Source: an uncultured Lachnospiraceae bacterium (GTDB lineage: Bacteria > Bacillota > Clostridia > Lachnospirales > Lachnospiraceae). Taken from it: 64,000 bases of DNA. This document shows positions 1-64,000 of the stretch, piece after piece (within the stretch, counting starts at the first letter, position 1; the number at the start of each line of letters is the position of its first letter). The stretch lies in the NCBI GenBank assembly GCA_948989975.1, contig CARHSH010000001.1, positions 82,906-146,905 of the forward strand, written 5' to 3'. The notes below the pieces were generated by a model. The model saw only the letters and a program-made list of their open reading frames with translations, had not been told where the DNA came from and did no database searches. The position numbers and the translations under genes were made by a program.

Positions 1-668
1 CAAAAACGGCGCTGCAATATAGTTTTATCACGACAAAGGAGATGAAAAAAGGAATAGACGCCTTTTCTCAGGTTTTTCTCCAGAATAATTATTTATCCGG
101 CGCAATTTTAAGACGGGAGGCTTTTATGCGGCTTCCATTTGAAAAAATTAAAGAGGAGGCCAAAAGCAATGCGTATTATATTTCATATACGCATGAATGG
201 TGGTTTTGCTTTTTAAGTTTCGAAGGAGATTGCCGTTTGGATGGAGAATGTCTTGTTGCAGAAGGAGACTCTGTACGGGAGAAACAGGGGGAGCAGTACA
301 AAAAACGGGGAGAAGACGCATTGTCTGCCGGATATGATTCAGATGGGGGCCTGCAAAGTTATGCCACATATGAGAGCAGGCTGGAACAATTTAAAGGATA
401 CATTGAGTTTATTCACTATATTGAGGGAAAAGGCGGGGAAAATCTGGCGCAAAAAGGGGTTGCGCTTGCGATCAAAAAAACAATCAGTCTGATTAAATTG
501 GCGTATTTTGGATTTCATTATAAGACAGATGAGATTATGGAAGTATTGGACAAGTTTAGCAGGCTTTGCATATCAGCGGTGGAAGAATTTGCTTTTACTG
601 CGGAGGAGAAAGAGTCGCTGCTTCGGATATTGCTTCATCAAATTCAAAATGGTGGATGGGAAATATAA
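1..668 (+). CDS. C-terminal fragment of a paralog of the 966..2681 protein; gene is 5'-truncated by the window edge
   Basis: No in-frame stop between nt 3 and the annotated ATG at 42. The 208 aa align to the last ~210 aa of the 571-aa downstream product: FLQNNYLSGAILRREAF vs FLKQNYLSGLIFHREKF; YTHEWW vs YPHEWW; SYATYESRLEQF vs AYSTYESRLQQF. Confidence 0.5.
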   Translation, partial: KTALQYSFITTKEMKKGIDAFSQVFLQNNYLSGAILRREAFMRLPFEKIKEEAKSNAYYISYTHEWWFCFLSFEGDCRLDGECLVAEGDSVREKQGEQYKKRGEDALSAGYDSDGGLQSYATYESRLEQFKGYIEFIHYIEGKGGENLAQKGVALAIKKTISLIKLAYFGFHYKTDEIMEVLDKFSRLCISAVEEFAFTAEEKESLLRILLHQIQNGGWEI

Positions 669-760
669 CATTTTATTTTGTTCTAAAGTTTCTATAGGAA
701 ATATCCGATATATACATATAGCAGTGATTTTGGGCGTATTGTAAAAAACCCAAAAATCAA

Positions 761-770
761 GGGGGGGGGG
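761..770. repeat. Homopolymeric G10 tract in an intergenic region (candidate slipped-strand contingency repeat)
   Basis: Ten consecutive G at 761-770 in an otherwise AT-rich spacer between two paralogous GT-like genes. It lies 10 nt upstream of a 38-codon small ORF (780-896). Confidence 0.9.
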
Positions 771-893
771 ATAAACAGAATGAATAATTTTGCTTTGGAT
801 CGTTTTTCCAATTATATAAATAAAGAGTTTTGTATTGCCCTTCCGGGTGGTTTTGCAAAGAATCATTACTGGGCATCTATGATGCGTAAATAG

Positions 894-926
894 AAAGTTG
901 ACAGTTGTCAACTTTTTTGTTTTATA
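894..926 (+). terminator. Perfect palindrome AAAGTTGACAgTTGTCAACTTT followed by a T tract; intrinsic-terminator-like, and also carries TTGACA on both strands (possible operator or -35)
   Basis: 10-bp perfect inverted repeat centred on G904, followed by TTTTTTGTTTT. It sits 40 bp upstream of the 966 start codon. Confidence 0.4.
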
Positions 927-965
927 GAACACAAGTAAAATTAAGAAGGGGATGAGAGGCTTTTA

Positions 966-2681
966 ATGGAAAATAGAATATTAGATTATGCTTGTGAACA
1001 GTTTGAGAGCCGTAATTATTGTGAAGCGTTGGAAGCGTTTGTTTTAGCTTATATGAAAGGTTATGAGCCGGAATGGGTGATTGAAAACATTTATAATTGT
1101 TATGTGGCTTGTAATGAGCTGGAATTTCGCAATGCTTATGGAAAGTGTGGGGCAGAGGTAAGCTATGAGGATTGCGTGTTGGACTTTATGCCTTATAAAG
1201 AAGGGGAATATTATATTTTTGATAAAGAGCGAAAGCAATTTATTGGAAAGTTCTTAGTTTCAGAACTAAAGATGGTTTCATCAGAGGAAGCATTAAATGA
1301 AATCGAGTTTGGCGCGGTGGCGGAAGCGTTCCATTGGAATCTGAAGGAAGAATATCAACTGCTTGCGGCGGCAAAAGACAAGAAAGTGTATGCAGTCTGC
1401 CATGAAATCAATTATATTTCTTCCTTTTATAAAATACCGGAGTTAGAAGAATATAATAAAAATGTGAAATTGTTTCAGGATTTCAGTCAGTTTCAGCAAT
1501 ATTTCCATAAAAATACGGGAGTTTATCTGCCCCGGATTTTGTCAGGGGATTTAGAGAGTGTAAAAGAATTAAATGAAATAGTTGAAGCGGAACATCAATT
1601 TAGATTAACTCCGGAGGGACGCAATACAGATCACGTATTGCTTACGATTGGGATACCTTCACGGAATAGAGGGAATCTTTTGTTAAAACGGCTGGAAAAT
1701 CTGCGGAACATAAAACTGGATGCGGAAATTGAAATTGCAATTTCGAAAAACGGCGTGGATTTCTATCAGGAAGAATATGATCAAGTGAATCAGGCGCAGG
1801 ATTCCAGAATTTGTTATTATGATCATCATAAGGATTTGGTGGCGCCTGAGAATTGGCATTTTGTGGTAGAAATGGCGCATGGGAAGTTTGTATTGCTGGT
1901 TTCGGATGAAGATGACATTATTTTAGATTCTTTAGGGCATTATCTAAAGCTGATAACGGAGTATCCGCAAGCGAGTGTGATAAGGGCAAAGTCCTGCATA
2001 TTTTATTCACGTTTATCGGAAAGATTGTATGCGGAAGGGACGGATGCATTAAAAAAAGGATTTTTGAAGCAAAATTATTTGTCAGGGTTGATTTTTCACA
2101 GGGAAAAGTTTTTAAAGCAAAATTTGCTGCGGTTAGAAAAATTCCGGGAAGAGAATTTATATTATTGCCTGTATCCGCATGAGTGGTGGTGCGCCATTTT
2201 GTCAAAAAAAGGCGTTTATATGGAAGAACCGTTTTTGTTGGTTCAGGAACGTGAGTCTGTGATTCAGGAAGAAAACTCAAAGTATATTGAAAAAGGAGTG
2301 ATAGAAGAAGGGGAGCATATTGCAAAGGGAACAAGCCTGCCGGCGTATTCTACATATGAAAGCCGCTTACAGCAGTTTTTAGGCATGATGGAATTTGTGC
2401 GTTGGATTGCGGATGGGGATAAGGAGCTTGCTTTTTTTTGCGTTGCAAGTTGTATAAGTAAAATTTTATTTCTATTGCTGCTGGCAAGGGATAGGGGGTA
2501 TGAAGTCTCAAACTTTATGAATATAGTTGATAAATTTTGCAAAATGTCTATTGAAGCAATCCGTGAGTTTGATTTTTCTGAGGAACAGCAAGTGCAGTTA
2601 TTATCAATATTAAAAACAAGCGCAATAGAAACATATGGGCAAGAGAGGGAGATTTTTGAAAAAGAACAGAATGCAGGATAG
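966..2681 (+). CDS. Putative glycosyltransferase (GT-A-like domain with an SDEDD DxD-type motif), N-terminal helical region, C-terminal domain shared with ORF 1..668
   Basis: 571-aa ORF. Central segment LLTIGIPSRNRGNLLLKRLENL...FVLLVSDEDDII resembles the GT2 nucleotide-binding/DxD region. RBS AAGGGGATGAG lies upstream. Confidence 0.45.
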   Translation: MENRILDYACEQFESRNYCEALEAFVLAYMKGYEPEWVIENIYNCYVACNELEFRNAYGKCGAEVSYEDCVLDFMPYKEGEYYIFDKERKQFIGKFLVSELKMVSSEEALNEIEFGAVAEAFHWNLKEEYQLLAAAKDKKVYAVCHEINYISSFYKIPELEEYNKNVKLFQDFSQFQQYFHKNTGVYLPRILSGDLESVKELNEIVEAEHQFRLTPEGRNTDHVLLTIGIPSRNRGNLLLKRLENLRNIKLDAEIEIAISKNGVDFYQEEYDQVNQAQDSRICYYDHHKDLVAPENWHFVVEMAHGKFVLLVSDEDDIILDSLGHYLKLITEYPQASVIRAKSCIFYSRLSERLYAEGTDALKKGFLKQNYLSGLIFHREKFLKQNLLRLEKFREENLYYCLYPHEWWCAILSKKGVYMEEPFLLVQERESVIQEENSKYIEKGVIEEGEHIAKGTSLPAYSTYESRLQQFLGMMEFVRWIADGDKELAFFCVASCISKILFLLLLARDRGYEVSNFMNIVDKFCKMSIEAIREFDFSEEQQVQLLSILKTSAIETYGQEREIFEKEQNAG

Positions 2682-2687
2682 GAAGAT

Positions 2688-3569
2688 ATGAAAACGATAT
2701 TAATTTTAGGATCAACCGGATTTATAGGGAGAAATTTAAAGGAATGGTTTGAGAAAAAGAAACAGTACACGGTTTTATGTCCTAATCGCAAAGAACTGGA
2801 TTTGCTCGATGAAAATATGGCAGATTCCTTTTTGGCGGCGCATAAAATAGATGTGGTTTTTAATTGCGCAATATTTTCTCCAAAGTCGGAAATGGAAGAA
2901 TTGGAAGTGATTGAAAAGGATTTGCGTATGTTTCTGAACCTTGAAAAAAATAAAGATAAATTTGGCAAAATGTTTTATTTTGGCTCTGGGGCGGAATATG
3001 ATAAGACAAAGCCTATTGTACAAGTGAAAGAGACGGATATTGGGAAAAGCATTCCGAAAAGCAGATATGGCATGGTAAAATATGTAATTGGACAAATGAT
3101 AGATGGATCGGATAATATCTATAATATACGGATATGGGGACTGTTTGGGAAGTATGAAGACTGGTGGACGACATTTATATCGAATTGCTGTTGTAAAGCA
3201 ATTAAGGATTACCCAATTTCCATTCGAAAAGACACGTATTTTGATTATCTTTGGATAGAGGATTTTTGCAGAATTGCCGAATGGGCAGTTGGACATGAAT
3301 TTGAGAGCCATACATACCATGCAGGGAGCGGACGGCGTATCTTACTGTCAGAAATTGCAAAAATAGTAAGGGACGTCAGCGGCAGGGAATTAGACATTAT
3401 TATTTGCAATGAGGGGCTGGGCAATGAATATACGGCGGACAGCTCACGTCTGATGAAGGAATATGGAAAAGACTATGTTACCCCTATGGAAACGGCAATC
3501 AGGGAATTGTATACATGGTATGAAACGCATCCGGAAATTATCAGTATGCAGAAATTAATATATGGTTAA
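2688..3569 (+). CDS. NAD(P)-dependent sugar epimerase/reductase (SDR family)
   Basis: N-terminal GSTGFIG Rossmann motif. Length (293 aa) and composition are typical of dTDP-4-dehydrorhamnose reductase / GDP-fucose synthase-like enzymes. Confidence 0.55.
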   Translation: MKTILILGSTGFIGRNLKEWFEKKKQYTVLCPNRKELDLLDENMADSFLAAHKIDVVFNCAIFSPKSEMEELEVIEKDLRMFLNLEKNKDKFGKMFYFGSGAEYDKTKPIVQVKETDIGKSIPKSRYGMVKYVIGQMIDGSDNIYNIRIWGLFGKYEDWWTTFISNCCCKAIKDYPISIRKDTYFDYLWIEDFCRIAEWAVGHEFESHTYHAGSGRRILLSEIAKIVRDVSGRELDIIICNEGLGNEYTADSSRLMKEYGKDYVTPMETAIRELYTWYETHPEIISMQKLIYG

Positions 3570-3597
3570 AACTTTTAGAGATTGAGAGGAATTTAAA

Positions 3598-4599
3598 ATG
3601 AACGATATTTTTGAAAACAAGTCAGTGCTGATTACCGGAGGGACAGGTTCTTTGGGAAAGTATTTTACAAGATACATTCTGACGCATTTTAATCCGCATC
3701 GGGTAGTGATATTTTCGCGTGATGAATATAAACAGAGCATGATGAAACAGGAATTTGCGCAGTATGGGGATAAGCTGAGATTTTTTATCGGTGACGTGAG
3801 GGATAAAGACAGGCTTCTAAGGGCGTTCGACAGAGTGCAGATTGTAATTCATGCAGCAGCGATTAAACAGGTGCCGACTTGTGAATATAACCCGATAGAG
3901 GCTATTAGGACGAATATTAATGGGGCGATGAATGTCATTGACGCCGCGATTGACCGGAAGGTGGAGTGTGTTGTGGCGTTGTCAACGGACAAAGCGGTGA
4001 ACCCGGTAAACTTATATGGCGGAACAAAATTAGTTTCGGACAAGCTTTTTGTGGCGGCGAATGCCTATGCAAAAATTTCAGGGACAAAGTTTAGCGTTGT
4101 CCGGTATGGAAATGTGGCGGGCAGCAGGGGAAGCGTGATCCCGTTTTTTGAGAAACTTATGGCGGAAGGAAAGACAACGCTTCCGGTGACGGACGTGCGC
4201 ATGACGCGGTTTTGGATTGATTTGGAGCAAGGGGTTAAATTAATTTTAAAAGCTTTATATACGGCTGTTGGCGGCGAAGTTTTCGTTTCTAAAATACCTT
4301 CTTTTAAAGTGACGGATTTGGTAAAAGCCATGAATCCGGATGGTTCCATTGAGGAAGTCGGTATCCGTGAAGGGGAAAAGCTGCATGAAGTAATGATTAC
4401 AGATGTAGATTCAAGAAGGACGGTTGAATTAGGGGACTGTTATGTGATTATGCCGGAATTTTCATGGTATAAGCCAAATGAAGAAATAAAAGCGGGGAAA
4501 AAGCTTCCAGATGAATTTGTTTATAGTTCAGATAAAAATACGAGCTGGCTTTCTGTGGAACAGCTTCAAGAAAAATTAAAATTATATCGAAAGAAATAG
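3598..4599 (+). CDS. pseB: UDP-GlcNAc 4,6-dehydratase/5-epimerase (first step of pseudaminic acid biosynthesis)
   Basis: Collinear similarity to Campylobacter/Helicobacter PseB (FlaA1): ITGGTGSLGK, FFIGDVRDKDRL, LSTDKAVNPVNLYGGTKL, SVVRYGNVAGSRGSVIPFF, TRFWI. Confidence 0.85.
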   Translation: MNDIFENKSVLITGGTGSLGKYFTRYILTHFNPHRVVIFSRDEYKQSMMKQEFAQYGDKLRFFIGDVRDKDRLLRAFDRVQIVIHAAAIKQVPTCEYNPIEAIRTNINGAMNVIDAAIDRKVECVVALSTDKAVNPVNLYGGTKLVSDKLFVAANAYAKISGTKFSVVRYGNVAGSRGSVIPFFEKLMAEGKTTLPVTDVRMTRFWIDLEQGVKLILKALYTAVGGEVFVSKIPSFKVTDLVKAMNPDGSIEEVGIREGEKLHEVMITDVDSRRTVELGDCYVIMPEFSWYKPNEEIKAGKKLPDEFVYSSDKNTSWLSVEQLQEKLKLYRKK

Positions 4600-4609
4600 A
4601 GGGATTCAT

Positions 4610-6067
4610 TTGGAACGGTTTGAATTAACGGAAAAAACTAAACTATGGATTTACGGGGCAGCTTTTGGAGGAACGCTCTTATATGAAAAACTGCATAAGA
4701 ATCATTATCAGGTGGAAGGGTTTATAGATAAAAGGGCAGAGGAAATAGAGAGTTTATGCGGGCTTTCCGTCTATAGCGTAAAACAAGCCAAAGAACGTAT
4801 GGGACGTGGGCAGCTAACAGTCATTATTTCAGTGAAAAATGTGTTTGAACATAGCGGCATTGCCAGAGAGTTAATAAAAAATGGAATTACAAACATCATT
4901 TATAAGCCATATGCGGCTCTGAAAGGATTTGCAGACGAATCAGCAAAAGAAATGTTTGAGCTTCATAATCAGTTGATTGATTGCGGCTTTTGTAAGGGCG
5001 GCAGGTTTTGCAGGGCGGACGAAATAGAAAAGAATTGGGAAATCCCAAAAGAATATTTGCTGGCCAAAGATTCCAAAATGCAGACAGTTTTTCTGCCTCT
5101 GCCTATGCTGTTTGAAAACCAAAGCGTTACGGGCGGATATAAGGAACGGAATGTTTGTTTTTTATATCCGCATATACAATTCTTCCGGTATCTTCAAGGA
5201 GAAGCTGACGCTTCCTGCCAGCGCTATCTGGAGTATTGTGAGATGGCAGTGGAAGAATTGGATTCTTTTCAAGTTACGGAAGCGTGGAAAGAAAATGTGA
5301 TCCGAAACAGGGCAGATGTGTTTTACCAGATGAACCATGGGTTTTTGTTCCAGAAAGATTTTTTTGTCAGAAATTCGCCAGAGGCGGAATGGAATGAGGA
5401 CGGATACTTTAACTTGAAAAGCGGGAAGCACAGAGCGGCATTTTTTGCCGCCCGCCGTCAGATGTATATTCCCGTAAAGATCACTCATTCGGATGCAGAA
5501 AAATGGATTTCTGAGGATAGGGCAAATGAGGTGAAAAAAGAGCTTTTACAACAGGGCGTATTTGAATTAAAAGCTCCGGTTGAGCATCCATTTTTTTATC
5601 AGATGCCATGTACGGCAGAGAATTTTTTCTATGGCGTATGCTGCGCGTTGGCAGATGAACTCGGCGGGTTGTATTATCAAACGCCAATGGATCATGTATT
5701 GAAAGGCAAAAAGATATATTTGAATGTAGATGATTATGGGTTTGTCAGCCGTTTTTTCAGGAGAAGCGGGGCTATGGTATACGATGCCGATGAAAGGGAC
5801 CGGAAATTGAAAGAAGCGTTAGAAAGATTGTTTTCGCTTCATTTTGGAAGGCTTGTCGCCGCTCAGGAACATTACGACTTGGCGGTGTTTAAAACAGACT
5901 GCCCGCAAAATTTGAAGCAATGTCTGGAAACTATTTTGGCGGATCATTATTTTATCCTTGCCCCAGAGAGCATTTTGTTGGAAACTGAGTGGATAAAAAG
6001 AGTTTATTGTGGGGCTGCATGGGGAAAAAGCATGGTTTTGTGGCATTTGGAGAAATGTAATGTTTGA
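4610..6067 (+). CDS. Uncharacterised protein, paralog 1 of 3: NeuD/PglD-N-like Rossmann N-terminus plus central ParB/sulfiredoxin-like motif SGKHR
   Basis: 485 aa. N-terminus LWIYGAAFGG...YQVEGFIDKRAEE resembles the N-domain of NeuD/PglD acyltransferases. Motif FNLKSGKHRAAFFAARRQMYIPV resembles the ParB/Srx DGhHR-A-P signature. Homologous to 6060..7490 and 8555..9784. Confidence 0.5.
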   Translation: MERFELTEKTKLWIYGAAFGGTLLYEKLHKNHYQVEGFIDKRAEEIESLCGLSVYSVKQAKERMGRGQLTVIISVKNVFEHSGIARELIKNGITNIIYKPYAALKGFADESAKEMFELHNQLIDCGFCKGGRFCRADEIEKNWEIPKEYLLAKDSKMQTVFLPLPMLFENQSVTGGYKERNVCFLYPHIQFFRYLQGEADASCQRYLEYCEMAVEELDSFQVTEAWKENVIRNRADVFYQMNHGFLFQKDFFVRNSPEAEWNEDGYFNLKSGKHRAAFFAARRQMYIPVKITHSDAEKWISEDRANEVKKELLQQGVFELKAPVEHPFFYQMPCTAENFFYGVCCALADELGGLYYQTPMDHVLKGKKIYLNVDDYGFVSRFFRRSGAMVYDADERDRKLKEALERLFSLHFGRLVAAQEHYDLAVFKTDCPQNLKQCLETILADHYFILAPESILLETEWIKRVYCGAAWGKSMVLWHLEKCNV

Positions 6068-7490
6068 CATTCAAAAAGAGAGCAGGATAGTCCTTTACGG
6101 GCATTCGCAATTTGACATTGTGAAAGATAAATTCCGGGAACTAAAAGAACGTGGATATCAGGTGCTTGGATATATAGATCAAAGGGCAAAAGAGATTGAA
6201 ACGTATGTACAGGCGCCTTGTTGGACAGTAGAAGATTTTCCAGTTGGGCTAAAAGAACGTCAAGACATCGTAATTATATTGTTATTGCAAAATGCGCGGA
6301 TGCATGAGTCCATTGTATCTTCACTTTGCGGCAGGGGATTTAAAAAATTTTTATTTTTACCGGAAAAAGCGGATACATCTGAGAAAACATGTATGGTGCA
6401 AAAGTACAATGCCTTTATACGGTCAGAATATGATGAGTTGATGGGGATTCCTGAATGGGACAGCTTGTGTTTAAATTCTGTAAAAGGTGGAAAGCGGTTT
6501 TTGAAATGTGGAAAAGAACGCTGTACGCTTTTGGTTCCGGTGGAAATGCTGTTTCTTTATGAACAGGAGCAGTCTTTAGAAGAAAATATCGCGTTTGCAG
6601 AGGATTATCTGGAATTATTTGCGGTATTAGAAGGAAAGGCATTTGAATGCGGACGTTATTTTAATTTCATGGGAGCGGTGGAGAAGGAAGAAAAAGAAAA
6701 ATTACTGGCTGACCGTTTGGCGTTATATTGTTTGTGGGAACATTACAGACACTGCGATATAAATTATTTTATAGAAGCGGCTGCGCTTGTTTCATGGAAC
6801 CGGAGAGGATATTTTAATATTATTGACGGGCATCATAGAGTGATTTATCTGATGGCAAAGGGGTATAAGAAGATTCCCGTATCCATGCCGCTTAAAGATT
6901 ATGATAAGTGGATAGGAGAGGCAGATCAGGCATTGTCCGCTGCGCTGCGCAGATTGCGCGTCCCAATTCCACATCCGTTTTTTTTGAATGAAGAATGTAT
7001 CTATGAAACGCACTGGCAGAAAGTGATTCATTATTTATATGCGGCAGGACAAAGCAGGGACTGCAGGTTTGTGGAAATAGATACTTATATGGGATATTAT
7101 GCGGGGGCTTTCCAGAGAATTGTAAAAAAAGAAGCTCTGATAGTTTTAGAGAATGAGACGGATAAACGCTTATGTGAAAGTATGCAAAGGCTCATGCATC
7201 AAAAAATACCCATTTTGAACTATCCAGAAGTTATGTTTCGCGAAACCGATCTTGTCTATCTGAAATTGGCTGGAAATGAGGAAGCGTCTTTTATGCGTTT
7301 TATAAAGGACGTAACTGGACAGTGTATTTTGCTGGATATTCCTTGGGAAGAAGAAGGGAAGACGTTAAAAGAGGCTGTCCGCATTCTTGGGGGAGATTTG
7401 AAACAGATAGGCAGTTATCATAGAGATAAGGCGTATGGAATTTATGTGATTGAAAGGAGTGTTGGCAATTATGGCAGAGGTGACGACTAG
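6060..7490 (+). CDS. Uncharacterised protein, paralog 2 of 3 (NeuD-N-like plus ParB/Srx-like DGHHR)
   Basis: Start ATG at 6060 overlaps the stop of paralog 1 by 8 nt (RBS GGAGAAATG). Motifs: IVLYGHSQF...YQVLGYIDQRAKEIE; FNIIDGHHRVIYLMAKGYKKIPV. Confidence 0.5.
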   Translation: MFDIQKESRIVLYGHSQFDIVKDKFRELKERGYQVLGYIDQRAKEIETYVQAPCWTVEDFPVGLKERQDIVIILLLQNARMHESIVSSLCGRGFKKFLFLPEKADTSEKTCMVQKYNAFIRSEYDELMGIPEWDSLCLNSVKGGKRFLKCGKERCTLLVPVEMLFLYEQEQSLEENIAFAEDYLELFAVLEGKAFECGRYFNFMGAVEKEEKEKLLADRLALYCLWEHYRHCDINYFIEAAALVSWNRRGYFNIIDGHHRVIYLMAKGYKKIPVSMPLKDYDKWIGEADQALSAALRRLRVPIPHPFFLNEECIYETHWQKVIHYLYAAGQSRDCRFVEIDTYMGYYAGAFQRIVKKEALIVLENETDKRLCESMQRLMHQKIPILNYPEVMFRETDLVYLKLAGNEEASFMRFIKDVTGQCILLDIPWEEEGKTLKEAVRILGGDLKQIGSYHRDKAYGIYVIERSVGNYGRGDD

Positions 7491-8496
7491 AAGCCTTAAA
7501 AATGAAAGGACAATACTGCGGGACGTTGTCCCGGTGGACACGCCTTTTTTATTAGGCATATTTTTAGGCGATATATGTAATTTTAAATGTAAATACTGCA
7601 TTCAGTCTGCAGATGAATCCGTTGAGGAGAAAAAACAGTTAGTAAGGAAATTTTTAGAGTGGGAAACATTTCTTAAAATTGCAGATTCTGCAAAACAATT
7701 TCCGAAGAAAATTAAAACGGTATTGCTGACAAGCATCGGGGAGCCTTTACTGCATCCGGAAATTGTAAAGATGTTAGAGTATATGAACCGGATTGGGCTG
7801 GCGGATAACTATGAAATCATTACAAATGCATCTATGCTTTCTGTAGATTTGGGAAGACAATTAGTGGATGCAGGGCTTACAAGATTATGCGTTTCGCTTC
7901 AGGGGCTGACGGCGGAAAAATATAAAGACGTCTGCGGCGTAGAGATAGACTATGATGCATTTTACCAAAATTTAAAGAGTTTTTACGAATACAGCAGGGG
8001 AAAGTGCAGCGTACATATTAAGACAGTGGATCTTTCGTTAGAGGACGGTGAAGAAGACGCATTTCTAAAACTCTATGGTCCGATATGCGACACGATTTAC
8101 ATTGATAAAGTCGCTCCGGTGTTTAAAGGCGTAGATTATAGCGGCATTGTGCTTGACGGGGAGCCTTATACAGAAGATAAATACAGGCAAAATGCGGCTG
8201 TGTGCTGTAGTTCTATTTTTTATACATTGTATACGCTTGCGGACGGACGGATCGCTCCTTGTTGTGACCATCCGCAGCCGGTTATTTATGGGGACATTAA
8301 CCAGACTGGGCTTGTGGAAGCATGGTCTTCTGAAAATAGAAAACGGTTTTTAAGACAGCATTTGACCCATAAAAGATGCGAAAACGGCATTTGCGCACAG
8401 TGCGCCGCGCCGCTTGTAAGAGAGTTTGACAGTGATAAGTTAGATGGCTGTGAGGAAGCAATCTTGGCCCGTTTAGAGGGGGGTATTTTTCATTAA
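7471..8496 (+). CDS. Radical SAM enzyme with C-terminal SPASM/twitch-type Cys-rich domain
   Basis: CNFKCKYC (Cx3Cx2C) near the N-terminus. C-terminal cysteines CCSS...CCDHPQP...CENGICAQC. RBS GGAG sits 12 nt upstream of ATG 7471; the track's alternative start is TTG at 7450. Confidence 0.7.
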   Translation: MAEVTTRSLKNERTILRDVVPVDTPFLLGIFLGDICNFKCKYCIQSADESVEEKKQLVRKFLEWETFLKIADSAKQFPKKIKTVLLTSIGEPLLHPEIVKMLEYMNRIGLADNYEIITNASMLSVDLGRQLVDAGLTRLCVSLQGLTAEKYKDVCGVEIDYDAFYQNLKSFYEYSRGKCSVHIKTVDLSLEDGEEDAFLKLYGPICDTIYIDKVAPVFKGVDYSGIVLDGEPYTEDKYRQNAAVCCSSIFYTLYTLADGRIAPCCDHPQPVIYGDINQTGLVEAWSSENRKRFLRQHLTHKRCENGICAQCAAPLVREFDSDKLDGCEEAILARLEGGIFH

Positions 8497-8554
8497 CGAG
8501 AAGAAATTTAGTTTTCAAGATGCAGAAGAAGTTTATATATATGGCGCATCTTAT

Positions 8555-9784
8555 ATGGGTTCCGTCACAGGAAAAGCTTTGTTGGAAAATGGAAAGCGGA
8601 TATGTGGGTTTATAGACAAACGGGCAAAGGACATACGCCAATGCATCGGGTATCCGGTCTATGACATTGAGACATTGAAAAAGAAAGCGGGCAGACACGC
8701 TGTGATTTTTGTGGCGGTGAAAAATGTTTTTTATCATATGGACATTGCAGTGGAATTGTACGCAAATGGCTTTGAGAGAATTATATATAAGTCATGCCAT
8801 GCCATTCATGGAACGATGTCAGGGGAAGAACAGTTATTAGATAAGGCGTATGAACTGATATATAAAACAGGGGACATTCCGGATTTTGAGATACCTATTG
8901 TACTGCCAAAACAGGAATTTCAATGGACGCCAAGCAGGATTCTTTTAGAAACAGAGGAATATGTGACATTGAACGCGCCGTTAGAACAGATTTATACGGG
9001 AGTGACTGCGGCGAAATGGACAAATACGCCCGTTTTGTCATTAATTCCGTATATTGAACTGTTCCGTTATTTTGAAGGGGACAGCCAGTGCAGGCCAGAT
9101 GATTATATTGCGCTTTGTGAGGAAGGGGCGCGGAGTGAACAGATTGAAATAACGGATAGTTGGAAGCAATATGCGCTCGAAAACCGGTTTCATATTTTCG
9201 GGCAAATGCGGTGGCAGTATGAACATGAACCTGAGTTTTTTACCGTACAGGCGCCAGAGGCGGCATGGGACAAAAGGGGATATTTCCGCCTGCTGACCGG
9301 CAAGCACAGGATTTGTTTTTTGATTGCGATGGGAAAGACAAGCGCGCCGCTGAAAATTCGCAAAGACACATGGAGGGCGATCTGTGAAGATCCTAAATTA
9401 CATGAAATCCGCCAGATCTTAGAACGCAGCCCAAATGCGCAAATGCCGCTTCCGCACATTTATTTTCAGGGAAACCGGCAGTTTCATTGTATATTTTATC
9501 AAAAAAAGCTGAGAGAGATTTATTGGCAGATGTACAAAACCGGACAAATGTGTGGGCAGGAAAGAGAAACTTTAGAAATTCTCGATCAGACGCAGGACAG
9601 CGGATATTTTTCCCTGATATTTTCACAGATGGGCTTTTGCGTCTACAGGGATTTCAGGCTGTCTTCCGATAAGAATGAAATTTATCAGAAATTGGGAATG
9701 AAAATTTCAGAACGGGCAGATAGCGCTTCAAAAACGCGGATAAAGCTGGATGGGGAGGGAAATTTTCAAAATGAAAACGACTGA
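8555..9784 (+). CDS. Uncharacterised protein, paralog 3 of 3 (ParB/Srx-like TGKHR); N-terminal Rossmann motif partly lies upstream of the only in-frame ATG
   Basis: FRLLTGKHRICFLIAMGKTSAPL. The in-frame upstream codons encode EEVYIYGASY, which aligns to LWIYGAAFGG in paralog 1, but there is no ATG/GTG/TTG between the stop at 8474-8476 and ATG 8555. Confidence 0.45.
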   Translation: MGSVTGKALLENGKRICGFIDKRAKDIRQCIGYPVYDIETLKKKAGRHAVIFVAVKNVFYHMDIAVELYANGFERIIYKSCHAIHGTMSGEEQLLDKAYELIYKTGDIPDFEIPIVLPKQEFQWTPSRILLETEEYVTLNAPLEQIYTGVTAAKWTNTPVLSLIPYIELFRYFEGDSQCRPDDYIALCEEGARSEQIEITDSWKQYALENRFHIFGQMRWQYEHEPEFFTVQAPEAAWDKRGYFRLLTGKHRICFLIAMGKTSAPLKIRKDTWRAICEDPKLHEIRQILERSPNAQMPLPHIYFQGNRQFHCIFYQKKLREIYWQMYKTGQMCGQERETLEILDQTQDSGYFSLIFSQMGFCVYRDFRLSSDKNEIYQKLGMKISERADSASKTRIKLDGEGNFQNEND

Positions 9785-11315
9785 TTTAGAGTTTGAATAC
9801 AATGAGCGGGCAGACGGCTATATTTATGTGAATGAAGACAAGTTAGAAACAGAGGTAAAAGAATTGCTCCGGTCGGGAAAAGACGTTGAAGCGCTGCGCA
9901 TGAACGAAGAAATTTCAAGGGAGGCCTATCTGTGCCTTACAAAAAAACGGGAAGCTGTTTTAAAGTGGTACCATTTCAAAGAAGAATCTGAGATTTTAGA
10001 GATTGGAGCCGGATACGGGGAACTGACAGAATATCTTTGCCGCCACAGCAGGCATGTGACGAGTTATGAGAGGAAAACCGAGCGCGCCGACATTATTAAA
10101 ATGCGCTGCCAGCCATATGGGAATTTGGACTGCCATTCCGGTTTATTACAAGATATGCGTTGGCAAAAGACATATGATTATATATTTTTGCATGATATTT
10201 TAGCATTATCCCGAAAGTTTTTTAAAGGGGAAGATGCAAGCGTAGAGATGCTTAAGTTTTTGCTTCCATATCTTAAAGAAGACGGAAAATTTATCATAAC
10301 GGTTGAAAACCGTCTTGGGCTTAAGTATTTTGCCGGGGCGGCAGAAGAAATTTCCTCACAGTTTTTTTGGGGGCTTAATCTTTTTGACGAAGATGAAAGA
10401 GGCAGGACATTTTCAAGAAAAGAATTGGAACGGGTTCTGCAAAAAAGTGGTTTAGAAAATATAAATTGGTTTTATCCGTATCCTGATTTGGCATATCCGT
10501 TAGAGATTTATACAGATGAAGTCATGGATAAAATGGGATATGGGATCTCTATGCCGGATTATGAAATTGTTTCAGACCGTTATCAGTTTTTTGATGAGCA
10601 GAGAATGTTTTGGGCTTTAAGGAACGAGGGGATTGCAAATCGGTTTGTGAATGCGTTTTTTGTGGAATGTTCCAGAAAAGAATCCGGCAAACAGCTTTTA
10701 TTTGCGGATTTAAAAAATGGATTTACCATAAAGGAACAGACAGAACAAGGCTTTATAGACGGGAGTGGGAATCTTCTTCCTAAAGGGGAACGGCTCGATG
10801 TGTATCTGGCAGGAAAACTTCAGGAAACCGTGAATTGCAATCTGGGCGGCAAGAATCCATTTATATCTGAAATTTATGATGTGTTCCGTGAAATATATTT
10901 GTATTTACAGAAGTCTTTTTGCAGGATACAGGATTTCTATTATTCAGACGGCAAGATTGCGCTGCATGAACAAAAGCAAGAGAAAAAACCGGCGTCGGAG
11001 TATTGGCGCTGGGAATTGGTTTATGAATGGTATTTCAGGCATGTCATGTTTTACAGAAACGCAAAAAGAAGAATTTTGCTGGAAGATTTGCTGGAGATTG
11101 TACAGGTAAACACCGGGCATATTGCAGAATATTTGAAGGTTTGGAAAGATAAGTCAGAGAAGCATTATATTACGCCGAGATTGTCGCAGAATATGTTTGA
11201 TTTTGAAGCGGAAGCGGCAAAGGATGCGAGGTATTTTGGGCAGGAACTAATAAATAAAAGGACATTAAAAGATAAATTGGAAAGTATGTGGAGCATAGGC
11301 GGGGAAACGGAATGA
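9771..11315 (+). CDS. Class I SAM-dependent methyltransferase with ~300-aa C-terminal extension of unknown function
   Basis: LEIGAGYGELTEYL (motif I) and DYIFLHDIL. RBS GGGGAGGG upstream of ATG 9771. Overlaps the end of the preceding gene. Confidence 0.55.
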   Translation: MKTTDLEFEYNERADGYIYVNEDKLETEVKELLRSGKDVEALRMNEEISREAYLCLTKKREAVLKWYHFKEESEILEIGAGYGELTEYLCRHSRHVTSYERKTERADIIKMRCQPYGNLDCHSGLLQDMRWQKTYDYIFLHDILALSRKFFKGEDASVEMLKFLLPYLKEDGKFIITVENRLGLKYFAGAAEEISSQFFWGLNLFDEDERGRTFSRKELERVLQKSGLENINWFYPYPDLAYPLEIYTDEVMDKMGYGISMPDYEIVSDRYQFFDEQRMFWALRNEGIANRFVNAFFVECSRKESGKQLLFADLKNGFTIKEQTEQGFIDGSGNLLPKGERLDVYLAGKLQETVNCNLGGKNPFISEIYDVFREIYLYLQKSFCRIQDFYYSDGKIALHEQKQEKKPASEYWRWELVYEWYFRHVMFYRNAKRRILLEDLLEIVQVNTGHIAEYLKVWKDKSEKHYITPRLSQNMFDFEAEAAKDARYFGQELINKRTLKDKLESMWSIGGETE

Positions 11316-12178
11316 AAGAGTTGACAAAGGAGATTATCCAATATATCGGCGCGGTCAAAAAGGAGTATGAAAAGAGGTATCATATCCAGATTTTAATGTG
11401 GACAGTGAGAAAATCATTTCTGAGGGGCTTGGAACGAAAGACAAGTGATTTGGACGTTGTGTTTGTGTTCCAAAATTTAGATTCAAAGAAGAAAAAAATT
11501 ATCTTTGAGCGCGCAGACCGCAGAATTGAGCTGCAATGCTGGGACATACAGGATATATTGGAAATCATTGCTGAGAATAAAAGGCGATCTTTACAGGAAA
11601 AGAAGTTTTTCCCATACTATAAAAGCAATGAGTTGAAACATTATATTTTGGATTATTACCATGGCTTTTATGCCGGCTGGGATTCTGCGCTGATGAAAGA
11701 TGAGTATGGATTTTGCCAAAATTGCGGGAAACATATCTTTCATCTTTATGAACCGTTTGTTGTGGCAAATATGTTGTATTTGGATTTAAAAGGGCAGTGT
11801 AAACGCGTCGAAATGGGGTATTGGCTGTCTTTAAATGAATACATTAATGCTATCTGGTCAGGGTTAGCGGGGCTTCATGCGCTTTCAAATGGCAGGCCTT
11901 CCGATACGCAGATACGGTTTTTGGCGGAAACGTATCTGAACGGGGAGGAGGCCAAAATGCTACTAAGCTATGTTGCGCATTTTAAACAGACAGTCCAAAA
12001 GCAGAGTAATTACTGCAATATGGAAGCGTTAAACCAAATGCTTTTGGATCTTAAGCTTAGGTTGGAGAAAAAAATGAAACAGTTTAACATACAAGAGATT
12101 GACATAGAAAAAGAACTTTTGGATATTGAAGGTCAATTAAAGGAAATGAGGAATGTTTATGAAAATTCAAGTTGCTGA
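11312..12178 (+). CDS. Pol-beta-superfamily nucleotidyltransferase-fold protein
   Basis: RGLERKTSDLDVVFVF matches the G[SG]x9-13DxD nucleotidyltransferase signature. ATGA stop/start overlap with the upstream gene. Confidence 0.45.
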   Translation: MKELTKEIIQYIGAVKKEYEKRYHIQILMWTVRKSFLRGLERKTSDLDVVFVFQNLDSKKKKIIFERADRRIELQCWDIQDILEIIAENKRRSLQEKKFFPYYKSNELKHYILDYYHGFYAGWDSALMKDEYGFCQNCGKHIFHLYEPFVVANMLYLDLKGQCKRVEMGYWLSLNEYINAIWSGLAGLHALSNGRPSDTQIRFLAETYLNGEEAKMLLSYVAHFKQTVQKQSNYCNMEALNQMLLDLKLRLEKKMKQFNIQEIDIEKELLDIEGQLKEMRNVYENSSC

Positions 12179-13964
12179 TTATGTTGCGCAGTTTTTAATG
12201 GAAAAAGGAATTACGGATCTTTTTTCAGTAGTAGGCGGCGGCTCGATGTTTCTAAATGATGCGTTTGGGAGGGCAAAAGGCATACGCTGTATTTATAACC
12301 ATCATGAGCAGGCCTGCGCCATGGCGGCAGAAGCTTATTTTAAGTATAAAAACCAAATGGCGGCTGTCTGCGTGACGTCAGGGCCGGGCGGGACAAATGC
12401 TCTGACAGGGGTTCTTGGCGCATGGCAGGATAGCATCCCGTTATTTATTATTTCCGGACAGGTTCGTTATGAGACAACGGTAGACAGCGCAGGACTTTCT
12501 TTGCGGCAGTTTGGGGGACAGGAGCATCAAATTGTGGATACTGTCAAAAATATAACGAAGTATGCGGCAATGGTGAAAAAAGCGGAAGACGTCAGATGGC
12601 ATTTGGAAAAAGCGTATGATATGGCAATGGATGGAAGACGGGGGCCGGTTTGGCTGGATATTCCATTAAATGTGCAGAGCGCTGAAATTGAAACGGAATC
12701 GTTAAAAGGGTTTCAGAAACCTGAGAAAGACACAGAGAAGGCAAAAGGGTATGTAGATTCTATTTTGGAAGAATTAAAGAAGGCGGAACGGCCGTTAATC
12801 ATAGCGGGTTCCGCAGTCCGGACTTCCGGCGCGCAAGACGTTTTTCTCAGGCTGTTGGAACGGCTGCATATTCCGGTGACATATCCTCTGGTCGTGTCCG
12901 ATTTGGTAAGCAATGAGAATCGTCAGGCGGTAGGCTGTTTTGGAGGGGCAGGGACGAGAGCCGGAAATTTTGCAGTCCAAAATGCGGATTTACTGCTTGT
13001 GTTTGGATGCAGAATGGCATTTTCCCATATTGGGTTTAATTATGAAAAATTTTCTCCGGCTTCCAGAAAGATTGTAGTAGACATAGATGAGGCGGAACAG
13101 TCAAAACCCACGATGAAACGCGATATAAAAATATTGGCAGACGTACGGGATATACTTGAAGAAATGGAAAAGCGTGATTTATGCGGTATGCCTTCCTATC
13201 CAAAATGGAATGCGTATTGTCAGGAATTAAAGAAAAGATTTCCGATCTATCAAAAGCATCATGAAACAAGCGAAGATGGAAGGGTCAATCCTTATTTTAT
13301 GGCAAAAGCATTGTCGGATCGTATGGATGAACATGGCATTATCGCGCTTGGCAATAGTTCGGGATTAGATCCAAAACTTCAGTATGGCATAGAGAAACAA
13401 GGGGAACGGGTTATTTTAAATTGTAACTGCGGTTCTATGGGATACTGCCTTCCGGCAGGCATTGGCGCCGCGGCGGCTTCGGGCAGACGGGTGGTTGTAT
13501 ATACAGGGGACGGATGTATGCAGATGAACATACAGGAGCTTTTAACCATTTCTCACAATAAACTTCCGGTAAAAATCATTGTGCTGAATAATAAAGGATA
13601 TGGCGGAGTGGTCGCTACGCAGACTAATTTTTTCGATGGGCATCTGTGCGGCTGTACGGAGGAATCCGGCATCAGTATGCCGGACTTTGAAAAGCTTGCG
13701 TATGCGTATGGATTTCAATATGTCAGGGCCGAGAACCATGAGCAGGTAGAAAAGGCTTTGGATGCATTATTATGTGATGACGCCCCGGCAATATGTGAGG
13801 TGTATCAAGATATGATTCAGGGGATTGAACCTAGGGTTTCAAGCAGGAAGTTAGAAGATGGGACATTGGTTTCAACCGGAATTGATGACTTAGCCCCATT
13901 CCTTCCTTTAGAAGAATATGAGGCCTGCCAATATGAGAATTGGGTGAAAGGCGGAAAAGAATGA
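12153..13964 (+). CDS. Thiamine-diphosphate-dependent enzyme of the acetolactate synthase / YerE-like carboligase family
   Basis: 603 aa. N-terminal TPP-enzyme pyrimidine-binding domain (VVGGGSMFLND, CVTSGPGGTNALTG). C-terminal TPP-binding GDGCMQMN...LNNKGYGGV. Confidence 0.7.
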   Translation: MFMKIQVADYVAQFLMEKGITDLFSVVGGGSMFLNDAFGRAKGIRCIYNHHEQACAMAAEAYFKYKNQMAAVCVTSGPGGTNALTGVLGAWQDSIPLFIISGQVRYETTVDSAGLSLRQFGGQEHQIVDTVKNITKYAAMVKKAEDVRWHLEKAYDMAMDGRRGPVWLDIPLNVQSAEIETESLKGFQKPEKDTEKAKGYVDSILEELKKAERPLIIAGSAVRTSGAQDVFLRLLERLHIPVTYPLVVSDLVSNENRQAVGCFGGAGTRAGNFAVQNADLLLVFGCRMAFSHIGFNYEKFSPASRKIVVDIDEAEQSKPTMKRDIKILADVRDILEEMEKRDLCGMPSYPKWNAYCQELKKRFPIYQKHHETSEDGRVNPYFMAKALSDRMDEHGIIALGNSSGLDPKLQYGIEKQGERVILNCNCGSMGYCLPAGIGAAAASGRRVVVYTGDGCMQMNIQELLTISHNKLPVKIIVLNNKGYGGVVATQTNFFDGHLCGCTEESGISMPDFEKLAYAYGFQYVRAENHEQVEKALDALLCDDAPAICEVYQDMIQGIEPRVSSRKLEDGTLVSTGIDDLAPFLPLEEYEACQYENWVKGGKE

Positions 13965-14872
13965 AACTTTGTTTAGGGACTGTCCAACAGGGATTGGAAT
14001 ATGGGATTAATAATAAGTATGGAAAGCCTTCAAAAGAGTATAGCCAAAAAATCTTTTACGAAGCGGTAAAGCATGGGATTACAATGTTTGATACGGCAAG
14101 GGCATATGGAGATGCAGAATTGCTTTTGGGGGAATATTTAAAAGAACATGGGAATCGAAATGAAATCAAGATCATATCAAAACTCCGTCCGAACATACTA
14201 GAAGGTTGTAAGGATATATACGATACGATATGCCGGGAATGTGAAGGCACTTTAAAGCGGATAGGCGTAGAATCCTTAGACGGATATTTGCTCCATACGC
14301 CGGAGTACATCCGAGATCCCAAAGTCGTTTCGGCTCTTTTAAAATTAAAGGAGGAGGGATATGCTTCGCATATAGGCGTATCCATTTACAATATAGAAGA
14401 CGGGGACGTTGCAATCAATACGGGGGCAGTTGACTATATACAGCTTCCTTTTAGCATATTTGACCAGCGCGGAAAAAACAGCGGATTTCTCCGGCGGGCA
14501 AAAGAAGCCAAAATTACGGTATTTGCAAGAAGCATATTTTTGCAGGGATTGTATTTTATGGATGCGGGCAGTCTGCCGGAAAAAGTGAAACGGGCAGAGC
14601 CTATGCTGCGGAACTGGGAGCTGATTTTAGAGGAGCGTCACGCCAATCGGGAAGAAGTCTTAATTGAATTTGTGAAACAGTCCAAAGAGATTGATTATCT
14701 TGTGTTTGGAGTAGACACAGTGGAACAGTTACAAAGAGATATTTCTGTATTCGAAAGCGAAAGTAAATTAGATGAAACTATTTGGAACATAATCGGTGAA
14801 AAATTTTCCGATGTGGAGGAAAGCATTATAATACCAAGTTTATGGGCGAAACAAGAAAGGAAGGGAAAATGA
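13961..14872 (+). CDS. Aldo/keto reductase family oxidoreductase
   Basis: FDTARAYGDAE, LDGYLLH, IGVSIYN: AKR signatures. ATGA overlap with the TPP enzyme. Confidence 0.7.
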   Translation: MKLCLGTVQQGLEYGINNKYGKPSKEYSQKIFYEAVKHGITMFDTARAYGDAELLLGEYLKEHGNRNEIKIISKLRPNILEGCKDIYDTICRECEGTLKRIGVESLDGYLLHTPEYIRDPKVVSALLKLKEEGYASHIGVSIYNIEDGDVAINTGAVDYIQLPFSIFDQRGKNSGFLRRAKEAKITVFARSIFLQGLYFMDAGSLPEKVKRAEPMLRNWELILEERHANREEVLIEFVKQSKEIDYLVFGVDTVEQLQRDISVFESESKLDETIWNIIGEKFSDVEESIIIPSLWAKQERKGK

Positions 14873-15571
14873 TGGGAGCAAAAAACATTTTTTTAACGAC
14901 AGAAGGGGACGCATGGTATAGGAGAAACCGTGAAAAGTTAGAAGAAGAAAGTGGATTTTCGGCGGTGGATTTAATGATTGATTTTCTAAATAGACAAAAA
15001 AAATCTCTGGGGGGGGGTAAATGGCTTTTCGTGGGATAAGCTGAATATTTTGGAAATCGGGTGTAGTTATGGATATAATCTGGCAAAGTTTTGCGAATCA
15101 TTTTCTTGTCAATGTTATGGAATTGAACCGTCAAAAGAAGCGGTAGAAGATGGAAATAGAAGATATAAGGATCTGCCAATTCAATTAACTCAGGGAACAG
15201 GGGATCTTTTGCCGTATGAGGCGGAATCTATGGATGTGGTTATAATGGGATTTTGCATGTTGTGGATGGAGCGGAAAGACATATTGCAGGCATACGCGCA
15301 AGCAGACAGAGTTTTGAAAACAAATGGGATTATGATGGTTTATGATTTTGATGCGAAAATGCCATATCTTAGGGATAATATCCATAATAGAGAAGTGTTT
15401 ACATATAAAATGGATTATGCGCAGCCGTTCATGGCTTTTCCAAACTATTATTTAATGGATAAGACCGTATTTTGCCATATGGGAAATTTTTTTGACAAAA
15501 GAATACAGGAAAGAATATCTTTGCAGATTTTATATAAAGAGTCTTTGGAGGATGCGTATAGGAAAGGATAA
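14869..15571 (+). pseudogene. Class I SAM methyltransferase (paralog of 15598..16293) split into 65-aa and 173-aa pieces by a +1 frameshift at a G9 tract; candidate phase-variable (currently OFF) gene
   Basis: Upstream frame gives MMGAKNIFLTTEGDAWYRRNREKLEE...FLNRQKKSLGGGKWLFVG*. The +1 frame directly after the G tract gives VNGFSWDKLNILEIGCSYGY, collinear with the intact paralog (MNGFAWERFKILEVGCSYGY). Removing one G (G8) restores a single ORF. Confidence 0.7.
15009..15017. repeat. Homopolymeric G9 tract inside a coding sequence (slipped-strand mispairing site)
   Basis: ctgGGGGGGGGtaaatgg. The paralog carries aagagcggtatgggaatgaatgg at the equivalent site, i.e. no homopolymer. Confidence 0.9.
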
Positions 15572-15597
15572 AGGACCAGAGAAAGGCAGGCGGTAAA

Positions 15598-16293
15598 GTG
15601 GAGGCAAAGGAGATATTCTTAACGACAGAAGGGGACGCATGGTATAGAAGAAACCGTGAAAAACTGGAAGAAACAAAAAATTTTATTGCGGCAGAGATAA
15701 TCATAGAATTTTTAAACAGACAAAAGAGCGGTATGGGAATGAATGGCTTTGCATGGGAGCGTTTTAAGATTTTAGAAGTCGGATGCAGTTATGGTTATCA
15801 TTTGGCAAAGTTTTGTGAAGCGTTTCCCTGCCAGTGCTATGGAATTGAGCCGTCAAAAGAAGCGGTGGAAGACGGCAGTCATAAATATAAAGGCCTGCCT
15901 ATGCAGTTAGTTCAGGGGACAGGTGATTCTCTGCCATATGAAGCGGAATCTATGGATATTGTCATTATGGGGTTTTGTATGTTTTGGATGGATAGAAATC
16001 ATCTGCTGCAGGCGTATGCGGAAGCGGACAGGGTCTTAAAACCAAAGGGATTGCTTATAATTTATGATTTTGACACGAAGCTTCCCTATGTCAGAGACAA
16101 TGCGCACAGTAAAGATGTGGATACATTTAAAATGGATTATGCAAAAGCGTTGACGGCTCTGCCGCATTATTACTTAATGGATAAAACGGTGTTTTGCCAT
16201 AAAGGAAATTATTTTGATGAAGATATACAGGAAAGGATTTCCATGCAGATTCTTTATAAGGAGGATTTCAAAGATGCATATATCAGAGGGTGA
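15598..16293 (+). CDS. Class I SAM-dependent methyltransferase (intact paralog)
   Basis: LEVGCSYGYHLAKF, DIVIMGFCMFWMDR, LKPKGLLIIYD. ~60% identical to the frameshifted copy. Confidence 0.65.
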   Translation: MEAKEIFLTTEGDAWYRRNREKLEETKNFIAAEIIIEFLNRQKSGMGMNGFAWERFKILEVGCSYGYHLAKFCEAFPCQCYGIEPSKEAVEDGSHKYKGLPMQLVQGTGDSLPYEAESMDIVIMGFCMFWMDRNHLLQAYAEADRVLKPKGLLIIYDFDTKLPYVRDNAHSKDVDTFKMDYAKALTALPHYYLMDKTVFCHKGNYFDEDIQERISMQILYKEDFKDAYIRG

Positions 16294-17065
16294 ACGGCCG
16301 GATGTTTTGATTATGATACAGGCGAGGACGGGGTCTTCTAGGCTGGCGAATAAAGTTCTGCATAAAATAAAAGGAATCACGGTATTGGAACATGTGATTA
16401 ACCGGATGCAAAAGTGTGAAAATGCGGACGAAGTGATTGTTGCGACAACTGTTGAACAAAATGATTTAGAGATTGTAAAAATTTGCGCAGAAAAAGGCGT
16501 GCGGGTTTATTGCGGTTCAGAACAGGATGTGCTTGACAGGTATTATCAGGCGGCGCGTTTATTTGGACGGGACGGGGAAAAACATATTGTGAGAATTACA
16601 GCGGATTGCCCTATGCACGATTTTAGGATTGTAGACAGGGTAATTAAAGAGCATTTTGCCCATCATGCAGATTATACCTCTAATGCTGAGAGTGAGACAT
16701 TCCCAGATGGGTTAGATGTGGAAGTCTTTCGGTTTGAGGCATTAGAACAGGCATGGCGGGAAGCCAAATTGGCATCGGATCGTGAGCATGTGACGCAATA
16801 TATCAGAAGATGTGAAACAATGACGAAATATTCCGTAGAAAGCGCGGTTAATTACAGAGAGGAACGCTGGACGCTTGATGAGCCGGAAGACGAAGCGTTT
16901 ATAAAAGAAATTTTTGACAGGTTATATGAGAAAGACCCATTCTTTGGAATGGAGCAGGTATTGGAGACGGAACGAAAAGAGCCGGAATTAAAGAAAATAA
17001 ATGCCGCTTTAATTCGAAATGAAGGGTTATTGAAATCATTAGACCGGGATTATATTGTGAAATAA
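16274..17065 (+). CDS. pseF: CMP-nonulosonate (acylneuraminate/pseudaminate) cytidylyltransferase, CTP_transf_3 family
   Basis: IQARTGSSRLANKVL...VATT at the N-terminus (SpsF/NeuA/PseF family). Start ATG 16274 overlaps the upstream stop. It lies within a pse gene run. Confidence 0.6.
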   Translation: MHISEGERPDVLIMIQARTGSSRLANKVLHKIKGITVLEHVINRMQKCENADEVIVATTVEQNDLEIVKICAEKGVRVYCGSEQDVLDRYYQAARLFGRDGEKHIVRITADCPMHDFRIVDRVIKEHFAHHADYTSNAESETFPDGLDVEVFRFEALEQAWREAKLASDREHVTQYIRRCETMTKYSVESAVNYREERWTLDEPEDEAFIKEIFDRLYEKDPFFGMEQVLETERKEPELKKINAALIRNEGLLKSLDRDYIVK

Positions 17066-17078
17066 GGAGGGGTAAAGT

Positions 17079-18389
17079 ATGGGAAAATCCCAAAAACTTT
17101 ATCAAAGGGCGAAATCAATGATTCCGGGCGGGACGCAGTTACTGAGCAAGCGCCCTGAAATGTTTTTGCCGGAATACTGGCCGGCATATTATAAGAAGGC
17201 AAAAGGATGCTATGTATGGGATCTGGATGACCGTAAATATATGGATGCAAGTTATATGGGAATAGGCGCGAATGTCCTTGGATATGCAGATGAGGATATA
17301 GATCTTGCCGTTGAATGGGCCATTTCTAACGGGAGTATGTGTACATTAAATGCGCCGGAAGAAGTGGCTTTGGCGGAAAAAATTATAGAATTACATCCGT
17401 GGGCAACGCAGGTCAGATATGCAAAAACAGGCGGTGAAGCATTGGCGGTTGCAGTCCGCATTGCGCGGGCATATGCAAAAAAGGACATTATTTTATTTTG
17501 TGGGTACCATGGCTGGAGTGATTGGTATCTGGCCGCAAATTTAAGTGAGGATTCGGCGCTGGACGGTCATTTGATTCAGGGATTAGAGCCGGCGGGCGTA
17601 CCGCGGGGATTGGCGCAGACAGCGTTTCCATTCCGTTATAATGACATAAACAATTTTTTAGAGCTTATTGAAACATACAAAGGGAGGATTGCGGCAGTCG
17701 TTTTAGAGCCGATTCGGAATATTTATCCGAAAAATGATTTCTTGCAGACTGTCCGGGAAGTGACGAAAAGAGAGGATATTGTCTTGATAGCGGACGAGGT
17801 GTCTGCCGGATTCCGTTTGAATTGCGGAGGGGCGCATCTTACATTAGGATTTGAACCGGATATGGCAGTGTTGGCGAAGGCGTTAGGCAACGGGTATCCG
17901 ATGTCTGTTATTTTTGGGAAAGCCGGATATATGGAATCTGCGCAGAGCACATTTATCAGCAGCACTTACTGGACGGAACGGACGGGACTTTGCGCGGCGC
18001 TGGCCGTTATCAAAAAATACCAAGCGGAGCATGTAGAAAAACATCTTGACAGAATAGGGAAGATGGTTTTAGAGGGCTGGAAAGATGCGGCAAACCAATA
18101 TGGGGTACAGATAAAGCTTTCCGGCATACCGCCGCTGGCCCACTTTGAATTTGAATTGGACAGCCCGCTTGCATACAATACTTACTTTACGCAAGAAATG
18201 TTGAAAAAAGGATTTTTGGCAACGAATGCGTTTTATGCGTCGTATGCGCATAAGGAAACGGATATTTTGGAATATTTGAATGCGGCAAACCAAGTGTTTC
18301 GGCAAATATCGGAAATTACAGCATCGTCAGATATTATGCGGCATTTAGACGGCCCATTGCGCCAGACCGGATTTCAAAGGCTTACCTGA
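17079..18389 (+). CDS. Class III (PLP-dependent) aminotransferase, glutamate-1-semialdehyde aminomutase-like
   Basis: 436 aa. SMIPGGTQLLSKRPE, YAKTGGEALAVAVRIARAY, LIADEVSAGFR: typical AT-III motifs. Confidence 0.65.
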   Translation: MGKSQKLYQRAKSMIPGGTQLLSKRPEMFLPEYWPAYYKKAKGCYVWDLDDRKYMDASYMGIGANVLGYADEDIDLAVEWAISNGSMCTLNAPEEVALAEKIIELHPWATQVRYAKTGGEALAVAVRIARAYAKKDIILFCGYHGWSDWYLAANLSEDSALDGHLIQGLEPAGVPRGLAQTAFPFRYNDINNFLELIETYKGRIAAVVLEPIRNIYPKNDFLQTVREVTKREDIVLIADEVSAGFRLNCGGAHLTLGFEPDMAVLAKALGNGYPMSVIFGKAGYMESAQSTFISSTYWTERTGLCAALAVIKKYQAEHVEKHLDRIGKMVLEGWKDAANQYGVQIKLSGIPPLAHFEFELDSPLAYNTYFTQEMLKKGFLATNAFYASYAHKETDILEYLNAANQVFRQISEITASSDIMRHLDGPLRQTGFQRLT

Positions 18390-18413
18390 CACTAGAAGTA
18401 GGAGAAAGGGAAT

Positions 18414-19454
18414 ATGGAAATGAAAATGTATCAGCTTATGAAAGAGCGCGCCTATGTAATTGCGGAAATGTCGGCAAATCATGCGGGCTCGAAAGAAACC
18501 GCGGTAAAACTAATTCATGCAGCGAAAATGGCGGGAGCGGACTGTGTGAAAATACAGACTTACACGGCGGATACGATGACGTTAGATTGTGATAACGCAT
18601 ATTTTCATATTGGAGATGGGACATGGAAAGGCGATACACTGTATTCTTTGTATGAAAAAGCGTATATGCCATGGGAATGGCAGGCGGAATTAAAGGAGGT
18701 CACAGAGACATTAGGCATGGATTTTTTGTCCACTCCATTTGATAAGACGTCGGTGGATTTTTTGGAAAGCCTTGACGTGGCGGCGTATAAGATTGCATCG
18801 TTTGAGCTGACAGATCTTCCGCTGATTCAGTATGTGGCATCGAAAGGAAAACCGGTGATTCTGTCGACGGGCATGGCGGAGTTGTATGAAATAGACGAAG
18901 CTGTAAAAACAATCCAGAGGGAACATAATTCTCAAATTATTTTAATGCACTGCGCAAGCGCGTATCCGGCGATTACAGAGGATATGAATTTGTATACAAT
19001 GCAAAATTTAAAAGAGATTTATCAAGTTCCGGTCGGGCTGTCCGATCATTCCATGGGTTCTGTCGGAGCCATTACAGCGGTGGCGTTAGGCGCGCAAATT
19101 ATTGAAAAACATTTTTGCCTTGACCGGGCCATTGAAACGCCGGATTCCTCATTTTCCATGAACCCTGCTGAGTTTCGGCAGATGGTATGTGACATACGGC
19201 AGGCGGAAAAAGCGTTAGGATTGGTCCGGTATGGGGTGAAAAGCCAAGAAAATCCAAATCTTGGCTTTAGGAGGTCTATTTTTGTCACCCAAGACATTAA
19301 AAAGGGGCAGAAGCTGACAGAAGAAAATATCCGGGTGATTCGGCCGGGATATGGGGCGCCTCCTAAATTTTATGGGGAAGCCTTGGGACAGACGGCTTTA
19401 AGTGACCTGAAAAGAGGCACACCTCTTAAGATTTCGGATATAGGAAGTGTGTAA
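18414..19454 (+). CDS. pseI: Pseudaminic acid synthase (NeuB family)
   Basis: Collinear with PseI: IAEMSANHAGS, VKIQTYTADTMTLD, YKIASFELTDLPLIQYVA, GLSDHS, IEKHFCLDR. Confidence 0.8.
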   Translation: MEMKMYQLMKERAYVIAEMSANHAGSKETAVKLIHAAKMAGADCVKIQTYTADTMTLDCDNAYFHIGDGTWKGDTLYSLYEKAYMPWEWQAELKEVTETLGMDFLSTPFDKTSVDFLESLDVAAYKIASFELTDLPLIQYVASKGKPVILSTGMAELYEIDEAVKTIQREHNSQIILMHCASAYPAITEDMNLYTMQNLKEIYQVPVGLSDHSMGSVGAITAVALGAQIIEKHFCLDRAIETPDSSFSMNPAEFRQMVCDIRQAEKALGLVRYGVKSQENPNLGFRRSIFVTQDIKKGQKLTEENIRVIRPGYGAPPKFYGEALGQTALSDLKRGTPLKISDIGSV

Positions 19455-19469
19455 AAAGAGGGGCGGCTT

Positions 19470-20474
19470 ATGAAAAAAAGAGTGTATATCCGGGCGGACA
19501 TGAACCCTCAAATAGCGACCGGCCATATCAGGCGCTGCCTTGCAATTTCAGACGCGGTCAGGGAACTTGGGGGAGAGGCGGTTTTTTTGACGGCGGATTT
19601 TAATGCAAAACGGCTGTTAGAAGAACATGGGCTAAGATATTATGTTTTAAACAGCAGATGGGATAGGATGCAAGATGAATTAGAGACATTGTATCAGATA
19701 ATCCAGAAAGAAAATATAGATACATTATTAATTGACAGTTATCAGGTTACAAAAAAGTATTTGGAAAATCTTAAGAAAGCTGTTAAAATTGTATTGCTGG
19801 ATGATTTATTTTTGTTTGATTATCCGGCAGACGAAATCATATGTTACGCAAATTACTGCCATCAGTTTCCCTATGATAAAAAAAGATATGAAAACTTATA
19901 TTTGGGCATGGACTATACACCCCTGCGGCGTGTGTTTTGGAAGCCCGAAAAGAAGGAAATCCGAAAAGAAATCAGGCGGGTTTTGGTCTGTTCCGGCGGC
20001 AGTGATATGTTTGGGGCGATAGAAACGATAGTGGGGAAATTAAAAGATCGGTATGAGTGTATCGATGCAGTTTGCGGATTGTATTCTGATTCGTATGAAA
20101 AGCTGTTGGAAACTTATGGAGGATATAAAAATATCCGAATCGTAAAAGACGTAAAAGATATTGAAACTTATATGCTTCAGGCAGATGTGGCAATTTCTGC
20201 GGGCGGGACTGCGTTGTATGAATTATGCGCAGTTGGCGCGCCGGCCATTTCTTATGCAATAGCGGACAACCAGCTTAAAAATGTTATGCAGTTTGAAAAA
20301 GACGGTCTCATTTCATATGCCGGGGACATACGGCGGGAAGATATTAGTGAAAACGTTTTAACTTATTTAGAGAAATATGAGAGCCAAACGACGCGCAGCG
20401 AATTGTCACGGAAAATGCAAAGCGCTGTTGATGGAAAGGGCGCGGTTAGGATTGCAAAGGCTCTCATGGAATAG
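19470..20474 (+). CDS. pseG: UDP-2,4-diacetamido-2,4,6-trideoxy-beta-L-altropyranose hydrolase
   Basis: N-terminal IRADMNPQIATGHIRRCLAISDAV matches the PseG (GT28-like) GxGHxxR motif. 334 aa. Confidence 0.7.
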   Translation: MKKRVYIRADMNPQIATGHIRRCLAISDAVRELGGEAVFLTADFNAKRLLEEHGLRYYVLNSRWDRMQDELETLYQIIQKENIDTLLIDSYQVTKKYLENLKKAVKIVLLDDLFLFDYPADEIICYANYCHQFPYDKKRYENLYLGMDYTPLRRVFWKPEKKEIRKEIRRVLVCSGGSDMFGAIETIVGKLKDRYECIDAVCGLYSDSYEKLLETYGGYKNIRIVKDVKDIETYMLQADVAISAGGTALYELCAVGAPAISYAIADNQLKNVMQFEKDGLISYAGDIRREDISENVLTYLEKYESQTTRSELSRKMQSAVDGKGAVRIAKALME

Positions 20475-20483
20475 AAGCAGGTG

Positions 20484-21611
20484 ATGAAAATGTATATTCC
20501 ATATGGAAAGCAGTTTATAGATGAAGAAGATATAGCGGCAGTGGTTGAGACGCTGAAAAGCGATTGCATTACGACAGGCCCTAGGATAGCGGAGTTTGAG
20601 CAGGCTGTGTGTGAGTATACAGGGGCGAAATACGCGGTGGCGGTTTCGAGTGGAACGGCGGCTCTGCATATTGCCTGTCTGGCGGCAGGCATAGGAAAAG
20701 ATGACGAAGCAGTTACGTCTCCGATGACATTTGCGGCATCTGCAAATTGTGTGTTGTATTGTGGGGGAAGGCCTGTTTTTGCGGACATTAAACCAGATAC
20801 CTATAACTTAGATCCGAATGACGTTAGAAGGAAAATAACGAATAAGACGAAAGCGGTCATTGCGGTAGATTATACAGGGCAGCCGTGTGAGTTGGAAGAA
20901 TTAAAACAAATTGCAAAAGAACGTCAGTTGTATTTGATTGAAGATGCGGCTCATGCCATAGGGGCGGAATACAAGGGCAGGCGGGTAGGCTCAATTTCTG
21001 ATATGACGACATTCAGCCTGCATCCGGTTAAACATATTACGAGCGGAGAGGGCGGCATTGTAACGACAAATAATAAGGAACTCTATAAAAAATTGATTTT
21101 ATTCCGGAATCATGGTATAACAAGAGAGAGAGAAGCTATGACGAAAATGGAAGGCGGCTGGTATTACGAACAGTTAGATTTGGGGTATAATTACCGGATT
21201 ACTGATTTTCAGTGCGCGCTTGCCGCATCACAGCTTAAAAAATTAGATCGGTTTATACAAAAAAGGACGGAACTTGCCGGACGCTATGAGTATGCGTTTC
21301 AAGATATGGAAGATGTCGTTTGCCCGTATCAAAAAGAAGGATGCAAAAACAGTTGGCATTTATATGTGATACAGGTGAAAAACAGGGCAGAGACATTCCG
21401 GAAAATGAGAGAAGCCGGGATTGGCGTAAATGTGCACTATATTCCGGTTTATAAGCATCCGTATTATCAGAGCCTTGGATATGGAAATGTAGAATGTAAA
21501 AATGCAGAATCGCTATATCAGCATATTATCAGTTTGCCTCTCTATTATATGCTTACATATGAACAGCAGGATTATGTGATTGGGCAGTTAAAGAAAATTT
21601 TAATGGGATAA
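20484..21611 (+). CDS. pseC: UDP-4-amino-4,6-dideoxy-N-acetyl-beta-L-altrosamine transaminase (DegT/DnrJ/EryC1 family)
   Basis: TTGPRIAEFEQAVCEYTGAKYAVAVSSGTAALHIA, AVDYTGQPCELEEL, LIEDAAHAIGAEYKGRRVGS, FSLHPVKHIT. Confidence 0.8.
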   Translation: MKMYIPYGKQFIDEEDIAAVVETLKSDCITTGPRIAEFEQAVCEYTGAKYAVAVSSGTAALHIACLAAGIGKDDEAVTSPMTFAASANCVLYCGGRPVFADIKPDTYNLDPNDVRRKITNKTKAVIAVDYTGQPCELEELKQIAKERQLYLIEDAAHAIGAEYKGRRVGSISDMTTFSLHPVKHITSGEGGIVTTNNKELYKKLILFRNHGITREREAMTKMEGGWYYEQLDLGYNYRITDFQCALAASQLKKLDRFIQKRTELAGRYEYAFQDMEDVVCPYQKEGCKNSWHLYVIQVKNRAETFRKMREAGIGVNVHYIPVYKHPYYQSLGYGNVECKNAESLYQHIISLPLYYMLTYEQQDYVIGQLKKILMG

Positions 21612-21621
21612 GGGGCATTTT

Positions 21622-22074
21622 ATGGAAGGTTATTTGAAAGCGGCGGAAGAATCAGATATGGATATTTTGTTTGAATGGGCGAATGACCCCATTGTCCGCC
21701 AAAATTCTTTCCATTCAGAAAGAATACTTTATGAGGATCATAAGAAATGGTTTTATGGCATATTAGAGGGCAGTGGATGCAGGCAATATATTTATATTTG
21801 TAATAATGAAAAAATCGGACAGGCGCGTATTACAGTAAACGGATTTGAAGCAGAAATTTCGTATAGCATATGTCCGCAAAAAAGAAATCAGGGGCATGGG
21901 GCAAAGTTATTACAGTTAATCTATCGGCAAGTGAAAGAGGAGTTTCCTCAGATTCGGAAATTGATAGGAAAAGTCAAACCAGAAAATATTGCGTCTGCCA
22001 AAGCGTTTCTTCATGCAGGTTATGGGGAGCAGTATTCTGTTTATGAAAGGCAGATGGAGTTACAGGCAGAGTAA
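21622..22074 (+). CDS. pseH: GNAT N-acetyltransferase (UDP-4-amino-altrosamine N-acetyltransferase)
   Basis: 150-aa GNAT fold (QGHGAKLL) placed immediately after pseC, as in pse loci. Confidence 0.65.
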   Translation: MEGYLKAAEESDMDILFEWANDPIVRQNSFHSERILYEDHKKWFYGILEGSGCRQYIYICNNEKIGQARITVNGFEAEISYSICPQKRNQGHGAKLLQLIYRQVKEEFPQIRKLIGKVKPENIASAKAFLHAGYGEQYSVYERQMELQAE

Positions 22075-22155
22075 AATATTGGAAAAACGGAACCGTTTTC
22101 GGCAAATATGTGGTAAGGTGAGAGACGAAAATAGGAGAAAAGCAGAGGTGTCTAA

Positions 22156-22935
22156 ATGAAAGTGATTATTTTGGCAGGCGGGCTGCCAAGCACATTAATT
22201 GAAGAAGATGAAAAAATGCCGAAACCTATGGCGGAAATTGGCGGAAGGCCGATGCTTTGGCACATTATGAAACAATATTCGCATTATGGCTACAATGAAT
22301 TTATTATTTGCACCGGTTATAAGGGTGACGTGATCAAAGAGTATTTTATGAATTTTTATATCTATCAATCTGACATCACGGTAGATTTACAGACGAATGC
22401 CGTAAAACTGCATAGAAAACAAACGGAAGATTGGAAAGTGTCTATTATAGATACGGGATTGTCTTCTTCTATTATTGATCGCTTGTATATGATACGGGAT
22501 TATATTGAGCAGGAAGCCGCGCTGGTTTCTTATGGAGACTGCCTTTCAGATATCAACATTGCGAAAATGGCAGAAGAACATAAGCTCCACAAAAAAGCCG
22601 CGACATTTGCCGTCGCGCATCCAACTGGGAGAAATGAGATTCTGCCGATGAATGACATTGGGGAATATCAAAGTTTACAGCAAAGCGGAATAAAGGAAGA
22701 TGCGTGGGTAAACGCCTGCAATATGATTTTAGAGCCACAGGCGTTTGATTATATAGGAAACAGCATAAAACAGTCTATGCCCCTGCCCTTGATTGACTGT
22801 CTGGCGAATCAAGGGGGGATACATATATACCGCCATAGTGGTTTTTGGTCTCCGGTTGAGACGGTAAGGGATAAAACTTGGCTGGAAGGTTTGTGGGCTC
22901 AGGGACAAGCGCCGTGGAAGGTTTGGGATGACTAG
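22156..22935 (+). CDS. Glucose-1-phosphate cytidylyltransferase (RfbF/DdhA-like)
   Basis: MKVIILAGGL...KPMAEIGGRPMLWHIMKQYSHYGYNEFIICTGYKGDVIKEYFMNF. Confidence 0.75.
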   Translation: MKVIILAGGLPSTLIEEDEKMPKPMAEIGGRPMLWHIMKQYSHYGYNEFIICTGYKGDVIKEYFMNFYIYQSDITVDLQTNAVKLHRKQTEDWKVSIIDTGLSSSIIDRLYMIRDYIEQEAALVSYGDCLSDINIAKMAEEHKLHKKAATFAVAHPTGRNEILPMNDIGEYQSLQQSGIKEDAWVNACNMILEPQAFDYIGNSIKQSMPLPLIDCLANQGGIHIYRHSGFWSPVETVRDKTWLEGLWAQGQAPWKVWDD

Positions 22936-22980
22936 CCAAAGGTTAGGTCTATGCACAATACATAAAAGGAGGGCTGAAAA

Positions 22981-24042
22981 TTGAGTATATTGGATTTTTA
23001 CCGGGATAAAACTGTTTTAGTCACGGGCCATACCGGATTTAAAGGAAGCTGGCTGTGCGTGATGCTTCAAATAGCAGGCGCAAATGTAGTGGGTTATGCG
23101 TTAAAGCCGGAAAGGGAATCACTGTATGCGTTATCAAAAGCGGGCGGGCAGATGGAGTCCGTTGAAGGAGATATCCGTGATTTGAAACATTTAAAGTCTG
23201 TATTCCGGCAATATCAGCCAGAGCTTGTATTCCATTTAGCGGCGCAGCCTATTGTACGGACAAGTTATGAAGATCCTGTTTTTACTTATGAAACAAACGT
23301 AATGGGAACTGTCAATTTGTTAGAGAGCGTAAGAACAGTTTCAAGCGTTGCTGCAGTTTTAAATGTCACAACCGATAAAGTTTATGAAAACAGGGAATGG
23401 GAGTGGGGCTACCGTGAAACAGATCCGTTAGACGGATATGATCCTTACTCAAACAGCAAATCCTGTTCGGAATTGGTAACGCACAGCTACAAGAAATCTT
23501 TTTTCGGTTCCATGGGAACCGCAGTTTCTACGGCAAGGGCAGGAAATGTCATTGGCGGAGGGGATTTTGCGAAAGACCGGATTATTCCGGACTGCATACG
23601 GGCGGCAATGGAAGGGAAAGAAATTGTAATCCGCAACCCATACTCGATACGTCCGTTCCAGCATGTGTTAGAGCCGCTTGGCGCCTATTTAATGATTATG
23701 GAACAGCAGGCGCGCTTTCCGGAAAAACAGGGATATTATAATGTGGGGCCGGAGGAAGGAGACTGCATTACAGTAGGCGCATTAGCGGATTTGTTTTGTG
23801 AAGAATGGAAAGACGGCGCATCTTGGAAAAATATTTGTGACGAAGGCCCTCACGAAGCGGCCTATTTAAAACTGGACTGTTCTCACATAAAACATAACAT
23901 CGGCTGGAAACCCCGCTGGAATATCCAAAAGGCAGTGGAAAAAACGGTGGAATGGACAAAGGCATACCAGTCGCATGGAGACGTCAGGGCGTGTATGGAA
24001 CGCCAGATTCATGAATTTTACAAAGGAAGAACAGCGATATGA
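22981..24042 (+). CDS. CDP-glucose 4,6-dehydratase (RfbG/DdhB-like)
   Basis: VLVTGHTGFKGSWL, YSNSKSCSELV, extended SDR. TTG start. Confidence 0.75.
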   Translation: MSILDFYRDKTVLVTGHTGFKGSWLCVMLQIAGANVVGYALKPERESLYALSKAGGQMESVEGDIRDLKHLKSVFRQYQPELVFHLAAQPIVRTSYEDPVFTYETNVMGTVNLLESVRTVSSVAAVLNVTTDKVYENREWEWGYRETDPLDGYDPYSNSKSCSELVTHSYKKSFFGSMGTAVSTARAGNVIGGGDFAKDRIIPDCIRAAMEGKEIVIRNPYSIRPFQHVLEPLGAYLMIMEQQARFPEKQGYYNVGPEEGDCITVGALADLFCEEWKDGASWKNICDEGPHEAAYLKLDCSHIKHNIGWKPRWNIQKAVEKTVEWTKAYQSHGDVRACMERQIHEFYKGRTAI

Positions 24043-24812
24043 AAGTAGTCATTTTAGCGGGCGGAAAAGGGACGAGAATCAGTGAGGAGTCAAGGCTGCG
24101 TCCAAAACCAATGGTGGAAATTGGCGGAAAACCAATCCTTTGGCACATTATGCGCCAATATGCCGCATATGGATTTTGCGAGTTTATTATTTGCTGTGGC
24201 TATAAAGGGCATATGATAAAAGAATATTTTGTCAATTATTACCGGAATAACAGCCAAATCGAAATTAGCCTGAAAAACCAGCAAGCGCAGGTGTTAGTGA
24301 AAAACAGCGAGCCATGGAAAGTGACATTGGTGGATACGGGACTTGAAACGCTGACCGCCGGCAGGATATTAAAGGTGAGGGACTATATCGGAGACGAGCC
24401 GTTTTTTCTGACGTATGGAGACGGCGTGTCCAATGTAAATATCCATGAGTTGTTGAAATTCCATAAGGAGCAAAAGAAAACCGTAACGATATCAACGACA
24501 CAGCCGGAAGGCAGGTTTGGGGCATTACAGCTCGATGGATCGGGGACGCAGATTCTTGGGTTTAAGGAAAAAGCAAGGGCGGATCAAGCTTGGGTCAACA
24601 TTGGTTTTATGGCGTTAGAGCCGTCCGTTTATCCATATTTGGGCGATGGAAACGAAATGTTAGAAGCCCTTCCGTTTGAGCGGTTAGCCAGAGACGGACA
24701 AATGGCGGCATATAAACATACCGGATTTTGGTCTCCGATGGACAATATCCATGACAGGGAATATTTGGAAAAACTATGGAACAGCGGCAGTGCGCCTTGG
24801 AGGGTAGGATAG
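24039..24812 (+). CDS. Glucose-1-phosphate cytidylyltransferase, second paralog
   Basis: MKVVILAGGKGTRISEESRLRPKPMVEIGGKPILWHIMRQYAAYGFCEFIICCGYKGHMIKEYFVNYY. ATGA overlap with the upstream gene. Confidence 0.75.
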   Translation: MKVVILAGGKGTRISEESRLRPKPMVEIGGKPILWHIMRQYAAYGFCEFIICCGYKGHMIKEYFVNYYRNNSQIEISLKNQQAQVLVKNSEPWKVTLVDTGLETLTAGRILKVRDYIGDEPFFLTYGDGVSNVNIHELLKFHKEQKKTVTISTTQPEGRFGALQLDGSGTQILGFKEKARADQAWVNIGFMALEPSVYPYLGDGNEMLEALPFERLARDGQMAAYKHTGFWSPMDNIHDREYLEKLWNSGSAPWRVG

Positions 24813-24828
24813 AAAGGATAGGGGTATT

Positions 24829-26172
24829 ATGTTTGAACAGAAAACAGAAGCAGAGGCAAGGGAAGAAATTCTTACAATGGTGACAGAGTATTGCAAAACA
24901 TTTCATATGACCCAAAAGGAATATCAGGAAGGAGACAGGATTTCGTATGCCTCCCGCGTATATGATGAAGCGGAAATGTGGAATCTTGCAGACAGCGCAT
25001 TGGAATTTTGGCTGACTTCCGGCAGGTATACCGAGCGGTTTGAAAAAGAATTCGCAGAGTATATCGGCGTATCTTACTGTTCTCTCGTTAATTCCGGCTC
25101 GTCCGCGAATCTGCTTGCGTTTATGGCTCTTACGTCTCCGTTATTAAAAGAAAGGCGCATATGCCGCGGCGATGAAATTATTACGGTGGCGGCAGGATTC
25201 CCGACGACGGTCACGCCCTATCTGCAATATGGCGCAGTCCCTGTTTTTTTGGATTTAACGGTTCCGCAGTATAATATCGATACGGAACAATTAGAGCGGG
25301 CATTGTCAGATAAGACAAAGGCAGTGATGATTGCGCATACACTTGGGAATCCATTTGATTTAAAAACGGTAAAAGAATTTTGTGAGAAACATACGCTATG
25401 GCTGATAGAGGACAACTGCGATGCGCTGGGAAGCGAATATTGTTTGGATGGAGTTTGGAAAAAAACAGGCAGTGTGGGGGATATAGGAACCAGCAGTTTT
25501 TACCCGCCGCATCATATGACGATGGGGGAAGGCGGGGCGGTTTATACTGACAACCCGCTTTTACATAAAATTATCCGTTCGATGCGCGATTGGGGGCGGG
25601 ATTGTATGTGCCCGTCCGGTCAGGATAATCTATGTGGGCATCGGTTTGATAAACAGTATGGCGAATTGCCATTAGGCTATGACCATAAATATGTATATTC
25701 CCATTTTGGCTATAATTTAAAAGCGACTGATATGCAGGCGGCAATCGGCTGCGCCCAGCTTCAAAAACTGCCGGAATTTACGAAACAAAGGAGAGCAAAT
25801 TTTAAGCGGTTAAAGGAGCGGTTATCGGATTTGCAGGATAAACTGATTTTGCCGGAAGCGTGTCCGGATTCAAACCCGTCATGGTTTGGTTTTTTAATTA
25901 CCTGTAAAGAAGGCGTGGATAAAAATCAAATCGTTTCTTATTTAGAAGAACATGGCGTACAGACCAGAATGTTATTTTCCGGAAACTTAACGAAACAGCC
26001 TTGTTTTGATGAATTGCGTAAGTCAAAAGAGGGCTACCGGATTGTGGATACGCTGAAACAGACAGACATTATTATGGAAAGAAGTTTTTGGATTGGCGTA
26101 TATCCCGGAATGACGGATAAGAAGATTGACGCTATGGCAAAACTGTTAAAGGAAGCGGTGGCGTCCATTTGA
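24829..26172 (+). CDS. CDP-6-deoxy-D-xylo-4-hexulose 3-dehydrase (E1; RfbH/DdhC-like, PMP-dependent)
   Basis: 447 aa DegT-like enzyme with the N-terminal extension typical of RfbH. VNSGSSANLLAF, LIEDNCDALGSEY, YPPHHMTMGEGG. Confidence 0.7.
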   Translation: MFEQKTEAEAREEILTMVTEYCKTFHMTQKEYQEGDRISYASRVYDEAEMWNLADSALEFWLTSGRYTERFEKEFAEYIGVSYCSLVNSGSSANLLAFMALTSPLLKERRICRGDEIITVAAGFPTTVTPYLQYGAVPVFLDLTVPQYNIDTEQLERALSDKTKAVMIAHTLGNPFDLKTVKEFCEKHTLWLIEDNCDALGSEYCLDGVWKKTGSVGDIGTSSFYPPHHMTMGEGGAVYTDNPLLHKIIRSMRDWGRDCMCPSGQDNLCGHRFDKQYGELPLGYDHKYVYSHFGYNLKATDMQAAIGCAQLQKLPEFTKQRRANFKRLKERLSDLQDKLILPEACPDSNPSWFGFLITCKEGVDKNQIVSYLEEHGVQTRMLFSGNLTKQPCFDELRKSKEGYRIVDTLKQTDIIMERSFWIGVYPGMTDKKIDAMAKLLKEAVASI

Positions 26173-26212
26173 CAGGCATTCTATCCATAGGCGGGAAGGA
26201 ATTAAAAGAAAA

Positions 26213-26872
26213 ATGAATGATATTATCCTAATCGGCTCTGGAGGCTGTATGCGGGAGCTGGTCTGGCAGATACAGCAGTTGAACGGGGAATGCCGTGTAT
26301 GGAATATTTTAGGCTATGTTGACAAAGCCGATCGGTCCGGCGTTTCCGACATAAAAGTTTCCGGCCAGAGCATTCCCTATCTTGGCGGAGATGACTTCCT
26401 TTTACGCCGGACCGAACAGACGAATGCCGCTATATGTGTCGGGAATCCTTCCTTACGGAAAAAAATTGCCAAGAACATACAGAAAAACCCGCATATCTGT
26501 TTTCCTAATTTAATTTTAGGCAATGTAAAAATCTGCTCTGACGTACAAATCGGGAAAGGCTGTATTATCAGTATGGACGCCCGTATTTCTACGAATGTTG
26601 CATTGGGGGATTTTGTTTTTTTAAATATGGGAAGCGGGATCTGCCATGACGGAAAAATTGGAAATTATGTCACATTAAGCCCAGATGTGCGTCTTGCCGG
26701 AAACGTAACCGTGGAAGAAGGCTGTGACATTGGCATGGGAGCAAAGATTATACAGGGCAGGCATATCGGTGCAAATGCAGTGATCGGGGCAGGAAGCGTC
26801 GTCATCACTGACATAGCGGCTGGCTGCATGGCGGCCGGCGCGCCGGCAAAGGAGAAGAAGAAAAAAATATGA
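26213..26872 (+). CDS. NeuD/PglD-family hexapeptide sugar N-acetyltransferase (LegH-like)
   Basis: IILIGSGGCMRELVWQI...ILGYVD N-domain, plus left-handed beta-helix repeats (GNVTVEEGCDIGMGAKIIQGRHIGANAVIGAGSVV). Confidence 0.7.
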   Translation: MNDIILIGSGGCMRELVWQIQQLNGECRVWNILGYVDKADRSGVSDIKVSGQSIPYLGGDDFLLRRTEQTNAAICVGNPSLRKKIAKNIQKNPHICFPNLILGNVKICSDVQIGKGCIISMDARISTNVALGDFVFLNMGSGICHDGKIGNYVTLSPDVRLAGNVTVEEGCDIGMGAKIIQGRHIGANAVIGAGSVVITDIAAGCMAAGAPAKEKKKKI

Positions 26873-27858
26873 GCGTCACTATTATCGCCGAAGCAGGCGT
26901 AAACCATAATGGCAGTTTCACGCTTGCGAAGAAAATGGCAAAAGCCGCAAAAGATTCCGGAGCGGATTATGTCAAGTTCCAAACATTTAAACCGGAAAAT
27001 TTAGTTTCAAAATATGCCGCAAAAGCTGATTACCAAAAAGCATCTGGCAGTCAGGACGAAAACCAGTTGCAAATGTTAAAAAAGCTTGCCTTAACGGAAC
27101 AGGATTTTTTGGCATTAAAGCGGTACTGTGAAAGCATCGGGATCGGATTTTTGTCTACACCGTTTGATTTGGACAGCATAGAATTTCTAGATACCATAGG
27201 CATGGATTTCTGGAAATTGCCGTCTGGGGAAATTACAAATTATCTTTATTTAGAAAAAATTGCAAAGACGAAGAAAAAAATCGTTTTGTCCACGGGCATG
27301 TGTGAGATTTCAGAAATTCGGGACGCTATAACTGTTTTGAATAAAAACGGCGCAGCGGATCTTACGCTTTTGCATTGCAATACGGAATACCCGACGCCTT
27401 TTGCAGACGTAAATTTGCTCGCTATGCATCATTTAAAACGGGAATTTCAAATGCCTGTCGGATATTCTGACCATACGATTGGCATTGAAGTCCCCATTGC
27501 CGCCGCCGCGCTTGGCGCAGTTGTAATAGAAAAGCATTTTACGCTTGACAGAAATATGGAAGGCCCGGATCAGAAAGCCAGCTTAGAGACCAAAGGGCTT
27601 CGTCAAATGATACGCGCAATCCGCAATATAGAACGCAGCATGGGCGATGGTTATAAACGCCGCTCGCCTTCCGAAGAAAAAAACCTTGCCGCCGCCAGAA
27701 AAAGTCTTGTCGCAAAACGCGCGATCCGCAAAGGAGAGCTTTTTACAGCGGAGAACCTGACTGCAAAACGTCCGGGAAATGGGATAAGCCCGATGAAATG
27801 GAACGAAGTTTTAGGCATGGCGGCCGAAAAAGATTATGAGGTGGACGAACTGATATGA
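26869..27858 (+). CDS. legI: N-acylneuraminate/legionaminate synthase (NeuB family)
   Basis: IIAEAGVNHNGS, YVKFQTF, GYSDHT, IEKHFTLDR. Sits within the leg-type gene run. Confidence 0.75.
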   Translation: MSVTIIAEAGVNHNGSFTLAKKMAKAAKDSGADYVKFQTFKPENLVSKYAAKADYQKASGSQDENQLQMLKKLALTEQDFLALKRYCESIGIGFLSTPFDLDSIEFLDTIGMDFWKLPSGEITNYLYLEKIAKTKKKIVLSTGMCEISEIRDAITVLNKNGAADLTLLHCNTEYPTPFADVNLLAMHHLKREFQMPVGYSDHTIGIEVPIAAAALGAVVIEKHFTLDRNMEGPDQKASLETKGLRQMIRAIRNIERSMGDGYKRRSPSEEKNLAAARKSLVAKRAIRKGELFTAENLTAKRPGNGISPMKWNEVLGMAAEKDYEVDELI

Positions 27859-29006
27859 AAAAAATTGCAGTGGTTACAGCGACGCGGGCAGAATATGGGA
27901 TCTTGCGGCCTTTACTGGAACGTTTGGAAAAAGAGCCGGAATTTCAGCTTTTACTTTATGTAACGGGAACCCATCTGGTTTCCCAATACGGAAATACACA
28001 GACAGAAATAGAAGCTGACGGCATAGCGGTTCACAGAAAAATCCCAATCTTAGAAAGCGGGAACACGCCATATGCGGTGTCCCTGACAATGGCAAACGCA
28101 ATCCGTGGATTTGCGGATGCGTTTGCGCAGGATAAACCCGATTTTTTAGTGGTCTTAGGAGATCGTACAGAATTGCTTGGGATATGCAGCGCGGCTATGA
28201 ACGAACGAATCCCAATCGCCCATCTGCATGGCGGGGAATTGACCGAAGGGGCTGTAGACGATTGCGTCCGCCATGCCGTCACGAAAATGAGTTACCTGCA
28301 TTTTGCGGCGGCGGAGCCTTACCGGCAGCGGATTATCCAGATGGGGGAAGCGCCGGAACGCGTATTTAACGTTGGCGCGCTTGGCGTGGAAAATACATTA
28401 AACGTTCCGCTTTTCAGCCGTGAAGAACTTTGTGAAGAAATCGGGATTCCTGCTAATCTCAGGTATGCAGTCGTTACCTTTCACCCAGTTACATTAGAAG
28501 CGGAATGCGCCGTTGAACAGACGAAAGCATTGTTAGATGCGATTCAGGAAGAAAACCAATTTTTCTATCTGATTACAAAAGCGAACGCAGACGTCGGCGG
28601 TGAAATAGTCAATACATTGTGTGAACAGTTCGCAAAACAAAACAGCCATGTGAAACTGACTGCTTCGCTTGGCATGAAGCGTTATTTAAGCGCAGTCAAA
28701 TACAGCGCATTCGTACTGGGCAATTCATCAAGTGGAATTATTGAAGCTCCCGCGCTTGGCGCGCCTGCCGTCAACATTGGGAACCGCCAGAAAGGAAGGC
28801 TTATGGCGGATACTGTAATTTCCTGTGGAAATACAAAAGATGAAATAGCGGCCGCTATGAAAAAAGCCATTCGGACGGAACGGAAAAAATCCATTCTCTA
28901 TGGAAGCGGGGGAACTTCTGAGAAAATAATAAAAACGCTTAAAGAAGTGTTACAGGGCGGGAACATAAATCTGGAAAAACAGTTTTACGATTGGAGAATG
29001 AAATGA
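27855..29006 (+). CDS. legG: Hydrolysing NDP-GlcNAc 2-epimerase (NeuC/LegG family)
   Basis: KIAVVTATRAEYGILRPLL, VLGDRTE, HLHGGE. Confidence 0.75.
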   Translation: MKKIAVVTATRAEYGILRPLLERLEKEPEFQLLLYVTGTHLVSQYGNTQTEIEADGIAVHRKIPILESGNTPYAVSLTMANAIRGFADAFAQDKPDFLVVLGDRTELLGICSAAMNERIPIAHLHGGELTEGAVDDCVRHAVTKMSYLHFAAAEPYRQRIIQMGEAPERVFNVGALGVENTLNVPLFSREELCEEIGIPANLRYAVVTFHPVTLEAECAVEQTKALLDAIQEENQFFYLITKANADVGGEIVNTLCEQFAKQNSHVKLTASLGMKRYLSAVKYSAFVLGNSSSGIIEAPALGAPAVNIGNRQKGRLMADTVISCGNTKDEIAAAMKKAIRTERKKSILYGSGGTSEKIIKTLKEVLQGGNINLEKQFYDWRMK

Positions 29007-29689
29007 AGCAAATCGCAGTCATTCCGGCAAGAAGCGGCTCGAAGGGATTGAAAGATAAAAACATTAAAGTCTTAAACGGAAAACCAATGATGGCGTATAC
29101 CATAGAGGCGGCATTAAACTCCAAATTATTTGACTGCGTCCACGTTTCTACAGACAGCGCGCAGTACGCTTCCATAGCAAAACAGTATGGCGCAGACGTT
29201 CCTTTTTTACGGGATAAGGAGCTGGCAGATTCAAAAGCCAGCACATGGGACGCCCTTCGGGATGTCATTCAAAAGTATAAAGAAGCAGGGCGGGAATTTG
29301 ACGCTGTGACGCTGTTACAGCCTACGTCTCCGTTAAGGAGCGCTGCAGACATTAGGGAAGCGCACTGCATTTTTCAGGAGAAAAACGCTGATTCCGTCGT
29401 AAGCGTCTGTCAAATGGAGCACCCAATACAGATTTGCAATACACTTGGAGAAAACGGCTCTCTCTATCAGTTTCTTGACAGCAACCGAATCGGAGCAAGG
29501 CAGGATCAGGCTGTTTACTACCGTATCAATGGCGCAATTTATATTTTGAAATTATGGATGCTTTTGGAAAAAGAAAATATTTATAATAAAAACTCATACG
29601 CATATATTATGAGTAAAGCGCATTCGGTCGATATTGATGATTATTTAGATTTTAAATTGGCGGAAATTCTGGCAAAGGAAAATTTCTAA
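29003..29689 (+). CDS. legF: CMP-N-acylneuraminate/legionaminate cytidylyltransferase
   Basis: QIAVIPARSGSKGLKDKNI, LLQPTSPLR. ATGA overlap with the upstream gene. Confidence 0.75.
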   Translation: MKQIAVIPARSGSKGLKDKNIKVLNGKPMMAYTIEAALNSKLFDCVHVSTDSAQYASIAKQYGADVPFLRDKELADSKASTWDALRDVIQKYKEAGREFDAVTLLQPTSPLRSAADIREAHCIFQEKNADSVVSVCQMEHPIQICNTLGENGSLYQFLDSNRIGARQDQAVYYRINGAIYILKLWMLLEKENIYNKNSYAYIMSKAHSVDIDDYLDFKLAEILAKENF

Positions 29690-29766
29690 GAGAATCGAGC
29701 GCGTATGCCGATATAAAAGGCAGAGACCTATCAGGGAGGATATGGAACAAACATGGAGGTTGCCCT

Positions 29767-30840
29767 ATGAATGCAGAAAAATTGATGTCATTTTTAATCT
29801 CCCCCGATCATACTGTGGTAGAAGCTATGCAGAAAATCGACAGTAACGCGAGGGGAATTTTATTTGCGGCAGATGAGAGCCGGAAATTATTAGGCGTTGT
29901 GACGGATGGAGATATCCGCAGATGGCTGATTAAAACGGGAGAATTAAAAGGTTCTATAGAAAGCGTGATGAACCGCAGCCCGAAAACCATACGTCCGGAT
30001 AAAGTTTCCGCTTCCAGAGAATACATGGAAAAATTAGTGATTACGGCGCTGCCTGTCGTAAACGAAAGCGGGATTATCTGCGATGTTATATTTCGGGAGC
30101 CAAAGGAAGGCGGATGCATCAAACGGAAAGGCCATTTGGATAGCGTTTCCGTTGTAATTATGGCGGGAGGAAAAGGGACAAGGCTGTATCCTTTTACAAA
30201 AATACTTCCGAAACCGCTTATTCCGATCGGGGATATTCCAATAATGGAACGTATTATAAATAAATTCCGCGAGTTTGACGTCAAAGATTTCTATGTTACG
30301 GTGAATTACAGGAAAAATATGATTAAATCATATTTTTCGGAAATCAGCTCGGACTATTCGATCTCTTATGTAGAAGAAGACAAGCCGCTTGGAACGGCGG
30401 GAAGCCTTGGGCTGATTCCGGCAAATTTTGAAAAACCGTTTCTGATTACAAATTGCGATATTTTAATCCATGCGGATTATAGCGATATATACCGCCATCA
30501 CATAGAATCTGGAAATGAACTTACAATAGTAACTGCTTTAAAAAATATTGTAGTTCCATATGGCGTGATACATTCAGGAGAAAATGGAGGAATCGAGCGG
30601 CTTGAAGAAAAGCCGAAGCTTTCTTATTTTGTTAATACCGGAATGTATATTTTAAATCCGGATATACAACATGAAATTCCGCAAGAAACATTTTTCCATA
30701 TGACTGATTTGGCGGATAAATTGTTAAAAGAAAACCGGAAAGTGGGTATGTACCCTATCAGCGAAGATTCCTTTTTGGATATGGGGGAATTTGAGGAAAT
30801 GCGCCGTATGGAAGAAAAATTAAATATGAAGACGGAATAA
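29767..30840 (+). CDS. CBS-domain plus sugar-phosphate nucleotidyltransferase (PtmE-like GlcNAc-1-P guanylyltransferase)
   Basis: N-terminal tandem CBS region, then VIMAGGKGTRLYPFTKILPKPLIPIG. Confidence 0.65.
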   Translation: MNAEKLMSFLISPDHTVVEAMQKIDSNARGILFAADESRKLLGVVTDGDIRRWLIKTGELKGSIESVMNRSPKTIRPDKVSASREYMEKLVITALPVVNESGIICDVIFREPKEGGCIKRKGHLDSVSVVIMAGGKGTRLYPFTKILPKPLIPIGDIPIMERIINKFREFDVKDFYVTVNYRKNMIKSYFSEISSDYSISYVEEDKPLGTAGSLGLIPANFEKPFLITNCDILIHADYSDIYRHHIESGNELTIVTALKNIVVPYGVIHSGENGGIERLEEKPKLSYFVNTGMYILNPDIQHEIPQETFFHMTDLADKLLKENRKVGMYPISEDSFLDMGEFEEMRRMEEKLNMKTE

Positions 30841-30866
30841 GCAGGAGGAAAAAGGAGGCATTTAAT

Positions 30867-31847
30867 ATGAAGAAAGCGCTTGTAACAGGTGCGGACGGGT
30901 TTATCGGGAGCCATTTGACGGAAAGCCTTTTAGAAAAAGGCTATCAGGTAAAAGCATTTGTTTATTATAATTCATTTAATAACTGGGGGTGGCTGGATAC
31001 GCTGCCCAAAGAGAAGTTAAGCCAGATTGAAATTTTTTCAGGCGACGTCAGAGATCCGAATGGCGTGCGGGAAGCGATGAAAGGCGTAGATTTGGTATTT
31101 CATTTAGCAGCGCTTATCGCAATCCCATTTAGCTACCATTCTCCGGATTCTTATGTGGATACGAATATTAAGGGGACACTAAACGTTTTGCAGGCGGCAA
31201 GGGAGCTAAACACGGAGCGTCTGCTTGTCACGTCCACTTCAGAAGTGTATGGAACTGCGCAGTATGTTCCTATTGACGAAAAGCATCCGTATCAGGGGCA
31301 GTCGCCATATTCCGCGACCAAAATTGGGGCAGACCGTCTGGCAGAGAGTTTTTACCGCAGTTTTAAGCTTCCGGTGACGATTGTGCGCCCATTTAACACA
31401 TACGGGCCAAGACAGTCTGCAAGAGCGGTGATCCCAACGATTATTACCCAGCTTTTGGCGGGGAAAGATGAGATCAAACTGGGTTCTTTGGCCCCGACAA
31501 GAGATTTCAACTATGTCAAAGACACTGCGGCAGGCTTTCTTGCAATCGCTAAATCCCAAAAAACGATCGGCGAAGAAATCAATATAGCGACGCAACAGGA
31601 GATTTCCATTGGAGATTTGGCAAACGAAATTATTTCTCAAATCCGTCCGTCCGCTAAAATCATTTGCGATGAAGCAAGGCTGCGGCCTGAAAAAAGCGAA
31701 GTCAACCGTTTGCTTGGCTCAAATGAAAAAATTATGCGGCTCACGGACTGGAAACAGCAATACACGTTTGCCCAAGGGATTTCCGAAACCATTGAATGGC
31801 TCCGCCATCATATGGATGCTTATAAAACAGATATTTATAATGTATAG
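30867..31847 (+). CDS. legB: NAD-dependent GDP-GlcNAc 4,6-dehydratase (LegB-like)
   Basis: ALVTGADGFIGSHL, YSATK, extended SDR. Placed before a DegT aminotransferase, as in leg loci. Confidence 0.65.
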   Translation: MKKALVTGADGFIGSHLTESLLEKGYQVKAFVYYNSFNNWGWLDTLPKEKLSQIEIFSGDVRDPNGVREAMKGVDLVFHLAALIAIPFSYHSPDSYVDTNIKGTLNVLQAARELNTERLLVTSTSEVYGTAQYVPIDEKHPYQGQSPYSATKIGADRLAESFYRSFKLPVTIVRPFNTYGPRQSARAVIPTIITQLLAGKDEIKLGSLAPTRDFNYVKDTAAGFLAIAKSQKTIGEEINIATQQEISIGDLANEIISQIRPSAKIICDEARLRPEKSEVNRLLGSNEKIMRLTDWKQQYTFAQGISETIEWLRHHMDAYKTDIYNV

Positions 31848-31859
31848 GGGAGAAATGTT

Positions 31860-33047
31860 ATGAGCCGTTATATACCATTGTCTATTCCGAATTTTGAAGG
31901 AAATGAAAAAAAATATGTTCTCGATGCAGTTGAACAAGGCTGGGTTTCTACGGGAGGGGCGTATATTACAAAACTTGAACGGATGCTGGCGGATTATCTG
32001 CATACGGAGGAGGCTGCCGCCTGTCAAAGCGGCACAAGCGGGATACATCTTGCGTTAATAGAATGTGGGGTTTTGCCGGGCGACATGGTTTTAGTTCCGA
32101 CTCTAACATTTATTGCGGCTGTGAATCCGGTGCGTTACCAGTTTGCAGAGCCTGTGTTTTTGGACTGTGATAAGAGTCTGTGCGTCGACCCTGTCAAACT
32201 GCGTCAATTTTGCGAACAAGAGTGTACGTTAAAAGAAAACCGCCTTGTCCATAATCTGACCCAAAAAACCGTAAAAGCGCTGATCGTTGTGCATGTTTTT
32301 GGAAATTTTGCCGATATGGAAGCGATTATGGAAATAGCGGAAACGTACCATATTAAAGTGATTGAAGATGCGACGGAAAGTTTGGGAAGCCGGTACGAAA
32401 AGGGGCGTTTTGCCGGAAAGTATGCTGGCGCGATAGGGGATTTCGGTGTATTCTCCTTCAATGGAAATAAAATTATTACAACGGGCGGGGGCGGCGCAGT
32501 CACTGCAAAAAATGCGGAAACAGTCCGCCATATCCGCTATCTGTCCACACAGGCAAAAGATGATCCGCATTTTTATATACATGATGAAGTCGGTTATAAC
32601 TACCGCATGACGAACTTACAAGCGGCGCTTGGAGTGGCGCAAATGGAAAAATTAGAAGAATTTATTGAGCGGAAGCATAAAAATTATGAGCTGTACCGTG
32701 AATTGTTTTCTGATTTTGCATATGGGAAACTGCTTGGGTTCCGTGAAGACACGTATTCCAATCAGTGGTTTTATGCGTTAGAGTTAAATGGAAAACTAAA
32801 GTTTCCGCTTCGGAATCTGATTGAACGGCTGGAGACTTTCGGCGTGCAGACAAGAGCAGTCTGGGGGCTGATTCACAGGCAAAAGCCGTATCAGAATTGC
32901 CTTGCCTATGAAATGGAACGGGCGCCTTATTATAGCGGCTGTATTTTAAATCTGCCTTGCAGTACGCAAATTACAGAAGAAGAAATCCGTTATGCGGCGC
33001 AGACCATACAAAGAGAAATAGAATCATGGAGGATAACAGATGATTGA
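31860..33047 (+). CDS. legC: DegT/DnrJ/EryC1/StrS aminotransferase (LegC-like)
   Basis: 395 aa. GWVSTGGAYITKLERMLADYL, VIEDATESLGSRY. Confidence 0.7.
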   Translation: MSRYIPLSIPNFEGNEKKYVLDAVEQGWVSTGGAYITKLERMLADYLHTEEAAACQSGTSGIHLALIECGVLPGDMVLVPTLTFIAAVNPVRYQFAEPVFLDCDKSLCVDPVKLRQFCEQECTLKENRLVHNLTQKTVKALIVVHVFGNFADMEAIMEIAETYHIKVIEDATESLGSRYEKGRFAGKYAGAIGDFGVFSFNGNKIITTGGGGAVTAKNAETVRHIRYLSTQAKDDPHFYIHDEVGYNYRMTNLQAALGVAQMEKLEEFIERKHKNYELYRELFSDFAYGKLLGFREDTYSNQWFYALELNGKLKFPLRNLIERLETFGVQTRAVWGLIHRQKPYQNCLAYEMERAPYYSGCILNLPCSTQITEEEIRYAAQTIQREIESWRITDD

Positions 33048-33402
33048 AAATAGAGATGAGCAAAAAGAGGCATTGGAAGTTTTGCTTGGGTTTAATGAAC
33101 GTTTGGTGAAAAACATGAAATTAGTTGCAAAGGAGTTAAAAGACGGAAGGTTAGACGATACCGAAGCGTTTTTAAATGACATTACGCAAGCGATGAATTG
33201 GGAGATTCAAGTTGTCAATGGGACGTTGGATTTGCTGAATGAAGGAAAAGAGCGTCTGGATAAAGTAAGATTTAATGAGAAGATCCAAGCGTTAAGCGGC
33301 GCAATCGCATCCAAAGACGACAAACAAATGGCGGAAACGTTTCTGGAGGCTGTTTCTGTGTTTGAGGAGCTTGGCGCTGCGGCGAAAGAGGTTGTTTCCT
33401 AA
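33040..33402 (+). CDS. Hypothetical 120-aa protein (acidic, helical) overlapping the legC stop
   Basis: RBS GGAGGATAACAGATG. No recognisable motif. Confidence 0.35.
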   Translation: MIENRDEQKEALEVLLGFNERLVKNMKLVAKELKDGRLDDTEAFLNDITQAMNWEIQVVNGTLDLLNEGKERLDKVRFNEKIQALSGAIASKDDKQMAETFLEAVSVFEELGAAAKEVVS

Positions 33403-33433
33403 GTAAATAATGATAGAATCGGATAAGTATTAG

Positions 33434-33487
33434 AAATAGCGTATTTTATTTATATTTTGATAAATAAAATACGCTATTTTTTTCTCG
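33434..33487 (+). terminator. Rho-independent terminator ending the glycan island
   Basis: AAATAGCGTATTTTATttatattttgATAAAATACGCTATTT followed by TTTTTT. Confidence 0.7.
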
Positions 33488-33656
33488 TGATTTAGAAAAG
33501 TTTAAAAATGTTTTCTGAAATTTATAGAATACAACTTACAGTTTTCTTAATTCTTTAAAAAAAACGAAATATTTTACCATATATGGAAGTATATATTAAG
33601 TTAAAAATAGTAAAATTATGCTAAAAAAATATATTGAATACGAAAGGATAATCAGT

Positions 33657-33899
33657 ATGAAAGAACAAAAGATAGTGGCTGAAAGAATTAAGTATCTGTG
33701 TGAACAGGAAGGGATTTCTTATTACGAATTGTCTTATAAAGCTGCAGTGCCGATTACAACATTGATGCATATTATTAATTGTTCCACAAAAAATCCCGGA
33801 ATATTTACAATTATCAAAGTGTGCAATGGATTAAATGTAACGATACAGGAGTTTTTCAATTCGAAAGAATTTATTGATATTGAGTATGAACCGGAATAA
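33657..33899 (+). CDS. XRE-family helix-turn-helix transcriptional regulator
   Basis: AERIKYLCEQEGISYYELSYKAAVPITTLMHI: a Cro/C1-type HTH. ~80 aa. Confidence 0.55.
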   Translation: MKEQKIVAERIKYLCEQEGISYYELSYKAAVPITTLMHIINCSTKNPGIFTIIKVCNGLNVTIQEFFNSKEFIDIEYEPE

Positions 33900-33989
33900 T
33901 GTGTTCGGGAAAGGGAAGTTTTTAAGTCGTTTTTATTGTATTTGACAGATGTTTTGGCATATGCTATTCTTGTCATAGAAAAACTGCAT

Positions 33990-34280
33990 AAGAATCTTCA
34001 GGGCAGGGTGACTTTGCAAAGCAGGGGATTCCCTACCGGTGGTAAAGCCCACGAGCCGCAAGGCATGATTCGGTGACTCTTATCAAACGGCAAAAGCCGG
34101 ATAAGCGGGATTCCGAAGCCGACAGTATAGTCTGGATGAAAGAAGGTAAATGTCGTATCGTTTTTAGGCGCTTCCTGTATGCCATTTGGCTTTAAAAGAC
34201 GGCATATATAAGACGAGGGACATGGTTTGCATTGTGGGAGAACCGGCTCTGAAATAGATTGTTTCAGCGCCGGTTTTTTG
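33990..34280 (+). promoter_or_regulatory. FMN riboswitch (RFN element) with terminator-type expression platform, upstream of ribD
   Basis: Aptamer core tcttcaGGGCAGGGTGa...CCGGTGGTAAAGCCCACGAGCC...CCGAAGCCGACAGTATAGTCTGGATGAAAGAAGG. Terminator CCGGCTCTGAAAtagattgTTTCAGCGCCGG followed by TTTTTT. Confidence 0.85.
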
Positions 34281-34381
34281 ATGGCAGAGTTTTTGCGCAA
34301 GCCAGAGTTTTTGCGCAAGCCAGAGTTTTTTTGACAGGGCAGTGTTTTTTGGGGATTGAAAAAGGGAAGGGAAGTGACAAG

Positions 34382-35482
34382 ATGGAAGATAGGGACTATA
34401 TGCGGATTGCAATAAAAGAAGCAAAAAAGGGAGAAGGCTTTACGAATCCAAATCCGATGGTTGGGGCCGCGCTTGTGAAAGACGGGCGGGTAATTGGCAA
34501 GGATTTCCACCATAGATACGGTGGATTCCATGCTGAGCGGAATGTAATTTTAAATTGCAGGGAGCCTGTGGAGGGAGCAAAACTTTATGTGACATTAGAG
34601 CCATGCTGTCATTATGGAAAAACGCCGCCCTGTACGGATATTATCATTGAAAGTGGCATTCGGGAGGTGTATATTGGCTCAATGGACCCAAATCCGCTTG
34701 TCGCGGGAAAAGGCGTAAAGCAGTTAAAAAAGCATGGCATAAAAGTTGTGACGGGCGTTTGCGAAGCGGAGTGCCTAGAACTTAACCGCGTGTTTTTTCA
34801 TTATATAAAACATAAAACGCCCTATGTTATCATGAAATATGCGATGACGGCTGATGGGAAAATTGCGACGCGGACGGGAAAGTCAAAGTGGATTACTTCA
34901 GAAGCTGCCAGAGGACGCGTTCAGGAAAGCCGCCATAAATATATGGGGATTATGGCAGGGGTTGGCACTGTGCTTTTGGACAATCCGAGATTAACGTGCA
35001 GATTGGAAGGGAAAAGAAGTCCGGCGCGGATTATTTGCGATACGCATCTGCGGACGCCGCTTACGGCAGAAGTGGTACAGACGGCGCGTGAGATTCCGAC
35101 AATTCTTGCAACGGCAGAAACAGACAGTAAAAAGATGGAGCCTTATCAGGCAAAGGGGGTTCAGATGCTTGCCGTTCCCTTAGAAGGGGAAAGACTGGAT
35201 TTAAAAATCTTAATGCAAAAATTGGGCGAACAGGGGATCGACAGTATATTGTTGGAAGGCGGGGCAATACTGAATTATAGCGCATTAAAAAGCGGGATTG
35301 TCCATGCGGTTGAGATGTACATTGCGCCGAAACTGTTTGGCGGGACACAAGCGAAAACGCCCGTGGAAGGGCTTGGCGTAGAACTGCCGGATCAGGCGTT
35401 TCAACTGTGTGATCCAAAGATTTCCCAGATCGGGGAGGATATTTTAATTGAATGGAAGGTGGGTGTATGTTTACAGGAATAA
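34382..35482 (+). CDS. ribD: Bifunctional diaminohydroxyphosphoribosylaminopyrimidine deaminase / 5-amino-6-(5-phosphoribosylamino)uracil reductase
   Basis: MRIAIKEAKKGEGFTNPNPMVGAALV...HAERN deaminase motifs; C-terminal reductase domain. Confidence 0.85.
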   Translation: MEDRDYMRIAIKEAKKGEGFTNPNPMVGAALVKDGRVIGKDFHHRYGGFHAERNVILNCREPVEGAKLYVTLEPCCHYGKTPPCTDIIIESGIREVYIGSMDPNPLVAGKGVKQLKKHGIKVVTGVCEAECLELNRVFFHYIKHKTPYVIMKYAMTADGKIATRTGKSKWITSEAARGRVQESRHKYMGIMAGVGTVLLDNPRLTCRLEGKRSPARIICDTHLRTPLTAEVVQTAREIPTILATAETDSKKMEPYQAKGVQMLAVPLEGERLDLKILMQKLGEQGIDSILLEGGAILNYSALKSGIVHAVEMYIAPKLFGGTQAKTPVEGLGVELPDQAFQLCDPKISQIGEDILIEWKVGVCLQE

Positions 35483-36105
35483 TAGAAGAAATCGGCACAG
35501 TGCGGAGGATTGGATCGGGCAGAATCCATATTCGGGCAAAAACGGTTTTAGAAGGCGTGAAAATTGGGGACAGTATTGCCGTTAATGGGGTTTGCCTGAC
35601 GGTGACGGAATTGGGCGCGGATTTTTTTGCCGCAGACGTTATGCCGGAGACTTTTCAGAGAAGCTCTTTGGGAAAGCTTAAGACGGGAAGCGGCGTGAAT
35701 TTAGAGCGGGCGATGGCGGCGGACGGACGGTTTGGCGGGCATATTGTTTCCGGACATATTGATGGGACGGGGAAAATCCAGTCTATTACAAAAGACGGGA
35801 ATGCGGTCCGTTACCGGATTGACACATCGAAAGAGCTTTTGCGTGGGATTGTGGAAAAAGGGTCGGTGGCTGTAGACGGCATTAGCTTAACAGTTGCCGC
35901 AGTGGCATCGGATTGGTTTGAACTTTCGGTGATTCCCCATACGCTTCATGAGACGGTTTTGGAGAAGAAACGGATAGGGGAAATTGTGAATCTGGAAAAT
36001 GATATGATCGGAAAATATGTAGAGCGGCTGTTGTCTTTGAATCAGGAAGAAGAAAAAAAGCCGTCTGCGTTGACAAAAGAATTTTTGCTTCGGGCAGGAT
36101 TTTAG
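35467..36105 (+). CDS. ribE: Riboflavin synthase alpha subunit
   Basis: [10 protein letters not shown]...[11 protein letters not shown]; two lumazine-binding repeats. Confidence 0.85.
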
Positions 36106-36116
36106 GAGGGAAAAAC

Positions 36117-37322
36117 ATGCAGGCATTTAGTTCGGTGAAAGAAGCGTTAGAAGATTTAAGGCAGGGAAAAATTATTCTTGTCACAGATGATGAGGATAGG
36201 GAAAATGAAGGGGATTTTATTTGCGCGGCGGAATTTGCGACGACGGAAAATGTTAATTTTATGGCGGTGCATGGCAAAGGGCTGATTTGTATGCCGATGG
36301 GGAAGGCGCTTGTGGAAAAATTAATGCTTCCGCAAATGGTTTCGAATAACACGGATAACCATGAAACGGCGTTTACGGTTTCGATTGATGCGGTGGAAAC
36401 GACGACAGGGATTTCAGCGAAAGAGCGTGGGATTACCGCCAGAAAGTGCGTCGATGAAAACGCCGTTCCTGAGGATTTCAGAAGGCCGGGGCACATGTTT
36501 CCGCTTTTAGCGAAAAAGAACGGCGTGCTGGAGCGTAACGGGCATACGGAAGCGACAGTCGATTTGATGCGGCTTGCGGGATTAAAGGAATGCGGCTTGT
36601 GCTGTGAAATTATGCGGGAAGACGGAACGATGATGCGGACAGAGGAATTGATGGGTCTTGCGAAAGAATTTCAAATTAAGATGATTACGATTCAGGCAAT
36701 TCAGGAATACAGGAAAGTGCATGAAAAGCTGGTAGAGGAAGTTGCAATTACGAAAATGCCGACGCGTTATGGGGAGTTTTTGGCGCATGGGTATGTCAAC
36801 CGCTTAAATGGAGAGCATCATGTGGCATTGGTAAAAGGAGAGATTGGAGACGGAGAGCATTTGCTTTGCCGCGTCCATTCGGAGTGCTTGACGGGCGATG
36901 CGTTTGGCTCGATGAAGTGTGACTGTGGGCAGCAGCTTCAATCGGCGATGAAGCAAATTGAAAAAGAAGGCCGTGGGATTTTGCTTTATCTGCGGCAGGA
37001 GGGCCGCGGGATTGGGCTTATCAATAAACTTCGGGCGTATGAATTGCAGGATCGGGGAATGGATACGGTGGAAGCGAATTTGGCGCTGGGCTTTGAGGAG
37101 GATTTGCGGGAGTATTATATTGGGGCGCAGATTCTCAGGGATTTGGGCGTAAAAAGTTTGCGGCTTTTGACAAATAATCCGAAGAAGATTGACGGCCTTT
37201 CGGAGTTTGGGCTTAGCATTGAACAAAGAGTGCCGATTCAGATGGAGCTGACGCCGTTTGATGCGTATTATATGAGGACGAAGAAGAAGAAGATGGGGCA
37301 TATGTTGGAGGGGGAGTTTTAG
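36117..37322 (+). CDS. ribBA: Bifunctional 3,4-dihydroxy-2-butanone-4-phosphate synthase / GTP cyclohydrolase II
   Basis: [14 protein letters not shown], CxCGQ zinc motif in the C-terminal half. Confidence 0.85.
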
Positions 37323-37333
37323 CGGACGCTGCC

Positions 37334-37459
37334 CAGCAGATACAATTTTCCGCTGGGAGCGCTTTTGCTTGTTGACGCTCGCAGCGGCGCTAAGACGCCA
37401 AAATACGGCGTCTAAGAGCCGGCGGCGTCAAGAATCCCTGCGGCTAATTGTATCTGCTG
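37334..37459. repeat. Nested inverted-repeat (multi-stem) element in the ribBA-ribH spacer
   Basis: Outer arms CAGCAGATACAATT / AATTGTATCTGCTG. Inner stems TTGACGC/GCGTCAA, CGCAGCGGCG/CGCCGGCGGCG, AGACGCC-aaaatac-GGCGTCT. Confidence 0.6.
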
Positions 37460-37705
37460 TTCATCTGGCATTGGGGGACGGTAGGTTTGGTGGGCATTAA
37501 TGGGTATTGGGTTAGGGAGGAATTTCATGTTGGAAAGCGGGGGCTTGTGTTTGAAGCGCAGTGTAGTGGGGGTTGAATAATGGAGAATTGGACTATGGCA
37601 GGTTTAGTTTTGGGAAACTGGCTGGTTTTATCTGCTGTTTAACGGGGGATTGACGGACGGTAGGTTTAGGCAGCTGTAAAATAATAGTTAAGGAGATGGA
37701 ATGAG

Positions 37706-38173
37706 ATGAATGTATTTGAGGGAAAGATTGTTGCGAAGGATATTAGAATTGGGATTGTGGTGGCTAGGTTTAATGAGTTTATTACGGATAAGCTTCTGGG
37801 GGGAGCGGTTGACGGGCTTAAGAGGCATGAAGTGTCTGAGGATTTGATTGATGTGGCTTGGGTTCCGGGAGCGTTTGAGATTCCGTTGGCGGCGAAGGCT
37901 ATGGCGGAAAGTGGAAAGTATGATGCGGTGATTTGTCTTGGCGCGGTGATTCGGGGGGCGACTTCACATTATGATTATGTTTGTAGTGAGGTTTCGAAGG
38001 GAGTCGCTCAGGTGGCGCTTCAGTCGGGGCTTCCGGTGATGTTTGGCGTGTTGACGACGGATACGATTGAGCAGGCGATTGAGCGCGCAGGAAGCAAGGC
38101 TGGCAATAAGGGATTTGACTGTGCGACGGGCGCGATTGAGATGATTAATTTGCTGCGGGGGATTCGCGGTTAG
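37706..38173 (+). CDS. ribH: 6,7-dimethyl-8-ribityllumazine synthase
   Basis: [21 protein letters not shown]...WVPGAFEIP. Confidence 0.85.
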
Positions 38174-38187
38174 TGGGTGTTTGGAAA

Positions 38188-38240
38188 TGAAATCAGGCAT
38201 TCTTTTGCTTTTGGGCAGGAGGATGCCTGATTTATTTTTG
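38188..38240 (+). terminator. Rho-independent terminator after ribH
   Basis: AATCAGGCATtcttttgcttttgggcaggaGGATGCCTGATTT followed by ATTTTT. Confidence 0.6.
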
Positions 38241-38270
38241 GGTTTATTGTAAACTTATTTTTGTGATTGG

Positions 38271-38299
38271 TTGACAATCTGGAAGGGGTATTATAGAAT
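38271..38299 (+). promoter_or_regulatory. Sigma-A-type promoter for the biotin operon (TTGACA-N17-TAGAAT)
   Basis: ttgacaatctggaaggggtattatagaat. Confidence 0.45.
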
Positions 38300-38336
38300 T
38301 GGAAATGGATATTATGGAGGGGAGGGGTATGGGACG

Positions 38337-40256
38337 ATGGGTTTATCGTTTTATAGTGTGAAAATGAGGGCAAGTGAACAGGGAAAGCATATTTCAGGGG
38401 CGGAGCGTCTTGTTTTGGAGCGGGAAGTGGACGTTTGCGTGGAGCAGATGCTTGGGCGTGGGCGGAATCATTCGAAGGGGAAGGCGGATTTGCTGAATAT
38501 TAAAATGGAAAAGATTGAGGAGAATGAGATTTTATATTTGGATACACTTCCGGTTTCTACGGTTGAAGTGAAGGATTTCAGAGACGGGCTTAAGGAAGTC
38601 AGAAATTGTTTGTTGGAATTGGGGATTGTGAACGTAGAGGGGATCTTGGGGCGTTTGCCGGAAACGTATGCGATGCGTGGGGCTATGTTGTTAGATGTGG
38701 ATACGCTGAAACGGTTAGAGCCGGACAGGGAGCGTGGGGTTAGGGCTACTTATATGGACGGAGTAAGGACGGGGGAAGCTGTTTTTACGAAGGGGAAACA
38801 TCATTTTCAAGAGGCGGTTGTGCTGGCGGCGAAGGTGGCGAATGCGCCGAATATTATTGGGGAAATTTGTATTTCGGACGATCCGGATTATGTGGCGGGG
38901 TATGTCGCATCGAAGGTGTTTGGGTATCGGCGGATTACGAAAGTGAAGGAAGCTGGAAGTGAATTGGGCGGGAGGATTTTTTTGTATCGGGGGCGGGAGG
39001 AGGATGTGGCGGAGACGGTTGGCTTTTTGGAGCATCAGGCTGTGCTTGTGAGGAATGCGCCGGAACTTTTTTCGAGGAACCATAGCGAGGGGAAGTTTGG
39101 GTTTCTTAATGAGGAGCTTAAACGTCTGCGGGAGGATTTTTTATTTCGGAGTATGAAGACTATGCAGTCTGCGCAGTCCTCGTCGGTTTTATGTGATGGA
39201 AGGCGTGTGCTTTTGCTTGCTTCAAATCATTATTTGGATTTGGCCCGCCGTAAGGATGTGAAGGAGTCTGCGGAGCGGGCGCTTGACTTGTATGGAACGG
39301 GTTCGGGAGGTTCGCGGCTTACGACGGGCAATACGGTTCTGCATGAAAAATTGGAAAGCAGGATTGCAGAGTTTAAAGGGGAGGAGTCTGCGCTGCTGTT
39401 TAATTCGGGGTATGTTGCGAATCTTGCCGCAATTTCTGCGCTTATGGGAAAAGGGGACGTGATTTTCAGTGATGAATTAAATCATGCGAGCATTATTGAC
39501 GGCTGCCGTCTAAGCGGGGCGGAGATTGTAATATACCGGCATAATGATATGAGGGATTTGGAGCAAAAGCTGGCCAAGTGTCCGTTTCGGAGGGGGCTTG
39601 TGGTGAGTGATGCGGTGTTTAGCATGGACGGGGATATTTTAAATCTGCCGGAGTTTGCGCAGCTTGCGGATCGGCATCAGGCGTTGTCGATGGTAGATGA
39701 GGCGCATTCGACGGGAGTGATTGGAAGGACGGGGCGTGGGATTGTGGAGCATTATCATGGCGTATGCAGGCCGGATATTTTGATGGGGACGCTTAGTAAG
39801 GCGATTGGCAGTGAAGGCGGGTTTGTTTGTGGGAGCAGGGCACTGACGGAATTTTTAAGGCACAAGGCTCGGGGGTTTGTCTTTTCCACTTCACTTTCTC
39901 CGGCTGTGGCGGCGGCTTCAATTCAGGCGCTTGAGGCATTGGAGGAGAATCCGCAGTTGGTTTTAAGGCTTAGGGAAAATGTGTTGTTTTTTTGTGGCTG
40001 TTTACGCGAGGGAGGGATTTTGGCTGATTCAAAAAGCGCGGTGATACCGATTATGATTGGAGACGAGAAAAAGGCGATTGAGATTTCGGAGGAGCTTTTT
40101 TCGGAAGGGTATTTTATCCCTGCAATTCGTTACCCTACAGTGAAAAGAGGGAGCGCAAGATTGCGGGCGGCGCTTATGTCGGAACATTCGAAAAAAGATC
40201 TTAGGGAAGCGGCAGAAGCAATTTTGAGAGTGTGCGGAAAATATGGGATTGTATGA
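38337..40256 (+). CDS. bioWF: Fused 6-carboxyhexanoate-CoA ligase (BioW) / 8-amino-7-oxononanoate synthase (BioF)
   Basis: N-terminus FYSVKMRASEQGKHISGAERL matches BioW (B. subtilis FYSVRMRAS...HISGGERL). C-terminal half is a class II aminotransferase with the BioF-type PLP-lysine region (GTLSKAIGSEGGF). Confidence 0.7.
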   Translation: MGLSFYSVKMRASEQGKHISGAERLVLEREVDVCVEQMLGRGRNHSKGKADLLNIKMEKIEENEILYLDTLPVSTVEVKDFRDGLKEVRNCLLELGIVNVEGILGRLPETYAMRGAMLLDVDTLKRLEPDRERGVRATYMDGVRTGEAVFTKGKHHFQEAVVLAAKVANAPNIIGEICISDDPDYVAGYVASKVFGYRRITKVKEAGSELGGRIFLYRGREEDVAETVGFLEHQAVLVRNAPELFSRNHSEGKFGFLNEELKRLREDFLFRSMKTMQSAQSSSVLCDGRRVLLLASNHYLDLARRKDVKESAERALDLYGTGSGGSRLTTGNTVLHEKLESRIAEFKGEESALLFNSGYVANLAAISALMGKGDVIFSDELNHASIIDGCRLSGAEIVIYRHNDMRDLEQKLAKCPFRRGLVVSDAVFSMDGDILNLPEFAQLADRHQALSMVDEAHSTGVIGRTGRGIVEHYHGVCRPDILMGTLSKAIGSEGGFVCGSRALTEFLRHKARGFVFSTSLSPAVAAASIQALEALEENPQLVLRLRENVLFFCGCLREGGILADSKSAVIPIMIGDEKKAIEISEELFSEGYFIPAIRYPTVKRGSARLRAALMSEHSKKDLREAAEAILRVCGKYGIV

Positions 40257-40275
40257 TTAGAAAGGGTGTGAAACT

Positions 40276-40956
40276 ATGGGGAAAGGGCTTTTTATTACGG
40301 GCACTGGCACAGATGTTGGAAAGACATATGTTTCCGCTTTGATTGTAAAAAAACTGCGGGACGCTGGTTTTCGCAGTGGCTATTTTAAAGCGGCGGCCAG
40401 CGGCAGCCAAAGAACCCAAAGTGGTCTGGCGCCGGAAGATGCGGAATATGTAAAGGCTGTTGCGGGGATTGGCGGGAAGCTGTCTGAAATGGTTCCATAT
40501 GCGTATGAACATGCGTATTCTCCGCATTTGGCGGCTCAGATTGAGGGGAATCCGGTGGAAATGGACGTTGTCTGTGGGAAATATGAAGCTATGTTGGAAC
40601 GGTATGAGTATGTGACTGTGGAAGGCAGTGGAGGAATTGTCTGTCCGATTCGTTTTGACACGCAGGTGATTTTACTGGAAGATGTGATAAAGAAACTGAA
40701 CCTTGGCGTTTTGGCTGTTGCAGATTCAGGGCTTGGGGCGATTAATCGGAGTGTCTTGACGGTGAGTTATTTAAGGAGCAGGGAAATAGAGGTGAAGGGG
40801 ATTGTATTGAATCGTTTTCGGGACAGCATTGTGGAAATGGATAATAGGAAGATGATCGAGTATCTGACAGGCGTTCCGGTAGTGGCTGCCTTGCGTGAAG
40901 GTGAAATGTGTCTGGATATTGGGATAGAGAGGCTGGCGGGATTTTATGACGAATGA
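40276..40956 (+). CDS. bioD: Dethiobiotin synthetase
   Basis: LFITGTGTDVGKTYVSALI P-loop; 226 aa. Confidence 0.8.
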   Translation: MGKGLFITGTGTDVGKTYVSALIVKKLRDAGFRSGYFKAAASGSQRTQSGLAPEDAEYVKAVAGIGGKLSEMVPYAYEHAYSPHLAAQIEGNPVEMDVVCGKYEAMLERYEYVTVEGSGGIVCPIRFDTQVILLEDVIKKLNLGVLAVADSGLGAINRSVLTVSYLRSREIEVKGIVLNRFRDSIVEMDNRKMIEYLTGVPVVAALREGEMCLDIGIERLAGFYDE

Positions 40957-41422
40957 ACGGGGGGATTCGGTTAAAAAACTTGTAACGGACGGTATGCTGG
41001 CGGCGGTTCTGCTGGTTACGGGAATGTTTAAAATCCCATCGTTTCTACCGGGCGCGGAATTTCAGATTTCGGCTCCGTTTGCGGTGGCGGTTGCAAAGAT
41101 TTTGGGATTTAAAAGGTATCTTATGATTGGCCTTGCGGCAAGTGTCTGTGGGTTTGCGGTTGGCGCGCAAAATTTGTTAAATATCATGGTTGCCATGGTT
41201 TACAGAGTTGTAGTTGGACTTTTGCTGGATCTGTTTCCAGACAGCAAAGCCGCGGTGGCGCTTTGCGGGCCTTGCGGCACGTTTGTTTCCAGACTTTTGC
41301 TGGCGCAGGTTTTGGGCGTTGACTGGGTTCTGTTGGTTTTGTATGCGCTTCCGGGCATGGCGTTTACGGCGGTTTTGGCTCCGGTGTTTATAAAAGCGGG
41401 AAGGAGGTTTGGTTTGCAATGA
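40946..41422 (+). CDS. Small polytopic membrane protein embedded in the bio operon (possible BioY-like/ECF S-component)
   Basis: 158 aa, ~5 predicted hydrophobic segments. Start overlaps the bioD stop. Confidence 0.35.
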   Translation: MTNERGDSVKKLVTDGMLAAVLLVTGMFKIPSFLPGAEFQISAPFAVAVAKILGFKRYLMIGLAASVCGFAVGAQNLLNIMVAMVYRVVVGLLLDLFPDSKAAVALCGPCGTFVSRLLLAQVLGVDWVLLVLYALPGMAFTAVLAPVFIKAGRRFGLQ

Positions 41423-42774
41423 AGATGCAAGAGGATTTTGCAAAGAGGGATTTAAGGCATATTTGGCATCCATGTTCGCAGATGAAGGATTATGAAGAAC
41501 TTCCCCCAATGATTATTGATCATGGGAAGGGCGTTTATTTATACGATGTGAACGGAAAGGAGTATATGGATATTGTAAGCTCTTGGTGGTGTAATCTGCT
41601 GGGGCATTGTAATCCTAAGATAAATGAAAGCATAAAACGGCAGTTGGACAAGTTAGAGCATGTGATTTTCGCAAATTTTTCACATGAACCGGCGATCCGG
41701 CTTTGTGAGGAATTAAAAGAGGAGCTTCCGGAAGGATTAGAAAAATTCCATTTTTCGGACAATGGTTCTGGGGCGGTGGAGTGCGCGCTTAAGATGGCGT
41801 TTCAATACCAGTATCAGACGGGGAATCCGCAGAAGAAAAAGTTTATGTGCTTTACGGATGCGTATCATGGAGAGACGATTGGGGCGCTGTCTGTCGGATG
41901 CATGGATTTGTATGCAAAAATTTATCAGCCGATGCTTATGGATACGATTCGGGTACAGGCGCCGGACTGTTACCGCTGCCCTTTTGGGTTAAACAGGGAT
42001 TGTTGTAATGCGGAGTGTTTTGTATATGCAGAAGAAGCGTTTGAACGGTATGGGAACGAGGTCTGCGCAATGATTGTGGAGCCGCTGCTTCAGGGCAGCG
42101 CGGGCATGAGGATTTACCCGCCTGTATATTTAAAGAAATTAAGGGAGCTGTGCAATCAGTATCACACGCTTTTAATTGCAGATGAGATTGCGACCGGATT
42201 TGGAAGAACCGGAAAAATGTTTGCATTTTCCCATGCGCAGGTCAGCCCAGACATTATGTGTATTTCGAAAGGGCTTACGGGCGGGTATCTGCCCATGGCG
42301 ATAACGGTTACAACGGATAGGGTTTATCAGGCGTTTTACGCAGATTATAATGAAGGAAAGGCATTTTTGCACAGCCATACCTATAGTGGGAATCCGCTGG
42401 GGTGTTCTGCGGCTCTGGCGGTATTGGATATTTTCCGTACAGAGCCGGTTTTGGAACGCGCGGCAAAACGCGCGGCATACTTGGGGAAAAGGCTTTTGGA
42501 GGAGTTCGGCGAATCTGTGAATATCGGGGAAATCCGCCACATCGGTTTGATTCATGCGATGGAGCTGACGCCAGACCGCAGGACGAAAGCGCAATATCCG
42601 GCAGAATTTAGGGCAGGGTATCAAGTGTATCAAAAGGCATTAGAAAAGGGGCTGATTTTAAGGCCGCTTGGGAATGTGATTTATTTTAATCCGCCGCTTG
42701 TGATAAATGAAGATGAGATTGACAGGGCGGTTCGGGTGTGTAAGGAATGTTTGGCGTTTTTGCATAGGTTTTAG
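41419..42774 (+). CDS. bioA: Adenosylmethionine-8-amino-7-oxononanoate aminotransferase
   Basis: Class III AT: IWHPCSQM, FSDNGSGAVECALKMA, LLIADEIATGFGRTGKMFA. Confidence 0.85.
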   Translation: MKMQEDFAKRDLRHIWHPCSQMKDYEELPPMIIDHGKGVYLYDVNGKEYMDIVSSWWCNLLGHCNPKINESIKRQLDKLEHVIFANFSHEPAIRLCEELKEELPEGLEKFHFSDNGSGAVECALKMAFQYQYQTGNPQKKKFMCFTDAYHGETIGALSVGCMDLYAKIYQPMLMDTIRVQAPDCYRCPFGLNRDCCNAECFVYAEEAFERYGNEVCAMIVEPLLQGSAGMRIYPPVYLKKLRELCNQYHTLLIADEIATGFGRTGKMFAFSHAQVSPDIMCISKGLTGGYLPMAITVTTDRVYQAFYADYNEGKAFLHSHTYSGNPLGCSAALAVLDIFRTEPVLERAAKRAAYLGKRLLEEFGESVNIGEIRHIGLIHAMELTPDRRTKAQYPAEFRAGYQVYQKALEKGLILRPLGNVIYFNPPLVINEDEIDRAVRVCKECLAFLHRF

Positions 42775-42789
42775 GGAAAAGTTGAAATA

Positions 42790-42831
42790 TTTACTGTAAT
42801 CTTTGGATAAATCTGTTATAATGTGAGTATC
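42790..42831 (+). promoter_or_regulatory. Promoter with extended -10 (TGTTATAAT)
   Basis: tttactgtaatctttggataaatcTGtTATAAT lies 27 bp upstream of the 42858 start. Confidence 0.4.
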
Positions 42832-42857
42832 ATTATTTACAGATTGGAGGACTTTAA

Positions 42858-43781
42858 ATGAACAAACCGGTATTGGTTGTGATGGCGGCTGGCATGGGCA
42901 GCCGTTATGGAGGATTAAAGCAGATGGACCCGATGGACGATGCGGGACATGTTATCTTGGATTTTTCGGTTTATGATGCGATGTTGGCGGGGTTTGAAAA
43001 AGTGATTTTCATTATTAAAAAGGAAAATGAGGCTGTTTTCAAAGAGTGCGTCGGCGATCGCATTGCAAAGCGTATTCAGGTGGAGTATGCGTATCAGGAG
43101 CTTACAGCGCTTCCGGAAGGGTTTGAACTGCCGGAGGGAAGGCAGAAGCCGTTTGGCACAGGACATGCGGTTTTATGTTGTAAAGATAAGGTTGACGGGC
43201 CGTTTGCCGTGATTAATGCAGATGATTTTTATGGGCGTCATGCGTTTGAAGTGATTTATAAATATTTAAGCGGGGAAAAAGACGGGGATAAATATCATTA
43301 TGTAATGGTAGGCTACATCATGGAAAATACGCTGACGGAAAACGGGCATGTGGCAAGAGGGGTTTGTAAAATTGATGACGATGGGCATCTTGTGGAAATC
43401 CATGAACGCACCCGTATAGAAAAAAGAGGCGCGCAAACGGCATATACGGAGGACGATGGCGCTTCTTGGGTGACGATTCCGGAAGGAAGCATTGTTTCTA
43501 TGAATATGTGGGGCTTTGAAGCGAATTTGATGGACGAACTTAAGAAAGGGTTTCCGGCGTTCTTAGAGGAGAACCTTGCGAAAAACCCGCTGAAATGTGA
43601 ATATTTCCTGCCGTCAGCCGTTCAGAAGCTTATGGAGGAAGATAAGGCGGAAGTTACGGTTTTGAAATCGGAAGACCGCTGGTATGGCGTGACTTATAAA
43701 GAGGATAAAGAGACAGTTATGCAGGCGATAGCGGATTTTAAGGCGAATGGCGTTTATCCGAAATATTTATGGGAAGAATAG
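42858..43781 (+). CDS. Sugar-1-phosphate nucleotidyltransferase family protein
   Basis: VLVVMAAGMGSRYGGLKQ: a nucleotidyltransferase G-rich loop. Confidence 0.55.
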   Translation: MNKPVLVVMAAGMGSRYGGLKQMDPMDDAGHVILDFSVYDAMLAGFEKVIFIIKKENEAVFKECVGDRIAKRIQVEYAYQELTALPEGFELPEGRQKPFGTGHAVLCCKDKVDGPFAVINADDFYGRHAFEVIYKYLSGEKDGDKYHYVMVGYIMENTLTENGHVARGVCKIDDDGHLVEIHERTRIEKRGAQTAYTEDDGASWVTIPEGSIVSMNMWGFEANLMDELKKGFPAFLEENLAKNPLKCEYFLPSAVQKLMEEDKAEVTVLKSEDRWYGVTYKEDKETVMQAIADFKANGVYPKYLWEE

Positions 43782-43793
43782 GGGGAGAATGCA

Positions 43794-44867
43794 ATGGATA
43801 AGAAACAACTCGTAATGCAGTTTCAAGTGGAACAGGAAGTGGCATCAGTGGAGCCGTATGGGAGCGGCCATATTAACCATACATATTTGGCGCAGATGTC
43901 GGAAGGCAAAAAATATATTTTACAGGGGATTAATACGACGATATTTAAAGATACGGATCAACTAATGGAAAATATATTAAATGTGACTTCTTACCTGCGT
44001 AAAGAGATTGAACGGACGGGCGGCGATCCCAAAAGGGAGACGCTCACAGTGGTTTTAACAAAGGACGGGAAATCTTATTTTACCGATGAAGACGGCGGCA
44101 AGTGGCGTGTGTATGAATTTATTGAAGGCGCGCAGACTTTTGATGCAGTTGAGAGCGACGAGGATTTTTATCAGAGCGCCGTTGCGTTTGGCAAGTTTCA
44201 GGCTATGCTTGCAAACTTTCCAGCGGACACGCTGCATGAGACGATTCCGCAGTTCCATGATACGGCAAAGCGGTACCGCGATTTTGAGAAAGCGGTAGAA
44301 GCGGACGTGAAAGGGCGCGCCGCAAAGGTAGAAAAGGAAATCGCGTTTGTGCGCGAGCATAGCGGCGAGGTTTCCATGCTTCATGACATGCTTGCAAAAG
44401 GGGAGCTTCCGCTCCGCGTGACGCATAACGATACGAAGTTAAATAATATTATGATAGATGCGGACAGCCATAAGGCGATTTGCGTTATTGATCTGGATAC
44501 GGTTATGCCGGGGCTTTCGGCGCATGATTTTGGCGATGCGATTCGGTTTGGCGCCAATACGGCGGCAGAAGATGAGCCGGACACTTCAAAAGTTTCCCTG
44601 TCTTTGAAATTGTTTGAGATTTATGTAAAAGGATTTCTGGAGGGATGCGGCGGCAGATTGACGGAAAATGAAATTAAAGCGCTTCCGATGGGGGCGAAGA
44701 TGATGACGTTAGAGTGCGGTATGCGGTTCCTTGCGGATTATCTGGAAGGTGACGTTTATTTTAAGACCTCGCGTGAAGATCATAATCTTGACCGTTGCCG
44801 GACGCAGTTTGCGCTGGTCGCCGATATGGAAAAGAAATGGCAGCGGATGTGTGAGCTTTGTAAATAG
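43794..44867 (+). CDS. APH-family phosphotransferase, likely anomeric sugar (N-acetylhexosamine/MurNAc-type) 1-kinase
   Basis: VEPYGSGHINHTY, HNDTKLNNIM, VIDLD (Brenner/APH motifs). Paired with a nucleotidyltransferase, as in NahK/AmgK-MurU-type salvage. Confidence 0.5.
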   Translation: MDKKQLVMQFQVEQEVASVEPYGSGHINHTYLAQMSEGKKYILQGINTTIFKDTDQLMENILNVTSYLRKEIERTGGDPKRETLTVVLTKDGKSYFTDEDGGKWRVYEFIEGAQTFDAVESDEDFYQSAVAFGKFQAMLANFPADTLHETIPQFHDTAKRYRDFEKAVEADVKGRAAKVEKEIAFVREHSGEVSMLHDMLAKGELPLRVTHNDTKLNNIMIDADSHKAICVIDLDTVMPGLSAHDFGDAIRFGANTAAEDEPDTSKVSLSLKLFEIYVKGFLEGCGGRLTENEIKALPMGAKMMTLECGMRFLADYLEGDVYFKTSREDHNLDRCRTQFALVADMEKKWQRMCELCK

Positions 44868-44899
44868 GAGAGACGACGGAAAAGAACGGGAGGGAGCAG

Positions 44900-45625
44900 A
44901 TGAGACTGCTGTTTATACGGCATGGAGAGCCGGATTATGAAAAGGATTCTCTGACAGAAAAGGGATTTCGGGAAGCGGAATATTTGGCAGAGTATCTTGC
45001 TGATGTAAAAATCGACGCATGTTATGTTTCGCCGCTTGGAAGGGCAAAAGATACGGCTGCCCCGACCCTTTTGAAAAAGCAGATGACGGGCGTGGAATGC
45101 CAGTGGCTGGAAGAATTTCCGGCCAAGGTAGTTCGTCCCGACAAAGGATTTCCGATAAATTGCTGGGATTTTCTGCCTCAGGACTGGACGGGGGTAAATG
45201 AGTATTATGACAAGAGCCTTTGGGCAAAAACGGAATTGATGGAAGAAGGAAATGTCGCCCAGATTTACCAGAATGTGACGCAGGAGTTTGACGGGCTGCT
45301 TGCAAAACATGGATATGCGCGGGAAGGCAATATCTATCGCGTTGAACGGGCAAACCGTGACACGATCGCGTTTTTCTGTCATTTCGCATTGGAATGTGTA
45401 TTGTTAGGGCATTTAATTGGAGCTTCTCCTATGGTATTATGGCATGGATTCTGCGCCGCGCCTTCTTCTGTGACGACAGTGTTTACGGAAGAACGCAGGG
45501 AGGGCGTGGCTTCTTTCCGGATTAGCAGGTTTGGGGATATTTCGCATCTCTTTGTGAAAGGGGAAGAACCGTCATTTTATGCGAGGTATTGCGAGACGTT
45601 TGACAGTGATGAGAAGCGCGATTAA
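44900..45625 (+). CDS. Histidine phosphatase (phosphoglycerate-mutase-like) family protein
   Basis: RLLFIRHGE catalytic RHG motif. Confidence 0.7.
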   Translation: MRLLFIRHGEPDYEKDSLTEKGFREAEYLAEYLADVKIDACYVSPLGRAKDTAAPTLLKKQMTGVECQWLEEFPAKVVRPDKGFPINCWDFLPQDWTGVNEYYDKSLWAKTELMEEGNVAQIYQNVTQEFDGLLAKHGYAREGNIYRVERANRDTIAFFCHFALECVLLGHLIGASPMVLWHGFCAAPSSVTTVFTEERREGVASFRISRFGDISHLFVKGEEPSFYARYCETFDSDEKRD

Positions 45626-46067
45626 GGCAGAGTTAAAAAACAGCTCGAAAGGAAGATGAGTCATGGAAATAAGTTATTCCAAGCAGACAGAATGTCTCCT
45701 GAAAAAACAAAATGAAGCGAACAGGAAACAGCTAATAAAAGGCATTCAGGAATTTCGCTGTTGCTGCATGAAAAAATTAAAGGAATAACTTGAAAACGAG
45801 CGGAATCTGAATGAAATCAGACAGGCAATCTTTGATGTGATTGACGACATTTCACCGTCTAAAATGAAAGAATGTTATCAGTTCGTGGAACGGCAAATAT
45901 CGGTTTCGTGGGAGGATCTGAAAGAGGAAGAAGCGGATTCAGAAGACATTCAGATGTTAGAAGCGATGAAAAACGATCCAGACTGCAATGTGTTTACAAA
46001 GGCTTATGAGATAAATTGGGAGTGAGCCTTTGAGAGATTTCTAATAAAATTCAAACAGGCATAAAAA

Positions 46068-46102
46068 ATCGAGGTATAAAATTCCTTCACTTACAGATAC
46101 TA
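46068..46102 (+). promoter_or_regulatory. Possible forespore-sigma (sigma-G/F-like) promoter for spoVT
   Basis: GGTATA-N19-ATACTA lies ~40 bp upstream of the spoVT start. The match is loose. Confidence 0.25.
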
Positions 46103-46142
46103 CTACCACACAGTAGAAAATGTAAATGGAGGAATTTTTCAT

Positions 46143-46691
46143 ATGAAAGCAACAGGAATTGTGCGTAGAATAGACGATTTGGGAAGGGTGGTTGTTCCAA
46201 AAGAAATCCGCAGGACATTGAGGATTCGAGAAGGGGATCCACTTGAAATTTTTACGGACAGGCAGGGGGAAATTATCTTAAAAAAATATTCACCGATTGG
46301 GGAGCTAGGACAGTTTGCAGGGCAGTATGCGGAGAGCCTTTCCCAGACAACCGGAAATCTGGTCTGCATTACGGACAGGGACCATGTCGTCGCTGTAGCG
46401 GGCAATGGAAAAAAAGAATTTGACGGTAAACCGTTAAGCAAGCAGATGGAGGGCATTATTGAAAACCGGGCGGACTTTGTTGCAAATAAAGATGATGATT
46501 CGTTTGTAAAAATTACGTTAGACGACACGGGGGAGCAGTGTTCTCAGGCAGTGGCGACAATAATCTGTCAGGGAGACGCGATTGGCGCAGTTGTCATTTC
46601 TGATAAGAACGAAAAACGGCAGATGGGAGATACGGAACATAAGCTGGCGATTACGGCAGCGGGCTTTTTGGGGAGACAGATGGAGCAGTAG
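46143..46691 (+). CDS. spoVT: Stage V sporulation protein T (AbrB-type swapped-hairpin plus GAF domain regulator)
   Basis: MKATGIVRRIDDLGRVVVPKEIRRTLRIREGDPLEIF...ILKKYSPIGEL is almost identical to Bacillus SpoVT. 182 aa. Confidence 0.9.
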   Translation: MKATGIVRRIDDLGRVVVPKEIRRTLRIREGDPLEIFTDRQGEIILKKYSPIGELGQFAGQYAESLSQTTGNLVCITDRDHVVAVAGNGKKEFDGKPLSKQMEGIIENRADFVANKDDDSFVKITLDDTGEQCSQAVATIICQGDAIGAVVISDKNEKRQMGDTEHKLAITAAGFLGRQMEQ

Positions 46692-46692
46692 A

Positions 46693-46730
46693 ACCTTGAA
46701 AGTAAGGTTGCTTTATTTTGGCAAAAAGGG
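46693..46730 (+). terminator. Terminator hairpin after spoVT
   Basis: AACCTTgaaagtAAGGTT then gcTTTATTTT. Confidence 0.5.
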
Positions 46731-46770
46731 TAGAATAATCAAAAATACAATGTGATAAAAAGGAAGCCAT

Positions 46771-48798
46771 ATGAGCCGTAAAAAGAAAAAGAAAAAATAC
46801 CGTGTGTTTTGGTTTTTTGCAAAACTTCAGTTTGTTCTGATGCTTTTGGTAGCCGCCGCCCTAGGCTACTATTATTATGGAGGATATGCCGTACAGGTTC
46901 AGAAGATGAAAGCGGAAGCTGTGCGGTTTGTGCGCGGGTCGACAGAAGCCACGTTTTGCGTGGCTCAGACCAGCGTTGTGTATGACAAAGACGGAAATAC
47001 GATTTCAACGTTAAAAGGGGAAAAAGACGTTTACTATCTGCCATATGAGGATATTCCGTCTGATGCATGCGCCGCTATCGTAAGCATAGAAGATAAAAAA
47101 TTTTATCAGCATAATGGAATTGATTACCGGGCGATTTTCCGCGCGGCAAGAGCCGCGATTGAAAACGGAGAAGTGACACAGGGCGGGAGCACGATAACAC
47201 AGCAGCTTGCAAGGACGATTTTTTTGACACAGGATCGGACATGGCAGAGAAAAGTCGAGGAAATGTTTATTGCAACAGAGCTGGAAAAAAAGTACAGTAA
47301 AAATAAAATCCTAGAATTTTATCTGAATAATATATATTTTGGCAATGGTTATTATGGGATTCAGGCGGCGAGCAGAGGATACTTTAATGCAGACGTGAAT
47401 GACTTGGATTTGTCACAAATTGCGTTTTTATGCGCCATTCCCAATAATCCGACGCTTCATGACCCGCTGACGAATATGCAAAACACGTTAGGGCGCAGAG
47501 ACCGCATTCTTTTAAATATGTATGAAGACGGGAAAATTTCAAAAGGCGCGTACCTGATGGCAAAATCGGAGGAAATCACATTAAACCGGCCAGAGCATAC
47601 AAAAAATAACTATGTGGAGACGTATACATATTATTGCGCAATACGTCTGTTAATGGAACGGGAAGGCTTTGTTTTTCAGACAGAATTTAAAAATGACGAA
47701 GAAAAAAGCCTGTATGATACGCGTTATAGTGATTTGTATGCGGAATGCCAGAAAAAACTGTTTACAGCGGGCTACCGCATCTATACGTCAATGGATTTAA
47801 AATTACAGGAACTTCTTCAAAAGACAATAGATGAAAAACTCTCCGGTTTTACAGACGTAAATGAAGAAGGCGTATTTAAACTACAAGGAGCAGGCGTCTG
47901 CATAGAGAATGAGACAGGATATGTCAGGGCAATCGTCGGGGGCAGAAGCCAAGACTTTGCGGGATATACGTTAAACCGGGCATATCAAAGCTATAGGCAG
48001 CCAGGAAGCGCAATTAAGCCGATACTAGTGTATACGCCGGCGTTGGAACAGGAATATACGCCGGATTCGATTGTAGTGGACGAACCGATTGAAGAAGGCC
48101 CGTCGAATGCAGACGGAAGTTATAGTGGAGAGATGACGCTGCGTTCTGCGCTGGCCCGTTCGAAAAACACGATTGCATGGAAACTATTAGAGGAGATAAC
48201 GCCAAAAAAAGGACTCTCTTATTTAAAAGCAATGAAATTTTCGCGGATTGCAGACGAAGACGAGCGGCTTACGTCAGCTTTAGGAGGATTGACAAACGGA
48301 GTGTCCCCAGTCGAACTTACAGCGGCTTACGCAACGCTTGAAAACGACGGAAAATACCGCGCTCCAACCTGCATCATAAAAATTACAGATGCCGACGGCA
48401 ACGAAATTCTCTCCACTTCACAAGAAGAAACAAACATCTATAAAACAACTGCTGCCCGCATGGCGACGAATATGCTTGTTACGGCAATAACGGAAGGAAC
48501 CGGCAGAGGGCTTGGCGTAACGGGAATGCCGTCCGCAGGAAAAACAGGGACGACGAATGACAATAAAGACGGTTGGTTTGCAGGGTATACGCGTTATTAT
48601 ACGACAAGTGTCTGGGTCGGCTACGATATGCCGGAAAAACTTCCCGGTTTATCTGGATCTTCCTATCCGGGGGAGATATGGCGCAGTTTCATGGAAACCT
48701 GCCATGCCGGACTGCCGGCGCTTGAGTTTTTGCCTTATGTAGATGTGGAAATGGATTTGTACCAGAAGATACGGCAGGATGCCCTAGGAGAACAATAA
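46771..48798 (+). CDS. Class A penicillin-binding protein (transglycosylase/transpeptidase, PBP1A-like)
   Basis: N-terminal TM anchor; GT51 motifs (EDKKFYQHNGID, GGSTITQQLAR); transpeptidase SAIKP, SKN, KTGT. Confidence 0.85.
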   Translation: MSRKKKKKKYRVFWFFAKLQFVLMLLVAAALGYYYYGGYAVQVQKMKAEAVRFVRGSTEATFCVAQTSVVYDKDGNTISTLKGEKDVYYLPYEDIPSDACAAIVSIEDKKFYQHNGIDYRAIFRAARAAIENGEVTQGGSTITQQLARTIFLTQDRTWQRKVEEMFIATELEKKYSKNKILEFYLNNIYFGNGYYGIQAASRGYFNADVNDLDLSQIAFLCAIPNNPTLHDPLTNMQNTLGRRDRILLNMYEDGKISKGAYLMAKSEEITLNRPEHTKNNYVETYTYYCAIRLLMEREGFVFQTEFKNDEEKSLYDTRYSDLYAECQKKLFTAGYRIYTSMDLKLQELLQKTIDEKLSGFTDVNEEGVFKLQGAGVCIENETGYVRAIVGGRSQDFAGYTLNRAYQSYRQPGSAIKPILVYTPALEQEYTPDSIVVDEPIEEGPSNADGSYSGEMTLRSALARSKNTIAWKLLEEITPKKGLSYLKAMKFSRIADEDERLTSALGGLTNGVSPVELTAAYATLENDGKYRAPTCIIKITDADGNEILSTSQEETNIYKTTAARMATNMLVTAITEGTGRGLGVTGMPSAGKTGTTNDNKDGWFAGYTRYYTTSVWVGYDMPEKLPGLSGSSYPGEIWRSFMETCHAGLPALEFLPYVDVEMDLYQKIRQDALGEQ

Positions 48799-48806
48799 AT
48801 CCGAAC

Positions 48807-49036
48807 GCCAAACAGAGCGCCGGGTATTCTGTCGGCGAAGTGTTCAGGGATTAAGGAGTTCTAAAGTATCCCATGTTTTATGCCGGTGACGGACGAAACC
48901 GCTCTAAAAGCGCCGTCCATGGCGCATTAGAGCTTCCGCAGACATCGTGTCTGCGGATTTCTGTTTGTTGAAGGGATACTTAAGAACTCCTAAATCCCAT
49001 CACAAGGCGCCAACAGAATACCCGGCGCTCTGTTCG
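48807..49036. repeat. Palindromic module IR1 (two ~66-bp inverted arms around a ~100-bp loop that itself contains a perfect 9-bp hairpin)
   Basis: Arms CGCCAAACAGAGCGCCGGGTATTCTGTCGGCG...GGGATTAAGGAGTTCTAAAGTATCCC and its near-perfect reverse complement at 48973-49036. Loop hairpin CCGCAGACAtcgTGTCTGCGG. Confidence 0.85.
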
Positions 49037-49470
49037 TCTGGTAGTTGGGGGTGGAACGTATGAGAGAGTTGGAAGTTGAAGAAAGAAGAAAGTTACGCTT
49101 TCAAGTCCTAAAGTTCATTAAAGGCGCCAATAGGAAACCCGGCGCTCTGTTCGTTTGGTAGTTGGGGGTGGAACATATGAGAGAGTGGAAGTTGAAGAAA
49201 GAAGAAAGTTACGCTTTCAAGTCCTAAAATTCATTAAAGGCGCCAATAGGAAACCCTGCGTTTTGTTGGTCTGGTAGTTGGGTGTGGAACATATGAGAGA
49301 GTGGAAGTTGAAGAAAGAAAATATGTGCGCATTAAAGACCTAAATTCCATCAAAGGCGCCAATAGAAAACCCAGCTCTAAGTTGGTCTGGTAGTTGGAGG
49401 CTGGAACGTATGATAAGGCGCTGATAGAATCTACGGCGCTCAGTTTGTCTGGTAGTAGTTAGGGAGTGAA
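49004..49470. repeat. Four tandem direct repeats of ~116 bp (copies 1-3 ~85-90% identical, copy 4 degenerate)
   Basis: Unit: AAAGGCGCCAATAGGAAACCCGGCGCTCTGTTCGTTTGGTAGTTGGGGGTGGAACATATGAGAGAGTGGAAGTTGAAGAAAGAAGAAAGTTACGCTTTCAAGTCCTAAAATTCATT. Unit starts at 49004, 49120, 49236, 49352. Confidence 0.85.
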
Positions 49471-49611
49471 ACGTATGAAAACGTGGCGATTTTTAAAGAG
49501 GTGAAAAGTTAAACAAAAATCCTAAAAACCTACACATCTATATTTATGTAGATATACCAAAACAAAAAGAAACAAAGCCAAAACCCTATCGGGCAGCCAG
49601 TAACGTAGTCA

Positions 49612-49824
49612 GGGGGTGGCGCTTGGCGGGTGGCGTTATGATTGGATTTAGAACTTCTTAACAGTCACATTTCGATTCAGGAATCCGCGAACAGGACGTT
49701 CGCGGAAGCTCCATTCACGCCATGGACGGCGTGTATGGAGCGGTTCCGTCCGTATTCAAGATAGCTGCGGGACTGTTTAGAAGTTCTTAATCCATGAATA
49801 AGTCACCCGCCAAGCGCCACCCCA
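49612..49824. repeat. Palindromic module IR2, an inverted (reverse-complement) copy of the IR1 module
   Basis: Arms GGGGGTGGCGCTTGGCGGGTG...GAACTTCTTAACAGTC and complement at 49763-49824. The loop's reverse complement aligns to the IR1 loop (ACGGACG-AACCGCTC...CGCCGTCCATGGCG...GAGCTTCCGC...GCGGATT). Confidence 0.8.
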
Positions 49825-49852
49825 TGACGGACACATTTATTTAATTATGGAT

Positions 49853-49881
49853 TGACATTAACCCCCCACAATTTTATACTT
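49853..49881 (+). promoter_or_regulatory. Sigma-A promoter TTGACA-N17-TATACT for glcK
   Basis: ttgacattaaccccccacaattttatact. The spacer contains a C6 run. Confidence 0.55.
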
Positions 49882-49914
49882 AAAGTCAGAATAAAAGAAA
49901 AGGAGAAGGCATAT

Positions 49915-50853
49915 ATGAAAAAATATGGTTTTGGCGTAGACATTGGCGGGACGACCTGTAAGATTGGACTGTTCGAGACGACAGGGGGGCTTGTGGAAAA
50001 ATGGGAAATTCCCACAAGAAAAGAAAATAATGGAGAAAATATCCTTCCGGACGTTGCGGCGTTTATAACGGCGAAAATGGTGGAAAAGGATATTTTAAAA
50101 GGAGACATTCAGGGAATTGGAATTGGGGTTCCGGGGCCTGTGACTGGGGAAGGCGTTGTATTAAAATGCGTCAACTTGGGCTGGGATGTGATTAATGTTG
50201 CAAAGGATATGGAAGAACGGACGGGCTTTACCGTAAAAGTCGGCAATGACGCAAATGTGGCTGCGCTTGGCGAAATGTGGCAGGGCGGCGGCAAAGGATA
50301 TACGAATGTTGTAATGATTACGCTTGGGACCGGAGTGGGCGGCGGCGTAATCGTTGATGGAAAAGTTGTCAGTGGAAATAAAGGAGCCGGCGGGGAAATC
50401 GGGCATATTATTGTCAATGAGAATGAGACGGAATCTTGTGGATGTGGACAGAAAGGCTGTTTGGAGCAGTATGCATCCGCAACTGGGATTGTCCATATGG
50501 CAGAGCGTAAGTTAGAGGAATCGGAGAAGAAAAGCCAGCTTCGTGAGATTAAGCCGTTGACGGCAAAAGATATTTTTGACGCGGCAAAAGGGGGCGACGC
50601 CTTAGCCGATGAAATTGTGGAAGATATGACTAAGATATTAGGCGGGGCGCTTGCAAATGTTGCCCGTGTCGTAAATCCTGAGACTTTTGTAATTGGCGGC
50701 GGCGTGTCGAAAGCAGGCAGCATTATTACGGAGCGTGTCAAAAAATACTATGACGCCAAGTCGTTTAATGCGTGTCTGGACGCTCATTTTGACCTTGCAA
50801 CTTTGGGAAATGATGCAGGAATTTACGGTTGTGTGCGTATGATTTTAGAATAA
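49915..50853 (+). CDS. glcK: ROK-family glucokinase
   Basis: GFGVDIGGTTCKIGLFE; ROK Cys motif ...CGCGQKGCLEQYAS. RBS AAGGAGAAGG. Confidence 0.85.
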   Translation: MKKYGFGVDIGGTTCKIGLFETTGGLVEKWEIPTRKENNGENILPDVAAFITAKMVEKDILKGDIQGIGIGVPGPVTGEGVVLKCVNLGWDVINVAKDMEERTGFTVKVGNDANVAALGEMWQGGGKGYTNVVMITLGTGVGGGVIVDGKVVSGNKGAGGEIGHIIVNENETESCGCGQKGCLEQYASATGIVHMAERKLEESEKKSQLREIKPLTAKDIFDAAKGGDALADEIVEDMTKILGGALANVARVVNPETFVIGGGVSKAGSIITERVKKYYDAKSFNACLDAHFDLATLGNDAGIYGCVRMILE

Positions 50854-50862
50854 AGACAGATA

Positions 50863-50907
50863 CGACGTGAGCCAACGGCAGTTCGTTTGGCGCACGTCGT
50901 TTTTTTA
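50863..50907. terminator. Bidirectional intrinsic terminator between glcK (+) and the convergent minus-strand gene
   Basis: ACGACGTGagccaacggcagttcgtttggcgCACGTCGT followed by TTTTTTT. The minus-strand stop (TAA) at 50905-50907 overlaps the T-tract. Confidence 0.65.
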
Positions 50908-52119
50908 GACAGTTGTATTTCGTCCATTGACGATTGCGTGTTCATTTTCTTCCATAGGAATAACGATACATTTTCTTCCATTAATGATTTGGGATTGGAT
51001 TTGCTGTTCTTTTTCCGGTTTTACACGCAGGATTACGTCGTATGTTTTTGTGTTTCCAAGCTGTTCTTCTAGGGCGGCAACCTTTTTTACTAAGTCTTTC
51101 TGCTGGCGGAGTTTGGAGCCGGCAAGGGCGGCTTTGCTGTCCATTAGGTTTTCTAAAAGGGGCGTTTCGTCTTGAAATTCTTCACGGTAAGAAGAAGCGA
51201 TGACTTCTGCGGCTGTCTTTGGCATATCGGATTCTTCCATTAGTTTTCCAATGTCATCTGCGCTTAAGCGCGCCGGATCTTTTTGCGTTGCGTCTTCGTC
51301 TGGCTCTTGCCCTGCGGCAAAGTCTGAGAGTTCCTGCTGGATTTCATTAAAGGCTTCCGTGGATTTTTCCTCATCGCCGCCAAAGGCTTTCTGGACAATC
51401 GACTGAAACGCTTGTTTTTGTTCGGCGGCAGTGCGTCTTGCAACACAGCCTAAAGCGCCTTCCATGAATTCTGTATGCGGTTCTTTCGGGTTTTTATGAT
51501 AGGTCATTACTGCATGGATATCTGAACTTCTGTCGGTAAATGCCGGAAATAGAAAGCCGCTTTCCGGCGCGCCAACAACCCAGTCGCGGACTCTTGCGCC
51601 AATGCGGTTTTCGTCCGAGCGGTACCCAAGCGCAGGCTTGCTTAAGCTGACCGGGCAAATGGCGCAGAGCAGATATTCATAGACTTCTTCGGATTCGTCC
51701 AGACTGTTTTTGTCTTTTGTCTTTATGATGATGTCATATGCATCATGAAAAATCAAAATAAGGTAATTTCCGGCATATTCGTAATTGTCAATGATTAAAT
51801 CGTAGAACCGCTCTAAGAGATCCGGATTTTTCAGCGCGCTGCTTTTTAATGCGGAGAGAAAATGCTGCCGTCCCCCGACGGCTTCTTCTTCCAGTGGAAA
51901 TTCCAGTTCTAAAAGCTGGTTTCCAATTACGCCGGAGAGGGCTTTTCTTGCAATTTCCAAATATTTGTAAAATTCTTCTTCGTCTAAATTGAGAAAAGTT
52001 TCTTCCAGCTTTACAATTCGGTTTCGTTCTCCGTCAACGTAACAGCCACACATGCGTGTAAAGGTGCAGGCGTCTTTTTTCAGACGGCGTTTAAGTTCTA
52101 ATACTTCTGATTTATTCAT
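50905..52119 (-). CDS. Conserved hypothetical protein (DUF4317-like)
   Basis: N-terminus MNKSEVLELKRRLKKDACTFTRMCGCYVD. Strong RBS GGAGG 8 nt upstream of ATG 52119. Confidence 0.5.
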   Translation of the reverse strand: MNKSEVLELKRRLKKDACTFTRMCGCYVDGERNRIVKLEETFLNLDEEEFYKYLEIARKALSGVIGNQLLELEFPLEEEAVGGRQHFLSALKSSALKNPDLLERFYDLIIDNYEYAGNYLILIFHDAYDIIIKTKDKNSLDESEEVYEYLLCAICPVSLSKPALGYRSDENRIGARVRDWVVGAPESGFLFPAFTDRSSDIHAVMTYHKNPKEPHTEFMEGALGCVARRTAAEQKQAFQSIVQKAFGGDEEKSTEAFNEIQQELSDFAAGQEPDEDATQKDPARLSADDIGKLMEESDMPKTAAEVIASSYREEFQDETPLLENLMDSKAALAGSKLRQQKDLVKKVAALEEQLGNTKTYDVILRVKPEKEQQIQSQIINGRKCIVIPMEENEHAIVNGRNTTV

Positions 52120-52124
52120 AAGAT

Positions 52125-52793
52125 TTACCTCCAAGCCGATTTATTTTTATTGCGTATGATTTTATTAATATCTTCCTGTCTGCCAATGACAATCAGGTTT
52201 TCCCCGTTTTGGAAGACATAATCTGCGTTCGGCATGATTTTTGTCTGGTCGTCGACTTTTACCCCGATAATGCTTAAGTGGTATTTTGTGCGGAAATTTA
52301 CTTCAAGAATCGTTTTGCCGATCCATTCTTTTAGCGGAGAAATTTCACATATGGAATATCCGTCCGTCAGGTTAAAATAATCCAGAATACTGTCTGAGCT
52401 TAACTGAACGGCAAGTTTTTCTGCGATGTCCCGATCCGGAAAGATCACTTTGTCCGCTCCGTTACGCAACAGGAATTTGGCGTACAAGTCCCGGTTTGCT
52501 TTGCTGACCACCCGTTTGGCTCCTAAGTCTTTTAATTGGCTTGTGATTTCAAGGCTGTCTTGAAAAGAATCCCCGATACATACGACGCAGATGTCGAAAT
52601 TCGAAACGCCAAGGCTTTCAAGCACTTTTGCATTTGCGCAGTCGCCTATTTTTGCGCTTGTGACATAAGGAAGCAGGTCTTCTAACTGTTCTTCGCATTT
52701 ATCTACAATCATAATCTCATTATTTAATTTTGATAAATTCATACATAAATGAGAGCCGAAATGGCCTGTCCCGATAATTAATATGGATTTCAT
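52125..52793 (-). CDS. ktrA: K+ uptake system regulatory subunit (RCK/TrkA-N domain, KtrA-like)
   Basis: ILIIGTGHFGSHL Rossmann; 222 aa. Confidence 0.8.
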   Translation of the reverse strand: MKSILIIGTGHFGSHLCMNLSKLNNEIMIVDKCEEQLEDLLPYVTSAKIGDCANAKVLESLGVSNFDICVVCIGDSFQDSLEITSQLKDLGAKRVVSKANRDLYAKFLLRNGADKVIFPDRDIAEKLAVQLSSDSILDYFNLTDGYSICEISPLKEWIGKTILEVNFRTKYHLSIIGVKVDDQTKIMPNADYVFQNGENLIVIGRQEDINKIIRNKNKSAWR

Positions 52794-52821
52794 AATGGTT
52801 CCTCCTGAAACTAAAATTTGG

Positions 52822-54165
52822 TCAGCCGACGTTTATTTTTTCAGCGGGCTGCATAATATGCGCGATTTTCTTTTTGTCTGTAAAGGACATGGCAAAAGAT
52901 AAGCTTCCGACACGGCCTAAATACATCAGCAAGATAAGGATTAGCAGGGCGGGCGTTTGAAGCTGTGTCGTCAGTCCGGCGGACATGCCGACTGTCCCGA
53001 TTGCAGAAAACACTTCCAGCAAAACGTCTATGCCGTTTAAGTTTTGCAGCGCGCAGATAGCAATCGCGGATAGTGTGGCAAGCGTTAAGTTTGTACAAAA
53101 AATAGCGGAAGATTTTCGGAGCGCATCGTCTTCAATGCGTCTGCCAAATACATTATAGCCGACGGAACGCGTCAGGTTTGCTTTGATGTAGATAAAAAGC
53201 GCGACAACGGAAGTGACTTTAACCCCGCCTGCCGTAGATCCGGAGCCTCCGCCGATAAACATTAGGACAATCGTAAGCAGTTTTCCGGCTTGCGTCATGT
53301 CGCTTACTTCAATCGAGTTAAATCCCGCAGTCCTTGGCGTTACGGCGCAGAACATGGAATTTAACAGTTTTTCCGTCTGTGTCATGTTGGCAAACAGATT
53401 GTTGCGTTCCATAAAATAAAAAGCGGCTGCGCCGCAAAAAAGCAGCGCCGCAGTAGCGGTAAGGACAATTTTAGTATGCAGGGAGTAATGGCGGAACTTT
53501 AGCCTGTGTTCATATAAATCGTTCCAGACATAGAAACCTATGCCGCCAATTATGATTAAGAGCATAATTGTAATCATCACGACTGGATTGCTGTGATAGC
53601 CAGTCAGGGACGAGAAGGGGGAATATTTTCCCATTAAGTCAAACCCTGCGTTGCAAAATGCGGAAACGGAGTGGAAGATACCATAATAAATTCCGGCCGC
53701 GACTCCGGTTTTTGGAATAAAACATAAAGAAAGTATGGCAGCTCCGGTTAGTTCAAACAGGAGCGTTCCTATAAGGATGCGTTTCGTCAGACGCACTAAG
53801 CCCCTTAGTTCAATGACATTAAAACTTTCCCGTAACAGACCCCGTTCGCTAAGGCCGATTTTCTTTCGGAGAATCATAGAGACGGAGATGCCAAGAGTGA
53901 TAAATCCAAGACCGCCGATTTGGATTAAGAATAAAAGCACAACCTGCCCAAATATCGTCCAGTGCGTAAAGGTGTCTGCGACAATCAGGCCGGTTACGCA
54001 TGTGGCGCTGGCAGATGTGAATAACGCTGTTAAAAAGGAGGTGTGTTCTCCGGATTTTGTTGCGAACGGAAGCATTAAAAGGAAGGCGCCTATAAAAATG
54101 ATAATGCAAAAGCCGCCTGCGATAAGCTGCATTCCTGACAGCCGTTTGGCTATTTTTGATAACAT
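52822..54165 (-). CDS. ktrB: K+ transporter membrane subunit (TrkH/KtrB family)
   Basis: 447 aa polytopic protein with repeated selectivity-filter-like GFxT/GxG segments (CVTGLIV, CNAGFD, TAGF, GTVGMSAGLT). Confidence 0.8.
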   Translation of the reverse strand: MLSKIAKRLSGMQLIAGGFCIIIFIGAFLLMLPFATKSGEHTSFLTALFTSASATCVTGLIVADTFTHWTIFGQVVLLFLIQIGGLGFITLGISVSMILRKKIGLSERGLLRESFNVIELRGLVRLTKRILIGTLLFELTGAAILSLCFIPKTGVAAGIYYGIFHSVSAFCNAGFDLMGKYSPFSSLTGYHSNPVVMITIMLLIIIGGIGFYVWNDLYEHRLKFRHYSLHTKIVLTATAALLFCGAAAFYFMERNNLFANMTQTEKLLNSMFCAVTPRTAGFNSIEVSDMTQAGKLLTIVLMFIGGGSGSTAGGVKVTSVVALFIYIKANLTRSVGYNVFGRRIEDDALRKSSAIFCTNLTLATLSAIAICALQNLNGIDVLLEVFSAIGTVGMSAGLTTQLQTPALLILILLMYLGRVGSLSFAMSFTDKKKIAHIMQPAEKINVG

Positions 54166-54263
54166 GATATTTTTTCCTTTCTGAAAGGCTTCCCCTTATT
54201 TTAGGAATAGTTTTTGCATCTGTCAAGACGGATGCCGTTTAAAGTTTCATTTGGCAGAGGATT

Positions 54264-55010
54264 TTACTGTTTATGGGATTGATTGTGCTTTTTATCGTGG
54301 TGGTGGCAGCGGGTTTCTTTGGAAGGAGCGTTTTCGCCGTCCGTGGTTTCGTTCTGCTCATGCTCGCAGGTAAGCTCATGGATTGTGGAAATATCCATAT
54401 GTTTACAGTCTTCAGGCGTGACGCCGCTGTCATATTGGCTTAATTGGAGGTATGCGTAATACTTGCCGAAAGAAAGTCCGTAACTGTGCGCGTCCTCTAC
54501 GATTTCTATATCAGCGCGGATATGCTGGCATTCATGGCTTAGGTGGTTCGAACAGGCTTTCATTCTCCGGTTTAAGCCCCGTTGCGTTTTTTCCTCAGCA
54601 ACCGTTAAAACAAGCTCCGCTTCATCAGATAAAAAGGTTTGCATCGTTTCATTTTCAATAATTTCATGGACAGCCGTTGTGTCGCGTTTTCCTTTTAAGG
54701 AAAGAGTTTCTAATATTTTTCTGCCTTCCGCATTGAATGCCGTTGCAGAAACGACGCGGCCAAAGCGGTTTAAGGAAAGTTCTATAGAGGGATTGACGTC
54801 AATGCTGATATATGAGACGGGCGTTTTTGTCCATGAATATCCTGTAATTCCGATGGCCAGAAGCAGCGCAGCGCAGGCGGCGGCAAATGTCTTTTGGAAA
54901 CGTGTCCGCTTTTTTTTCTGATTGTTTTCTGTAATAAATTGCTTCGTTGATTCAATTAAATGTTCGTCTGCTTTTATGTGGTCAAATGCGTCGCGTATGT
55001 CATTCGCCAA
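54264..55010 (-). CDS. Membrane anti-sigma factor with His-rich C-terminal tail
   Basis: Single TM segment (AAACAALLLAIGITGYSW). Tail CHHHDKKHNQSHKQ. TTG start overlaps the sigma gene end. Confidence 0.55.
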   Translation of the reverse strand: MANDIRDAFDHIKADEHLIESTKQFITENNQKKKRTRFQKTFAAACAALLLAIGITGYSWTKTPVSYISIDVNPSIELSLNRFGRVVSATAFNAEGRKILETLSLKGKRDTTAVHEIIENETMQTFLSDEAELVLTVAEEKTQRGLNRRMKACSNHLSHECQHIRADIEIVEDAHSYGLSFGKYYAYLQLSQYDSGVTPEDCKHMDISTIHELTCEHEQNETTDGENAPSKETRCHHHDKKHNQSHKQ

Positions 55011-55527
55011 TTCCTTCCCCTCCCGTCTTTTCTTGATAATATTTTGCCGCTGAAGGGCAGTCTTTTAAACAGTCTTTTAACAGCCGCCGCCCTCTTGATA
55101 ATAAGGAATAAACCGTATTTTCTTTTTTTCCAAGAATGGCTCCGATTTCAGCGGCGGAATATCCTTCATAATAGTGCAGGTAGATCGGATTTTTATATTT
55201 TTCCGGCAAAGAAAGCACAGCTTCTAATACGTCCCTAAAATCTTCCGGAATCTCGGCTTCCAGTTCCGTTATCGTTTCCAAAGGAAGGGTATTTCGGCGG
55301 AAAAAGTTTCTCAAGTCGTCTTTGCAGGCGTTAATGGCAACACGCAGAAGCCATGCTTTTTCATGTTCGCTGTCACGAAAAGGCGCATCATACATCATAT
55401 ATTTCATAAATACTTTTTGGAACACATCTTCCGTGTCTTCACGGTTTTTCAGATAATAAAAGCAGATACGCCGCACCATGTCCGCATAGGTTTCCACTGC
55501 GCGGCATACCTCTTGTTCGCTTCGCAT
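55000..55527 (-). CDS. ECF-type RNA polymerase sigma-70 factor
   Basis: Region 2 (FQKVFMKYM...WLLRVAINACKD) and region 4 HTH (YSAAEIGAILGKKENTVYSLLSRGR). Confidence 0.8.
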   Translation of the reverse strand: MRSEQEVCRAVETYADMVRRICFYYLKNREDTEDVFQKVFMKYMMYDAPFRDSEHEKAWLLRVAINACKDDLRNFFRRNTLPLETITELEAEIPEDFRDVLEAVLSLPEKYKNPIYLHYYEGYSAAEIGAILGKKENTVYSLLSRGRRLLKDCLKDCPSAAKYYQEKTGGEGIGE

Positions 55528-55675
55528 CGTAATCCCCACCTTCCCGCAAACGGTAAAAAAAGAAACCCTCTCTTGCCATAGTATACCTTTTTACTGCAAA
55601 TCACAAAAAAAAAGGCAATGATGGAAAAATTTAATTCCATACACCGCCTTTTACGCTAAAATAGCTGTCTGAAAC

Positions 55676-56038
55676 TTAATGATGTTTAGAAGTATGATGT
55701 TTTTTCCCATTTGCATGGGTGGTGTGATGTTTTGTACAGTATTTTTTGCAGTTTGTTTTCTTTTTGTGGTATTTATCGTGATATTCGCAGTAGGCGCCTT
55801 TCTTTTTGGTCTGTCCATAGTATTTGCAGTTTGCGCCCTGTTTATGGTTTTTTTCGTGGTAAGCGCAGTAAGTCCCCTGCTGGCTGTTGTTGGACGTGTT
55901 GGAATAGCAGCCGGAATTGTTGTGGTGATTTCCGCCCGAATGGCCATGCGCCCAAACAGGCGCTGCAAAACTGCCTGAGAGCAAAACTGACGCGAATAAA
56001 ACGAGAACTGCTTTTTTTAGGTTCCGAAAAGATTTCAT
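55676..56038 (-). CDS. Secreted His/Cys/Tyr/Lys-rich small protein (putative metal-binding)
   Basis: Signal peptide MKSFRNLKKAVLVLFASVLLSGSFAAPVWA. Mature ~90 aa with imperfect repeats GTYCAYHEKNHKQ / GAYCEYHDKYHKK / NCKKYCTKHH and His-rich ends. RBS AGGAGG. Confidence 0.6.
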   Translation of the reverse strand: MKSFRNLKKAVLVLFASVLLSGSFAAPVWAHGHSGGNHHNNSGCYSNTSNNSQQGTYCAYHEKNHKQGANCKYYGQTKKKGAYCEYHDKYHKKKTNCKKYCTKHHTTHANGKKHHTSKHH

Positions 56039-56219
56039 TTGTCTCCTCCTTTTGATTTTGATGCTGTTTTTTCCTCTACATAAGTAATACGATTGAAAAA
56101 GAAAAATCCTTGCAAAAAAATCAATCGCTATTAAAATTTTGGAATCTGCGCTATACTGAATAAAAGAACTCTCCTTTTCAAATACTGATAGGAAAAACAG
56201 ACCAGAGGGAAAGGGGATT

Positions 56220-56990
56220 TTGGAGATGGAAAAAAAATGCACACTTTTCTTTGTGCCGGCAATGATATTAGCCGCGGCGGCCGGATGCGGGACAAAGACG
56301 CCGGATAATGCCGGTGTAGATACAAACCGTCCGCAGAATACGCAGGCGGTTCATGGGACGGAGACGGAAATTGCAGTAGATACGGAACATACAAGCCAGC
56401 TTCAGTTAGGCAATGCAGTCGAGATACCGGAAGGATTTGAAGGGCGGATTGCGGAAGAAGAAGCGCATCGGGAATTAGAGCAGGCGATCGCCAAATATTG
56501 CGGCATAAGGGAAGAAGATTTTGAAAAGACGCGTTATTATTATAATTATGTTGACTTAAATGAAGATGGGCAAAATGAAATACTTGCTTTTGTGTTCGGG
56601 CAGGACGTCCCGCAGATACAGGGAAATGTTTTGTTATGGCTAAATGAGGAACGGGGAAGCCTATCAAAAGATTCTGTGCGCCAGTCGTTTGAACAGGTTG
56701 GAACTCCGGTGTATATCAGCAGCCAGAAGACAGAGGGCTACAGGAATTTAATTTTAACGGAAAATACGCAGACAGTGTCTGTATTAAAAGAACAGGGGAC
56801 AGAGCCGGTTTCCATCGGACAGAGCTATCGGGAGCTTACTTATACCGGAGAGAAGTATCAGGAGTTGGAAGAAGGGGCCACATTAGACGATATCCGTGAT
56901 AAAAAAGGGACGGCGATATTCACAAATCCTATAGAAAGCGGTTTGGCAAATGAAAATTGCCATATTTTGGGAGAAGCTATTCGAAAATAA
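56220..56990 (+). CDS. Putative lipoprotein
   Basis: MEMEKKCTLFFVPAMILAAAAGCGT: signal peptide with lipobox-like AAGC. Confidence 0.5.
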   Translation: MEMEKKCTLFFVPAMILAAAAGCGTKTPDNAGVDTNRPQNTQAVHGTETEIAVDTEHTSQLQLGNAVEIPEGFEGRIAEEEAHRELEQAIAKYCGIREEDFEKTRYYYNYVDLNEDGQNEILAFVFGQDVPQIQGNVLLWLNEERGSLSKDSVRQSFEQVGTPVYISSQKTEGYRNLILTENTQTVSVLKEQGTEPVSIGQSYRELTYTGEKYQELEEGATLDDIRDKKGTAIFTNPIESGLANENCHILGEAIRK

Positions 56991-57009
56991 GAAAAAAGGG
57001 GGACTTATT

Positions 57010-58500
57010 ATGTTGAGACAGTATGAGACACGCAGGTATCAAATGCCGCAAGAGGAGATTAAGGCGTTAGTCAGGGAGAAACGGGCGGAGCTTGTCCGCC
57101 AGCAGCTTTTAATTAAAGAGCAGGCGCTTCCGGTTTTTGTGTTAGTGGAAGGCTGGGGAGCTTCCGGCAAAGGCACCTTAATTGGCAATTTAATCGAAGA
57201 TTTAGATCCGAGGTTTTTCCATGTGAAAAAAATGAATGCGCCGACTGAGGAAGCGAAGCGCCATCCGTTTTTATGGCGGTACATGGAAGTTATGCCGGCG
57301 GCAGGGCAGTTTCTGTTTCTAAATTCCGGCTGGTTAAGTGAGACGGCAGATGCAATGGCGGATAACAAGATAGACGACGTTTCTTTAGAGCAGAGGTTAA
57401 GGCAAATCCGTATTTTTGAGCGTCAGTTAAAAGACAACGGTTATCTTGTTGTAAAATTGTTTTTACAGATTCCGCCAGAGGAACAAAAACAGCGGATAGA
57501 GAAATTGATGGAAGATAAGGATACAAAATGGCGGGTGTCTGAAAAAGATCTGCTTCAAGTAAAGAAGCGGGAAAAATACGAGAAGCTCTACGACAGGCTG
57601 TTAGAAGCGACGAATACCGGATACGCGCCGTGGAATATTGTCGACGCCGCAGACAAAAAACAGGCTCTGCTTCAGGCGCTTCATATTTTAACGATTCAAA
57701 TTAATCAGGCGGAAGTAAACAGAAAGGCGCTTCCGGAAATCTTGTACAAAGACTATCCGCTGCTTAAAATGCCAAAGCTTTCCGAAGTTCCGTTGAACCA
57801 GAGCTTGTCGAGGGAAGAATATGAGGTCCGGTTAAAAGAACTGCAAAAGAAGCTGAAAAAGCTCCATAATAAAATTTACCGCAAAAAGATCCCTGTGATC
57901 ATTGCTTACGAAGGCTGGGACGCCGCTGGAAAAGGCGGGAATATTAAGCGGCTGGCAAGCGCGCTCGACCCAAGGGGGTTTGAAGTTTATCCAATCGCAT
58001 CTCCGGAACCGCATGAAAAATCGCGTCATTACCTCTGGCGGTTTTACCACAGGCTCCCTAAAAGCGGGCATATTGCAATTTTTGACCGCACATGGTACGG
58101 CAGGGTGATGGTAGAGCGGATTGAAGGGTTTTGTTCGGAAAATGATTGGAAACGGGCATATAATGAAATTAATGAATTTGAAAAAGAATTGACGGATTGG
58201 GGCGCGGCAGTCATTAAATTCTGGGTGCATATAGATAAAGAGACACAGCTTGCCCGTTTTACCGAACGGCAGAATACGCCGGAAAAGCAGTGGAAAATCA
58301 CGGACGAGGACTGGCGGAACCGTGAGAAATGGGACGTATATGAAACAGCCATTGACGAAATGATTGAGAAAACTTCAACGGAAAATGCGCCATGGTTTAT
58401 TATTCAGTCAAATAATAAATATTATGCAAGGCTTCAGGCAATTCAGATTGTAATTGATGAAATTGAGAAACGGCTGGCTTTGCCGCCGCGTAAAAAATAA
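57010..58500 (+). CDS. ppk2: Two-domain polyphosphate kinase 2 family protein (polyphosphate:AMP/ADP phosphotransferase type)
   Basis: Two PPK2 Walker-A motifs: EGWGASGKGTLI and EGWDAAGKGGNI. Confidence 0.8.
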   Translation: MLRQYETRRYQMPQEEIKALVREKRAELVRQQLLIKEQALPVFVLVEGWGASGKGTLIGNLIEDLDPRFFHVKKMNAPTEEAKRHPFLWRYMEVMPAAGQFLFLNSGWLSETADAMADNKIDDVSLEQRLRQIRIFERQLKDNGYLVVKLFLQIPPEEQKQRIEKLMEDKDTKWRVSEKDLLQVKKREKYEKLYDRLLEATNTGYAPWNIVDAADKKQALLQALHILTIQINQAEVNRKALPEILYKDYPLLKMPKLSEVPLNQSLSREEYEVRLKELQKKLKKLHNKIYRKKIPVIIAYEGWDAAGKGGNIKRLASALDPRGFEVYPIASPEPHEKSRHYLWRFYHRLPKSGHIAIFDRTWYGRVMVERIEGFCSENDWKRAYNEINEFEKELTDWGAAVIKFWVHIDKETQLARFTERQNTPEKQWKITDEDWRNREKWDVYETAIDEMIEKTSTENAPWFIIQSNNKYYARLQAIQIVIDEIEKRLALPPRKK

Positions 58501-58996
58501 TGGTATTTCAGAAACAGTTAGAAAAGCCACGGCTGGGATTCAAGCGGCGTAAGTAATGATAAATTGAAAAAAGGACGTATTGAGTATGATTGACTTGAAA
58601 GATAAGAACGCCTGTCCTGTTTTAGAGGAAATAGGGCAATATGTCAATAATCCTGTTTTATGCAATTTTGTTCAGAAATAAAAACTACATATAAATGTAA
58701 GGGTCTGATAGAATTTAGTTCCTGCAGTTGGGAAAAGGCTGGAATGTTAAGTTCAAGAAAGCGGGAGGATTTATGAACAAACCAAAGAGGGGAATGGGCA
58801 AAAGTGGCTGATGGCTGATTTAGAAGATAAAGAAAGTTTATATCAAGATATTCTTCGTTTAATCCAAATTCGGCGGAATAGCTGAACAGGGGGAGCCTGT
58901 TTTAAAGTTTAAAAAATGATTTTCAAAAAATTCTGGAAATTTGCTTCAAGTATAGTATAATAGGAGATGGTAAGGAGAAGAAAGCGAGGTACTAAT

Positions 58997-61036
58997 ATGA
59001 AGAAGAAAAACCAAATGGAACGCCAGAAACTTACAAAAAAGAAAAAACAGCAGTCTTCAGAAAAGACGACGATCCAAAGGGAAATCAAACTGCATATCGT
59101 CCGTCTGAGCGCCATATCACTGGCGGTTATGGGTTTGTTGTCCGGTATATTGAATTACATATCGACTATGAGTACCCTGCAGAAAACGTTAGTGGAAGAA
59201 GCGGAGACTTCAGCGGAAGTTGTGGAGCATACGCTCCGCGCTGAAATTAATCTTGTGGAAATTATTGGGACGATTGCCCGCCTGAGCAATGAAGAAATTC
59301 CGGCAGAACAGCGCCAGACGCTTTTAGAAGGCTACCGCAATCATTATAATTGGCAGTCGATTATGATTACAGATGAAAAAGGAGTTGACAGGTTAGGATC
59401 CGGAAAGGATATTTCGGGGGAGGCCTATTTTAAAGATGGAATGGAAGCGAAATCGGTAATCTCTGATCCGTTTTGTGATTCCGTTACAGGCCAAATGCTG
59501 TTAGCGGTTACAGTTCCCCTTTGGGAAAACGGTGTGCAAAACACAGCTACAGTCGGGGTGGTGACAGTTACATTTGATGCATCGAAGTTATCGGATATTG
59601 TGTCAGAGATTAACGTCAGCAAGAATGGAAACGCATTTGTCATTGATGCGCAAGGAAGGTTTATTGGGCATCCAGATCATACGTTGGTGACGTCGGAGAC
59701 GAATTACATAAAAGACAGCAGCCATTCCGCAGGAAAAAGCCTTGCAAAAATAGAATCCAAGATGATTACGGGAGAAAAAGGATTTGGAAAGTATCGGGAA
59801 GGAATTGACACAAAAATTGTAGCGTATGCCCCGATTGAGTTAAATGGCTGGAGTTTAGCGGTTTATGCGCCTTTTATGGATTTTATGAGCTTATCCGTTT
59901 TAAGCGTGGCGCTTATTATAATTGTGCTTATTGTTTCCGTTTATGTGGGCGCGAGAATTGCGAAATGGGTTGGCTCGTCAATAGGCGAACCGATCAGCGA
60001 ATGCGCGGAAAGGCTGAAGCTTTTGGCAGAGGGAGACTTGGACGCTCCGATTCCGGTCATACATACGGACGACGAAACTTTAATTTTGGCGGATTCGACG
60101 CGGACGATTGTAGAAGGCTTGCGTGACATTATCGGAGATGCGGCGTACGTGTTAAGAGAAATGGCGCAGGGGAACTTTGACGTTAAAACTGTCATTGGCG
60201 ATGAAGCGTATGTGGGGGCATTCCGCGAGCTGATTCTTTCTATGAGGACGTTAAACATAGATTTAAGCAATACGCTGAGAGAAATCAATGAAGCGTCATC
60301 TCAGGTTGACGCCGGAGCGTCCCAGATGGCGGACAGCGCGCAGAGCCTTGCAGTCGGGGCGACGGAGCAGGCAGGAGCGGCGGAAGAATTGCTAGCCACT
60401 GTAACTGACGTGACAAATCATGTAGAAGAAAATGCAAGGGCTACTGATGAAGCGCATGAACAGGCAAAGGCCATGGCGTTAGTGGCAAAAGCAAGTCAGG
60501 ATAAGATGCAGGAACTGACGGGGGCGATGAGAAAAATTGAAGATACTTCCAAGCAGATCGGCAATATTATAGAAAATATTGAAGACATTGCCTCACAGAC
60601 TAACCTGCTTTCCTTAAATGCCGCGATTGAAGCGGCAAGAGCCGGAGAAGCGGGAAAAGGATTTGCAGTTGTAGCGGATCAGATCCGTAAACTTGCGGAG
60701 CAGAGCGCAGAATCTGCAGTGGATACGAGAAAATTAATAGAAGCGTCGATTGCAGAAGTAGCGGTTGGCGGCAGGATAACAAAAGATACGGCAGATCATC
60801 TTGACAATGTGATGCAGGGATTAGATGAAATACTGCTTGTAATTAGCGACGTGCGGATGGCATCGGATAAACAGGCGGTCGCAATTAAAAACATTGAACA
60901 GGGAGTTGCTCAGATTACATCTGTCGTAGAGAACAATTCCGCGGCCGCAGAAGAATCTTCCGCAACCAGTGAAGAACTTTCGGCGCAGTCAGAAAGCTTA
61001 AATTCTCTGGTAAACCGTTTTCAATTAAGAAAGTAA
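58997..61036 (+). CDS. Methyl-accepting chemotaxis protein (periplasmic Cache-type sensor, TM, HAMP, MCP signalling domain)
   Basis: Signalling-domain core [36 protein letters not shown]. Two TM segments flank a ~270-aa extracytoplasmic domain. Confidence 0.85.
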
Positions 61037-61094
61037 GTTAGGCATTGCGTGACAAAAACGAAACAGTAGGCTGGTTTTTTCCGGTTTATGCTGG

Positions 61095-61128
61095 AAACCG
61101 CCCGTTATTGGCAGTAACGGGCGGTTTT
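61095..61128. terminator. Bidirectional intrinsic terminator
   Basis: AAACCGCCCGTTAttggcagTAACGGGCGGTTTT. Confidence 0.8.
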
Positions 61129-61130
61129 AT

Positions 61131-62234
61131 TTATGATATGTTTTTATTGATAAAAAATTCGATGCACGCTTTTGTCTGTTGATATTCTTCATACTTCATA
61201 TAGTATTCCATAAGCTTAAAGTCAGGCGTTTCGTCCGTTTTTACGGGCAGTATAATTTTTTCCCGTAAAATTCGCTTGTCGTTAAGTTCTCTGTTAAAAC
61301 TGTATTTCTCCGCAATTCTATTGATAACGGCGGCAAGAAAGAGATATACGTATTTTGAAAAACTGGTATTTTCCAGTATTGTGACATGGTCGCTTGCAAC
61401 AAATGTGAACGGCTGGTAAAAGCAGGCTCCTATGCTTCCGCTGTTTGCTAAAGTTAAGCAGTTTTCAAAGATTCTAACGCCGTTTGTATTCCTAATAAAA
61501 GCATCTACGCCATTATTCGTTTCAGTAGAAGAAATATAAGGCATGTTGCCCGTGATATGATCTGCTTTTTTTAAACGTTTTCCTCTTTTAATTTTGGGGA
61601 ATATGTCGTGTAGATGAAATTCTCTCCATTCCGTAGGTAGCATTTGTTTTTTTACTGTTTCGTTTGTTTGGGCAAAGGATTGTAGTATTTGTTTTTTCAG
61701 ATGCGTTTCCTGCTGCCTCATACATATTTCCATAAACGTTATATTTGGCGAACCCGCAGGATCTGCGGGAAGAAGTATTTTTAGCCCTTCTGTCCGTCCA
61801 CAGCAATTATTTCCATATGAAAATTTAACAGACTGCATATTTATCATAGTACAGATAAACATTAATGAATTTTTGGGGATTGCATTTTTTGAGACGAGCG
61901 CCTTTACCCTTGTAGAGATATAAAAATCACTTGCCTGAACCGTTGCGAAAAAGTTTCCCCTGTCTGCCAGACTAATTGTTGTTTGGTGGCAAAAAAGTTT
62001 TTGGCGGCTGATTGGGGCAGTGTATGCCGCTATGCCGTTGTTTCCTTTGCTATGGCTGATAATTGGAATGTTTCCTTTGGTAATTTTAGACATAATTAAA
62101 TCTTTGCCCGTATAAACCGTAAAGAGTTCCCCTATAGTAAATTCTTTCCATACACAACGTACGGCGTTTTCAGTCGCCCTCCTTTCCGTCAGTGGTTTTC
62201 TGCTTCGATTCCCGAAATAAACAGCCTCTGCCAT
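61131..62234 (-). CDS. hsdS: Type I restriction-modification specificity subunit (two target-recognition domains)
   Basis: 367 aa. Duplicated TRD-flanking motifs (FTIGELFTVYTGKDL...; EWREFHLHDIFPKIKRGKRL...). Confidence 0.75.
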   Translation of the reverse strand: MAEAVYFGNRSRKPLTERRATENAVRCVWKEFTIGELFTVYTGKDLIMSKITKGNIPIISHSKGNNGIAAYTAPISRQKLFCHQTTISLADRGNFFATVQASDFYISTRVKALVSKNAIPKNSLMFICTMINMQSVKFSYGNNCCGRTEGLKILLPADPAGSPNITFMEICMRQQETHLKKQILQSFAQTNETVKKQMLPTEWREFHLHDIFPKIKRGKRLKKADHITGNMPYISSTETNNGVDAFIRNTNGVRIFENCLTLANSGSIGACFYQPFTFVASDHVTILENTSFSKYVYLFLAAVINRIAEKYSFNRELNDKRILREKIILPVKTDETPDFKLMEYYMKYEEYQQTKACIEFFINKNIS

Positions 62235-63990
62235 GGGTTATCATATTTACTTGAAAAGTCAGAAAGTCTGCCATAGTATTTGAAAATGCATCTGCTTTTG
62301 GTATTTCATCATTGAAATAGTAGAACGAGTGAAGCCATTCGTCATCTGCCTGCGTCTGCGCCATTACCATAAATTTATTTTCTGCTGGGGCATGGTATCG
62401 GAAACAGGAGATTAAATGCGCTCTTTTTTCTTTTGCGCGTTCGGTTTCCACAAGTCCGATATGTTTATTCATTACAAATCCATCATCTTCAAAATTGATA
62501 AATTTACAAAATTTTTCTTTTGGGTGAGGTTTATGAGCTGTAAATATTGCGATACAAGGATTCGTTCCTACCCTGTAAAAAGTTTCTTTATTTAGCGTAA
62601 TTACGCCTTCTAAGGTATGGTTTTGTAGAATTGCCGCTTTTGTTTCCTTGTCTTCTTTTGTTTTGCCAACCATGGCTGACTGTGGGACAATCACACATAC
62701 CCTGCCATTTACAGCCATGGAATCCAATAAATGCTGAATAAACCGGATTTCCGACAAATGAGACGTTTCTTTGTTTTTGGCCTGTGAATATGGAGGATTC
62801 ATGAAACCGACGGAATAGTTGTTTTTTCTCAATTTTTCAGGGTCACATAATAAAAAATCTGTGCAAATTAAATTGCTTTTTCCATCGCCGCGAAGGATCA
62901 TATTTGTTGTGGCAATCGAAAACATATCTTCACGCACTTCTATTCCATGTAACTGTTCTTTTTTTATCCGGTTTTTTTGTGAATCATCAGAATCATGGGA
63001 AAGGCTTAACATTTTTGCCATTGCCGCTATCAGGAATCCGCCTGTGCCACAGCAGGGATCAAACACAATGTCTTCTGCCTGTAAATCAACCAAATCACAA
63101 AATAATTCTGTAATATGCCGCGGCGTTAAGACTACTCCAAGGCTTTGCCCATCTCCGCCGCTATAACGGATAAATTCGCCATAAAAACGTCCTAAAACAT
63201 CTTCTGGAGTATTTGCGATGACTGGCTGTAAAATATGCTGATGTATGTATTCCGTAAAGAATTTTAAGGGCGTTTTTCCTAAACGTTTGTCTAAGGCGTT
63301 TAATTTTACTCTATCTTTTATTAATGTAAATTGATTCAGGATTTGTTCTTTTTTTTGTGAGGGCTGAACTTTTACACGTTCCATATGATCCGATAGTGCA
63401 TCATATATTTTATCCCCATCTGTTTTAATCGTATCTCCGTTTAGTTGATCTGGATGAAAATTTTTTTCGCATAAAGCGAGCAAAACCGCTGATACAATCA
63501 GTGGTTTCTCGCTGTCGCCAAGCTGGCCATAATTTCTTAAATGTTCGTGAAGTTCTGCCGATTTTTTTAGTATAGTTTCAAGTTCTTCGGCTTCTTTTGG
63601 GATTTCTTCTAAAACCTGTTCATGGTAATATTGATCTATATTTTTTTCATTGAAATTTTCAAAATTTTCCAATTCAGGAAGCAGAACGTAGCCACCATTT
63701 TTGTCTACAAAAATAGGACGTATTTTGTGCCGCTTTTCATCTCCCGAACAGCCGAAAGCAAATGCTTTTTGAAAAGAAGTGTATTTTAGAATATGCTTTG
63801 CATAGTGGAGGGTGCCGTTTTCGGCAAACTCACAGATAGCTTTTGTGTCTTCTGACAGTTTGCCGTTTTCATAGAGCGCCTGCTGTTGGGGCGTGGCTTT
63901 ATCTTCAATCACGAGAATAAAATCGTTTACCATTGCCGTAAATTCTGGATAACCAGCTTTTTTATTTCCCCGTTTTGATGCAGTTTTCAA
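62170..63990 (-). CDS. hsdM: Type I restriction-modification N6-adenine DNA methyltransferase subunit
   Basis: FDPCCGTGGFL (motif I) and FMNPPYS (motif IV, NPPY). Start lies 10 nt from the window end, so the N-terminus may be incomplete. Confidence 0.8.
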   Translation of the reverse strand: MKTASKRGNKKAGYPEFTAMVNDFILVIEDKATPQQQALYENGKLSEDTKAICEFAENGTLHYAKHILKYTSFQKAFAFGCSGDEKRHKIRPIFVDKNGGYVLLPELENFENFNEKNIDQYYHEQVLEEIPKEAEELETILKKSAELHEHLRNYGQLGDSEKPLIVSAVLLALCEKNFHPDQLNGDTIKTDGDKIYDALSDHMERVKVQPSQKKEQILNQFTLIKDRVKLNALDKRLGKTPLKFFTEYIHQHILQPVIANTPEDVLGRFYGEFIRYSGGDGQSLGVVLTPRHITELFCDLVDLQAEDIVFDPCCGTGGFLIAAMAKMLSLSHDSDDSQKNRIKKEQLHGIEVREDMFSIATTNMILRGDGKSNLICTDFLLCDPEKLRKNNYSVGFMNPPYSQAKNKETSHLSEIRFIQHLLDSMAVNGRVCVIVPQSAMVGKTKEDKETKAAILQNHTLEGVITLNKETFYRVGTNPCIAIFTAHKPHPKEKFCKFINFEDDGFVMNKHIGLVETERAKEKRAHLISCFRYHAPAENKFMVMAQTQADDEWLHSFYYFNDEIPKADAFSNTMADFLTFQVNMITHGRGCLFRESKQKTTDGKEGD

Positions 63991-64000
63991 GGCATCCTGT

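Follow-up and report, generated by a model that had tools for sequence, protein, structure and literature searches.

A BtrN-like twitch radical SAM enzyme proposed to tailor a sugar in a surface-glycan gene array of a Lachnospiraceae bacterium

The window (the whole 64,000-nucleotide stretch of Lachnospiraceae DNA analysed here) carries a radical SAM gene on the plus strand (7471-8496; ATG 7471 to TAA 8494-8496, 341 amino acids). The open reading frame, its motifs, matches to curated models and homologs confirm that the gene is real. It lies inside a co-directional array of 32 kb with intergenic gaps of -80 to +177 nucleotides, which contains full gene sets for pseudaminic acid (Pse), legionaminic acid (Leg) and a CDP-3,6-dideoxyhexose together with tailoring genes. 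The neighbouring genes are:

2688-3569, plus strand: SDR-type epimerase/reductase, RmlD-like (Pfam Epimerase and RmlD_sub_bind)
3598-4599, plus strand: PseB, inverting UDP-GlcNAc 4,6-dehydratase with a 4-keto sugar product (NCBIfam TIGR03589, 508 bits, cutoff 407.75)
4610-6067, plus strand: paralog 1, uncharacterised; PglD_N-like Rossmann domain at the N-terminus, GKHR motif, methyltransferase-like fold at the C-terminus
6009-7490, plus strand: paralog 2, 26% identical to paralog 1
8555-9784, plus strand: paralog 3; the conserved N-terminus runs in frame upstream of the annotated ATG, without a canonical start codon
9750-12178, plus strand: methyltransferase (521 amino acids) and nucleotidyltransferase-fold protein (296 amino acids), both by Pfam; they accompany the paralogs in loci L001, L006 and L007
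12153-13964, plus strand: YerE/JanthE-like ThDP-dependent carboligase (three Pfam TPP domains)
13940-14872, plus strand: aldo-keto reductase (AKR), candidate ketone reductase (Pfam Aldo_ket_red, 1.2e-32)
16214-17065, plus strand: divergent CTP_transf_3 cytidylyltransferase (Pfam, 1e-28)
17079-18389, plus strand: class-III aminotransferase, GSA-aminomutase-like, candidate ketone/aldehyde aminotransferase (Pfam Aminotran_3, 8.6e-44)
18414-22074, plus strand: PseI, PseG and PseC (NCBIfam equivalogs) and a PseH-like GNAT (Pfam), the remaining pseudaminic acid core
22156-26172, plus strand: CDP-hexose genes, namely two glucose-1-phosphate cytidylyltransferase-like genes, CDP-glucose 4,6-dehydratase and RfbH/E1 (3-dehydrase)
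26213-33047, plus strand: legionaminic acid set, namely NeuD-type acetyltransferase, NeuB-type synthase, NeuC-type epimerase, cytidylyltransferase, CBS-nucleotidyltransferase, LegB and LegC

Equivalog-level matches to PseB, PseC, PseG, PseI, LegB, LegC and CDP-glucose dehydratase/RfbH in the array bear out the initial annotation, which had placed the gene in a sugar pathway and not in a RiPP locus. The NCBIfam scores of PseI (468.9 bits), PseG (170) and PseC (494.9) are all above cutoff, and the CDP-hexose genes reach 357.9 (TIGR02623), 435.9 (TIGR02622) and 710 bits (RfbH). In the legionaminic acid set the NeuD-, NeuB- and NeuC-type genes, LegB and LegC match NCBIfam models above cutoff and Pfam models as well; the cytidylyltransferase (191.6 bits with the PseF model, cutoff 205.7) and the CBS-nucleotidyltransferase stay below. 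The CTP_transf_3 gene is not a PseF equivalog (20 bits with the same model, cutoff 205.7). Fold searches with the paralogs gave domain-level matches only. The best PDB match of the ThDP carboligase is 8rph, JanthE (E-value 1.6e-100; 340 bits compared to 236 for acetolactate synthase). JanthE is a YerE-like carboligase that accepts ketones, and by sequence the window enzyme is closest to it.

The orthologues of the radical SAM protein begin at the same methionine, and thus ATG 7471 and not TTG 7450 is the start of the gene. Its first 20 nucleotides are shared with the 3′ end of paralog 2 (stop codon 7488-7490), and 58 nucleotides separate the gene from the annotated ATG of paralog 3 (8555). Translational coupling, which had been proposed for both sides, is therefore shown for the upstream side only, by the overlap with paralog 2. 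Within and next to the gene the following features were located:

7452-7459, plus strand: Shine-Dalgarno sequence GAAAGGAG, read directly from the sequence, 11 nucleotides before ATG 7471 and within the 3′ end of paralog 2
7576-7599, plus strand: codons of C36-x3-C40-x2-C43 (CNFKCKYC, residues 36-43), predicted ligands of the SAM-binding [4Fe-4S] cluster, invariant in homologs
8188-8430, plus strand: twitch domain (residues 240-320), with four invariant cysteines and aligned with the twitch domain of BtrN
8206-8208, 8260-8262, 8392-8394 and 8401-8403, plus strand: codons of the invariant twitch cysteines C246, C264, C308 and C311, 100% conserved

The protein matches Pfam Radical_SAM (6.9e-18, 65.8 bits, cutoff 29.5) and Pfam SPASM (2.7e-8, 34.4 bits, cutoff 21.5). 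An AlphaFold2 model (mean pLDDT 94.4, pTM 0.92) has the partial TIM-barrel core fold, which together with the CxxxCxxC motif and the curated-model match places it in the radical SAM superfamily. In 115 full-length homologs, and likewise in alignment A2, the cysteine triad C36/C40/C43 does not vary, nor do the GEP (GGE-type) motif and further positions of the core. Both cysteine sets described earlier, CNFKCKYC and the C-terminal CC...CC...CxxxxCxxC, are indeed present, the latter consisting of C245/C246, C264/C265, C303, C308, C311 and C327. Only C246, C264, C308 and C311 are conserved to 100% in the 115 homologs and in A2; family-wide conservation of the others is 35% (C245), 52% (C265), 36% (C303) and 2% (C327). 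Further cysteines that are not ligands are kept in the clade of the window protein (C140 98%, C179 100%, C206 92%, C265 100%), and C155 is conserved at 81-89% across the whole family.

SPASM domains with two auxiliary clusters have seven or eight C-terminal cysteines in the pattern CX9-15GX4C ... CX2CX5CX3C ... C, and the twitch domain is a shortened SPASM-like domain with three or four conserved cysteines and one auxiliary cluster (PMC9477430). The CX2CX5CX3C block and the seven-cysteine SPASM motif are absent from the family alignments. With four invariant C-terminal cysteines, which align with those of BtrN, the protein is predicted to be a one-cluster twitch enzyme, and the reading as a two-cluster SPASM enzyme was rejected. 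Of the earlier SPASM/twitch assignment, the auxiliary-cluster domain and the twitch alternative hold. That the Pfam SPASM model still matches is explained by the twitch domain being a shortened SPASM domain.

The initial annotation had named BtrN as an analogue, and among solved structures BtrN is indeed the nearest relative, in sequence profile as well as in fold. It is the top PDB sequence for a profile of 66 family members (E-value 1.5e-20); the alignment covers residues 29-154 (core) and 240-320 (twitch domain), and the four auxiliary cysteines are in register with almost identical spacing. Foldseek with the model gave DesII, BtrN and BlsE as the top three different proteins, all of which are radical SAM enzymes acting on sugars. 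BtrN is the 2-deoxy-scyllo-inosamine dehydrogenase of the butirosin pathway (PDB 4M7S/4M7T). DesII and BlsE, a TDP-4-amino-4,6-dideoxy-D-glucose deaminase/dehydrogenase and a cytosylglucuronate decarboxylase, are more weakly related to the family profile (3e-9 and 1e-6), differ in chemistry and have an auxiliary cluster with different ligation or none. Twitch radical SAM enzymes of aminoglycoside biosynthesis, epimerases and a dehydrogenase, include HygY, NeoN and SpeY. SpeY is more distant than BtrN, and HygY and NeoN presumably are as well; all three belong to antibiotic pathways, whereas the window gene lies in a cell-surface glycan cluster.

The protein resembles BtrN in architecture but is not the same enzyme. 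The two share only about 17% identity, and BtrN is about 90 residues shorter; about 47 of the additional residues of the window protein lie between the core and the twitch domain. BtrN belongs to a 2-deoxystreptamine antibiotic cluster, whereas the window gene comes from an anaerobic Firmicute and is part of a surface-glycan island that probably serves flagellin. Its neighbours in the window are Pse, Leg and CDP-hexose genes, and cyclitol genes are not among them. In BtrN the auxiliary cluster is ligated by four cysteines, is catalytically essential and has been proposed to transfer electrons while an alcohol is oxidised to the ketone (PMC10337720).

Several other assignments were rejected. 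MoaA (GTP 3′,8-cyclase; TIGR02666) gave 63.6 bits (cutoff 284) over residues 30-170 only. The N_Twi_rSAM model (NF033640) gave 62.6 bits (cutoff 170), and since the match begins at profile position 107, the roughly 100-residue N-terminal domain is missing; N-Rossmann radical SAM proteins of this type occur as separate neighbours in many related loci. The matches to anSME, tungsten-cofactor maturase, NirJ/AhbD and viperin models of NCBIfam were partial, below cutoff and confined to the radical SAM core. C-methylation, one of the reactions suggested initially, is unlikely: a cobalamin-binding (B12) Pfam domain is absent, the fold is closest to BtrN and not to a radical SAM methylase, and Mmp10, TsrM, RlmN and HemN rank far below BtrN by fold. 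The protein is thus not assigned to the radical SAM C-methyltransferases of classes A-D.

The protein has 504 homologs at E ≤ 1e-5, and the wider family, clustered at 50% identity, comprises 1,736 cluster representatives with E ≤ 1e-30. Proteins at least 42% identical to the window protein were defined as the orthologue clade. Eleven loci of this clade were examined, and in 10 of them the radical SAM gene is accompanied by the ThDP enzyme (L001, L003, L006-L010, L085, L086 and L087; the exception is L088). NeuB and the paralogs are less constant. Interleaving with the paralogs, which had been noted for the window, is present there and otherwise only in L001, L006, L007 and L089, and is thus lineage-specific, the carboligase being the steadier partner. 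The paralogs are absent from L008, L009, L085, L086 and L087, and they occur without the radical SAM gene in the Treponema locus L090, which speaks against a functional unit of the radical SAM gene with its flanking paralogs.

Reductase and aminotransferase genes recur in these loci as well. The AKR co-occurs in L001, L003, L006, L007 and L008, and an SDR adjoins the radical SAM gene in L009, L079, L085 and about 15 loci of type B. A class-III aminotransferase directly follows it in L003 and L004; the gene order in L003 is ThDP enzyme, AKR, radical SAM gene, aminotransferase. The comparison covered 87 family loci. In the clade of the window protein, 11 of 12 examined loci, counting the window itself, are sugar clusters, and so are most of the other loci. 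Most family members lie in CDP-6-deoxyhexose clusters without NeuB, and in the wider family tandem arrays of three to five copies are often found in CDP-hexose clusters beside flagellar genes. The window itself contains no flagellin gene; the link to flagellin is drawn from syntenic and related loci. A Maf (MptE-like) gene is located upstream in the syntenic loci L007 and L008, and in 15 of 82 family loci a flagellar or Maf gene is no more than 10 kb away.

We propose, with a probability of roughly 0.45, that the gene product is a twitch radical SAM enzyme of the BtrN kind. It would tailor a sugar by ketone-forming dehydrogenation on the way to a cell-surface glycan, probably that of flagellin. 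Most likely the enzyme abstracts a carbinol hydrogen from a sugar intermediate, which yields a ketone. The CxxxCxxC-bound [4Fe-4S] cluster would cleave SAM reductively, and the 5′-deoxyadenosyl radical would take the hydrogen from a carbinol carbon (H-C-OH); the intermediate attacked would be a deoxy or amino sugar, probably in its nucleotide-activated form. The substrate radical might then pass an electron to the fully cysteine-ligated auxiliary [4Fe-4S] cluster, giving a keto sugar; the enzyme would thus be an NAD-independent dehydrogenase like BtrN. The ketone would be consumed by the products of the co-conserved neighbouring genes. The YerE/JanthE-like carboligase could add an acyl branch, resulting in a tertiary alcohol; the AKR or an SDR could re-reduce the ketone, with net epimerisation or reduction of the branch as the outcome; and the class-III aminotransferase could convert C=O into C-NH2, comparable to the BtrN/BtrS pair. 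The analysis establishes the fold, the cluster ligands, the kinship with BtrN, the setting in a sugar cluster and the conserved ThDP pairing; reaction type, substrate and order of these steps are inferred.

The initial annotation had suggested a nonulosonic acid as substrate. It is one of several candidates, given that most of the family lies in the NeuB-less clusters and the window has a CDP-3,6-dideoxyhexose set. The context holds three different sugar pathways and so admits more than one substrate. Candidates are a UDP-linked hexose of the Pse pathway, a CDP-3,6-dideoxyhexose or a branched derivative of it, and a nonulosonic acid, either free or CMP-linked. A 4-keto-6-deoxyhexose bound to UDP or CDP, or a branched sugar made from one, is at least as likely as the nonulosonic acid. 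PseB and CDP-glucose dehydratase/RfbH already provide 4-keto sugars for a YerE-like enzyme, so that an extra ketone-forming step is not strictly needed.

Parts of the proposed sequence have counterparts in known systems. YerE/YerF and JanthE stand for ThDP-dependent branching of 4-keto sugars followed by reduction, and the window likewise has a ThDP enzyme followed by an AKR, in the same array as the CDP-glucose dehydratase/RfbH genes. The AKR is comparable to YerF and to the C-terminal domain of EpaA. YerE-type acetyl branches are later modified by reductases and transaminases (PMC9306805). A radical SAM partner is not mentioned in the literature covered on the YerE/JanthE pathways; the window ThDP enzyme also differs from them in co-occurring with NeuB-type synthases. 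In Acinetobacter baumannii prophages, EpaB (SDR) and EpaA (a cytidylyltransferase-AKR fusion) make 8-epi-Pse (PMC12053666), the sole oxidation-then-reduction tailoring of finished pseudaminic acid that we found in our literature search. The window has AKR and CTP_transf_3 as separate genes. An EpaB-like short-chain dehydrogenase gene was not seen in the window with Pfam, the sole adh_short match being a secondary one to PseB. Unlike the radical SAM enzyme, EpaB belongs to the NAD-dependent SDRs, and the analogy is functional, without a claim of homology.

In a wider reading, which we hold as possible yet doubtful, a large clade of BtrN-like twitch enzymes is a standard component of surface and flagellin glycan pathways in anaerobes. 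In the orthologue group of the window protein, such an enzyme would act together with the YerE-like carboligase and a reductase or aminotransferase and would introduce a carbon branch derived from the ketone, an amino group or an inverted centre into a Pse/Leg-type acid or its hexose precursor. If true, nonulosonic acid or flagellin-glycan biosynthesis would gain its first radical SAM step, and an as yet undescribed sugar would be implied. In the full-text literature outside subscription journals we found no paper linking radical SAM enzymes to Pse/Leg, flagellin glycosylation or CDP-sugars, in agreement with the earlier remark that such tailoring is undescribed for Pse/Leg. The literature search also returned no published characterisation of a member of this family.

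To our knowledge, carbohydrate-acting twitch radical SAM enzymes come from a small number of pathways for aminoglycoside antibiotics. The window gene shows this architecture in the primary biosynthesis of cell-surface glycans, and its family has thousands of members. In anaerobes, gut Lachnospiraceae among them, flagellin glycans shape how the bacteria move and how the immune system recognises them, and we know of few solved structures from these organisms. The radical SAM gene and its ThDP partner predict unusual branched, aminated or epimerised sugars, and the gene context yields a testable shortlist of enzymes and substrates. The tandem arrays elsewhere suggest much unexplored radical sugar chemistry. 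Were the enzyme merely an oxygen-independent replacement for an NAD-dependent dehydrogenase, the result would be more modest and would still fill an annotation gap.

The twitch architecture is also compatible with an epimerase. HygY and NeoN are epimerases with the same cluster arrangement, and HygY has latent dehydrogenase activity. In such an enzyme a non-ligand cysteine would return hydrogen to the opposite face, inverting one stereocentre without net oxidation; C140, C179, C206 and C265 in the clade and C155 in the family might serve as donors, and the tandem arrays in deoxyhexose clusters could mean inversion at different carbons. We regard this as unlikely: no single non-ligand cysteine is invariant family-wide, many family loci already encode RmlC-type and SDR epimerases, and the strict pairing with a ketone-accepting carboligase would be left unexplained.

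Other radical chemistry on a sugar, such as dehydration or deamination of a 1,2-diol, decarboxylation, or the forming or rearranging of C-C bonds on the branch derived from the ThDP enzyme, is in our judgement unlikely as well. Its models are AprD4 and DesII, which by dehydration or deamination give a deoxy-keto sugar that is then reduced by an SDR, and BlsE, a decarboxylase whose parallel here would be a reaction on a nonulosonic or uronic acid.

A maturase of peptides or proteins, which might process a RiPP or, in the manner of anSME, modify flagellin or some other protein, would account for the Pfam SPASM matches and for partial matches to many NCBIfam peptide-maturase models. The latter are all far below cutoff and restricted to the radical SAM core; the CcpM, StsB, WgkB and lachnocin models reach 30-36 bits with cutoffs of 500-650. 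Only 35 residues precede CxxxCxxC, which leaves no space for an RRE (PqqD-like) domain, and the protein lacks the seven-cysteine motif and second auxiliary cluster of SuiB, SkfB, CteB, PqqE, EpeE and anSME. The last ranks below BtrN by sequence profile and by fold, and a sulfatase gene does not accompany the window gene. As noted initially, there is no free-standing small open reading frame within 1 kb on either side, since every one of at least 20 amino acids lies inside or overlaps a larger gene; a C39 exporter or another RiPP gene is not present in the window. A RiPP maturase was therefore rejected for the window gene, and the sugar-cluster setting of most family loci also speaks against this function. 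The homolog in L088 (42% identical) is not part of any sugar cluster. A 46-amino-acid open reading frame with a double-glycine leader (…LEQVVGG, then RYYVNLNDSQQKKLF) and a C39-peptidase ABC exporter lie 2.3 kb upstream of it, which leaves the maturase a small probability; we consider it very unlikely.

A role as redox helper, for example as a substitute for the missing E3 reductase that passes electrons to the RfbH/E1 3-dehydrase, would fit the absence of an E3-type Fer2/FAD/NAD reductase from the window and of an obvious E3-like family among the frequent neighbours in gene clustering, but is extremely improbable, as the invariant cysteine triad and GEP motif indicate that radical SAM catalysis is intact, RfbH is missing from many family loci, and arrays of three to five copies are hard to explain as electron carriers.

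The following features of the window, all on the plus strand, are referred to below.

966-2681: family-2 glycosyltransferase, 571 aa
4610-6067: paralog 1, uncharacterised
6009-7490: paralog 2, related to paralog 1
7471-8496: radical SAM gene, 341 codons
8555-9784: paralog 3, related to paralogs 1 and 2
12153-13964: ThDP enzyme, a YerE/JanthE-like carboligase
13940-14872: aldo-keto reductase (AKR)
15050-16293: tandem pair of SAM-methyltransferase genes

The radical SAM ORF is intact and preceded by a ribosome-binding site (GAAAGGAG, 7452-7459) located 11 nt 5′ of the ATG at 7471. The coordinates given in the initial annotation (7471-8496) are correct, since orthologues from other assemblies start at the same methionine (MAEITTRSLKN…); use of the alternative longer start, TTG 7450, appears unlikely. 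The start overlaps the 3′ end of paralog 2 (stop codon 7488-7490) by 20 nt, and 58 nt separate the stop codon from the ATG of paralog 3 (8555). The protein matches the Pfam families Radical_SAM (6.9e-18) and SPASM (2.7e-8), both above the gathering thresholds. A word-indexed search returned 504 homologs, the closest of which are from Roseburia and other Lachnospiraceae, and an exhaustive profile search returned 1,736 representatives of 50%-identity clusters at E<=1e-30. The AlphaFold2 model has a mean pLDDT of 94.4. Thus, the ORF is a real, conserved gene.

The motif CNFKCKYC occupies residues 36-43, and its cysteines C36, C40 and C43 are invariant in 115 full-length homologs. The C-terminal cysteines are residues 245/246, 264/265, 303, 308, 311 and 327, of which only C246, C264, C308 and C311 are invariant in the same homologs (alignment A2 agrees); C245 is found in 35%, C265 in 52%, C303 in 36% and C327 in 2% of them. 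In SPASM domains, which bind two auxiliary clusters, seven or eight cysteines are conserved; in twitch domains, with a single cluster, the number is three or four (PMC9477430). Judged by this cysteine count, the window protein is a twitch enzyme. No NCBIfam model matches it at its cutoff, and the best matches (tungsten-cofactor maturase, MoaA and N_Twi_rSAM) each span the radical SAM core only. When a profile of 66 family members was compared with all PDB sequences, BtrN was the top match (E 1.5e-20), ranking above MoaA (1.9e-17), CteB, DesII and RiPP maturases. The alignment with BtrN spans the core and the twitch domain with all four auxiliary cysteines in register, and their spacing is C-x17-C-x43-C-x2-C in the window protein versus C-x17-C-x44-C-x2-C in BtrN. 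The auxiliary cluster of BtrN is ligated by four cysteines and is essential, and a role in electron transfer has been proposed for it (PMC10337720).

We regard the window protein as a sugar-tailoring twitch radical SAM enzyme, with a probability of roughly 0.9. The architecture of the protein suggests that it would abstract a carbinol hydrogen from the sugar and that an electron would then pass to the auxiliary cluster, leaving a ketone. This ketone could be used by the neighboring carboligase, reductases and aminotransferase, and the presence of such ketone-using neighbors agrees with the proposal. That the protein is a ketone-forming dehydrogenase feeding these enzymes is a tentative assignment, to which we give slightly less than even odds.

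Altogether, 30 co-directional ORFs, including one N-truncated duplicate, are located at 966-33047, with gaps of −80 to +177 nt. This single 32-kb array contains complete gene sets for pseudaminic acid (Pse), legionaminic acid (Leg) and CDP-3,6-dideoxyhexose.

Gene sets of the array at 966-33047.
Pse core: PseB, PseI, PseG, PseC and a GNAT protein; the four Pse genes at equivalog level
Leg set, above cutoff: LegB, LegC, NeuB-type, NeuC-type, NeuD-type acetyltransferase
Leg set, remaining members, below cutoff: cytidylyltransferase, CBS-nucleotidyltransferase
CDP-3,6-dideoxyhexose set: glucose-1-P cytidylyltransferase, CDP-glucose 4,6-dehydratase, RfbH/E1
Tailoring genes: family-2 glycosyltransferase, SDR, three paralogs, 521-aa methyltransferase, nucleotidyltransferase-fold protein, ThDP enzyme, aldo-keto reductase, two tandem methyltransferases, divergent CTP_transf_3 cytidylyltransferase, class-III aminotransferase

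An E3 reductase partner for RfbH/E1 was not found anywhere in the window. The tandem methyltransferases at 15050-16293 are closely alike in sequence; the first (15050-15571) is without the N-terminal ~55 residues and is preceded by a 177-nt gap, the only sizeable one in the array, and looks like a truncated duplicate. Directly before the array, an ORF at 42-668 resembles the C-terminal half of the adjoining glycosyltransferase and probably represents the tail of another copy, cut off by the window start.

The ThDP protein matches PDB entry 8rph with an E value of 1.6e-100 and 340 bits, compared with at most 236 bits for acetolactate synthases. 8rph is JanthE, a YerE-like enzyme that joins 2-keto-acid donors to ketone acceptors (PMC12188165). 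YerE itself places an acetyl branch onto CDP-4-keto-3,6-dideoxyglucose, and reductases and transaminases later modify such branches (PMC9306805). Judged by these relationships, the window encodes a ketone-accepting carboligase, a reductase and an aminotransferase, as well as two 4-keto-sugar routes (PseB; CDP-glucose dehydratase with RfbH). As a separate precedent, oxidation and re-reduction convert finished Pse to 8-epi-Pse, a reaction carried out by EpaB, an SDR dehydrogenase, and EpaA, a cytidylyltransferase-AKR fusion (PMC12053666). In contrast to EpaA, the AKR and the cytidylyltransferase of the window are separate genes. No EpaB-like dehydrogenase gene was seen in the window, where adh_short matches PseB alone, as a secondary hit.

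In total, 90 loci (L001-L090) were collected, with a family member in 87 non-duplicate loci; ORFs were called and clustered for the first 84, corresponding to 82 after removal of duplicates. Homologs at least 42% identical to the window protein were taken as the orthologue clade, which in a neighbour-joining tree without bootstrap has distances of at most 0.5, versus at least 0.58 to all others among the tree members. The analysis covered eleven loci of the clade (L001, L003, L006-L010, L085, L086, L087 and L088). Each has one radical SAM copy except L086, which has four, and the ThDP enzyme is present in all but L088 (10/11). Of the eleven, six have PseB and five have CDP-hexose genes. AKR genes (L001, L003, L006, L007, L008) and class-III aminotransferase genes (L001, L003, L008) are confined to Lachnospiraceae-type loci. 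The paralogs occur in L001, L006 and L007; L003 has a distant relative of them, and there the genes run PseB-like, ThDP enzyme, AKR, radical SAM gene, aminotransferase, SDR, NeuB.

Outside the orthologue clade, a "type B" clade comprises 19 sequences from Desulfobacterota, Victivallales, Kiritimatiellota, Nitrospirota and candidate phyla. Its conserved block consists of NeuB-GNAT, HAD phosphatase, ThDP enzyme, GT2, an N-Rossmann radical SAM protein, a second radical SAM/SPASM protein, NUDIX, the twitch radical SAM gene and an SDR. The remaining clades are positional orthologues within tandem arrays. The family gene is present once in 30 of the 82 clustered loci, twice in 8, and in three, four and five copies in 9, 22 and 13 loci, respectively. 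These arrays are part of CDP-hexose clusters that also encode FkbM-type methyltransferases, B12-radical SAM enzymes and RmlC-like epimerases. Arrays of three to five twitch paralogs are seen in L005, L012, L015, L020-L022, L030, L041, L044, L052, L076 and others; N-Rossmann radical SAM proteins are also found around them, and flagellin, FliD, FliS or FlaG genes often adjoin.

The initial annotation had proposed a nonulosonic acid as the substrate. This is possible, and a NeuB-type synthase is present in 7/11 orthologue-clade loci, but family-wide the link is stronger with the ThDP enzyme and with CDP-deoxyhexose genes. Of the 77 loci below 42% identity, 49 carry CDP-hexose genes. YerE/JanthE-like ThDP enzymes adjoin NeuB-type synthases in many phyla, often in the order NeuB-GNAT, HAD phosphatase, ThDP enzyme (window 12153-13964, L024, L032, L062, L067, L072, L068, L043, L089 and L090). 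We did not find this pairing described elsewhere. The 2-keto acid produced by NeuB might serve as donor in a ThDP-dependent branching reaction.

The main rival to ketone formation is epimerisation, which we consider improbable. It would fit with several non-ligand cysteines, any of which is a potential hydrogen-atom donor: C140, C179, C206 and C265 are kept in the orthologue clade, and C155 is conserved family-wide. Dehydration, deamination, decarboxylation or C-C chemistry, taken together, have a similarly small chance. A peptide substrate is unlikely: the window has neither an RRE domain nor a precursor gene or exporter, and curated maturase models fail. An exception in the clade is the 42%-identical homolog in L088, which has no sugar genes nearby. 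The L088 homolog (10001-11011) lies downstream of the genes for a C39-peptidase ABC exporter and for a 46-aa peptide (7518-7658) that has a double-glycine leader and the core RYYVNLNDSQQKKLF; the distance is 2.3 kb. Three partner-switching genes (anti-sigma kinase, STAS, SpoIIE) lie between these genes and the homolog.

No curated family, solved structure or paper covering the window protein was found. The enzyme type matched here is that of BtrN and SpeY of aminoglycoside pathways, to which HygY and NeoN also belong. Three features are new: such a twitch radical SAM enzyme lies within an island for Pse/Leg surface glycans, its pairing with a YerE-like carboligase is conserved, and its family is large and arranged in tandem.

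The island probably serves flagellin. The window contains no flagellin gene; a flagellin, FliD, FliS, FlaG or Maf gene is at most 10 kb away in 15/82 loci, including Clostridium cylindrosporum (L005) and one Clostridioides difficile genome (L023). In the syntenic loci L007 and L008 (72% identity), an MptE-like (Maf) protein precedes the orthologue of the 966-2681 glycosyltransferase; this family includes the flagellin nonulosonic-acid transferases. Elsewhere in the window the genes are chromosomal (those for riboflavin and biotin, SpoVT, class A PBP, TrkH, PPK2, a chemotaxis receptor), which fits a motile, spore-forming Firmicute. In L023 (OX246690.1, 286-307 kb), two family members are flanked by a flagellin/glycosyltransferase block on one side and by RmlC-like, cytidylyltransferase and dehydratase genes on the other. 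Such a set of genes does not match the two described C. difficile flagellin glycan types, and L023 may therefore represent a further type.

Paralogs 1-3 share 26-28% pairwise identity. Their family, which has no name, comprises 254 hits; where a source name is given, as in a few cases, it is "hypothetical protein". Pfam finds only PglD_N and C2185-like_N. In these clusters the same PglD_N-like N-terminal Rossmann module is fused to FkbM methyltransferases, radical SAM proteins, a class-I methyltransferase and a pyruvyl-transferase-like protein; by analogy with PglD, its ligand may be the nucleotide part of a nucleotide sugar. Homologs of the paralogs also accompany a ThDP enzyme and NeuB in L089 and in the Treponema locus L090; a radical SAM gene is present in the former but not in the latter. 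In the window, the conserved N-terminus of paralog 3 (…EEVYIYGASY, a Rossmann glycine-loop motif) is encoded in frame at 8477-8557, 5′ of the annotated ATG 8555, and this extension contains no ATG, GTG or TTG after the in-frame stop codon at 8474-8476. GTT 8531 stands at the position of the ATG in L006, L007 has a GTG farther upstream, and an ATT (8492) overlaps the radical SAM stop codon. Paralog 3 is either truncated by 8 residues or translated from a non-canonical start. In L009 (radical SAM gene 9953-11038), the intergenic DNA past the stop codon reads …IIYGSSYIG and then runs into stop codons, a degraded remnant of the 5′ end of a paralog-3-type gene. The remnant indicates that the adjacency of the radical SAM gene and the paralog predates the L009 lineage and has since been lost there.

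Follow-up and report, generated by a model that had tools for sequence, protein, structure and literature searches.

A putative sugar-branching carboligase, akin to JanthE, in a surface-sugar island of a Eubacterium from the human gut

The analysed stretch of DNA (64 kb, hereafter the window) comes from a Eubacterium of the human gut and carries a 32-kb island of surface-sugar genes. The ThDP-dependent carboligase, aldo-keto reductase (AKR), and rfb genes lie in one co-directional gene train (966–33402), which is framed by terminator-like hairpins, one at the left edge (892–917), with an 11-bp stem and a T run behind it, and one with a 20-bp stem at the island's end (33433–33480). All these features are on the + strand. 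An FMN riboswitch (33990–34151) and then the rib operon are located beyond the right-hand hairpin.

The ORF of the ThDP/FAD-type carboligase (12153–13964) encodes 603 amino acids. In public gene calls it starts at the second ATG (12159), which is the probable start and gives a protein of 601 amino acids. The three Pfam domains TPP_enzyme_N, _M, and _C are present (E-values 8e-30 to 3e-32), and the catalytic Glu52, GDG 452–454, and NN 479–480 are kept in the alignment. The stop codon TGA is overlapped, as ATGA, by the ATG at 13961, the likely start of the AKR (13961–14872, 303 amino acids; PF00248, 113.6 bits), whose mechanical ORF begins at TTG 13940. The catalytic Asp, Tyr, Lys, and His of this protein align with those of IolS (1PYF). 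The pair of a TPP carboligase and an AKR named in the preliminary description is therefore present, with the Pfam domains found in both ORFs and the AKR full-length.

Near the left edge of the island, an RmlD-like SDR of 293 amino acids (2688–3569; Pfam Epimerase and RmlD_sub_bind) has a dTDP-4-dehydrorhamnose reductase as its best PDB match and is an alternative candidate reductase for the ThDP enzyme. It is followed by a PseB-type UDP-GlcNAc 4,6-dehydratase (3598–4599; Polysacc_synt_2, 336.7 bits) and by a conserved block of six genes directly upstream of the ThDP gene (4610–12178). According to Pfam and locus comparison, the block consists of three paralogues with no assigned function (4610–6067, 6009/6060–7490, and 8555–9784), a radical-SAM/SPASM enzyme (7450/7471–8496), a methyltransferase of 514–521 amino acids (9750/9771–11315), and a nucleotidyltransferase-like protein (11288/11312–12178). 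The AKR is followed by two tandem methyltransferase paralogues (14869–16293). The first copy (14869–15571) is broken by a G9 tract (15009–15017), and removal of one G restores a 234-aa protein resembling the intact copy (15598–16293). A nonulosonate module (16274–22074) comprises an SpsF-like cytidylyltransferase, a class-III aminotransferase, PseI (468.9 against a cut-off of 340.25), PseG, PseC, and PseH. A module of the legionaminic-acid type (26213–33047) includes a PglD-like acetyltransferase, NeuB (484 against 399.65), NeuC (434.6 against 235.9), a cytidylyltransferase, a CBS-nucleotidyltransferase, a dehydratase, and an aminotransferase.

The segment 22156–26172 had been described as generating a CDP-3,6-dideoxy-4-keto-hexose. 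This holds for three genes above their cut-offs, namely RfbG (CDP-glucose 4,6-dehydratase, 22981–24042; TIGR02622, 435.9 against 278.45), RfbF2 (canonical glucose-1-phosphate cytidylyltransferase, 24039–24812; TIGR02623, 357.9 against 300.25), and RfbH/E1 (CDP-6-deoxy-D-xylo-4-hexulose 3-dehydrase, 24829–26172; NF011936, 710.2 against 423). The gene at 22156–22935, however, is a second and divergent glucose-1-phosphate cytidylyltransferase, RfbF1, just under the same TIGR02623 cut-off (283 against 300.25). RfbF1 belongs to a separate clade, which was recovered in 100% of 50 bootstraps. RfbH has His229 where PseC and LegC have the PLP lysine, and the C259-x-C261-x7-C269 motif is present. An E3 (AscD-type) reductase was absent from the scanned ORFs, that is, those of the island and the large ORFs in the rest of the 64 kb. 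The rfb genes are separated from the ThDP/AKR pair by 8.2 kb, with Pse genes in between.

The ThDP enzyme resembles acetolactate synthase, an enzyme of amino-acid biosynthesis, but judged by its sequence it is actually kin of the thiamine-dependent sugar-branching enzymes. Like the ThDP enzyme, the acetohydroxyacid synthases (AHAS) IlvB, IlvG, and IlvI have the same fold and ThDP and FAD motifs, at about 29% identity, and members of the cluster are publicly annotated as "acetolactate synthase large subunit". These likenesses would suit a genuine acetolactate/acetohydroxyacid synthase of branched-chain amino acid or acetoin metabolism, placed in a glycan island by chance. On the contrary, the ThDP enzyme falls more than 200 bits short of every curated AHAS model: the best of them (TIGR00118) gives 313.7 against a cut-off of 538.35, and the remaining ones 220–311 against cut-offs of 738–1084. 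Thr occupies the position of the specificity Trp of AHAS II/III and plant AHAS. Neither a small (regulatory) subunit gene nor ilv/als neighbors were found near the ThDP gene, and all relatives of the enzyme are situated in glycan clusters. In the PDB ranking by sequence, JanthE (8RPH) comes at 340 bits, PpYerE at 236, and E. coli AHAS I at 212, with plant AHAS (195), glyoxylate carboligase (145), and catabolic ALS (103–114) lower. It can be held with great confidence that the enzyme is not an AHAS, and a synthase stranded in the island by chance is hardly conceivable.

In the neighbor-joining tree, the window protein and all of its relatives are united with JanthE in a single group (100/100 bootstrap), within which JanthE is sister to the window family (100%), and both AHAS sequences fall outside. 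PpYerE was the only true YerE homologue included (YpYerE, ErwE, and MMAR_2332 were left out), and it is placed outside the JanthE/window clade. The AF2 model (pLDDT 84.8) gave a similar picture. In the Foldseek ranking, JanthE chains take all of the first six places (TM 0.87–0.89), AHAS comes next (TM 0.77–0.82), and PpYerE ranks 37th by predicted fold. The window family and JanthE have in common an insertion, about nine residues long, and a tail at the C-terminus, both of which are unaligned in AHAS and PpYerE. By sequence and predicted fold, JanthE is the closest solved and characterised relative. A phylogeny, as proposed in the preliminary description, thus separates the enzyme from AHAS, whereas a grouping with PpYerE itself does not appear. 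The enzyme is accordingly assigned to the YerE-like carboligases, and the clustering with bona fide acetolactate synthases that would have refuted the suggested role is not seen for this gene.

The genomic context was counted at 41 loci of other GTDB species, all with complete flanks. rfbH lies within 10 kb of the ThDP gene in 32 of them, which upholds the proposed connection with the rfb genes family-wide, and rfbF, rfbG, and rfbH are all present in 24. An SDR is found in 36/41 and a 2-keto-acid-forming enzyme (HMGL-like aldolase or NeuB homologue) in 33/41. This gene content matches the published cluster scheme for acyl-branched sugars (PMC9306805). From these associations, a sugar with a C-branch is the preferred product.

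By identity to the window protein, Type I relatives (43–48%) are more distant, and Type III (60–99%) is the subclade of the window. The gene setting of Type III is a pseudaminic-acid cluster. At the columns of JanthE V121, P293, and K567, Type III members have Gly/Ser, Ser/Ala/Thr, and Arg/Cys/His, whereas all rfb-linked relatives have Asp/Glu, Lys/Arg (Asn in one), and Lys/Arg; the loss of three charged pocket residues points to a changed substrate. rfbG and rfbH accompany only some Type III members, and in three informative loci (L004, L089, and L102) neither occurs within 10 kb. The L088 locus (77% identity) contains rfbF1 and rfbG; an RfbH homologue (82%) is on a contig of 169,532 bp, and the L088 contig is likewise 169,532 bp long. 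RfbF1 is seen adjoining ThDP genes of Types I and III, and its clade connects Type III to the rfb-associated loci.

PseB is directly 3′ of the ThDP gene in five Type III loci (L004, L005, L006, L089, and L102). A nucleotidyltransferase-like gene precedes the ThDP gene in every Type III locus seen, and the full upstream block does so wherever the locus includes upstream DNA, its order being kept in L088, L089, L100, L101, and L102 and in part in L004 and L006. The Type III ThDP gene is linked more tightly to PseB and a seven-gene block than to rfbG/H. Together with the pocket differences, this weakens the case for a CDP-sugar acceptor in the window island.

The AKR had been taken as a finishing reductase of the YerF type, a role that the comparison does not bear out. 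None of the 41 ThDP loci of other species has an AKR, the SDR being the usual companion, and the trees of the AKR and of the ThDP enzyme are not congruent. AKR homologues with 49–52% identity are found among PseB, PseC, PseG, PseH, NeuB, and cytidylyltransferase genes, in the absence of a ThDP enzyme or rfb, in all three loci examined (L090 of Anaeromicropila herbilytica and the metagenome contigs L091 and L092). PseB and/or PseC separate the AKR from the ThDP gene in L006, L089, and L102, and six genes do so in L004. The AKRs of these four loci remain near methyltransferase, cytidylyltransferase, or aminotransferase genes and are only 36–39% identical to the window AKR, below those of the ThDP-free clusters. 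The AKR thus accompanies the nonulosonate module in related loci. On the other hand, the ATGA overlap ties its translation to the ThDP gene in the window, the window, L088, L100, and L101 are four species-level loci in which the AKR is directly 3′ of that gene, and both genes occur in 7/7 Type III loci with enough DNA. Furthermore, an acyloin product requires a ketoreductase, and AKRs are competent in this role. On balance, the adjoining AKR is probably not a dedicated partner of the ThDP enzyme. A position in the Pse-type module, where it would reduce some carbonyl and adjoin the ThDP gene by island gene order only, is slightly favored, and a role in reducing the branch seems rather unlikely.

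The best overall explanation, given here tentatively and at a little under even odds, is a YerE-like carboligase that branches a nucleotide-linked 4-keto-6-deoxy sugar, possibly a CDP-dideoxyhexulose. A 2-keto acid would be decarboxylated on ThDP, and the acyl-anion equivalent would be added to the C-4 carbonyl, resulting in a tertiary alcohol with the acyl group as its branch. Within the island, CDP-4-keto-3,6-dideoxy-D-glucose, made by RfbF2, RfbG, and RfbH of the same gene train, would be the likeliest acceptor. Because the island has no E3, electrons for RfbH may come from a general cellular reductase. The branch ketone would then be reduced, or possibly transaminated, with the RmlD-like SDR and the translationally coupled AKR as the two candidate reductases. 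Homologues of this SDR adjoin the ThDP gene or lie close to it in the Type II loci L001, L009, and L016, as well as in L030, L066, and four Type III loci. Together with Pse- and Leg-type acids, the branched product would become part of a surface glycan, probably that of flagellin. It is considered fairly probable that some nucleotide keto-sugar is C-branched, with the CDP-dideoxyhexulose a possible but doubtful acceptor. The earlier interpretation is thus upheld in part: a yersiniose-like sugar has the YerE-like enzyme and the rfb linkage on its side, but the poor fit of the AKR as YerF, the Type III pocket, and the tighter PseB/block linkage speak against it. The second suggestion made there, a decoration related to Pse and built by the ThDP enzyme, may also hold.

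The same chemistry could act on the UDP-4-keto sugar made by PseB (UDP-2-acetamido-2,6-dideoxy-L-arabino-hex-4-ulose). Once UDP is removed, a NeuB-type synthase would condense the sugar with PEP to a Pse-like nonulosonate with a carbon branch at C-7. This branch would be tailored by the class-III aminotransferase, a GNAT, and the AKR, and the product would be activated by the SpsF-like cytidylyltransferase. The adjacency of PseB and the ThDP gene in the five Type III loci agrees with this, although PseB is required for ordinary Pse synthesis anyway and the adjacency may be meaningless for that reason; in the window itself, the two genes are 7.5 kb apart, with PseB on the upstream side. All Type III loci whose flanks are long enough carry a Pse-type module, and a NeuB-type synthase is seen in all of these but L004, which ends at PseC; L088 retains PseB, with PseC, PseG, and PseH not seen within its 22 kb. 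Fusions of AKR with GNAT (L101) and of GNAT with aminotransferase (L100) link the tailoring enzymes, the altered pocket fits a switch of nucleotide sugar, and both the NeuB-type synthase and the cytidylyltransferase are present twice in the window. However, rfbG, rfbF2, rfbH, and the recurrent RfbF1 paralogue would be left without a role, and C-branched nonulosonates are not known. This acceptor is regarded as improbable.

A different outcome would be a small acyloin or hydroxy-acyl unit, built by the ThDP enzyme from 2-keto acids or aldehydes with no sugar branched, then aminated, reduced, or methylated and placed as a substituent on Pse or Leg. The rfb genes would separately provide an ordinary 3,6-dideoxyhexose finished by the SDR, which is indeed similar to RmlD-type 4-ketoreductases, but in Type II loci homologues of this SDR adjoin the ThDP gene, which speaks against this route. 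The Type III ThDP gene is locked to methyltransferase-like, radical-SAM, nucleotidyltransferase-like, and class-III aminotransferase genes and not to rfbG/H, and JanthE-type enzymes also perform aldehyde-type carboligations with a wide donor range (PMC12188165). Yet all rfb-linked relatives indicate sugar branching, RfbF1 ties Type III to the rfb system, and no specific acyl-activating or acyl-transfer gene was identified. The probability of this route is quite low, and branching of a nucleotide keto-sugar remains the preferred reading.

Among known systems, JanthE of Janthinobacterium sp. HH01 (PDB 8RPH/8RPI/8RPJ) is a YerE-like, ketone-accepting enzyme with ThDP and FAD bound (PMC12188165). 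It shares with the window protein 33% identity over 583 aligned columns (340 bits, TM-score 0.89), the three-domain FAD-type architecture, the catalytic Glu, Thr at the column of AHAS Trp574, the insertion after GQV(R/K)Y, and the C-terminal tail. JanthE differs in having a CDG motif instead of the canonical GDG of the window protein, and its pocket residues V121, Y268, P293, Y297, and K567 are replaced by G, A, S, F, and R. As its natural substrates are not established (PMC12188165), JanthE offers no physiological precedent.

In the yersiniose A pathway of Yersinia pseudotuberculosis, YerE transfers a 2-keto-acid-derived ThDP acyl anion to CDP-4-keto-3,6-dideoxy-D-glucose, and reduction with NAD(P)H follows (PMC9306805, PMC12247030). 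The reaction proposed here is of the same class, and genes for the acceptor are in the window. Nevertheless, PpYerE (PDB 5AHK) is only 29% identical to the window protein, no better than AHAS. The setting is a Pse/Leg island of a Gram-positive instead of an O-antigen cluster, and an AKR adjoins the ThDP gene, unlike the SDR usual beside its relatives. The closest solved matches of this AKR, IolS and YhdN/GSP69 of Bacillus subtilis (AKR11-type; 61 and 50 bits), share the catalytic tetrad at low overall similarity, and its own family (~50% identity) is found inside Pse-type clusters, not in general stress or detoxification settings.

Erwiniose (ErwE/ErwF/ErwI/ErwJ), caryophyllose (MMAR_2332), and gastriose (MyGE) belong to a "unifying scheme" for acyl-branched sugars, with a published cluster of deoxy-keto-sugar genes, aldolase, ThDP enzyme, and oxidoreductase (PMC9306805). 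The window departs from this scheme, as its island encodes no pyruvate aldolase, has NeuB-type synthases as its only 2-keto-acid-forming enzymes, and houses a ThDP enzyme from a subclade with an altered pocket and an extra six-gene block. The Type I relatives, on the contrary, carry rfbF/G/H, an HMGL-like aldolase, the ThDP enzyme, and an SDR, similarly to the scheme.

The gene at 12153-13964 (+) encodes an enzyme with the three domains of thiamine diphosphate (ThDP)-dependent enzymes (Pfam N, M, and C). Public gene calls start the protein at the second ATG (12159), which gives 601 aa, and name it "thiamine pyrophosphate-binding protein [Eubacterium sp.]" or "acetolactate synthase large subunit". 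In the alignment, the catalytic Glu52, GDG at 452-454, and NN at 479-480 are present. All NCBIfam equivalog models of acetohydroxyacid (acetolactate) synthase (AHAS) were missed by far, the best being TIGR00118 (313.7 against a cut-off of 538.35), followed by NF006524 (310.6 against 738), with the rest scoring lower. The neighbors of the gene are a nucleotidyltransferase-like gene and an aldo-keto reductase (AKR) gene, and no AHAS small-subunit or ilv gene was found among the ORFs scanned between 966 and 33402. When PDB sequences were ranked, the YerE-like JanthE (PDB 8RPH) scored highest (340 bits), followed by PpYerE (PDB 5AHK; 236), AHAS I of Escherichia coli (212) and, lower down, plant AHAS (195), glyoxylate carboligase (145), and catabolic ALS (~103-114).

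The distance-based NJ tree (100 bootstraps) contained 35 members of the family, JanthE, PpYerE, and two AHAS; the sequences of JanthE, PpYerE, and the AHAS of E. coli (AHAS I) and Arabidopsis were rebuilt from PDB alignments. A split found in 100/100 bootstraps sets both AHAS apart from JanthE, the window protein, and all relatives of the latter. PpYerE, which is the sole true YerE homologue in the tree, is located outside the clade of JanthE and the window protein, and with 29% identity it is no closer to the latter than AHAS is (236 vs. 212 bits for E. coli AHAS I). In the AlphaFold model of the enzyme (pLDDT 84.8, pTM 0.87), the six best Foldseek matches are JanthE chains (TM 0.87-0.89), with AHAS next (TM 0.77-0.82). 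The preliminary description had likened this enzyme to YerE, and as to the kind of enzyme it is supported by the missed AHAS cut-offs, the best match, and the fully supported clade with JanthE; its phylogenetic side stands as far as the separation from AHAS is concerned, but not for YerE itself, as represented by PpYerE. Judged by its sequence, the window gene belongs to a sister family of JanthE and almost certainly does not encode an AHAS. A true AHAS, as the public name would have it, is extremely improbable, and the annotation "acetolactate synthase large subunit", widespread on these genes, is misleading. Two further readings were rejected, namely a sulfoacetaldehyde enzyme (Xsc model, 190 against a cut-off of 620) and a phosphonate pathway (no PEP mutase was found in the island).

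The relatives were collected by a pattern scan with one genome per species, which gave at least 595 confirmed matches, the best 80 of which were kept for context. They fall into three settings. Type I (43-48% identity to the window protein) is composed of rfbF-G-H, an HMGL-like aldolase, a HAD phosphatase, the ThDP enzyme, an SDR, and a GT2 gene (Pfam assignments), and is found in many Clostridia, Bacteroidales, spirochaetes, and Fibrobacter. Type II (50-53%), from several phyla, has rfbF/G/H and a tight ThDP-NeuB-NeuC cassette, which may be followed by an SDR or CBS gene. Type III (60-99%) is the window's own. Among the 41 loci of other species with full 9-10-kb flanks, 32 have rfbH, 24 of these with both rfbF and rfbG as well; 36 have an SDR, 33 an HMGL-like aldolase or NeuB homologue, and none an AKR (0/41). 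No other evidence for branching of CDP-4-keto-3,6-dideoxyhexose by the family, a reaction which we infer from context, is as strong as this gene content. The family is large and uncharacterised, with hundreds of species-level matches, most of them beside rfbF/G/H, in gut Clostridia, Bacteroidales, spirochaetes, and Desulfobacterota. The metagenome scan for close relatives gave only two short close loci.

JanthE and the family have in common an insertion that follows the GQV(R/K)Y strand and a C-terminal tail (EP...DG..VS...DD..PFL). Thr489 of the window protein is placed at the column of Arabidopsis W574, the determinant of 2-ketobutyrate preference in AHAS; JanthE and all aligned family members but one (Ser) have Thr there, and Trp is not universal in AHAS, because E. 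coli AHAS I has Gln. Arabidopsis R377, the AHAS arginine binding the carboxylate of the acceptor, failed as a discriminator of AHAS and YerE-like enzymes, since Arg is kept in PpYerE and all Type I relatives. This column separates only the window's subclade (Ser/Ala/Thr) from the rfb-linked relatives. Three pocket columns of Type III are different from those of Types I and II. At JanthE V121, Type III has Gly or Ser, whereas Types I and II have Asp or Glu; at P293, Ser, Ala, or Thr stand against Lys or Arg (Asn in one); and at K567, Arg, Cys, or His against Lys or Arg. Type III has probably undergone a change of donor, of acceptor, or of both.

The genes around the Type III enzymes are also conserved. 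In all eight loci, the window and the related L004, L006, L088, L089, L100, L101, and L102, a nucleotidyltransferase-like gene precedes the ThDP gene, and wherever upstream DNA is present a whole block is found, in the order of two paralogues, a radical-SAM/SPASM enzyme, a third paralogue, a methyltransferase of ~514 aa, and the nucleotidyltransferase-like protein; the order differs in L004 and the block is partial in L006. Behind the ThDP gene comes the AKR gene, either directly or after PseB (in some loci also PseC). Located 3′ of the AKR are a methyltransferase, an SpsF-like cytidylyltransferase, a class-III aminotransferase, and a NeuB-type synthase. The three paralogues of the window (4610-6067, 6009-7490, and 8555-9784; 409-493 aa) share a GKHR/DGHHR-like motif and are weakly similar (25-27%) to methyltransferase-containing proteins of two Type II loci (L007 and L010). 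None of the three had a significant Pfam match, the paralogue at 4610-6067 had no PDB sequence match, and the PDB sequence search gave nothing usable for the nucleotidyltransferase-like protein.

The CDP-sugar genes of the window (22156-26172, +), which the preliminary description had assigned to CDP-3,6-dideoxy-4-keto-hexose, proved genuine. RfbF2 (24039-24812), RfbG (22981-24042), and RfbH (24829-26172) score 357.9, 435.9, and 710.2 and all pass their cut-offs (300.25, 278.45, and 423, respectively), and RfbH carries the hallmarks of E1, that is, His229 instead of the PLP lysine and the C259-x-C-x7-C269 motif. The three genes belong to the same gene train as the ThDP gene, 8-12 kb downstream of it. 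The ORFs scanned across the 64 kb showed no Fer2/FNR-type domain and hence no dedicated E3 (AscD/DdhD), the [2Fe-2S] flavin reductase, whose part could be taken by a general cellular reductase, as with related 3-dehydrases. The remaining ORF, RfbF1 (22156-22935), is a second, divergent glucose-1-phosphate cytidylyltransferase and forms a distinct paralogue clade with 100% bootstrap. This clade has members in three species of Type III. In five Type I loci (L025, L026, L031, L033, and L070), it lies beside the ThDP gene as a tandem neighbor of the canonical RfbF. Its distribution indicates that the link of Type III to the CDP-sugar system has been kept. Within Type III, rfbG/H are located in the window's species and in L088, for which an RfbH (82% identity) was found on a contig of 169,532 bp, equal in size to the contig of the ThDP gene. 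The list of the RfbH protein search reached 81% identity at Roseburia, and among the matches listed only L088 was confirmed.

The plus-strand genes run uninterrupted from ~966 to 33402, between terminator-like hairpins at 892-917 and 33433-33480. Beyond the end of the island, an FMN riboswitch (33990-34151) is followed by riboflavin and biotin genes. By domain and model scans, all the ORFs scanned between 966 and 33402 are glycan-related or of no known function, and they include the full pseudaminic acid (Pse) set (PseB, PseC, PseH, PseG, and PseI with the SpsF-like cytidylyltransferase) as well as a set of the legionaminic acid (Leg) type. ORF 42-668 is similar to the C-terminal portion of the GT2 protein (571 aa) of the next gene (966-2681), so the island may start with tandem paralogous glycosyltransferases and may be cut by the left edge of the window. 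A non-coding G10 homopolymer (761-770) lies between this ORF and the hairpin at 892-917, and the large GT2 gene starts ~200 bp beyond the tract. A nine-G run (15009-15017) breaks the methyltransferase gene at 14869-15571 into pieces of 56 and 173 aa, and deletion of one G would give a 234-aa protein close to the intact tandem copy at 15598-16293. The tract is identical in two further assemblies of the same species (L086 and L087); it looks like a slipped-strand phase-variation switch, with the same length in all three assemblies. Outside the island, the biotin operon has a single 661-aa ORF (38271-40256) which joins BioW (6-carboxyhexanoate-CoA ligase) to a class I/II aminotransferase domain (BioF-like), and two full-length TwoAYGGAY RNA motifs (48840-49005, −, 135 bits; 49636-49801, +, 120 bits) are placed on opposite strands, ~630 bp apart, just upstream of a ROK-family gene.

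The family assignment and the gene linkage were observed; the chemistry as a whole is inferred. A YerE-like carboligase would decarboxylate a 2-keto acid and join it to a nucleotide-linked 4-keto-6-deoxy sugar at the C-4 carbonyl, and ketoreduction would follow the branching. That the ThDP enzyme of the window branches some nucleotide keto-sugar is probable. The CDP-4-keto-3,6-dideoxyhexose from RfbF2/G/H, which the preliminary description had suggested, is a plausible acceptor, if somewhat short of an even chance; its genes share the train of the ThDP gene, and rfbG/H were not seen within 10 kb in three Type III loci (L004, L089, and L102). The acceptor might instead be the UDP-4-keto sugar of PseB (3598-4599), leading to a C-7-branched Pse-like acid; this alternative appears unlikely. 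PseB is part of the island and follows the ThDP gene in some Type III loci. That the enzyme makes a small acyloin unit serving as a decoration is considered very unlikely.

With respect to the donor, the Type II cassette is informative. The order ThDP-NeuB-NeuC(-SDR) is kept next to rfbF/G/H across distant lineages (Desulfatiglandales, Caulobacteraceae, Paenibacillus, Peptostreptococcaceae, Ruminococcus, Oscillospiraceae, and Lachnospiraceae). The cassette loci, variable in SDR or CBS, include L001, L002, L007, L008, L010, L011, L013, L014, and L015, and in L001 the cassette adjoins flagellin and FliD. NeuC passes the model of the hydrolysing UDP-GlcNAc 2-epimerase, the NeuB of L001, the only one tested, is under the curated cut-offs for both NeuB and PseI, and a purpose-built HMM did not detect a CMP-transferase within the locus in 9 of the 12 ThDP-NeuB-NeuC loci. 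Of the 41 loci, 2 have both NeuB and the HMGL-like aldolase, 24 have the aldolase alone, 7 have NeuB alone, and 8 have neither, so the two almost exclude each other (Fisher p = 0.0065). The products of NeuB are 3-deoxy-2-keto acids, which together with this near-exclusivity suggests that NeuB may replace the aldolase as the source of the donor. ErwE-like enzymes prefer donors of the 3-deoxy-2-keto acid functional type (PMC9306805). The donor would then be a sugar acid, that is, the 3-deoxy-2-ulosonic acid of a NeuB-type synthase fed by NeuC or the Pse enzymes (PseI being the supplier in the window), which the YerE-like enzyme would decarboxylate and join to the keto-sugar. The product would be a branched monosaccharide of ~14 carbons and not a CMP-activated sialic-acid-like sugar. 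We regard this as a speculative proposal with a low probability.

The reductase of the proposed pathway is a separate matter. ORF 13940-14872 is a complete AKR (PF00248, 113.6 bits, residues 9-284), whose Asp-Tyr-Lys-His tetrad aligns to IolS and which shows the motifs FDTARAYG, IISKL, and LLHTP. A YerF-type role on the ThDP product is favored by its probable start (ATG at 13961), which overlaps the ThDP stop as ATGA, by direct adjacency of the two genes in four species-level loci, and by fusions of an AKR with a GNAT acetyltransferase (L101, 11814-13271, 485 aa) and of GNAT with the class-III aminotransferase (L100, 14852-16822, 656 aa); these fusions suggest that the tailoring enzymes act on one amine-bearing intermediate. 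Against it, the ThDP relatives have an SDR in 36/41 loci and an AKR in none, and the AKR family also occurs in clusters without a ThDP enzyme. The relatives of the AKR (49-52% identity) are found in Pse-type clusters with neither ThDP enzyme nor rfb genes in all three loci examined (3/3), and such loci include the complete genome of Anaeromicropila herbilytica. In Type III, where PseB or more genes come between the AKR and the ThDP gene, the AKR keeps with the methyltransferase, cytidylyltransferase, and aminotransferase genes. Identity to the window's AKR is no more than 36-39% in L004, L006, L089, and L102, so the AKR tree does not follow the ThDP tree. The YerF-type role is doubtful, and the AKR as a dedicated YerF-like partner, as first described, is probably wrong. 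A competing candidate for the branch reductase is the RmlD-like SDR at 2688-3569, homologues of which are located beside or near the ThDP gene in L030, L066, and three Type II loci (L001, L009, and L016) and are found again in Type III loci.

A common Eubacterium of the human gut carries the Type III subclade within a Pse/Leg island. If the subclade makes a branched sugar, this would be an unrecognised sugar class in commensal flagellin or surface glycans, bearing on immune recognition. The family would also offer new ketone-accepting carboligases for biocatalysis. A literature search joining flagellin glycosylation, AKRs, and ThDP enzymes gave nothing relevant.

The known C-branched "higher" sugars (yersiniose, erwiniose, and caryophyllose) belong to the LPS or lipooligosaccharides of a few Gram-negatives and mycobacteria. 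YerE-like enzymes and their cluster logic are already known. The recently characterised JanthE, "of the YerE-like subclass", is a ThDP- and FAD-binding enzyme that joins 2-keto acids to ketones and has no known natural substrates (PMC12188165, PMC12247030), and an in-silico survey of >200 YerE-like enzymes is mentioned in a review (PMC12247030). The published design for erwiniose, caryophyllose, and gastriose consists of deoxy-keto-sugar genes, an aldolase, a ThDP enzyme, and an oxidoreductase, and the Type I loci match it (PMC9306805). What is new relative to these systems, at the level of sequence, is the subclade of the window, with its remodelled pocket, conserved gene block, and nonulosonate setting.

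Follow-up and report, generated by a model that had tools for sequence, protein, structure and literature searches.

We analysed a 64,000-nt stretch of DNA (hereafter the window) in which a methyltransferase gene, designated MT1, is interrupted by a poly-G tract inside a glycan island. The features at this locus are as follows, with positions counted from the first letter of the window.

761 to 770, + strand: second poly-G tract, G10, intergenic, 9 nt upstream of the ATG of a 37-aa ORF; its length varies
780 to 917, + strand: the 37-aa ORF (780–893, gene call) and a terminator-like hairpin (892–917, terminator scan)
966 to 33402, + strand: glycan island within the window, with PseB, PseC, PseH, PseG and PseI-like genes, all on this strand
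13961 to 14872, + strand: aldo-keto reductase gene (profile matches), translationally coupled to MT1
14869 to 15571, + strand: whole MT1, ON at G8 or G11 and OFF at G7, G9 or G10
14869 to 15039, + strand: MT1 5' fragment formed at G9, 56 aa; its exact product, P0122, occurs on 220 contigs
15009 to 15017, + strand: G9 homopolymer, the candidate switch, read from the sequence and found as G7 to G11 in contigs otherwise matching the window
15018 to 15571, + strand: MT1 3' part in the +1 frame, with the predicted Rossmann core (Methyltransf_11 and Methyltransf_25 matches)
15598 to 16293, + strand: MT2, the tandem paralog, 231 aa, without a tract; its exact protein, P0135, occurs on 501 contigs
16274 to 19454, + strand: SpsF-like cytidylyltransferase, class III aminotransferase and NeuB-type nonulosonic acid synthase genes, downstream of MT2

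The ATG of MT1 at 14869 overlaps the stop codon of the upstream aldo-keto reductase gene (ATGA). The frame opened there reads ...NRQKKSLGGG, continues through six off-frame codons (KWLFVG) and ends at the stop codon 15037–15039. The first-pass annotation had placed this end seven codons past the tract; the actual extension is six codons followed by the stop. Behind the tract, the +1 frame reads VNGFSWDKLNILEIGCSYGY... and remains collinear with the intact paralog MT2 until its stop codon at 15569–15571, and the earliest possible start of this 3' frame is a TTG at 15050 (173 aa). Shortening of the tract to G8 yields a single MT1 ORF of 233 aa and its extension to G11 one of 234 aa. At G7 and G10, a TAA directly behind the tract ends the frame after 49 and 50 aa, respectively. 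Frame reading thus confirmed the initial observation that the G9 run breaks MT1, that the +1 frame continues in register with the paralog and that G8 would give a 233-aa ORF. The tract lies at codons 47–50 of the 233-codon gene, where the ON frame encodes L47 (ctG), G48, G49 and V50 (Gta). Contingency loci are recognized by an uninterrupted homopolymer, about seven bases or longer, towards the 5' end of an ORF or within its promoter, and by the toggling of full-length and truncated products by tract length; MT1 shows both features.

MT1 is predicted to be a class I SAM-dependent methyltransferase from both its profile matches and its modelled fold. It matched PF08241 with 56.9 bits (cut-off 21.2) and PF13649 with 56.5 bits (cut-off 27). 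The 3' part contains SAM motif I (ILEIGCSYG), of which L61, E62, G64 and G68 are invariant in both alignments. The AlphaFold model of MT1 had a mean pLDDT of 85, and a Foldseek search with MT1 returned methyltransferase matches at a probability of 1.0. In the model, the tract codons fall in a coil (residues 46–57) between an N-terminal helical hairpin and strand beta-1, and this loop differs in length among homologs. Sequence and fold searches of the PDB with MT1 retrieved generic class I methyltransferases only, which gave no clue to the substrate, and no specific NCBIfam family was found for MT1 or MT2, the best match being DVU_1556 with 46–53 bits against a cut-off of 155.

MT2 is always intact. 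At the site corresponding to the tract it reads AGC GGT ATG GGA ATG, which bears out the earlier statement that the paralog has no homopolymer at this position. The two genes had also been described as recently duplicated. This description is contradicted by their identity of only 70% at the protein level and 74% at the DNA level, so that the two genes did not arise by a recent duplication. The syntenic clusters of sister taxa contain a single methyltransferase gene with GGC GGC at the tract site, which fits the proposal that the tract was acquired.

The gene content of the surrounding island corresponds to a predicted pseudaminic/legionaminic acid (nonulosonic acid) biosynthesis cluster. Pfam matches were obtained for Polysacc_synt_2 (at 3598), DegT (20481), GNAT (21622), Glyco_tran_28_C (19470), NeuB (18414 and 26869) and CTP_transf_3 (16214 and 28991). 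The island also holds a second set of NeuB, UDP-GlcNAc 2-epimerase and CMP-transferase genes on the + strand, and continues for over 20 kb beyond the upstream edge of the window. The methyltransferase, the aldo-keto reductase, the SpsF-like cytidylyltransferase and the class III aminotransferase form a conserved cassette. Of 80 genome loci, which represent several phyla, most have this cassette beside the methyltransferase, and NeuB lies within 8 kb of this methyltransferase family in 48. Neither flagellin genes nor a Maf domain, by which a flagellin glycosylation island would be recognized, were found in the window or in the 20 kb upstream. A chemotaxis receptor gene is located at 58967, from which the organism is probably motile.

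Tract length was compared with that in independent mouse-gut assemblies that match the window over 7–21 kb with 0–1 substitutions. A metagenome contig with G8 (L001) had no mismatch to the window in 21,312 bases and encodes exactly the predicted 233-aa protein. Mismatches were likewise absent from a G10 contig over 13,988 bases (L006), a G7 contig over 10,127 bases (L009), a G11 contig over 20,705 bases (L017) and two other G11 contigs (L018 and L020), and a single mismatch was present in each of L002 (G10) and L019 (G11). All eight loci differed from the window at the tract, which was their sole indel, and only two substitutions were counted in about 117 kb. The A8 run adjacent to the tract (14996–15003) and another 8-base A/T run in the compared stretch were constant in length. 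Taken by locus, the alleles read were G7 in L009, G8 in L001, G10 in L002–L006 and G11 in L017–L020. It was thus revealed that the tract is polymorphic in length among near-identical genomes, from G7 to G11 on backgrounds with 0–1 substitutions, as in contingency loci. The first-pass annotation had named a uniform G9 or an assembly error as the outcomes that would speak against a switch; the G7, G8, G10 and G11 alleles exist on these backgrounds, and the G8 allele from which it had predicted a 233-aa product is the one carried by L001 over 21.3 kb without a substitution.

Allele frequencies were estimated by exact-protein look-ups over public contigs, which are not independent as samples because one run may recur as an ENA, a Logan and an NCBI assembly. 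G9 accounted for about 321 contigs (the 56-aa P0122 on 220 and a 65-aa version from ATG 14842, P0125, on 101), G8 for 59 (39 + 20), G10 for 45 (30 + 15) and G11 for at least 7, and 18 G11 contigs were read at the DNA level. G9 outnumbers every other allele in public assemblies and is therefore no error specific to this genome. A count based on the 49-aa product as a sign of G7 was dropped, since 9 of the 10 displayed contigs end within the tract, which leaves L009 as the sole true G7. Poly-G tracts are difficult for Illumina sequencing, and a 'G's end' artefact has been described (PMC9187656). The nine contigs would fit this artefact as well as mixed populations, and their ends may reflect the former instead of the latter. 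The tract and its flanking sequence had no match in the JGI metagenome collection, from which this organism is apparently missing. No relative emerged when species-representative genomes were scanned with a single protein, so that the genome containing the window seems to be absent or masked in that set.

When the 3' part of MT1 was read in the ON frame and compared with lineage L103, 13 synonymous and 7 non-synonymous differences were found, corresponding to a pN/pS of 0.12. This value is close to that of 17 neighbouring genes compared with the same lineage (pN/pS 0.11, pooled pS 0.076). MT1 is therefore under purifying selection in a frame that is restored only by G8 or G11, and shares with contingency loci a coding sequence that is selected despite OFF states. 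This diverged lineage (pS about 0.08) retains the tract, as G9 in L103–L108 and as G10 in L004. Because its pN/pS equals that of its neighbours and the tract has been kept in the diverged lineage, MT1 is not a decaying pseudogene.

The presence of a G9 run is not significant in itself, as 1.16 matches are expected in 64 kb by a dinucleotide-preserving shuffle; the argument against chance therefore rests on the run-length spectrum together with the population variation. The + strand of the window contains 645, 193, 51 and 6 G runs of lengths 3, 4, 5 and 6, none of 7–8, one G9 and one G10. The G/C runs of the island (53 kb) numbered 165, 40 and 2 at lengths 4, 5 and 6 and none at 7–8, and then three of 9 and one of 10, so that the spectrum is bimodal. 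No G/C run above 6 was present in the housekeeping genes of the same window (30.6 kb).

From these data, MT1 is very probably a working methyltransferase gene in a pseudaminic/legionaminic-acid-type island, switched by slipped-strand mispairing at its poly-G tract. Parts of this explanation are inferred by us: that replication slippage is the cause, that switching is reversible within a clone, and what serves as the substrate, as the glycan's cellular target and as the selective agent. A single G added or dropped when the DNA is replicated would shift the reading frame of MT1. The tract would be accommodated in an insertion-tolerant loop, in which the full enzyme from G8 or G11 would carry two or three glycines; G9 would give the 56-aa stub, and G7 or G10 would lead to the TAA after the tract. 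A population would then be a mixture of ON and OFF cells, with the OFF state of G9 being the commonest in public mouse-gut assemblies. With MT2 constantly on, switching of MT1 may determine whether the nonulosonic-acid glycan or its N-acyl side chain bears one additional methyl group, and the altered methylation may change a surface epitope for antibodies, phages or innate receptors. Length variation was also seen at no fewer than three further G tracts of this island. As MT1 is thus one of at least four variable tracts, the cell surface could vary combinatorially.

If the variants were merely homopolymer miscalls on a tract of fixed true length, sequencing or assembly would account for the length differences, and it is true that both polymerases and Illumina chemistry are prone to errors at G tracts (PMC9187656) and that many short-read contigs break exactly in the tract. 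However, the five lengths from 7 to 11 turn up repeatedly across many independent assemblies from different assemblers, and no other indel was found in the 7–21 kb aligned, which include A/T runs of 7–8 bases. G9 is the modal length, so that the window is no outlier, and the tract position is conserved between species that are 79.5% identical. Miscalling would also leave the purifying selection in the restored frame unexplained. Such an artefact is thus extremely unlikely.

It is also conceivable that MT1 is a pseudogene, redundant with the intact MT2 directly downstream, and that its tract drifts neutrally without adaptive switching. The dominance of OFF alleles, about 85% of contigs, fits a gene of little current use. 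Nevertheless, in-frame G8 and G11 alleles make up the other ~15%, the pN/pS of MT1 equals that of its neighbours, and hundreds of contigs are without a second inactivating mutation, the exact 173-aa 3' product being present on 345. The tract has been kept uninterrupted both at a pS of about 0.08 and at a homologous site in two species 20% apart in DNA, and independent tracts occur at four other positions in homologs. We consider neutral decay very unlikely on these grounds. In a third explanation, G9 would be leaky: slippage of RNA polymerase or ribosomal frameshifting would yield some full-length MT1, the tract would tune expression, and the DNA variation would be secondary. Slippage during transcription is an established effect at long A/T runs, and the loss of one base from a G9 transcript would restore the frame. 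No sign of a frameshift stimulator was seen in the sequence, however, and DNA length variation alone is enough for ON and OFF states. Tuning by leakage as the main role of the tract is accordingly very unlikely, although leakage at the transcript or ribosome could accompany DNA slippage as a minor effect.

Homologous methyltransferases of other mouse-gut Lachnospiraceae and of two unrelated MAGs carry G8–G10 tracts at four further positions. G9 was found at +85 in L023 (ON) and at +203 in L033 (OFF). At +427, L024 has G10 (ON) and L073 has G9 (OFF) at the same site, with a DNA identity of only 79.5%. Just ahead of strand beta-1, L080 has G10 (OFF) and L086 has G8 (ON). Clusters of truncated homologs were of insufficient size to add to this census. 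All 15 intragenic tracts examined were poly-G on the sense strand and were located in glycan-modifying genes, among them those for methyltransferases, a GNAT-formyltransferase fusion, a PseG-like protein, an acyltransferase and a B12 radical SAM protein. These data lead us to favour, somewhat cautiously, the view that mouse-gut Lachnospiraceae operate a Campylobacter-like set of multiple poly-G switches in nonulosonic-acid islands. On this view, a single methyltransferase family, which belongs to a widespread pseudaminic-acid cassette, would have acquired poly-G tracts at no fewer than five positions, each independently, and the tracts would be spread over four or more Lachnospiraceae species and two unrelated MAGs. 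If this is true, methylation of this sugar would be a repeatedly selected bet-hedging target of commensals facing host antibodies or phages, and phase variation through repeats, until now regarded as typical of pathogens, would be regular in abundant Clostridia commensals.

The break in MT1 is of the same kind as that in Cj1325/6 (ptmH) of C. jejuni, a poly-G-interrupted methyltransferase of the flagellin legionaminic-acid locus. PtmH acts in N-methylacetimidoyl-Leg synthesis. The short 5' ORF Cj1325, annotated as 'methyltransferase', is 255 nt long with a 1-bp indel at position 253/255, and the flagellin, capsule and lipooligosaccharide loci of C. jejuni contain a wider set of poly-G contingency genes. 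C. jejuni and the present island have in common several poly-G tracts with ON/OFF frames in sugar-modifying nonulosonic-acid genes. The hosts are different, however, a Clostridia (Lachnospiraceae-type) commensal here and an Epsilonproteobacterium there, and unlike at the C. jejuni flagellin locus, neither flagellin nor Maf genes were detected in the vicinity of this island. No Campylobacter-named protein was among the 120 matches listed for MT1, including those of the profile search.

In Bifidobacterium breve UCC2003, an intragenic G10–G11 tract at the pilus genes bbr_0113 and bbr_1889 splits the first gene into a/b ORFs, which a one-base change fuses; tracts of various lengths coexist in the population, and related species have equivalent ones (PMC9187656). 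B. breve is also a Gram-positive gut commensal with an intragenic G-tract switch by replication slippage, but it is an actinobacterium with a high-GC genome in which G runs are less unusual, its switch affects a pilus subunit rather than a glycan-modifying enzyme, and its switching was measured by error-corrected sequencing, whereas ours is deduced from assemblies. Intragenic G tracts in glycosyltransferase and acetylase genes of Neisseria and Haemophilus cause microheterogeneity of surface glycans (PMC9187656, PMC11868660), although these are Gram-negative mucosal pathogens with other glycans and are unrelated to this host. Clostridioides difficile, of the same class, shows surface and motility heterogeneity (flagellar switch, cmrRST, pdcB, pdcC), but all of its examples in a 2025 review are site-specific promoter inversions and none is repeat slippage (PMC11868660). 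In our literature search, no account of phase variation through repeats came up for Clostridia or Lachnospiraceae, in agreement with the first-pass remark that such a switch would be notable in a Clostridia-type genome. MT1 thus looks like a classical slipped-strand mechanism in a new taxon.

In the literature searched, gut commensals (Bacteroides, C. difficile) vary by DNA inversion, and slippage is mainly found in pathogens; here, a single glycan island of an abundant mouse-gut Clostridia commensal contains at least four G tracts of variable length, and relatives of this organism carry similar tracts. Exact neighbouring proteins were found in 400–570 blocks of the public collection. As this near-clonal organism is present in hundreds of public mouse metagenomes, ON/OFF ratios should be readable from existing data and could be compared across host genotype, IgA status, inflammation and phage load. 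Annotation pipelines label such genes as fragments or pseudogenes, by which functional switchable genes of commensals are hidden.

The intergenic tract at 761–770 varies as well; in contigs whose sequence is otherwise identical, it is G14 (L101), G13 (L102) and G15 (L109). A candidate sigma-D/FliA-type promoter upstream of it was discarded for lack of a match at consensus spacing, and a sigma-70 scan of 600–1000 gave nothing convincing upstream of the tract. At the 37-aa ORF, the terminator scan found one terminator against 0.0 expected; the stop codon of this ORF overlaps the hairpin, which lies just before the ATG at 966, where the island's first long gene starts.

The methyltransferase gene MT1 carries a run of nine G at 15009-15017, and its start codon (ATG 14869) overlaps the stop codon of the aldo-keto reductase gene just upstream. 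The frame opened by this ATG reads MMGAK...NRQKKSLGGG, followed by six off-frame codons and a stop at 15037-15039. The +1 frame after the tract (VNGFSWDKLNILEIGCSYGY...) runs to 15571 and aligns collinearly with MT2, the intact paralog in tandem (15598-16293). One G fewer (G8) gives a single ORF of 233 aa and two G more (G11) give one of 234 aa (ON lengths), while TAA directly 3' of the tract stops the G7 and G10 frames (OFF, as is G9). The frames read in the window sequence thus bear out the first-pass annotation, in which G9 splits MT1 and G8 restores it. In Pfam, repaired MT1 and also MT2 score well above the thresholds of Methyltransf_11 and Methyltransf_25.

The annotation had also proposed G9 as a candidate slipped-strand ON/OFF switch. 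Phase variation of MT1 by this tract is well supported by population evidence, namely tract-length variation across public assemblies. An exact-protein look-up that used a neighbouring gene as query found a metagenome contig (L001) in which MT1 was called intact at 233 aa with a G8 tract, and look-up of the predicted allele products retrieved contigs with G10 (L002-L006), G11 (L017-L020) and G7 (L009).

MT1 contigs compared with the window: contig, tract, bases aligned, substitutions
L001, G8, 21,312, 0
L006, G10, 13,988, 0
L009, G7, 10,127, 0
L017, G11, 20,705, 0
L018, G11, 13,806, 0
L020, G11, 6,837, 0
L002, G10, 20,153, 1
L019, G11, 9,720, 1

The tract was the sole indel relative to the window in each of these loci. 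Since it differed from the window in all eight, with substitutions totalling two in ~117 kb, the tract's rate of change exceeds that of per-base substitution by at least four orders of magnitude. Neither the A8 run five bases upstream of the tract nor the other 8-base A/T run within the compared stretch varied in length in the compared contigs. The MT2 protein was invariant, being found exactly in 501 contigs, and one contig was explicitly labelled mouse gut metagenome.

Contigs with the exact product of each MT1 allele (non-independent samples; one run may be assembled several times)
G9: 220 + 101
G8: 39 + 20
G10: 30 + 15
G11: 7

Most contigs with the 49-aa product, the one expected from G7, proved not to be G7, as their DNA ends inside the tract; L009 is the sole true G7. 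Nine short-read contigs from different runs (L007, L008, L010-L016) end inside the MT1 tract, one after G8 and the others after G9. Mixed tract lengths within a sample, branching the assembly graph, could cause such ends, and the 'G's end' problem of Illumina sequencing at G tracts (PMC9187656) could equally do so; these contigs were left out of the evidence. The NCBI and ENA MAG contigs L003 and L005 were also left out. Against the window they show small indels, and several more island genes are broken in them (radical SAM, thiamine-diphosphate enzyme, PseG-like, PseC), lesions that probably reflect lower assembly quality or a diverged strain.

Comparison between lineages bears on whether MT1 is instead a decaying pseudogene, and we judge that it is not. 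A diverged lineage (L103-L108, pS ~0.076 across neighbours) retains an uninterrupted G9, and L004, from another lineage, has G10. Against L103, the 3' part of MT1 in the G8-restored frame shows 13 synonymous and 7 non-synonymous differences, and its pN/pS is 0.12 versus 0.11 pooled over 17 neighbouring genes. The 173-aa 3' product was found exactly, with no second lesion, in 345 contigs.

The presence of a G9 by itself proves little, since 1.16 matches are expected from a dinucleotide shuffle. The run-length spectrum, by comparison, is clearly bimodal. Only two G/C runs of at least 7 bases occur in the window, the G9 and a G10 at 761-770; G runs of 3, 4, 5 and 6 on the plus strand number 645, 193, 51 and 6, with none of 7-8 and one each of 9 and 10. 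In 53 kb of the nonulosonic-acid glycan island around MT1, G/C runs of 4, 5 and 6 number 165, 40 and 2, those of 7-8 are absent, and four are of 9-10, while the longest in the housekeeping genes of the same window (30.6 kb) is 6. Likewise, tract-bearing homolog loci contain no G/C run of 7-8 and 12 of 9-12; the longest in Clostridia loci without such tracts is 7.

In the AlphaFold model of MT1 (mean pLDDT 85), L47-G48-G49-V50 lies in a coil (residues 46-57) that leads from the N-terminal helical hairpin into the Rossmann core at strand beta-1. Length differences among homologs fall exactly at this coil, and thus two glycines (G8) or three (G11) should both be tolerated. The OFF states part the conserved N-terminal EGDAWYRRN motif from the catalytic core, and the 173-aa remnant from TTG 15050, which begins inside motif I, is unlikely to be functional. 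Two sister taxa with syntenic clusters have only one methyltransferase, between the reductase and the cytidylyltransferase, with GGC GGC or no glycines at the tract site and no G run longer than 6, indicating that the tract is specific to the lineage of the window. All pairwise identities among MT1, MT2 and the two single-copy relatives fall at 66-71%. The duplication, or acquisition, is therefore old, contrary to the recent duplication first suggested.

The MT1 family is large (at E ≤ 1e-10, at least 2,156 relatives). Its surroundings were compared in 80 genome loci (L021-L100, with the match near 8001 in most) of Clostridia, Bacteroidota, Proteobacteria and Acidobacteriota; most of these place the methyltransferase within a conserved cassette that also contains an aldo-keto reductase gene, an SpsF-like cytidylyltransferase gene and one for a class III (glutamate-semialdehyde-aminomutase-like) aminotransferase. 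Because this cassette adjoins PseB, PseC and NeuB genes, the predicted substrate is most likely a pseudaminic/legionaminic-type sugar or its N-acyl substituent. Searches of NCBIfam, of PDB sequences and of folds gave no more specific assignment, and no chemistry assigned to the cassette was found. An enzyme of this kind would be required for the flagellin of Clostridium botulinum, whose legionaminic acid bears an N-methyl-glutamyl group.

Homologous methyltransferases in species-representative genomes of other Lachnospiraceae have tracts at other positions, and two MAGs from outside the family have them just before strand beta-1. Several of the Lachnospiraceae genomes carry MGBC labels, which we take to denote a mouse gut catalogue.

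Tracts in homologous methyltransferases (length, offset, state), and poly-G runs of 8-12 bases (locus positions) in these and adjacent glycan-modifying genes, several out of frame in the deposited genomes
L023: G9 at +85, ON; runs at 8085, 8816, 14319
L033: G9 at +203, OFF; runs at 8203, 12667, 16172
L024: G10 at +427, ON; runs at 8427, 11617, 14824
L073: G9 at the same site as in L024, OFF; runs at 8427, 11609
L080 (Porticoccaceae MAG): G10 just before strand beta-1, OFF; run at 162
L086 (Chlorobiaceae MAG): G8 just before strand beta-1, ON; run at 8133
L029: run at 3308

L024 and L073 have two tract positions in common at a DNA identity of only 79.5%, which argues for selection maintaining the tracts. 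Neighbouring genes with tracts encode an FkbM-like methyltransferase, a GNAT-formyltransferase fusion, a PseG-like protein and a membrane acyltransferase, and all 15 intragenic tracts have G on the sense strand, coding for glycine runs. Across the tracts described here, that at window 15009 included, T comes directly after the G run in 12 of 16 cases and TA in 10 of 16, so that one OFF frame often meets TAA or TAG at once; this may be either selected or a by-product of AT-rich flanks.

The island has other tracts, several of which also vary. The intergenic G10 at 761-770 is G13, G14 or G15 in other contigs of otherwise identical sequence. It sits 9 nt 5' of the ATG of a 37-aa ORF (780-893), a spacing at which it is probably the ribosome-binding site of this ORF. 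A terminator-like hairpin (892-917) overlaps the stop codon of the ORF and lies just 5' of ATG 966, where the first long gene of the island starts; tract, ORF and hairpin might form a putative leader-peptide attenuator with its output set by tract length. A B12-binding radical SAM gene, some 10 kb before the start of the window, is either intact with G9 (546 aa, ~300 contigs) or a 413-aa fragment with G8 (~105); the tract (L101 57-65, L102 60-67, L109 10288-10296) encodes the GGGG of ...ITVGGGGAF.... A 95-aa ORF at the island's far upstream end contains a further G9 (L109 2473-2481). In a family-2 glycosyltransferase gene on the minus strand, upstream of the window, T8 versus T7 (L101 2779, L102 2780) separates the intact 323-aa protein (~250 contigs) from fragments of 107, 116 and 168 aa (191, 83 and 91 contigs), numbers comparable to or above the intact one. 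This run may be another switch or a marker of two stable sublineages.

The proposed mechanism of MT1 switching is that of a classical homopolymer contingency locus. Its nearest parallel in layout is Campylobacter jejuni Cj1325/6, which belongs to the O-linked flagellar glycosylation locus. This methyltransferase is split where a 255-nt ORF ends, by a one-base indel that differs among derivatives of a single strain (PMC7677240). G-tract switches of Bifidobacterium breve pilus genes provide a precedent in a Gram-positive gut commensal (PMC9187656), and the Clostridioides entries in a 2025 phase-variation review are inversion-based switches only (PMC11868660). No account of repeat-mediated phase variation in Clostridia or Lachnospiraceae turned up in full-text literature searches, nor any of their nonulosonic-acid islands. 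The candidate MT1 switch gains interest because it belongs to a multi-tract system of abundant commensals, and existing metagenomes would allow it to be tested.

From 966 to ~33400, every long ORF of the island is on the plus strand.

Gene order of the island in the window (all +)
First part: PseB-type dehydratase, radical SAM/SPASM enzymes, thiamine-diphosphate enzyme, aldo-keto reductase, MT1, MT2
Next after MT2: SpsF-like cytidylyltransferase, class III aminotransferase, NeuB, PseG-like protein, PseC-type aminotransferase, GNAT
Second set, after GNAT: NeuB, UDP-GlcNAc 2-epimerase, CMP-transferase

More than 20 kb of further island, with heptose-pathway, transketolase and additional radical SAM genes, lies upstream of the window. 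Since no flagellin or Maf gene was found in the window or in this upstream part, 'flagellin glycosylation' is an assumption. Outside the island, the window carries riboflavin and biotin genes along with SpoVT, a penicillin-binding protein and a chemotaxis receptor, which fits a motile, spore-forming member of the Clostridia. An ordinary FMN riboswitch (33990-34151, +) precedes the ribD-ribE-ribBA-ribH operon. Two full-length TwoAYGGAY RNA motifs (48840-49005, -, 135 bits; 49636-49801, +, 120 bits) lie on opposite strands ~630 bases apart, between a penicillin-binding protein gene and a ROK-family gene.
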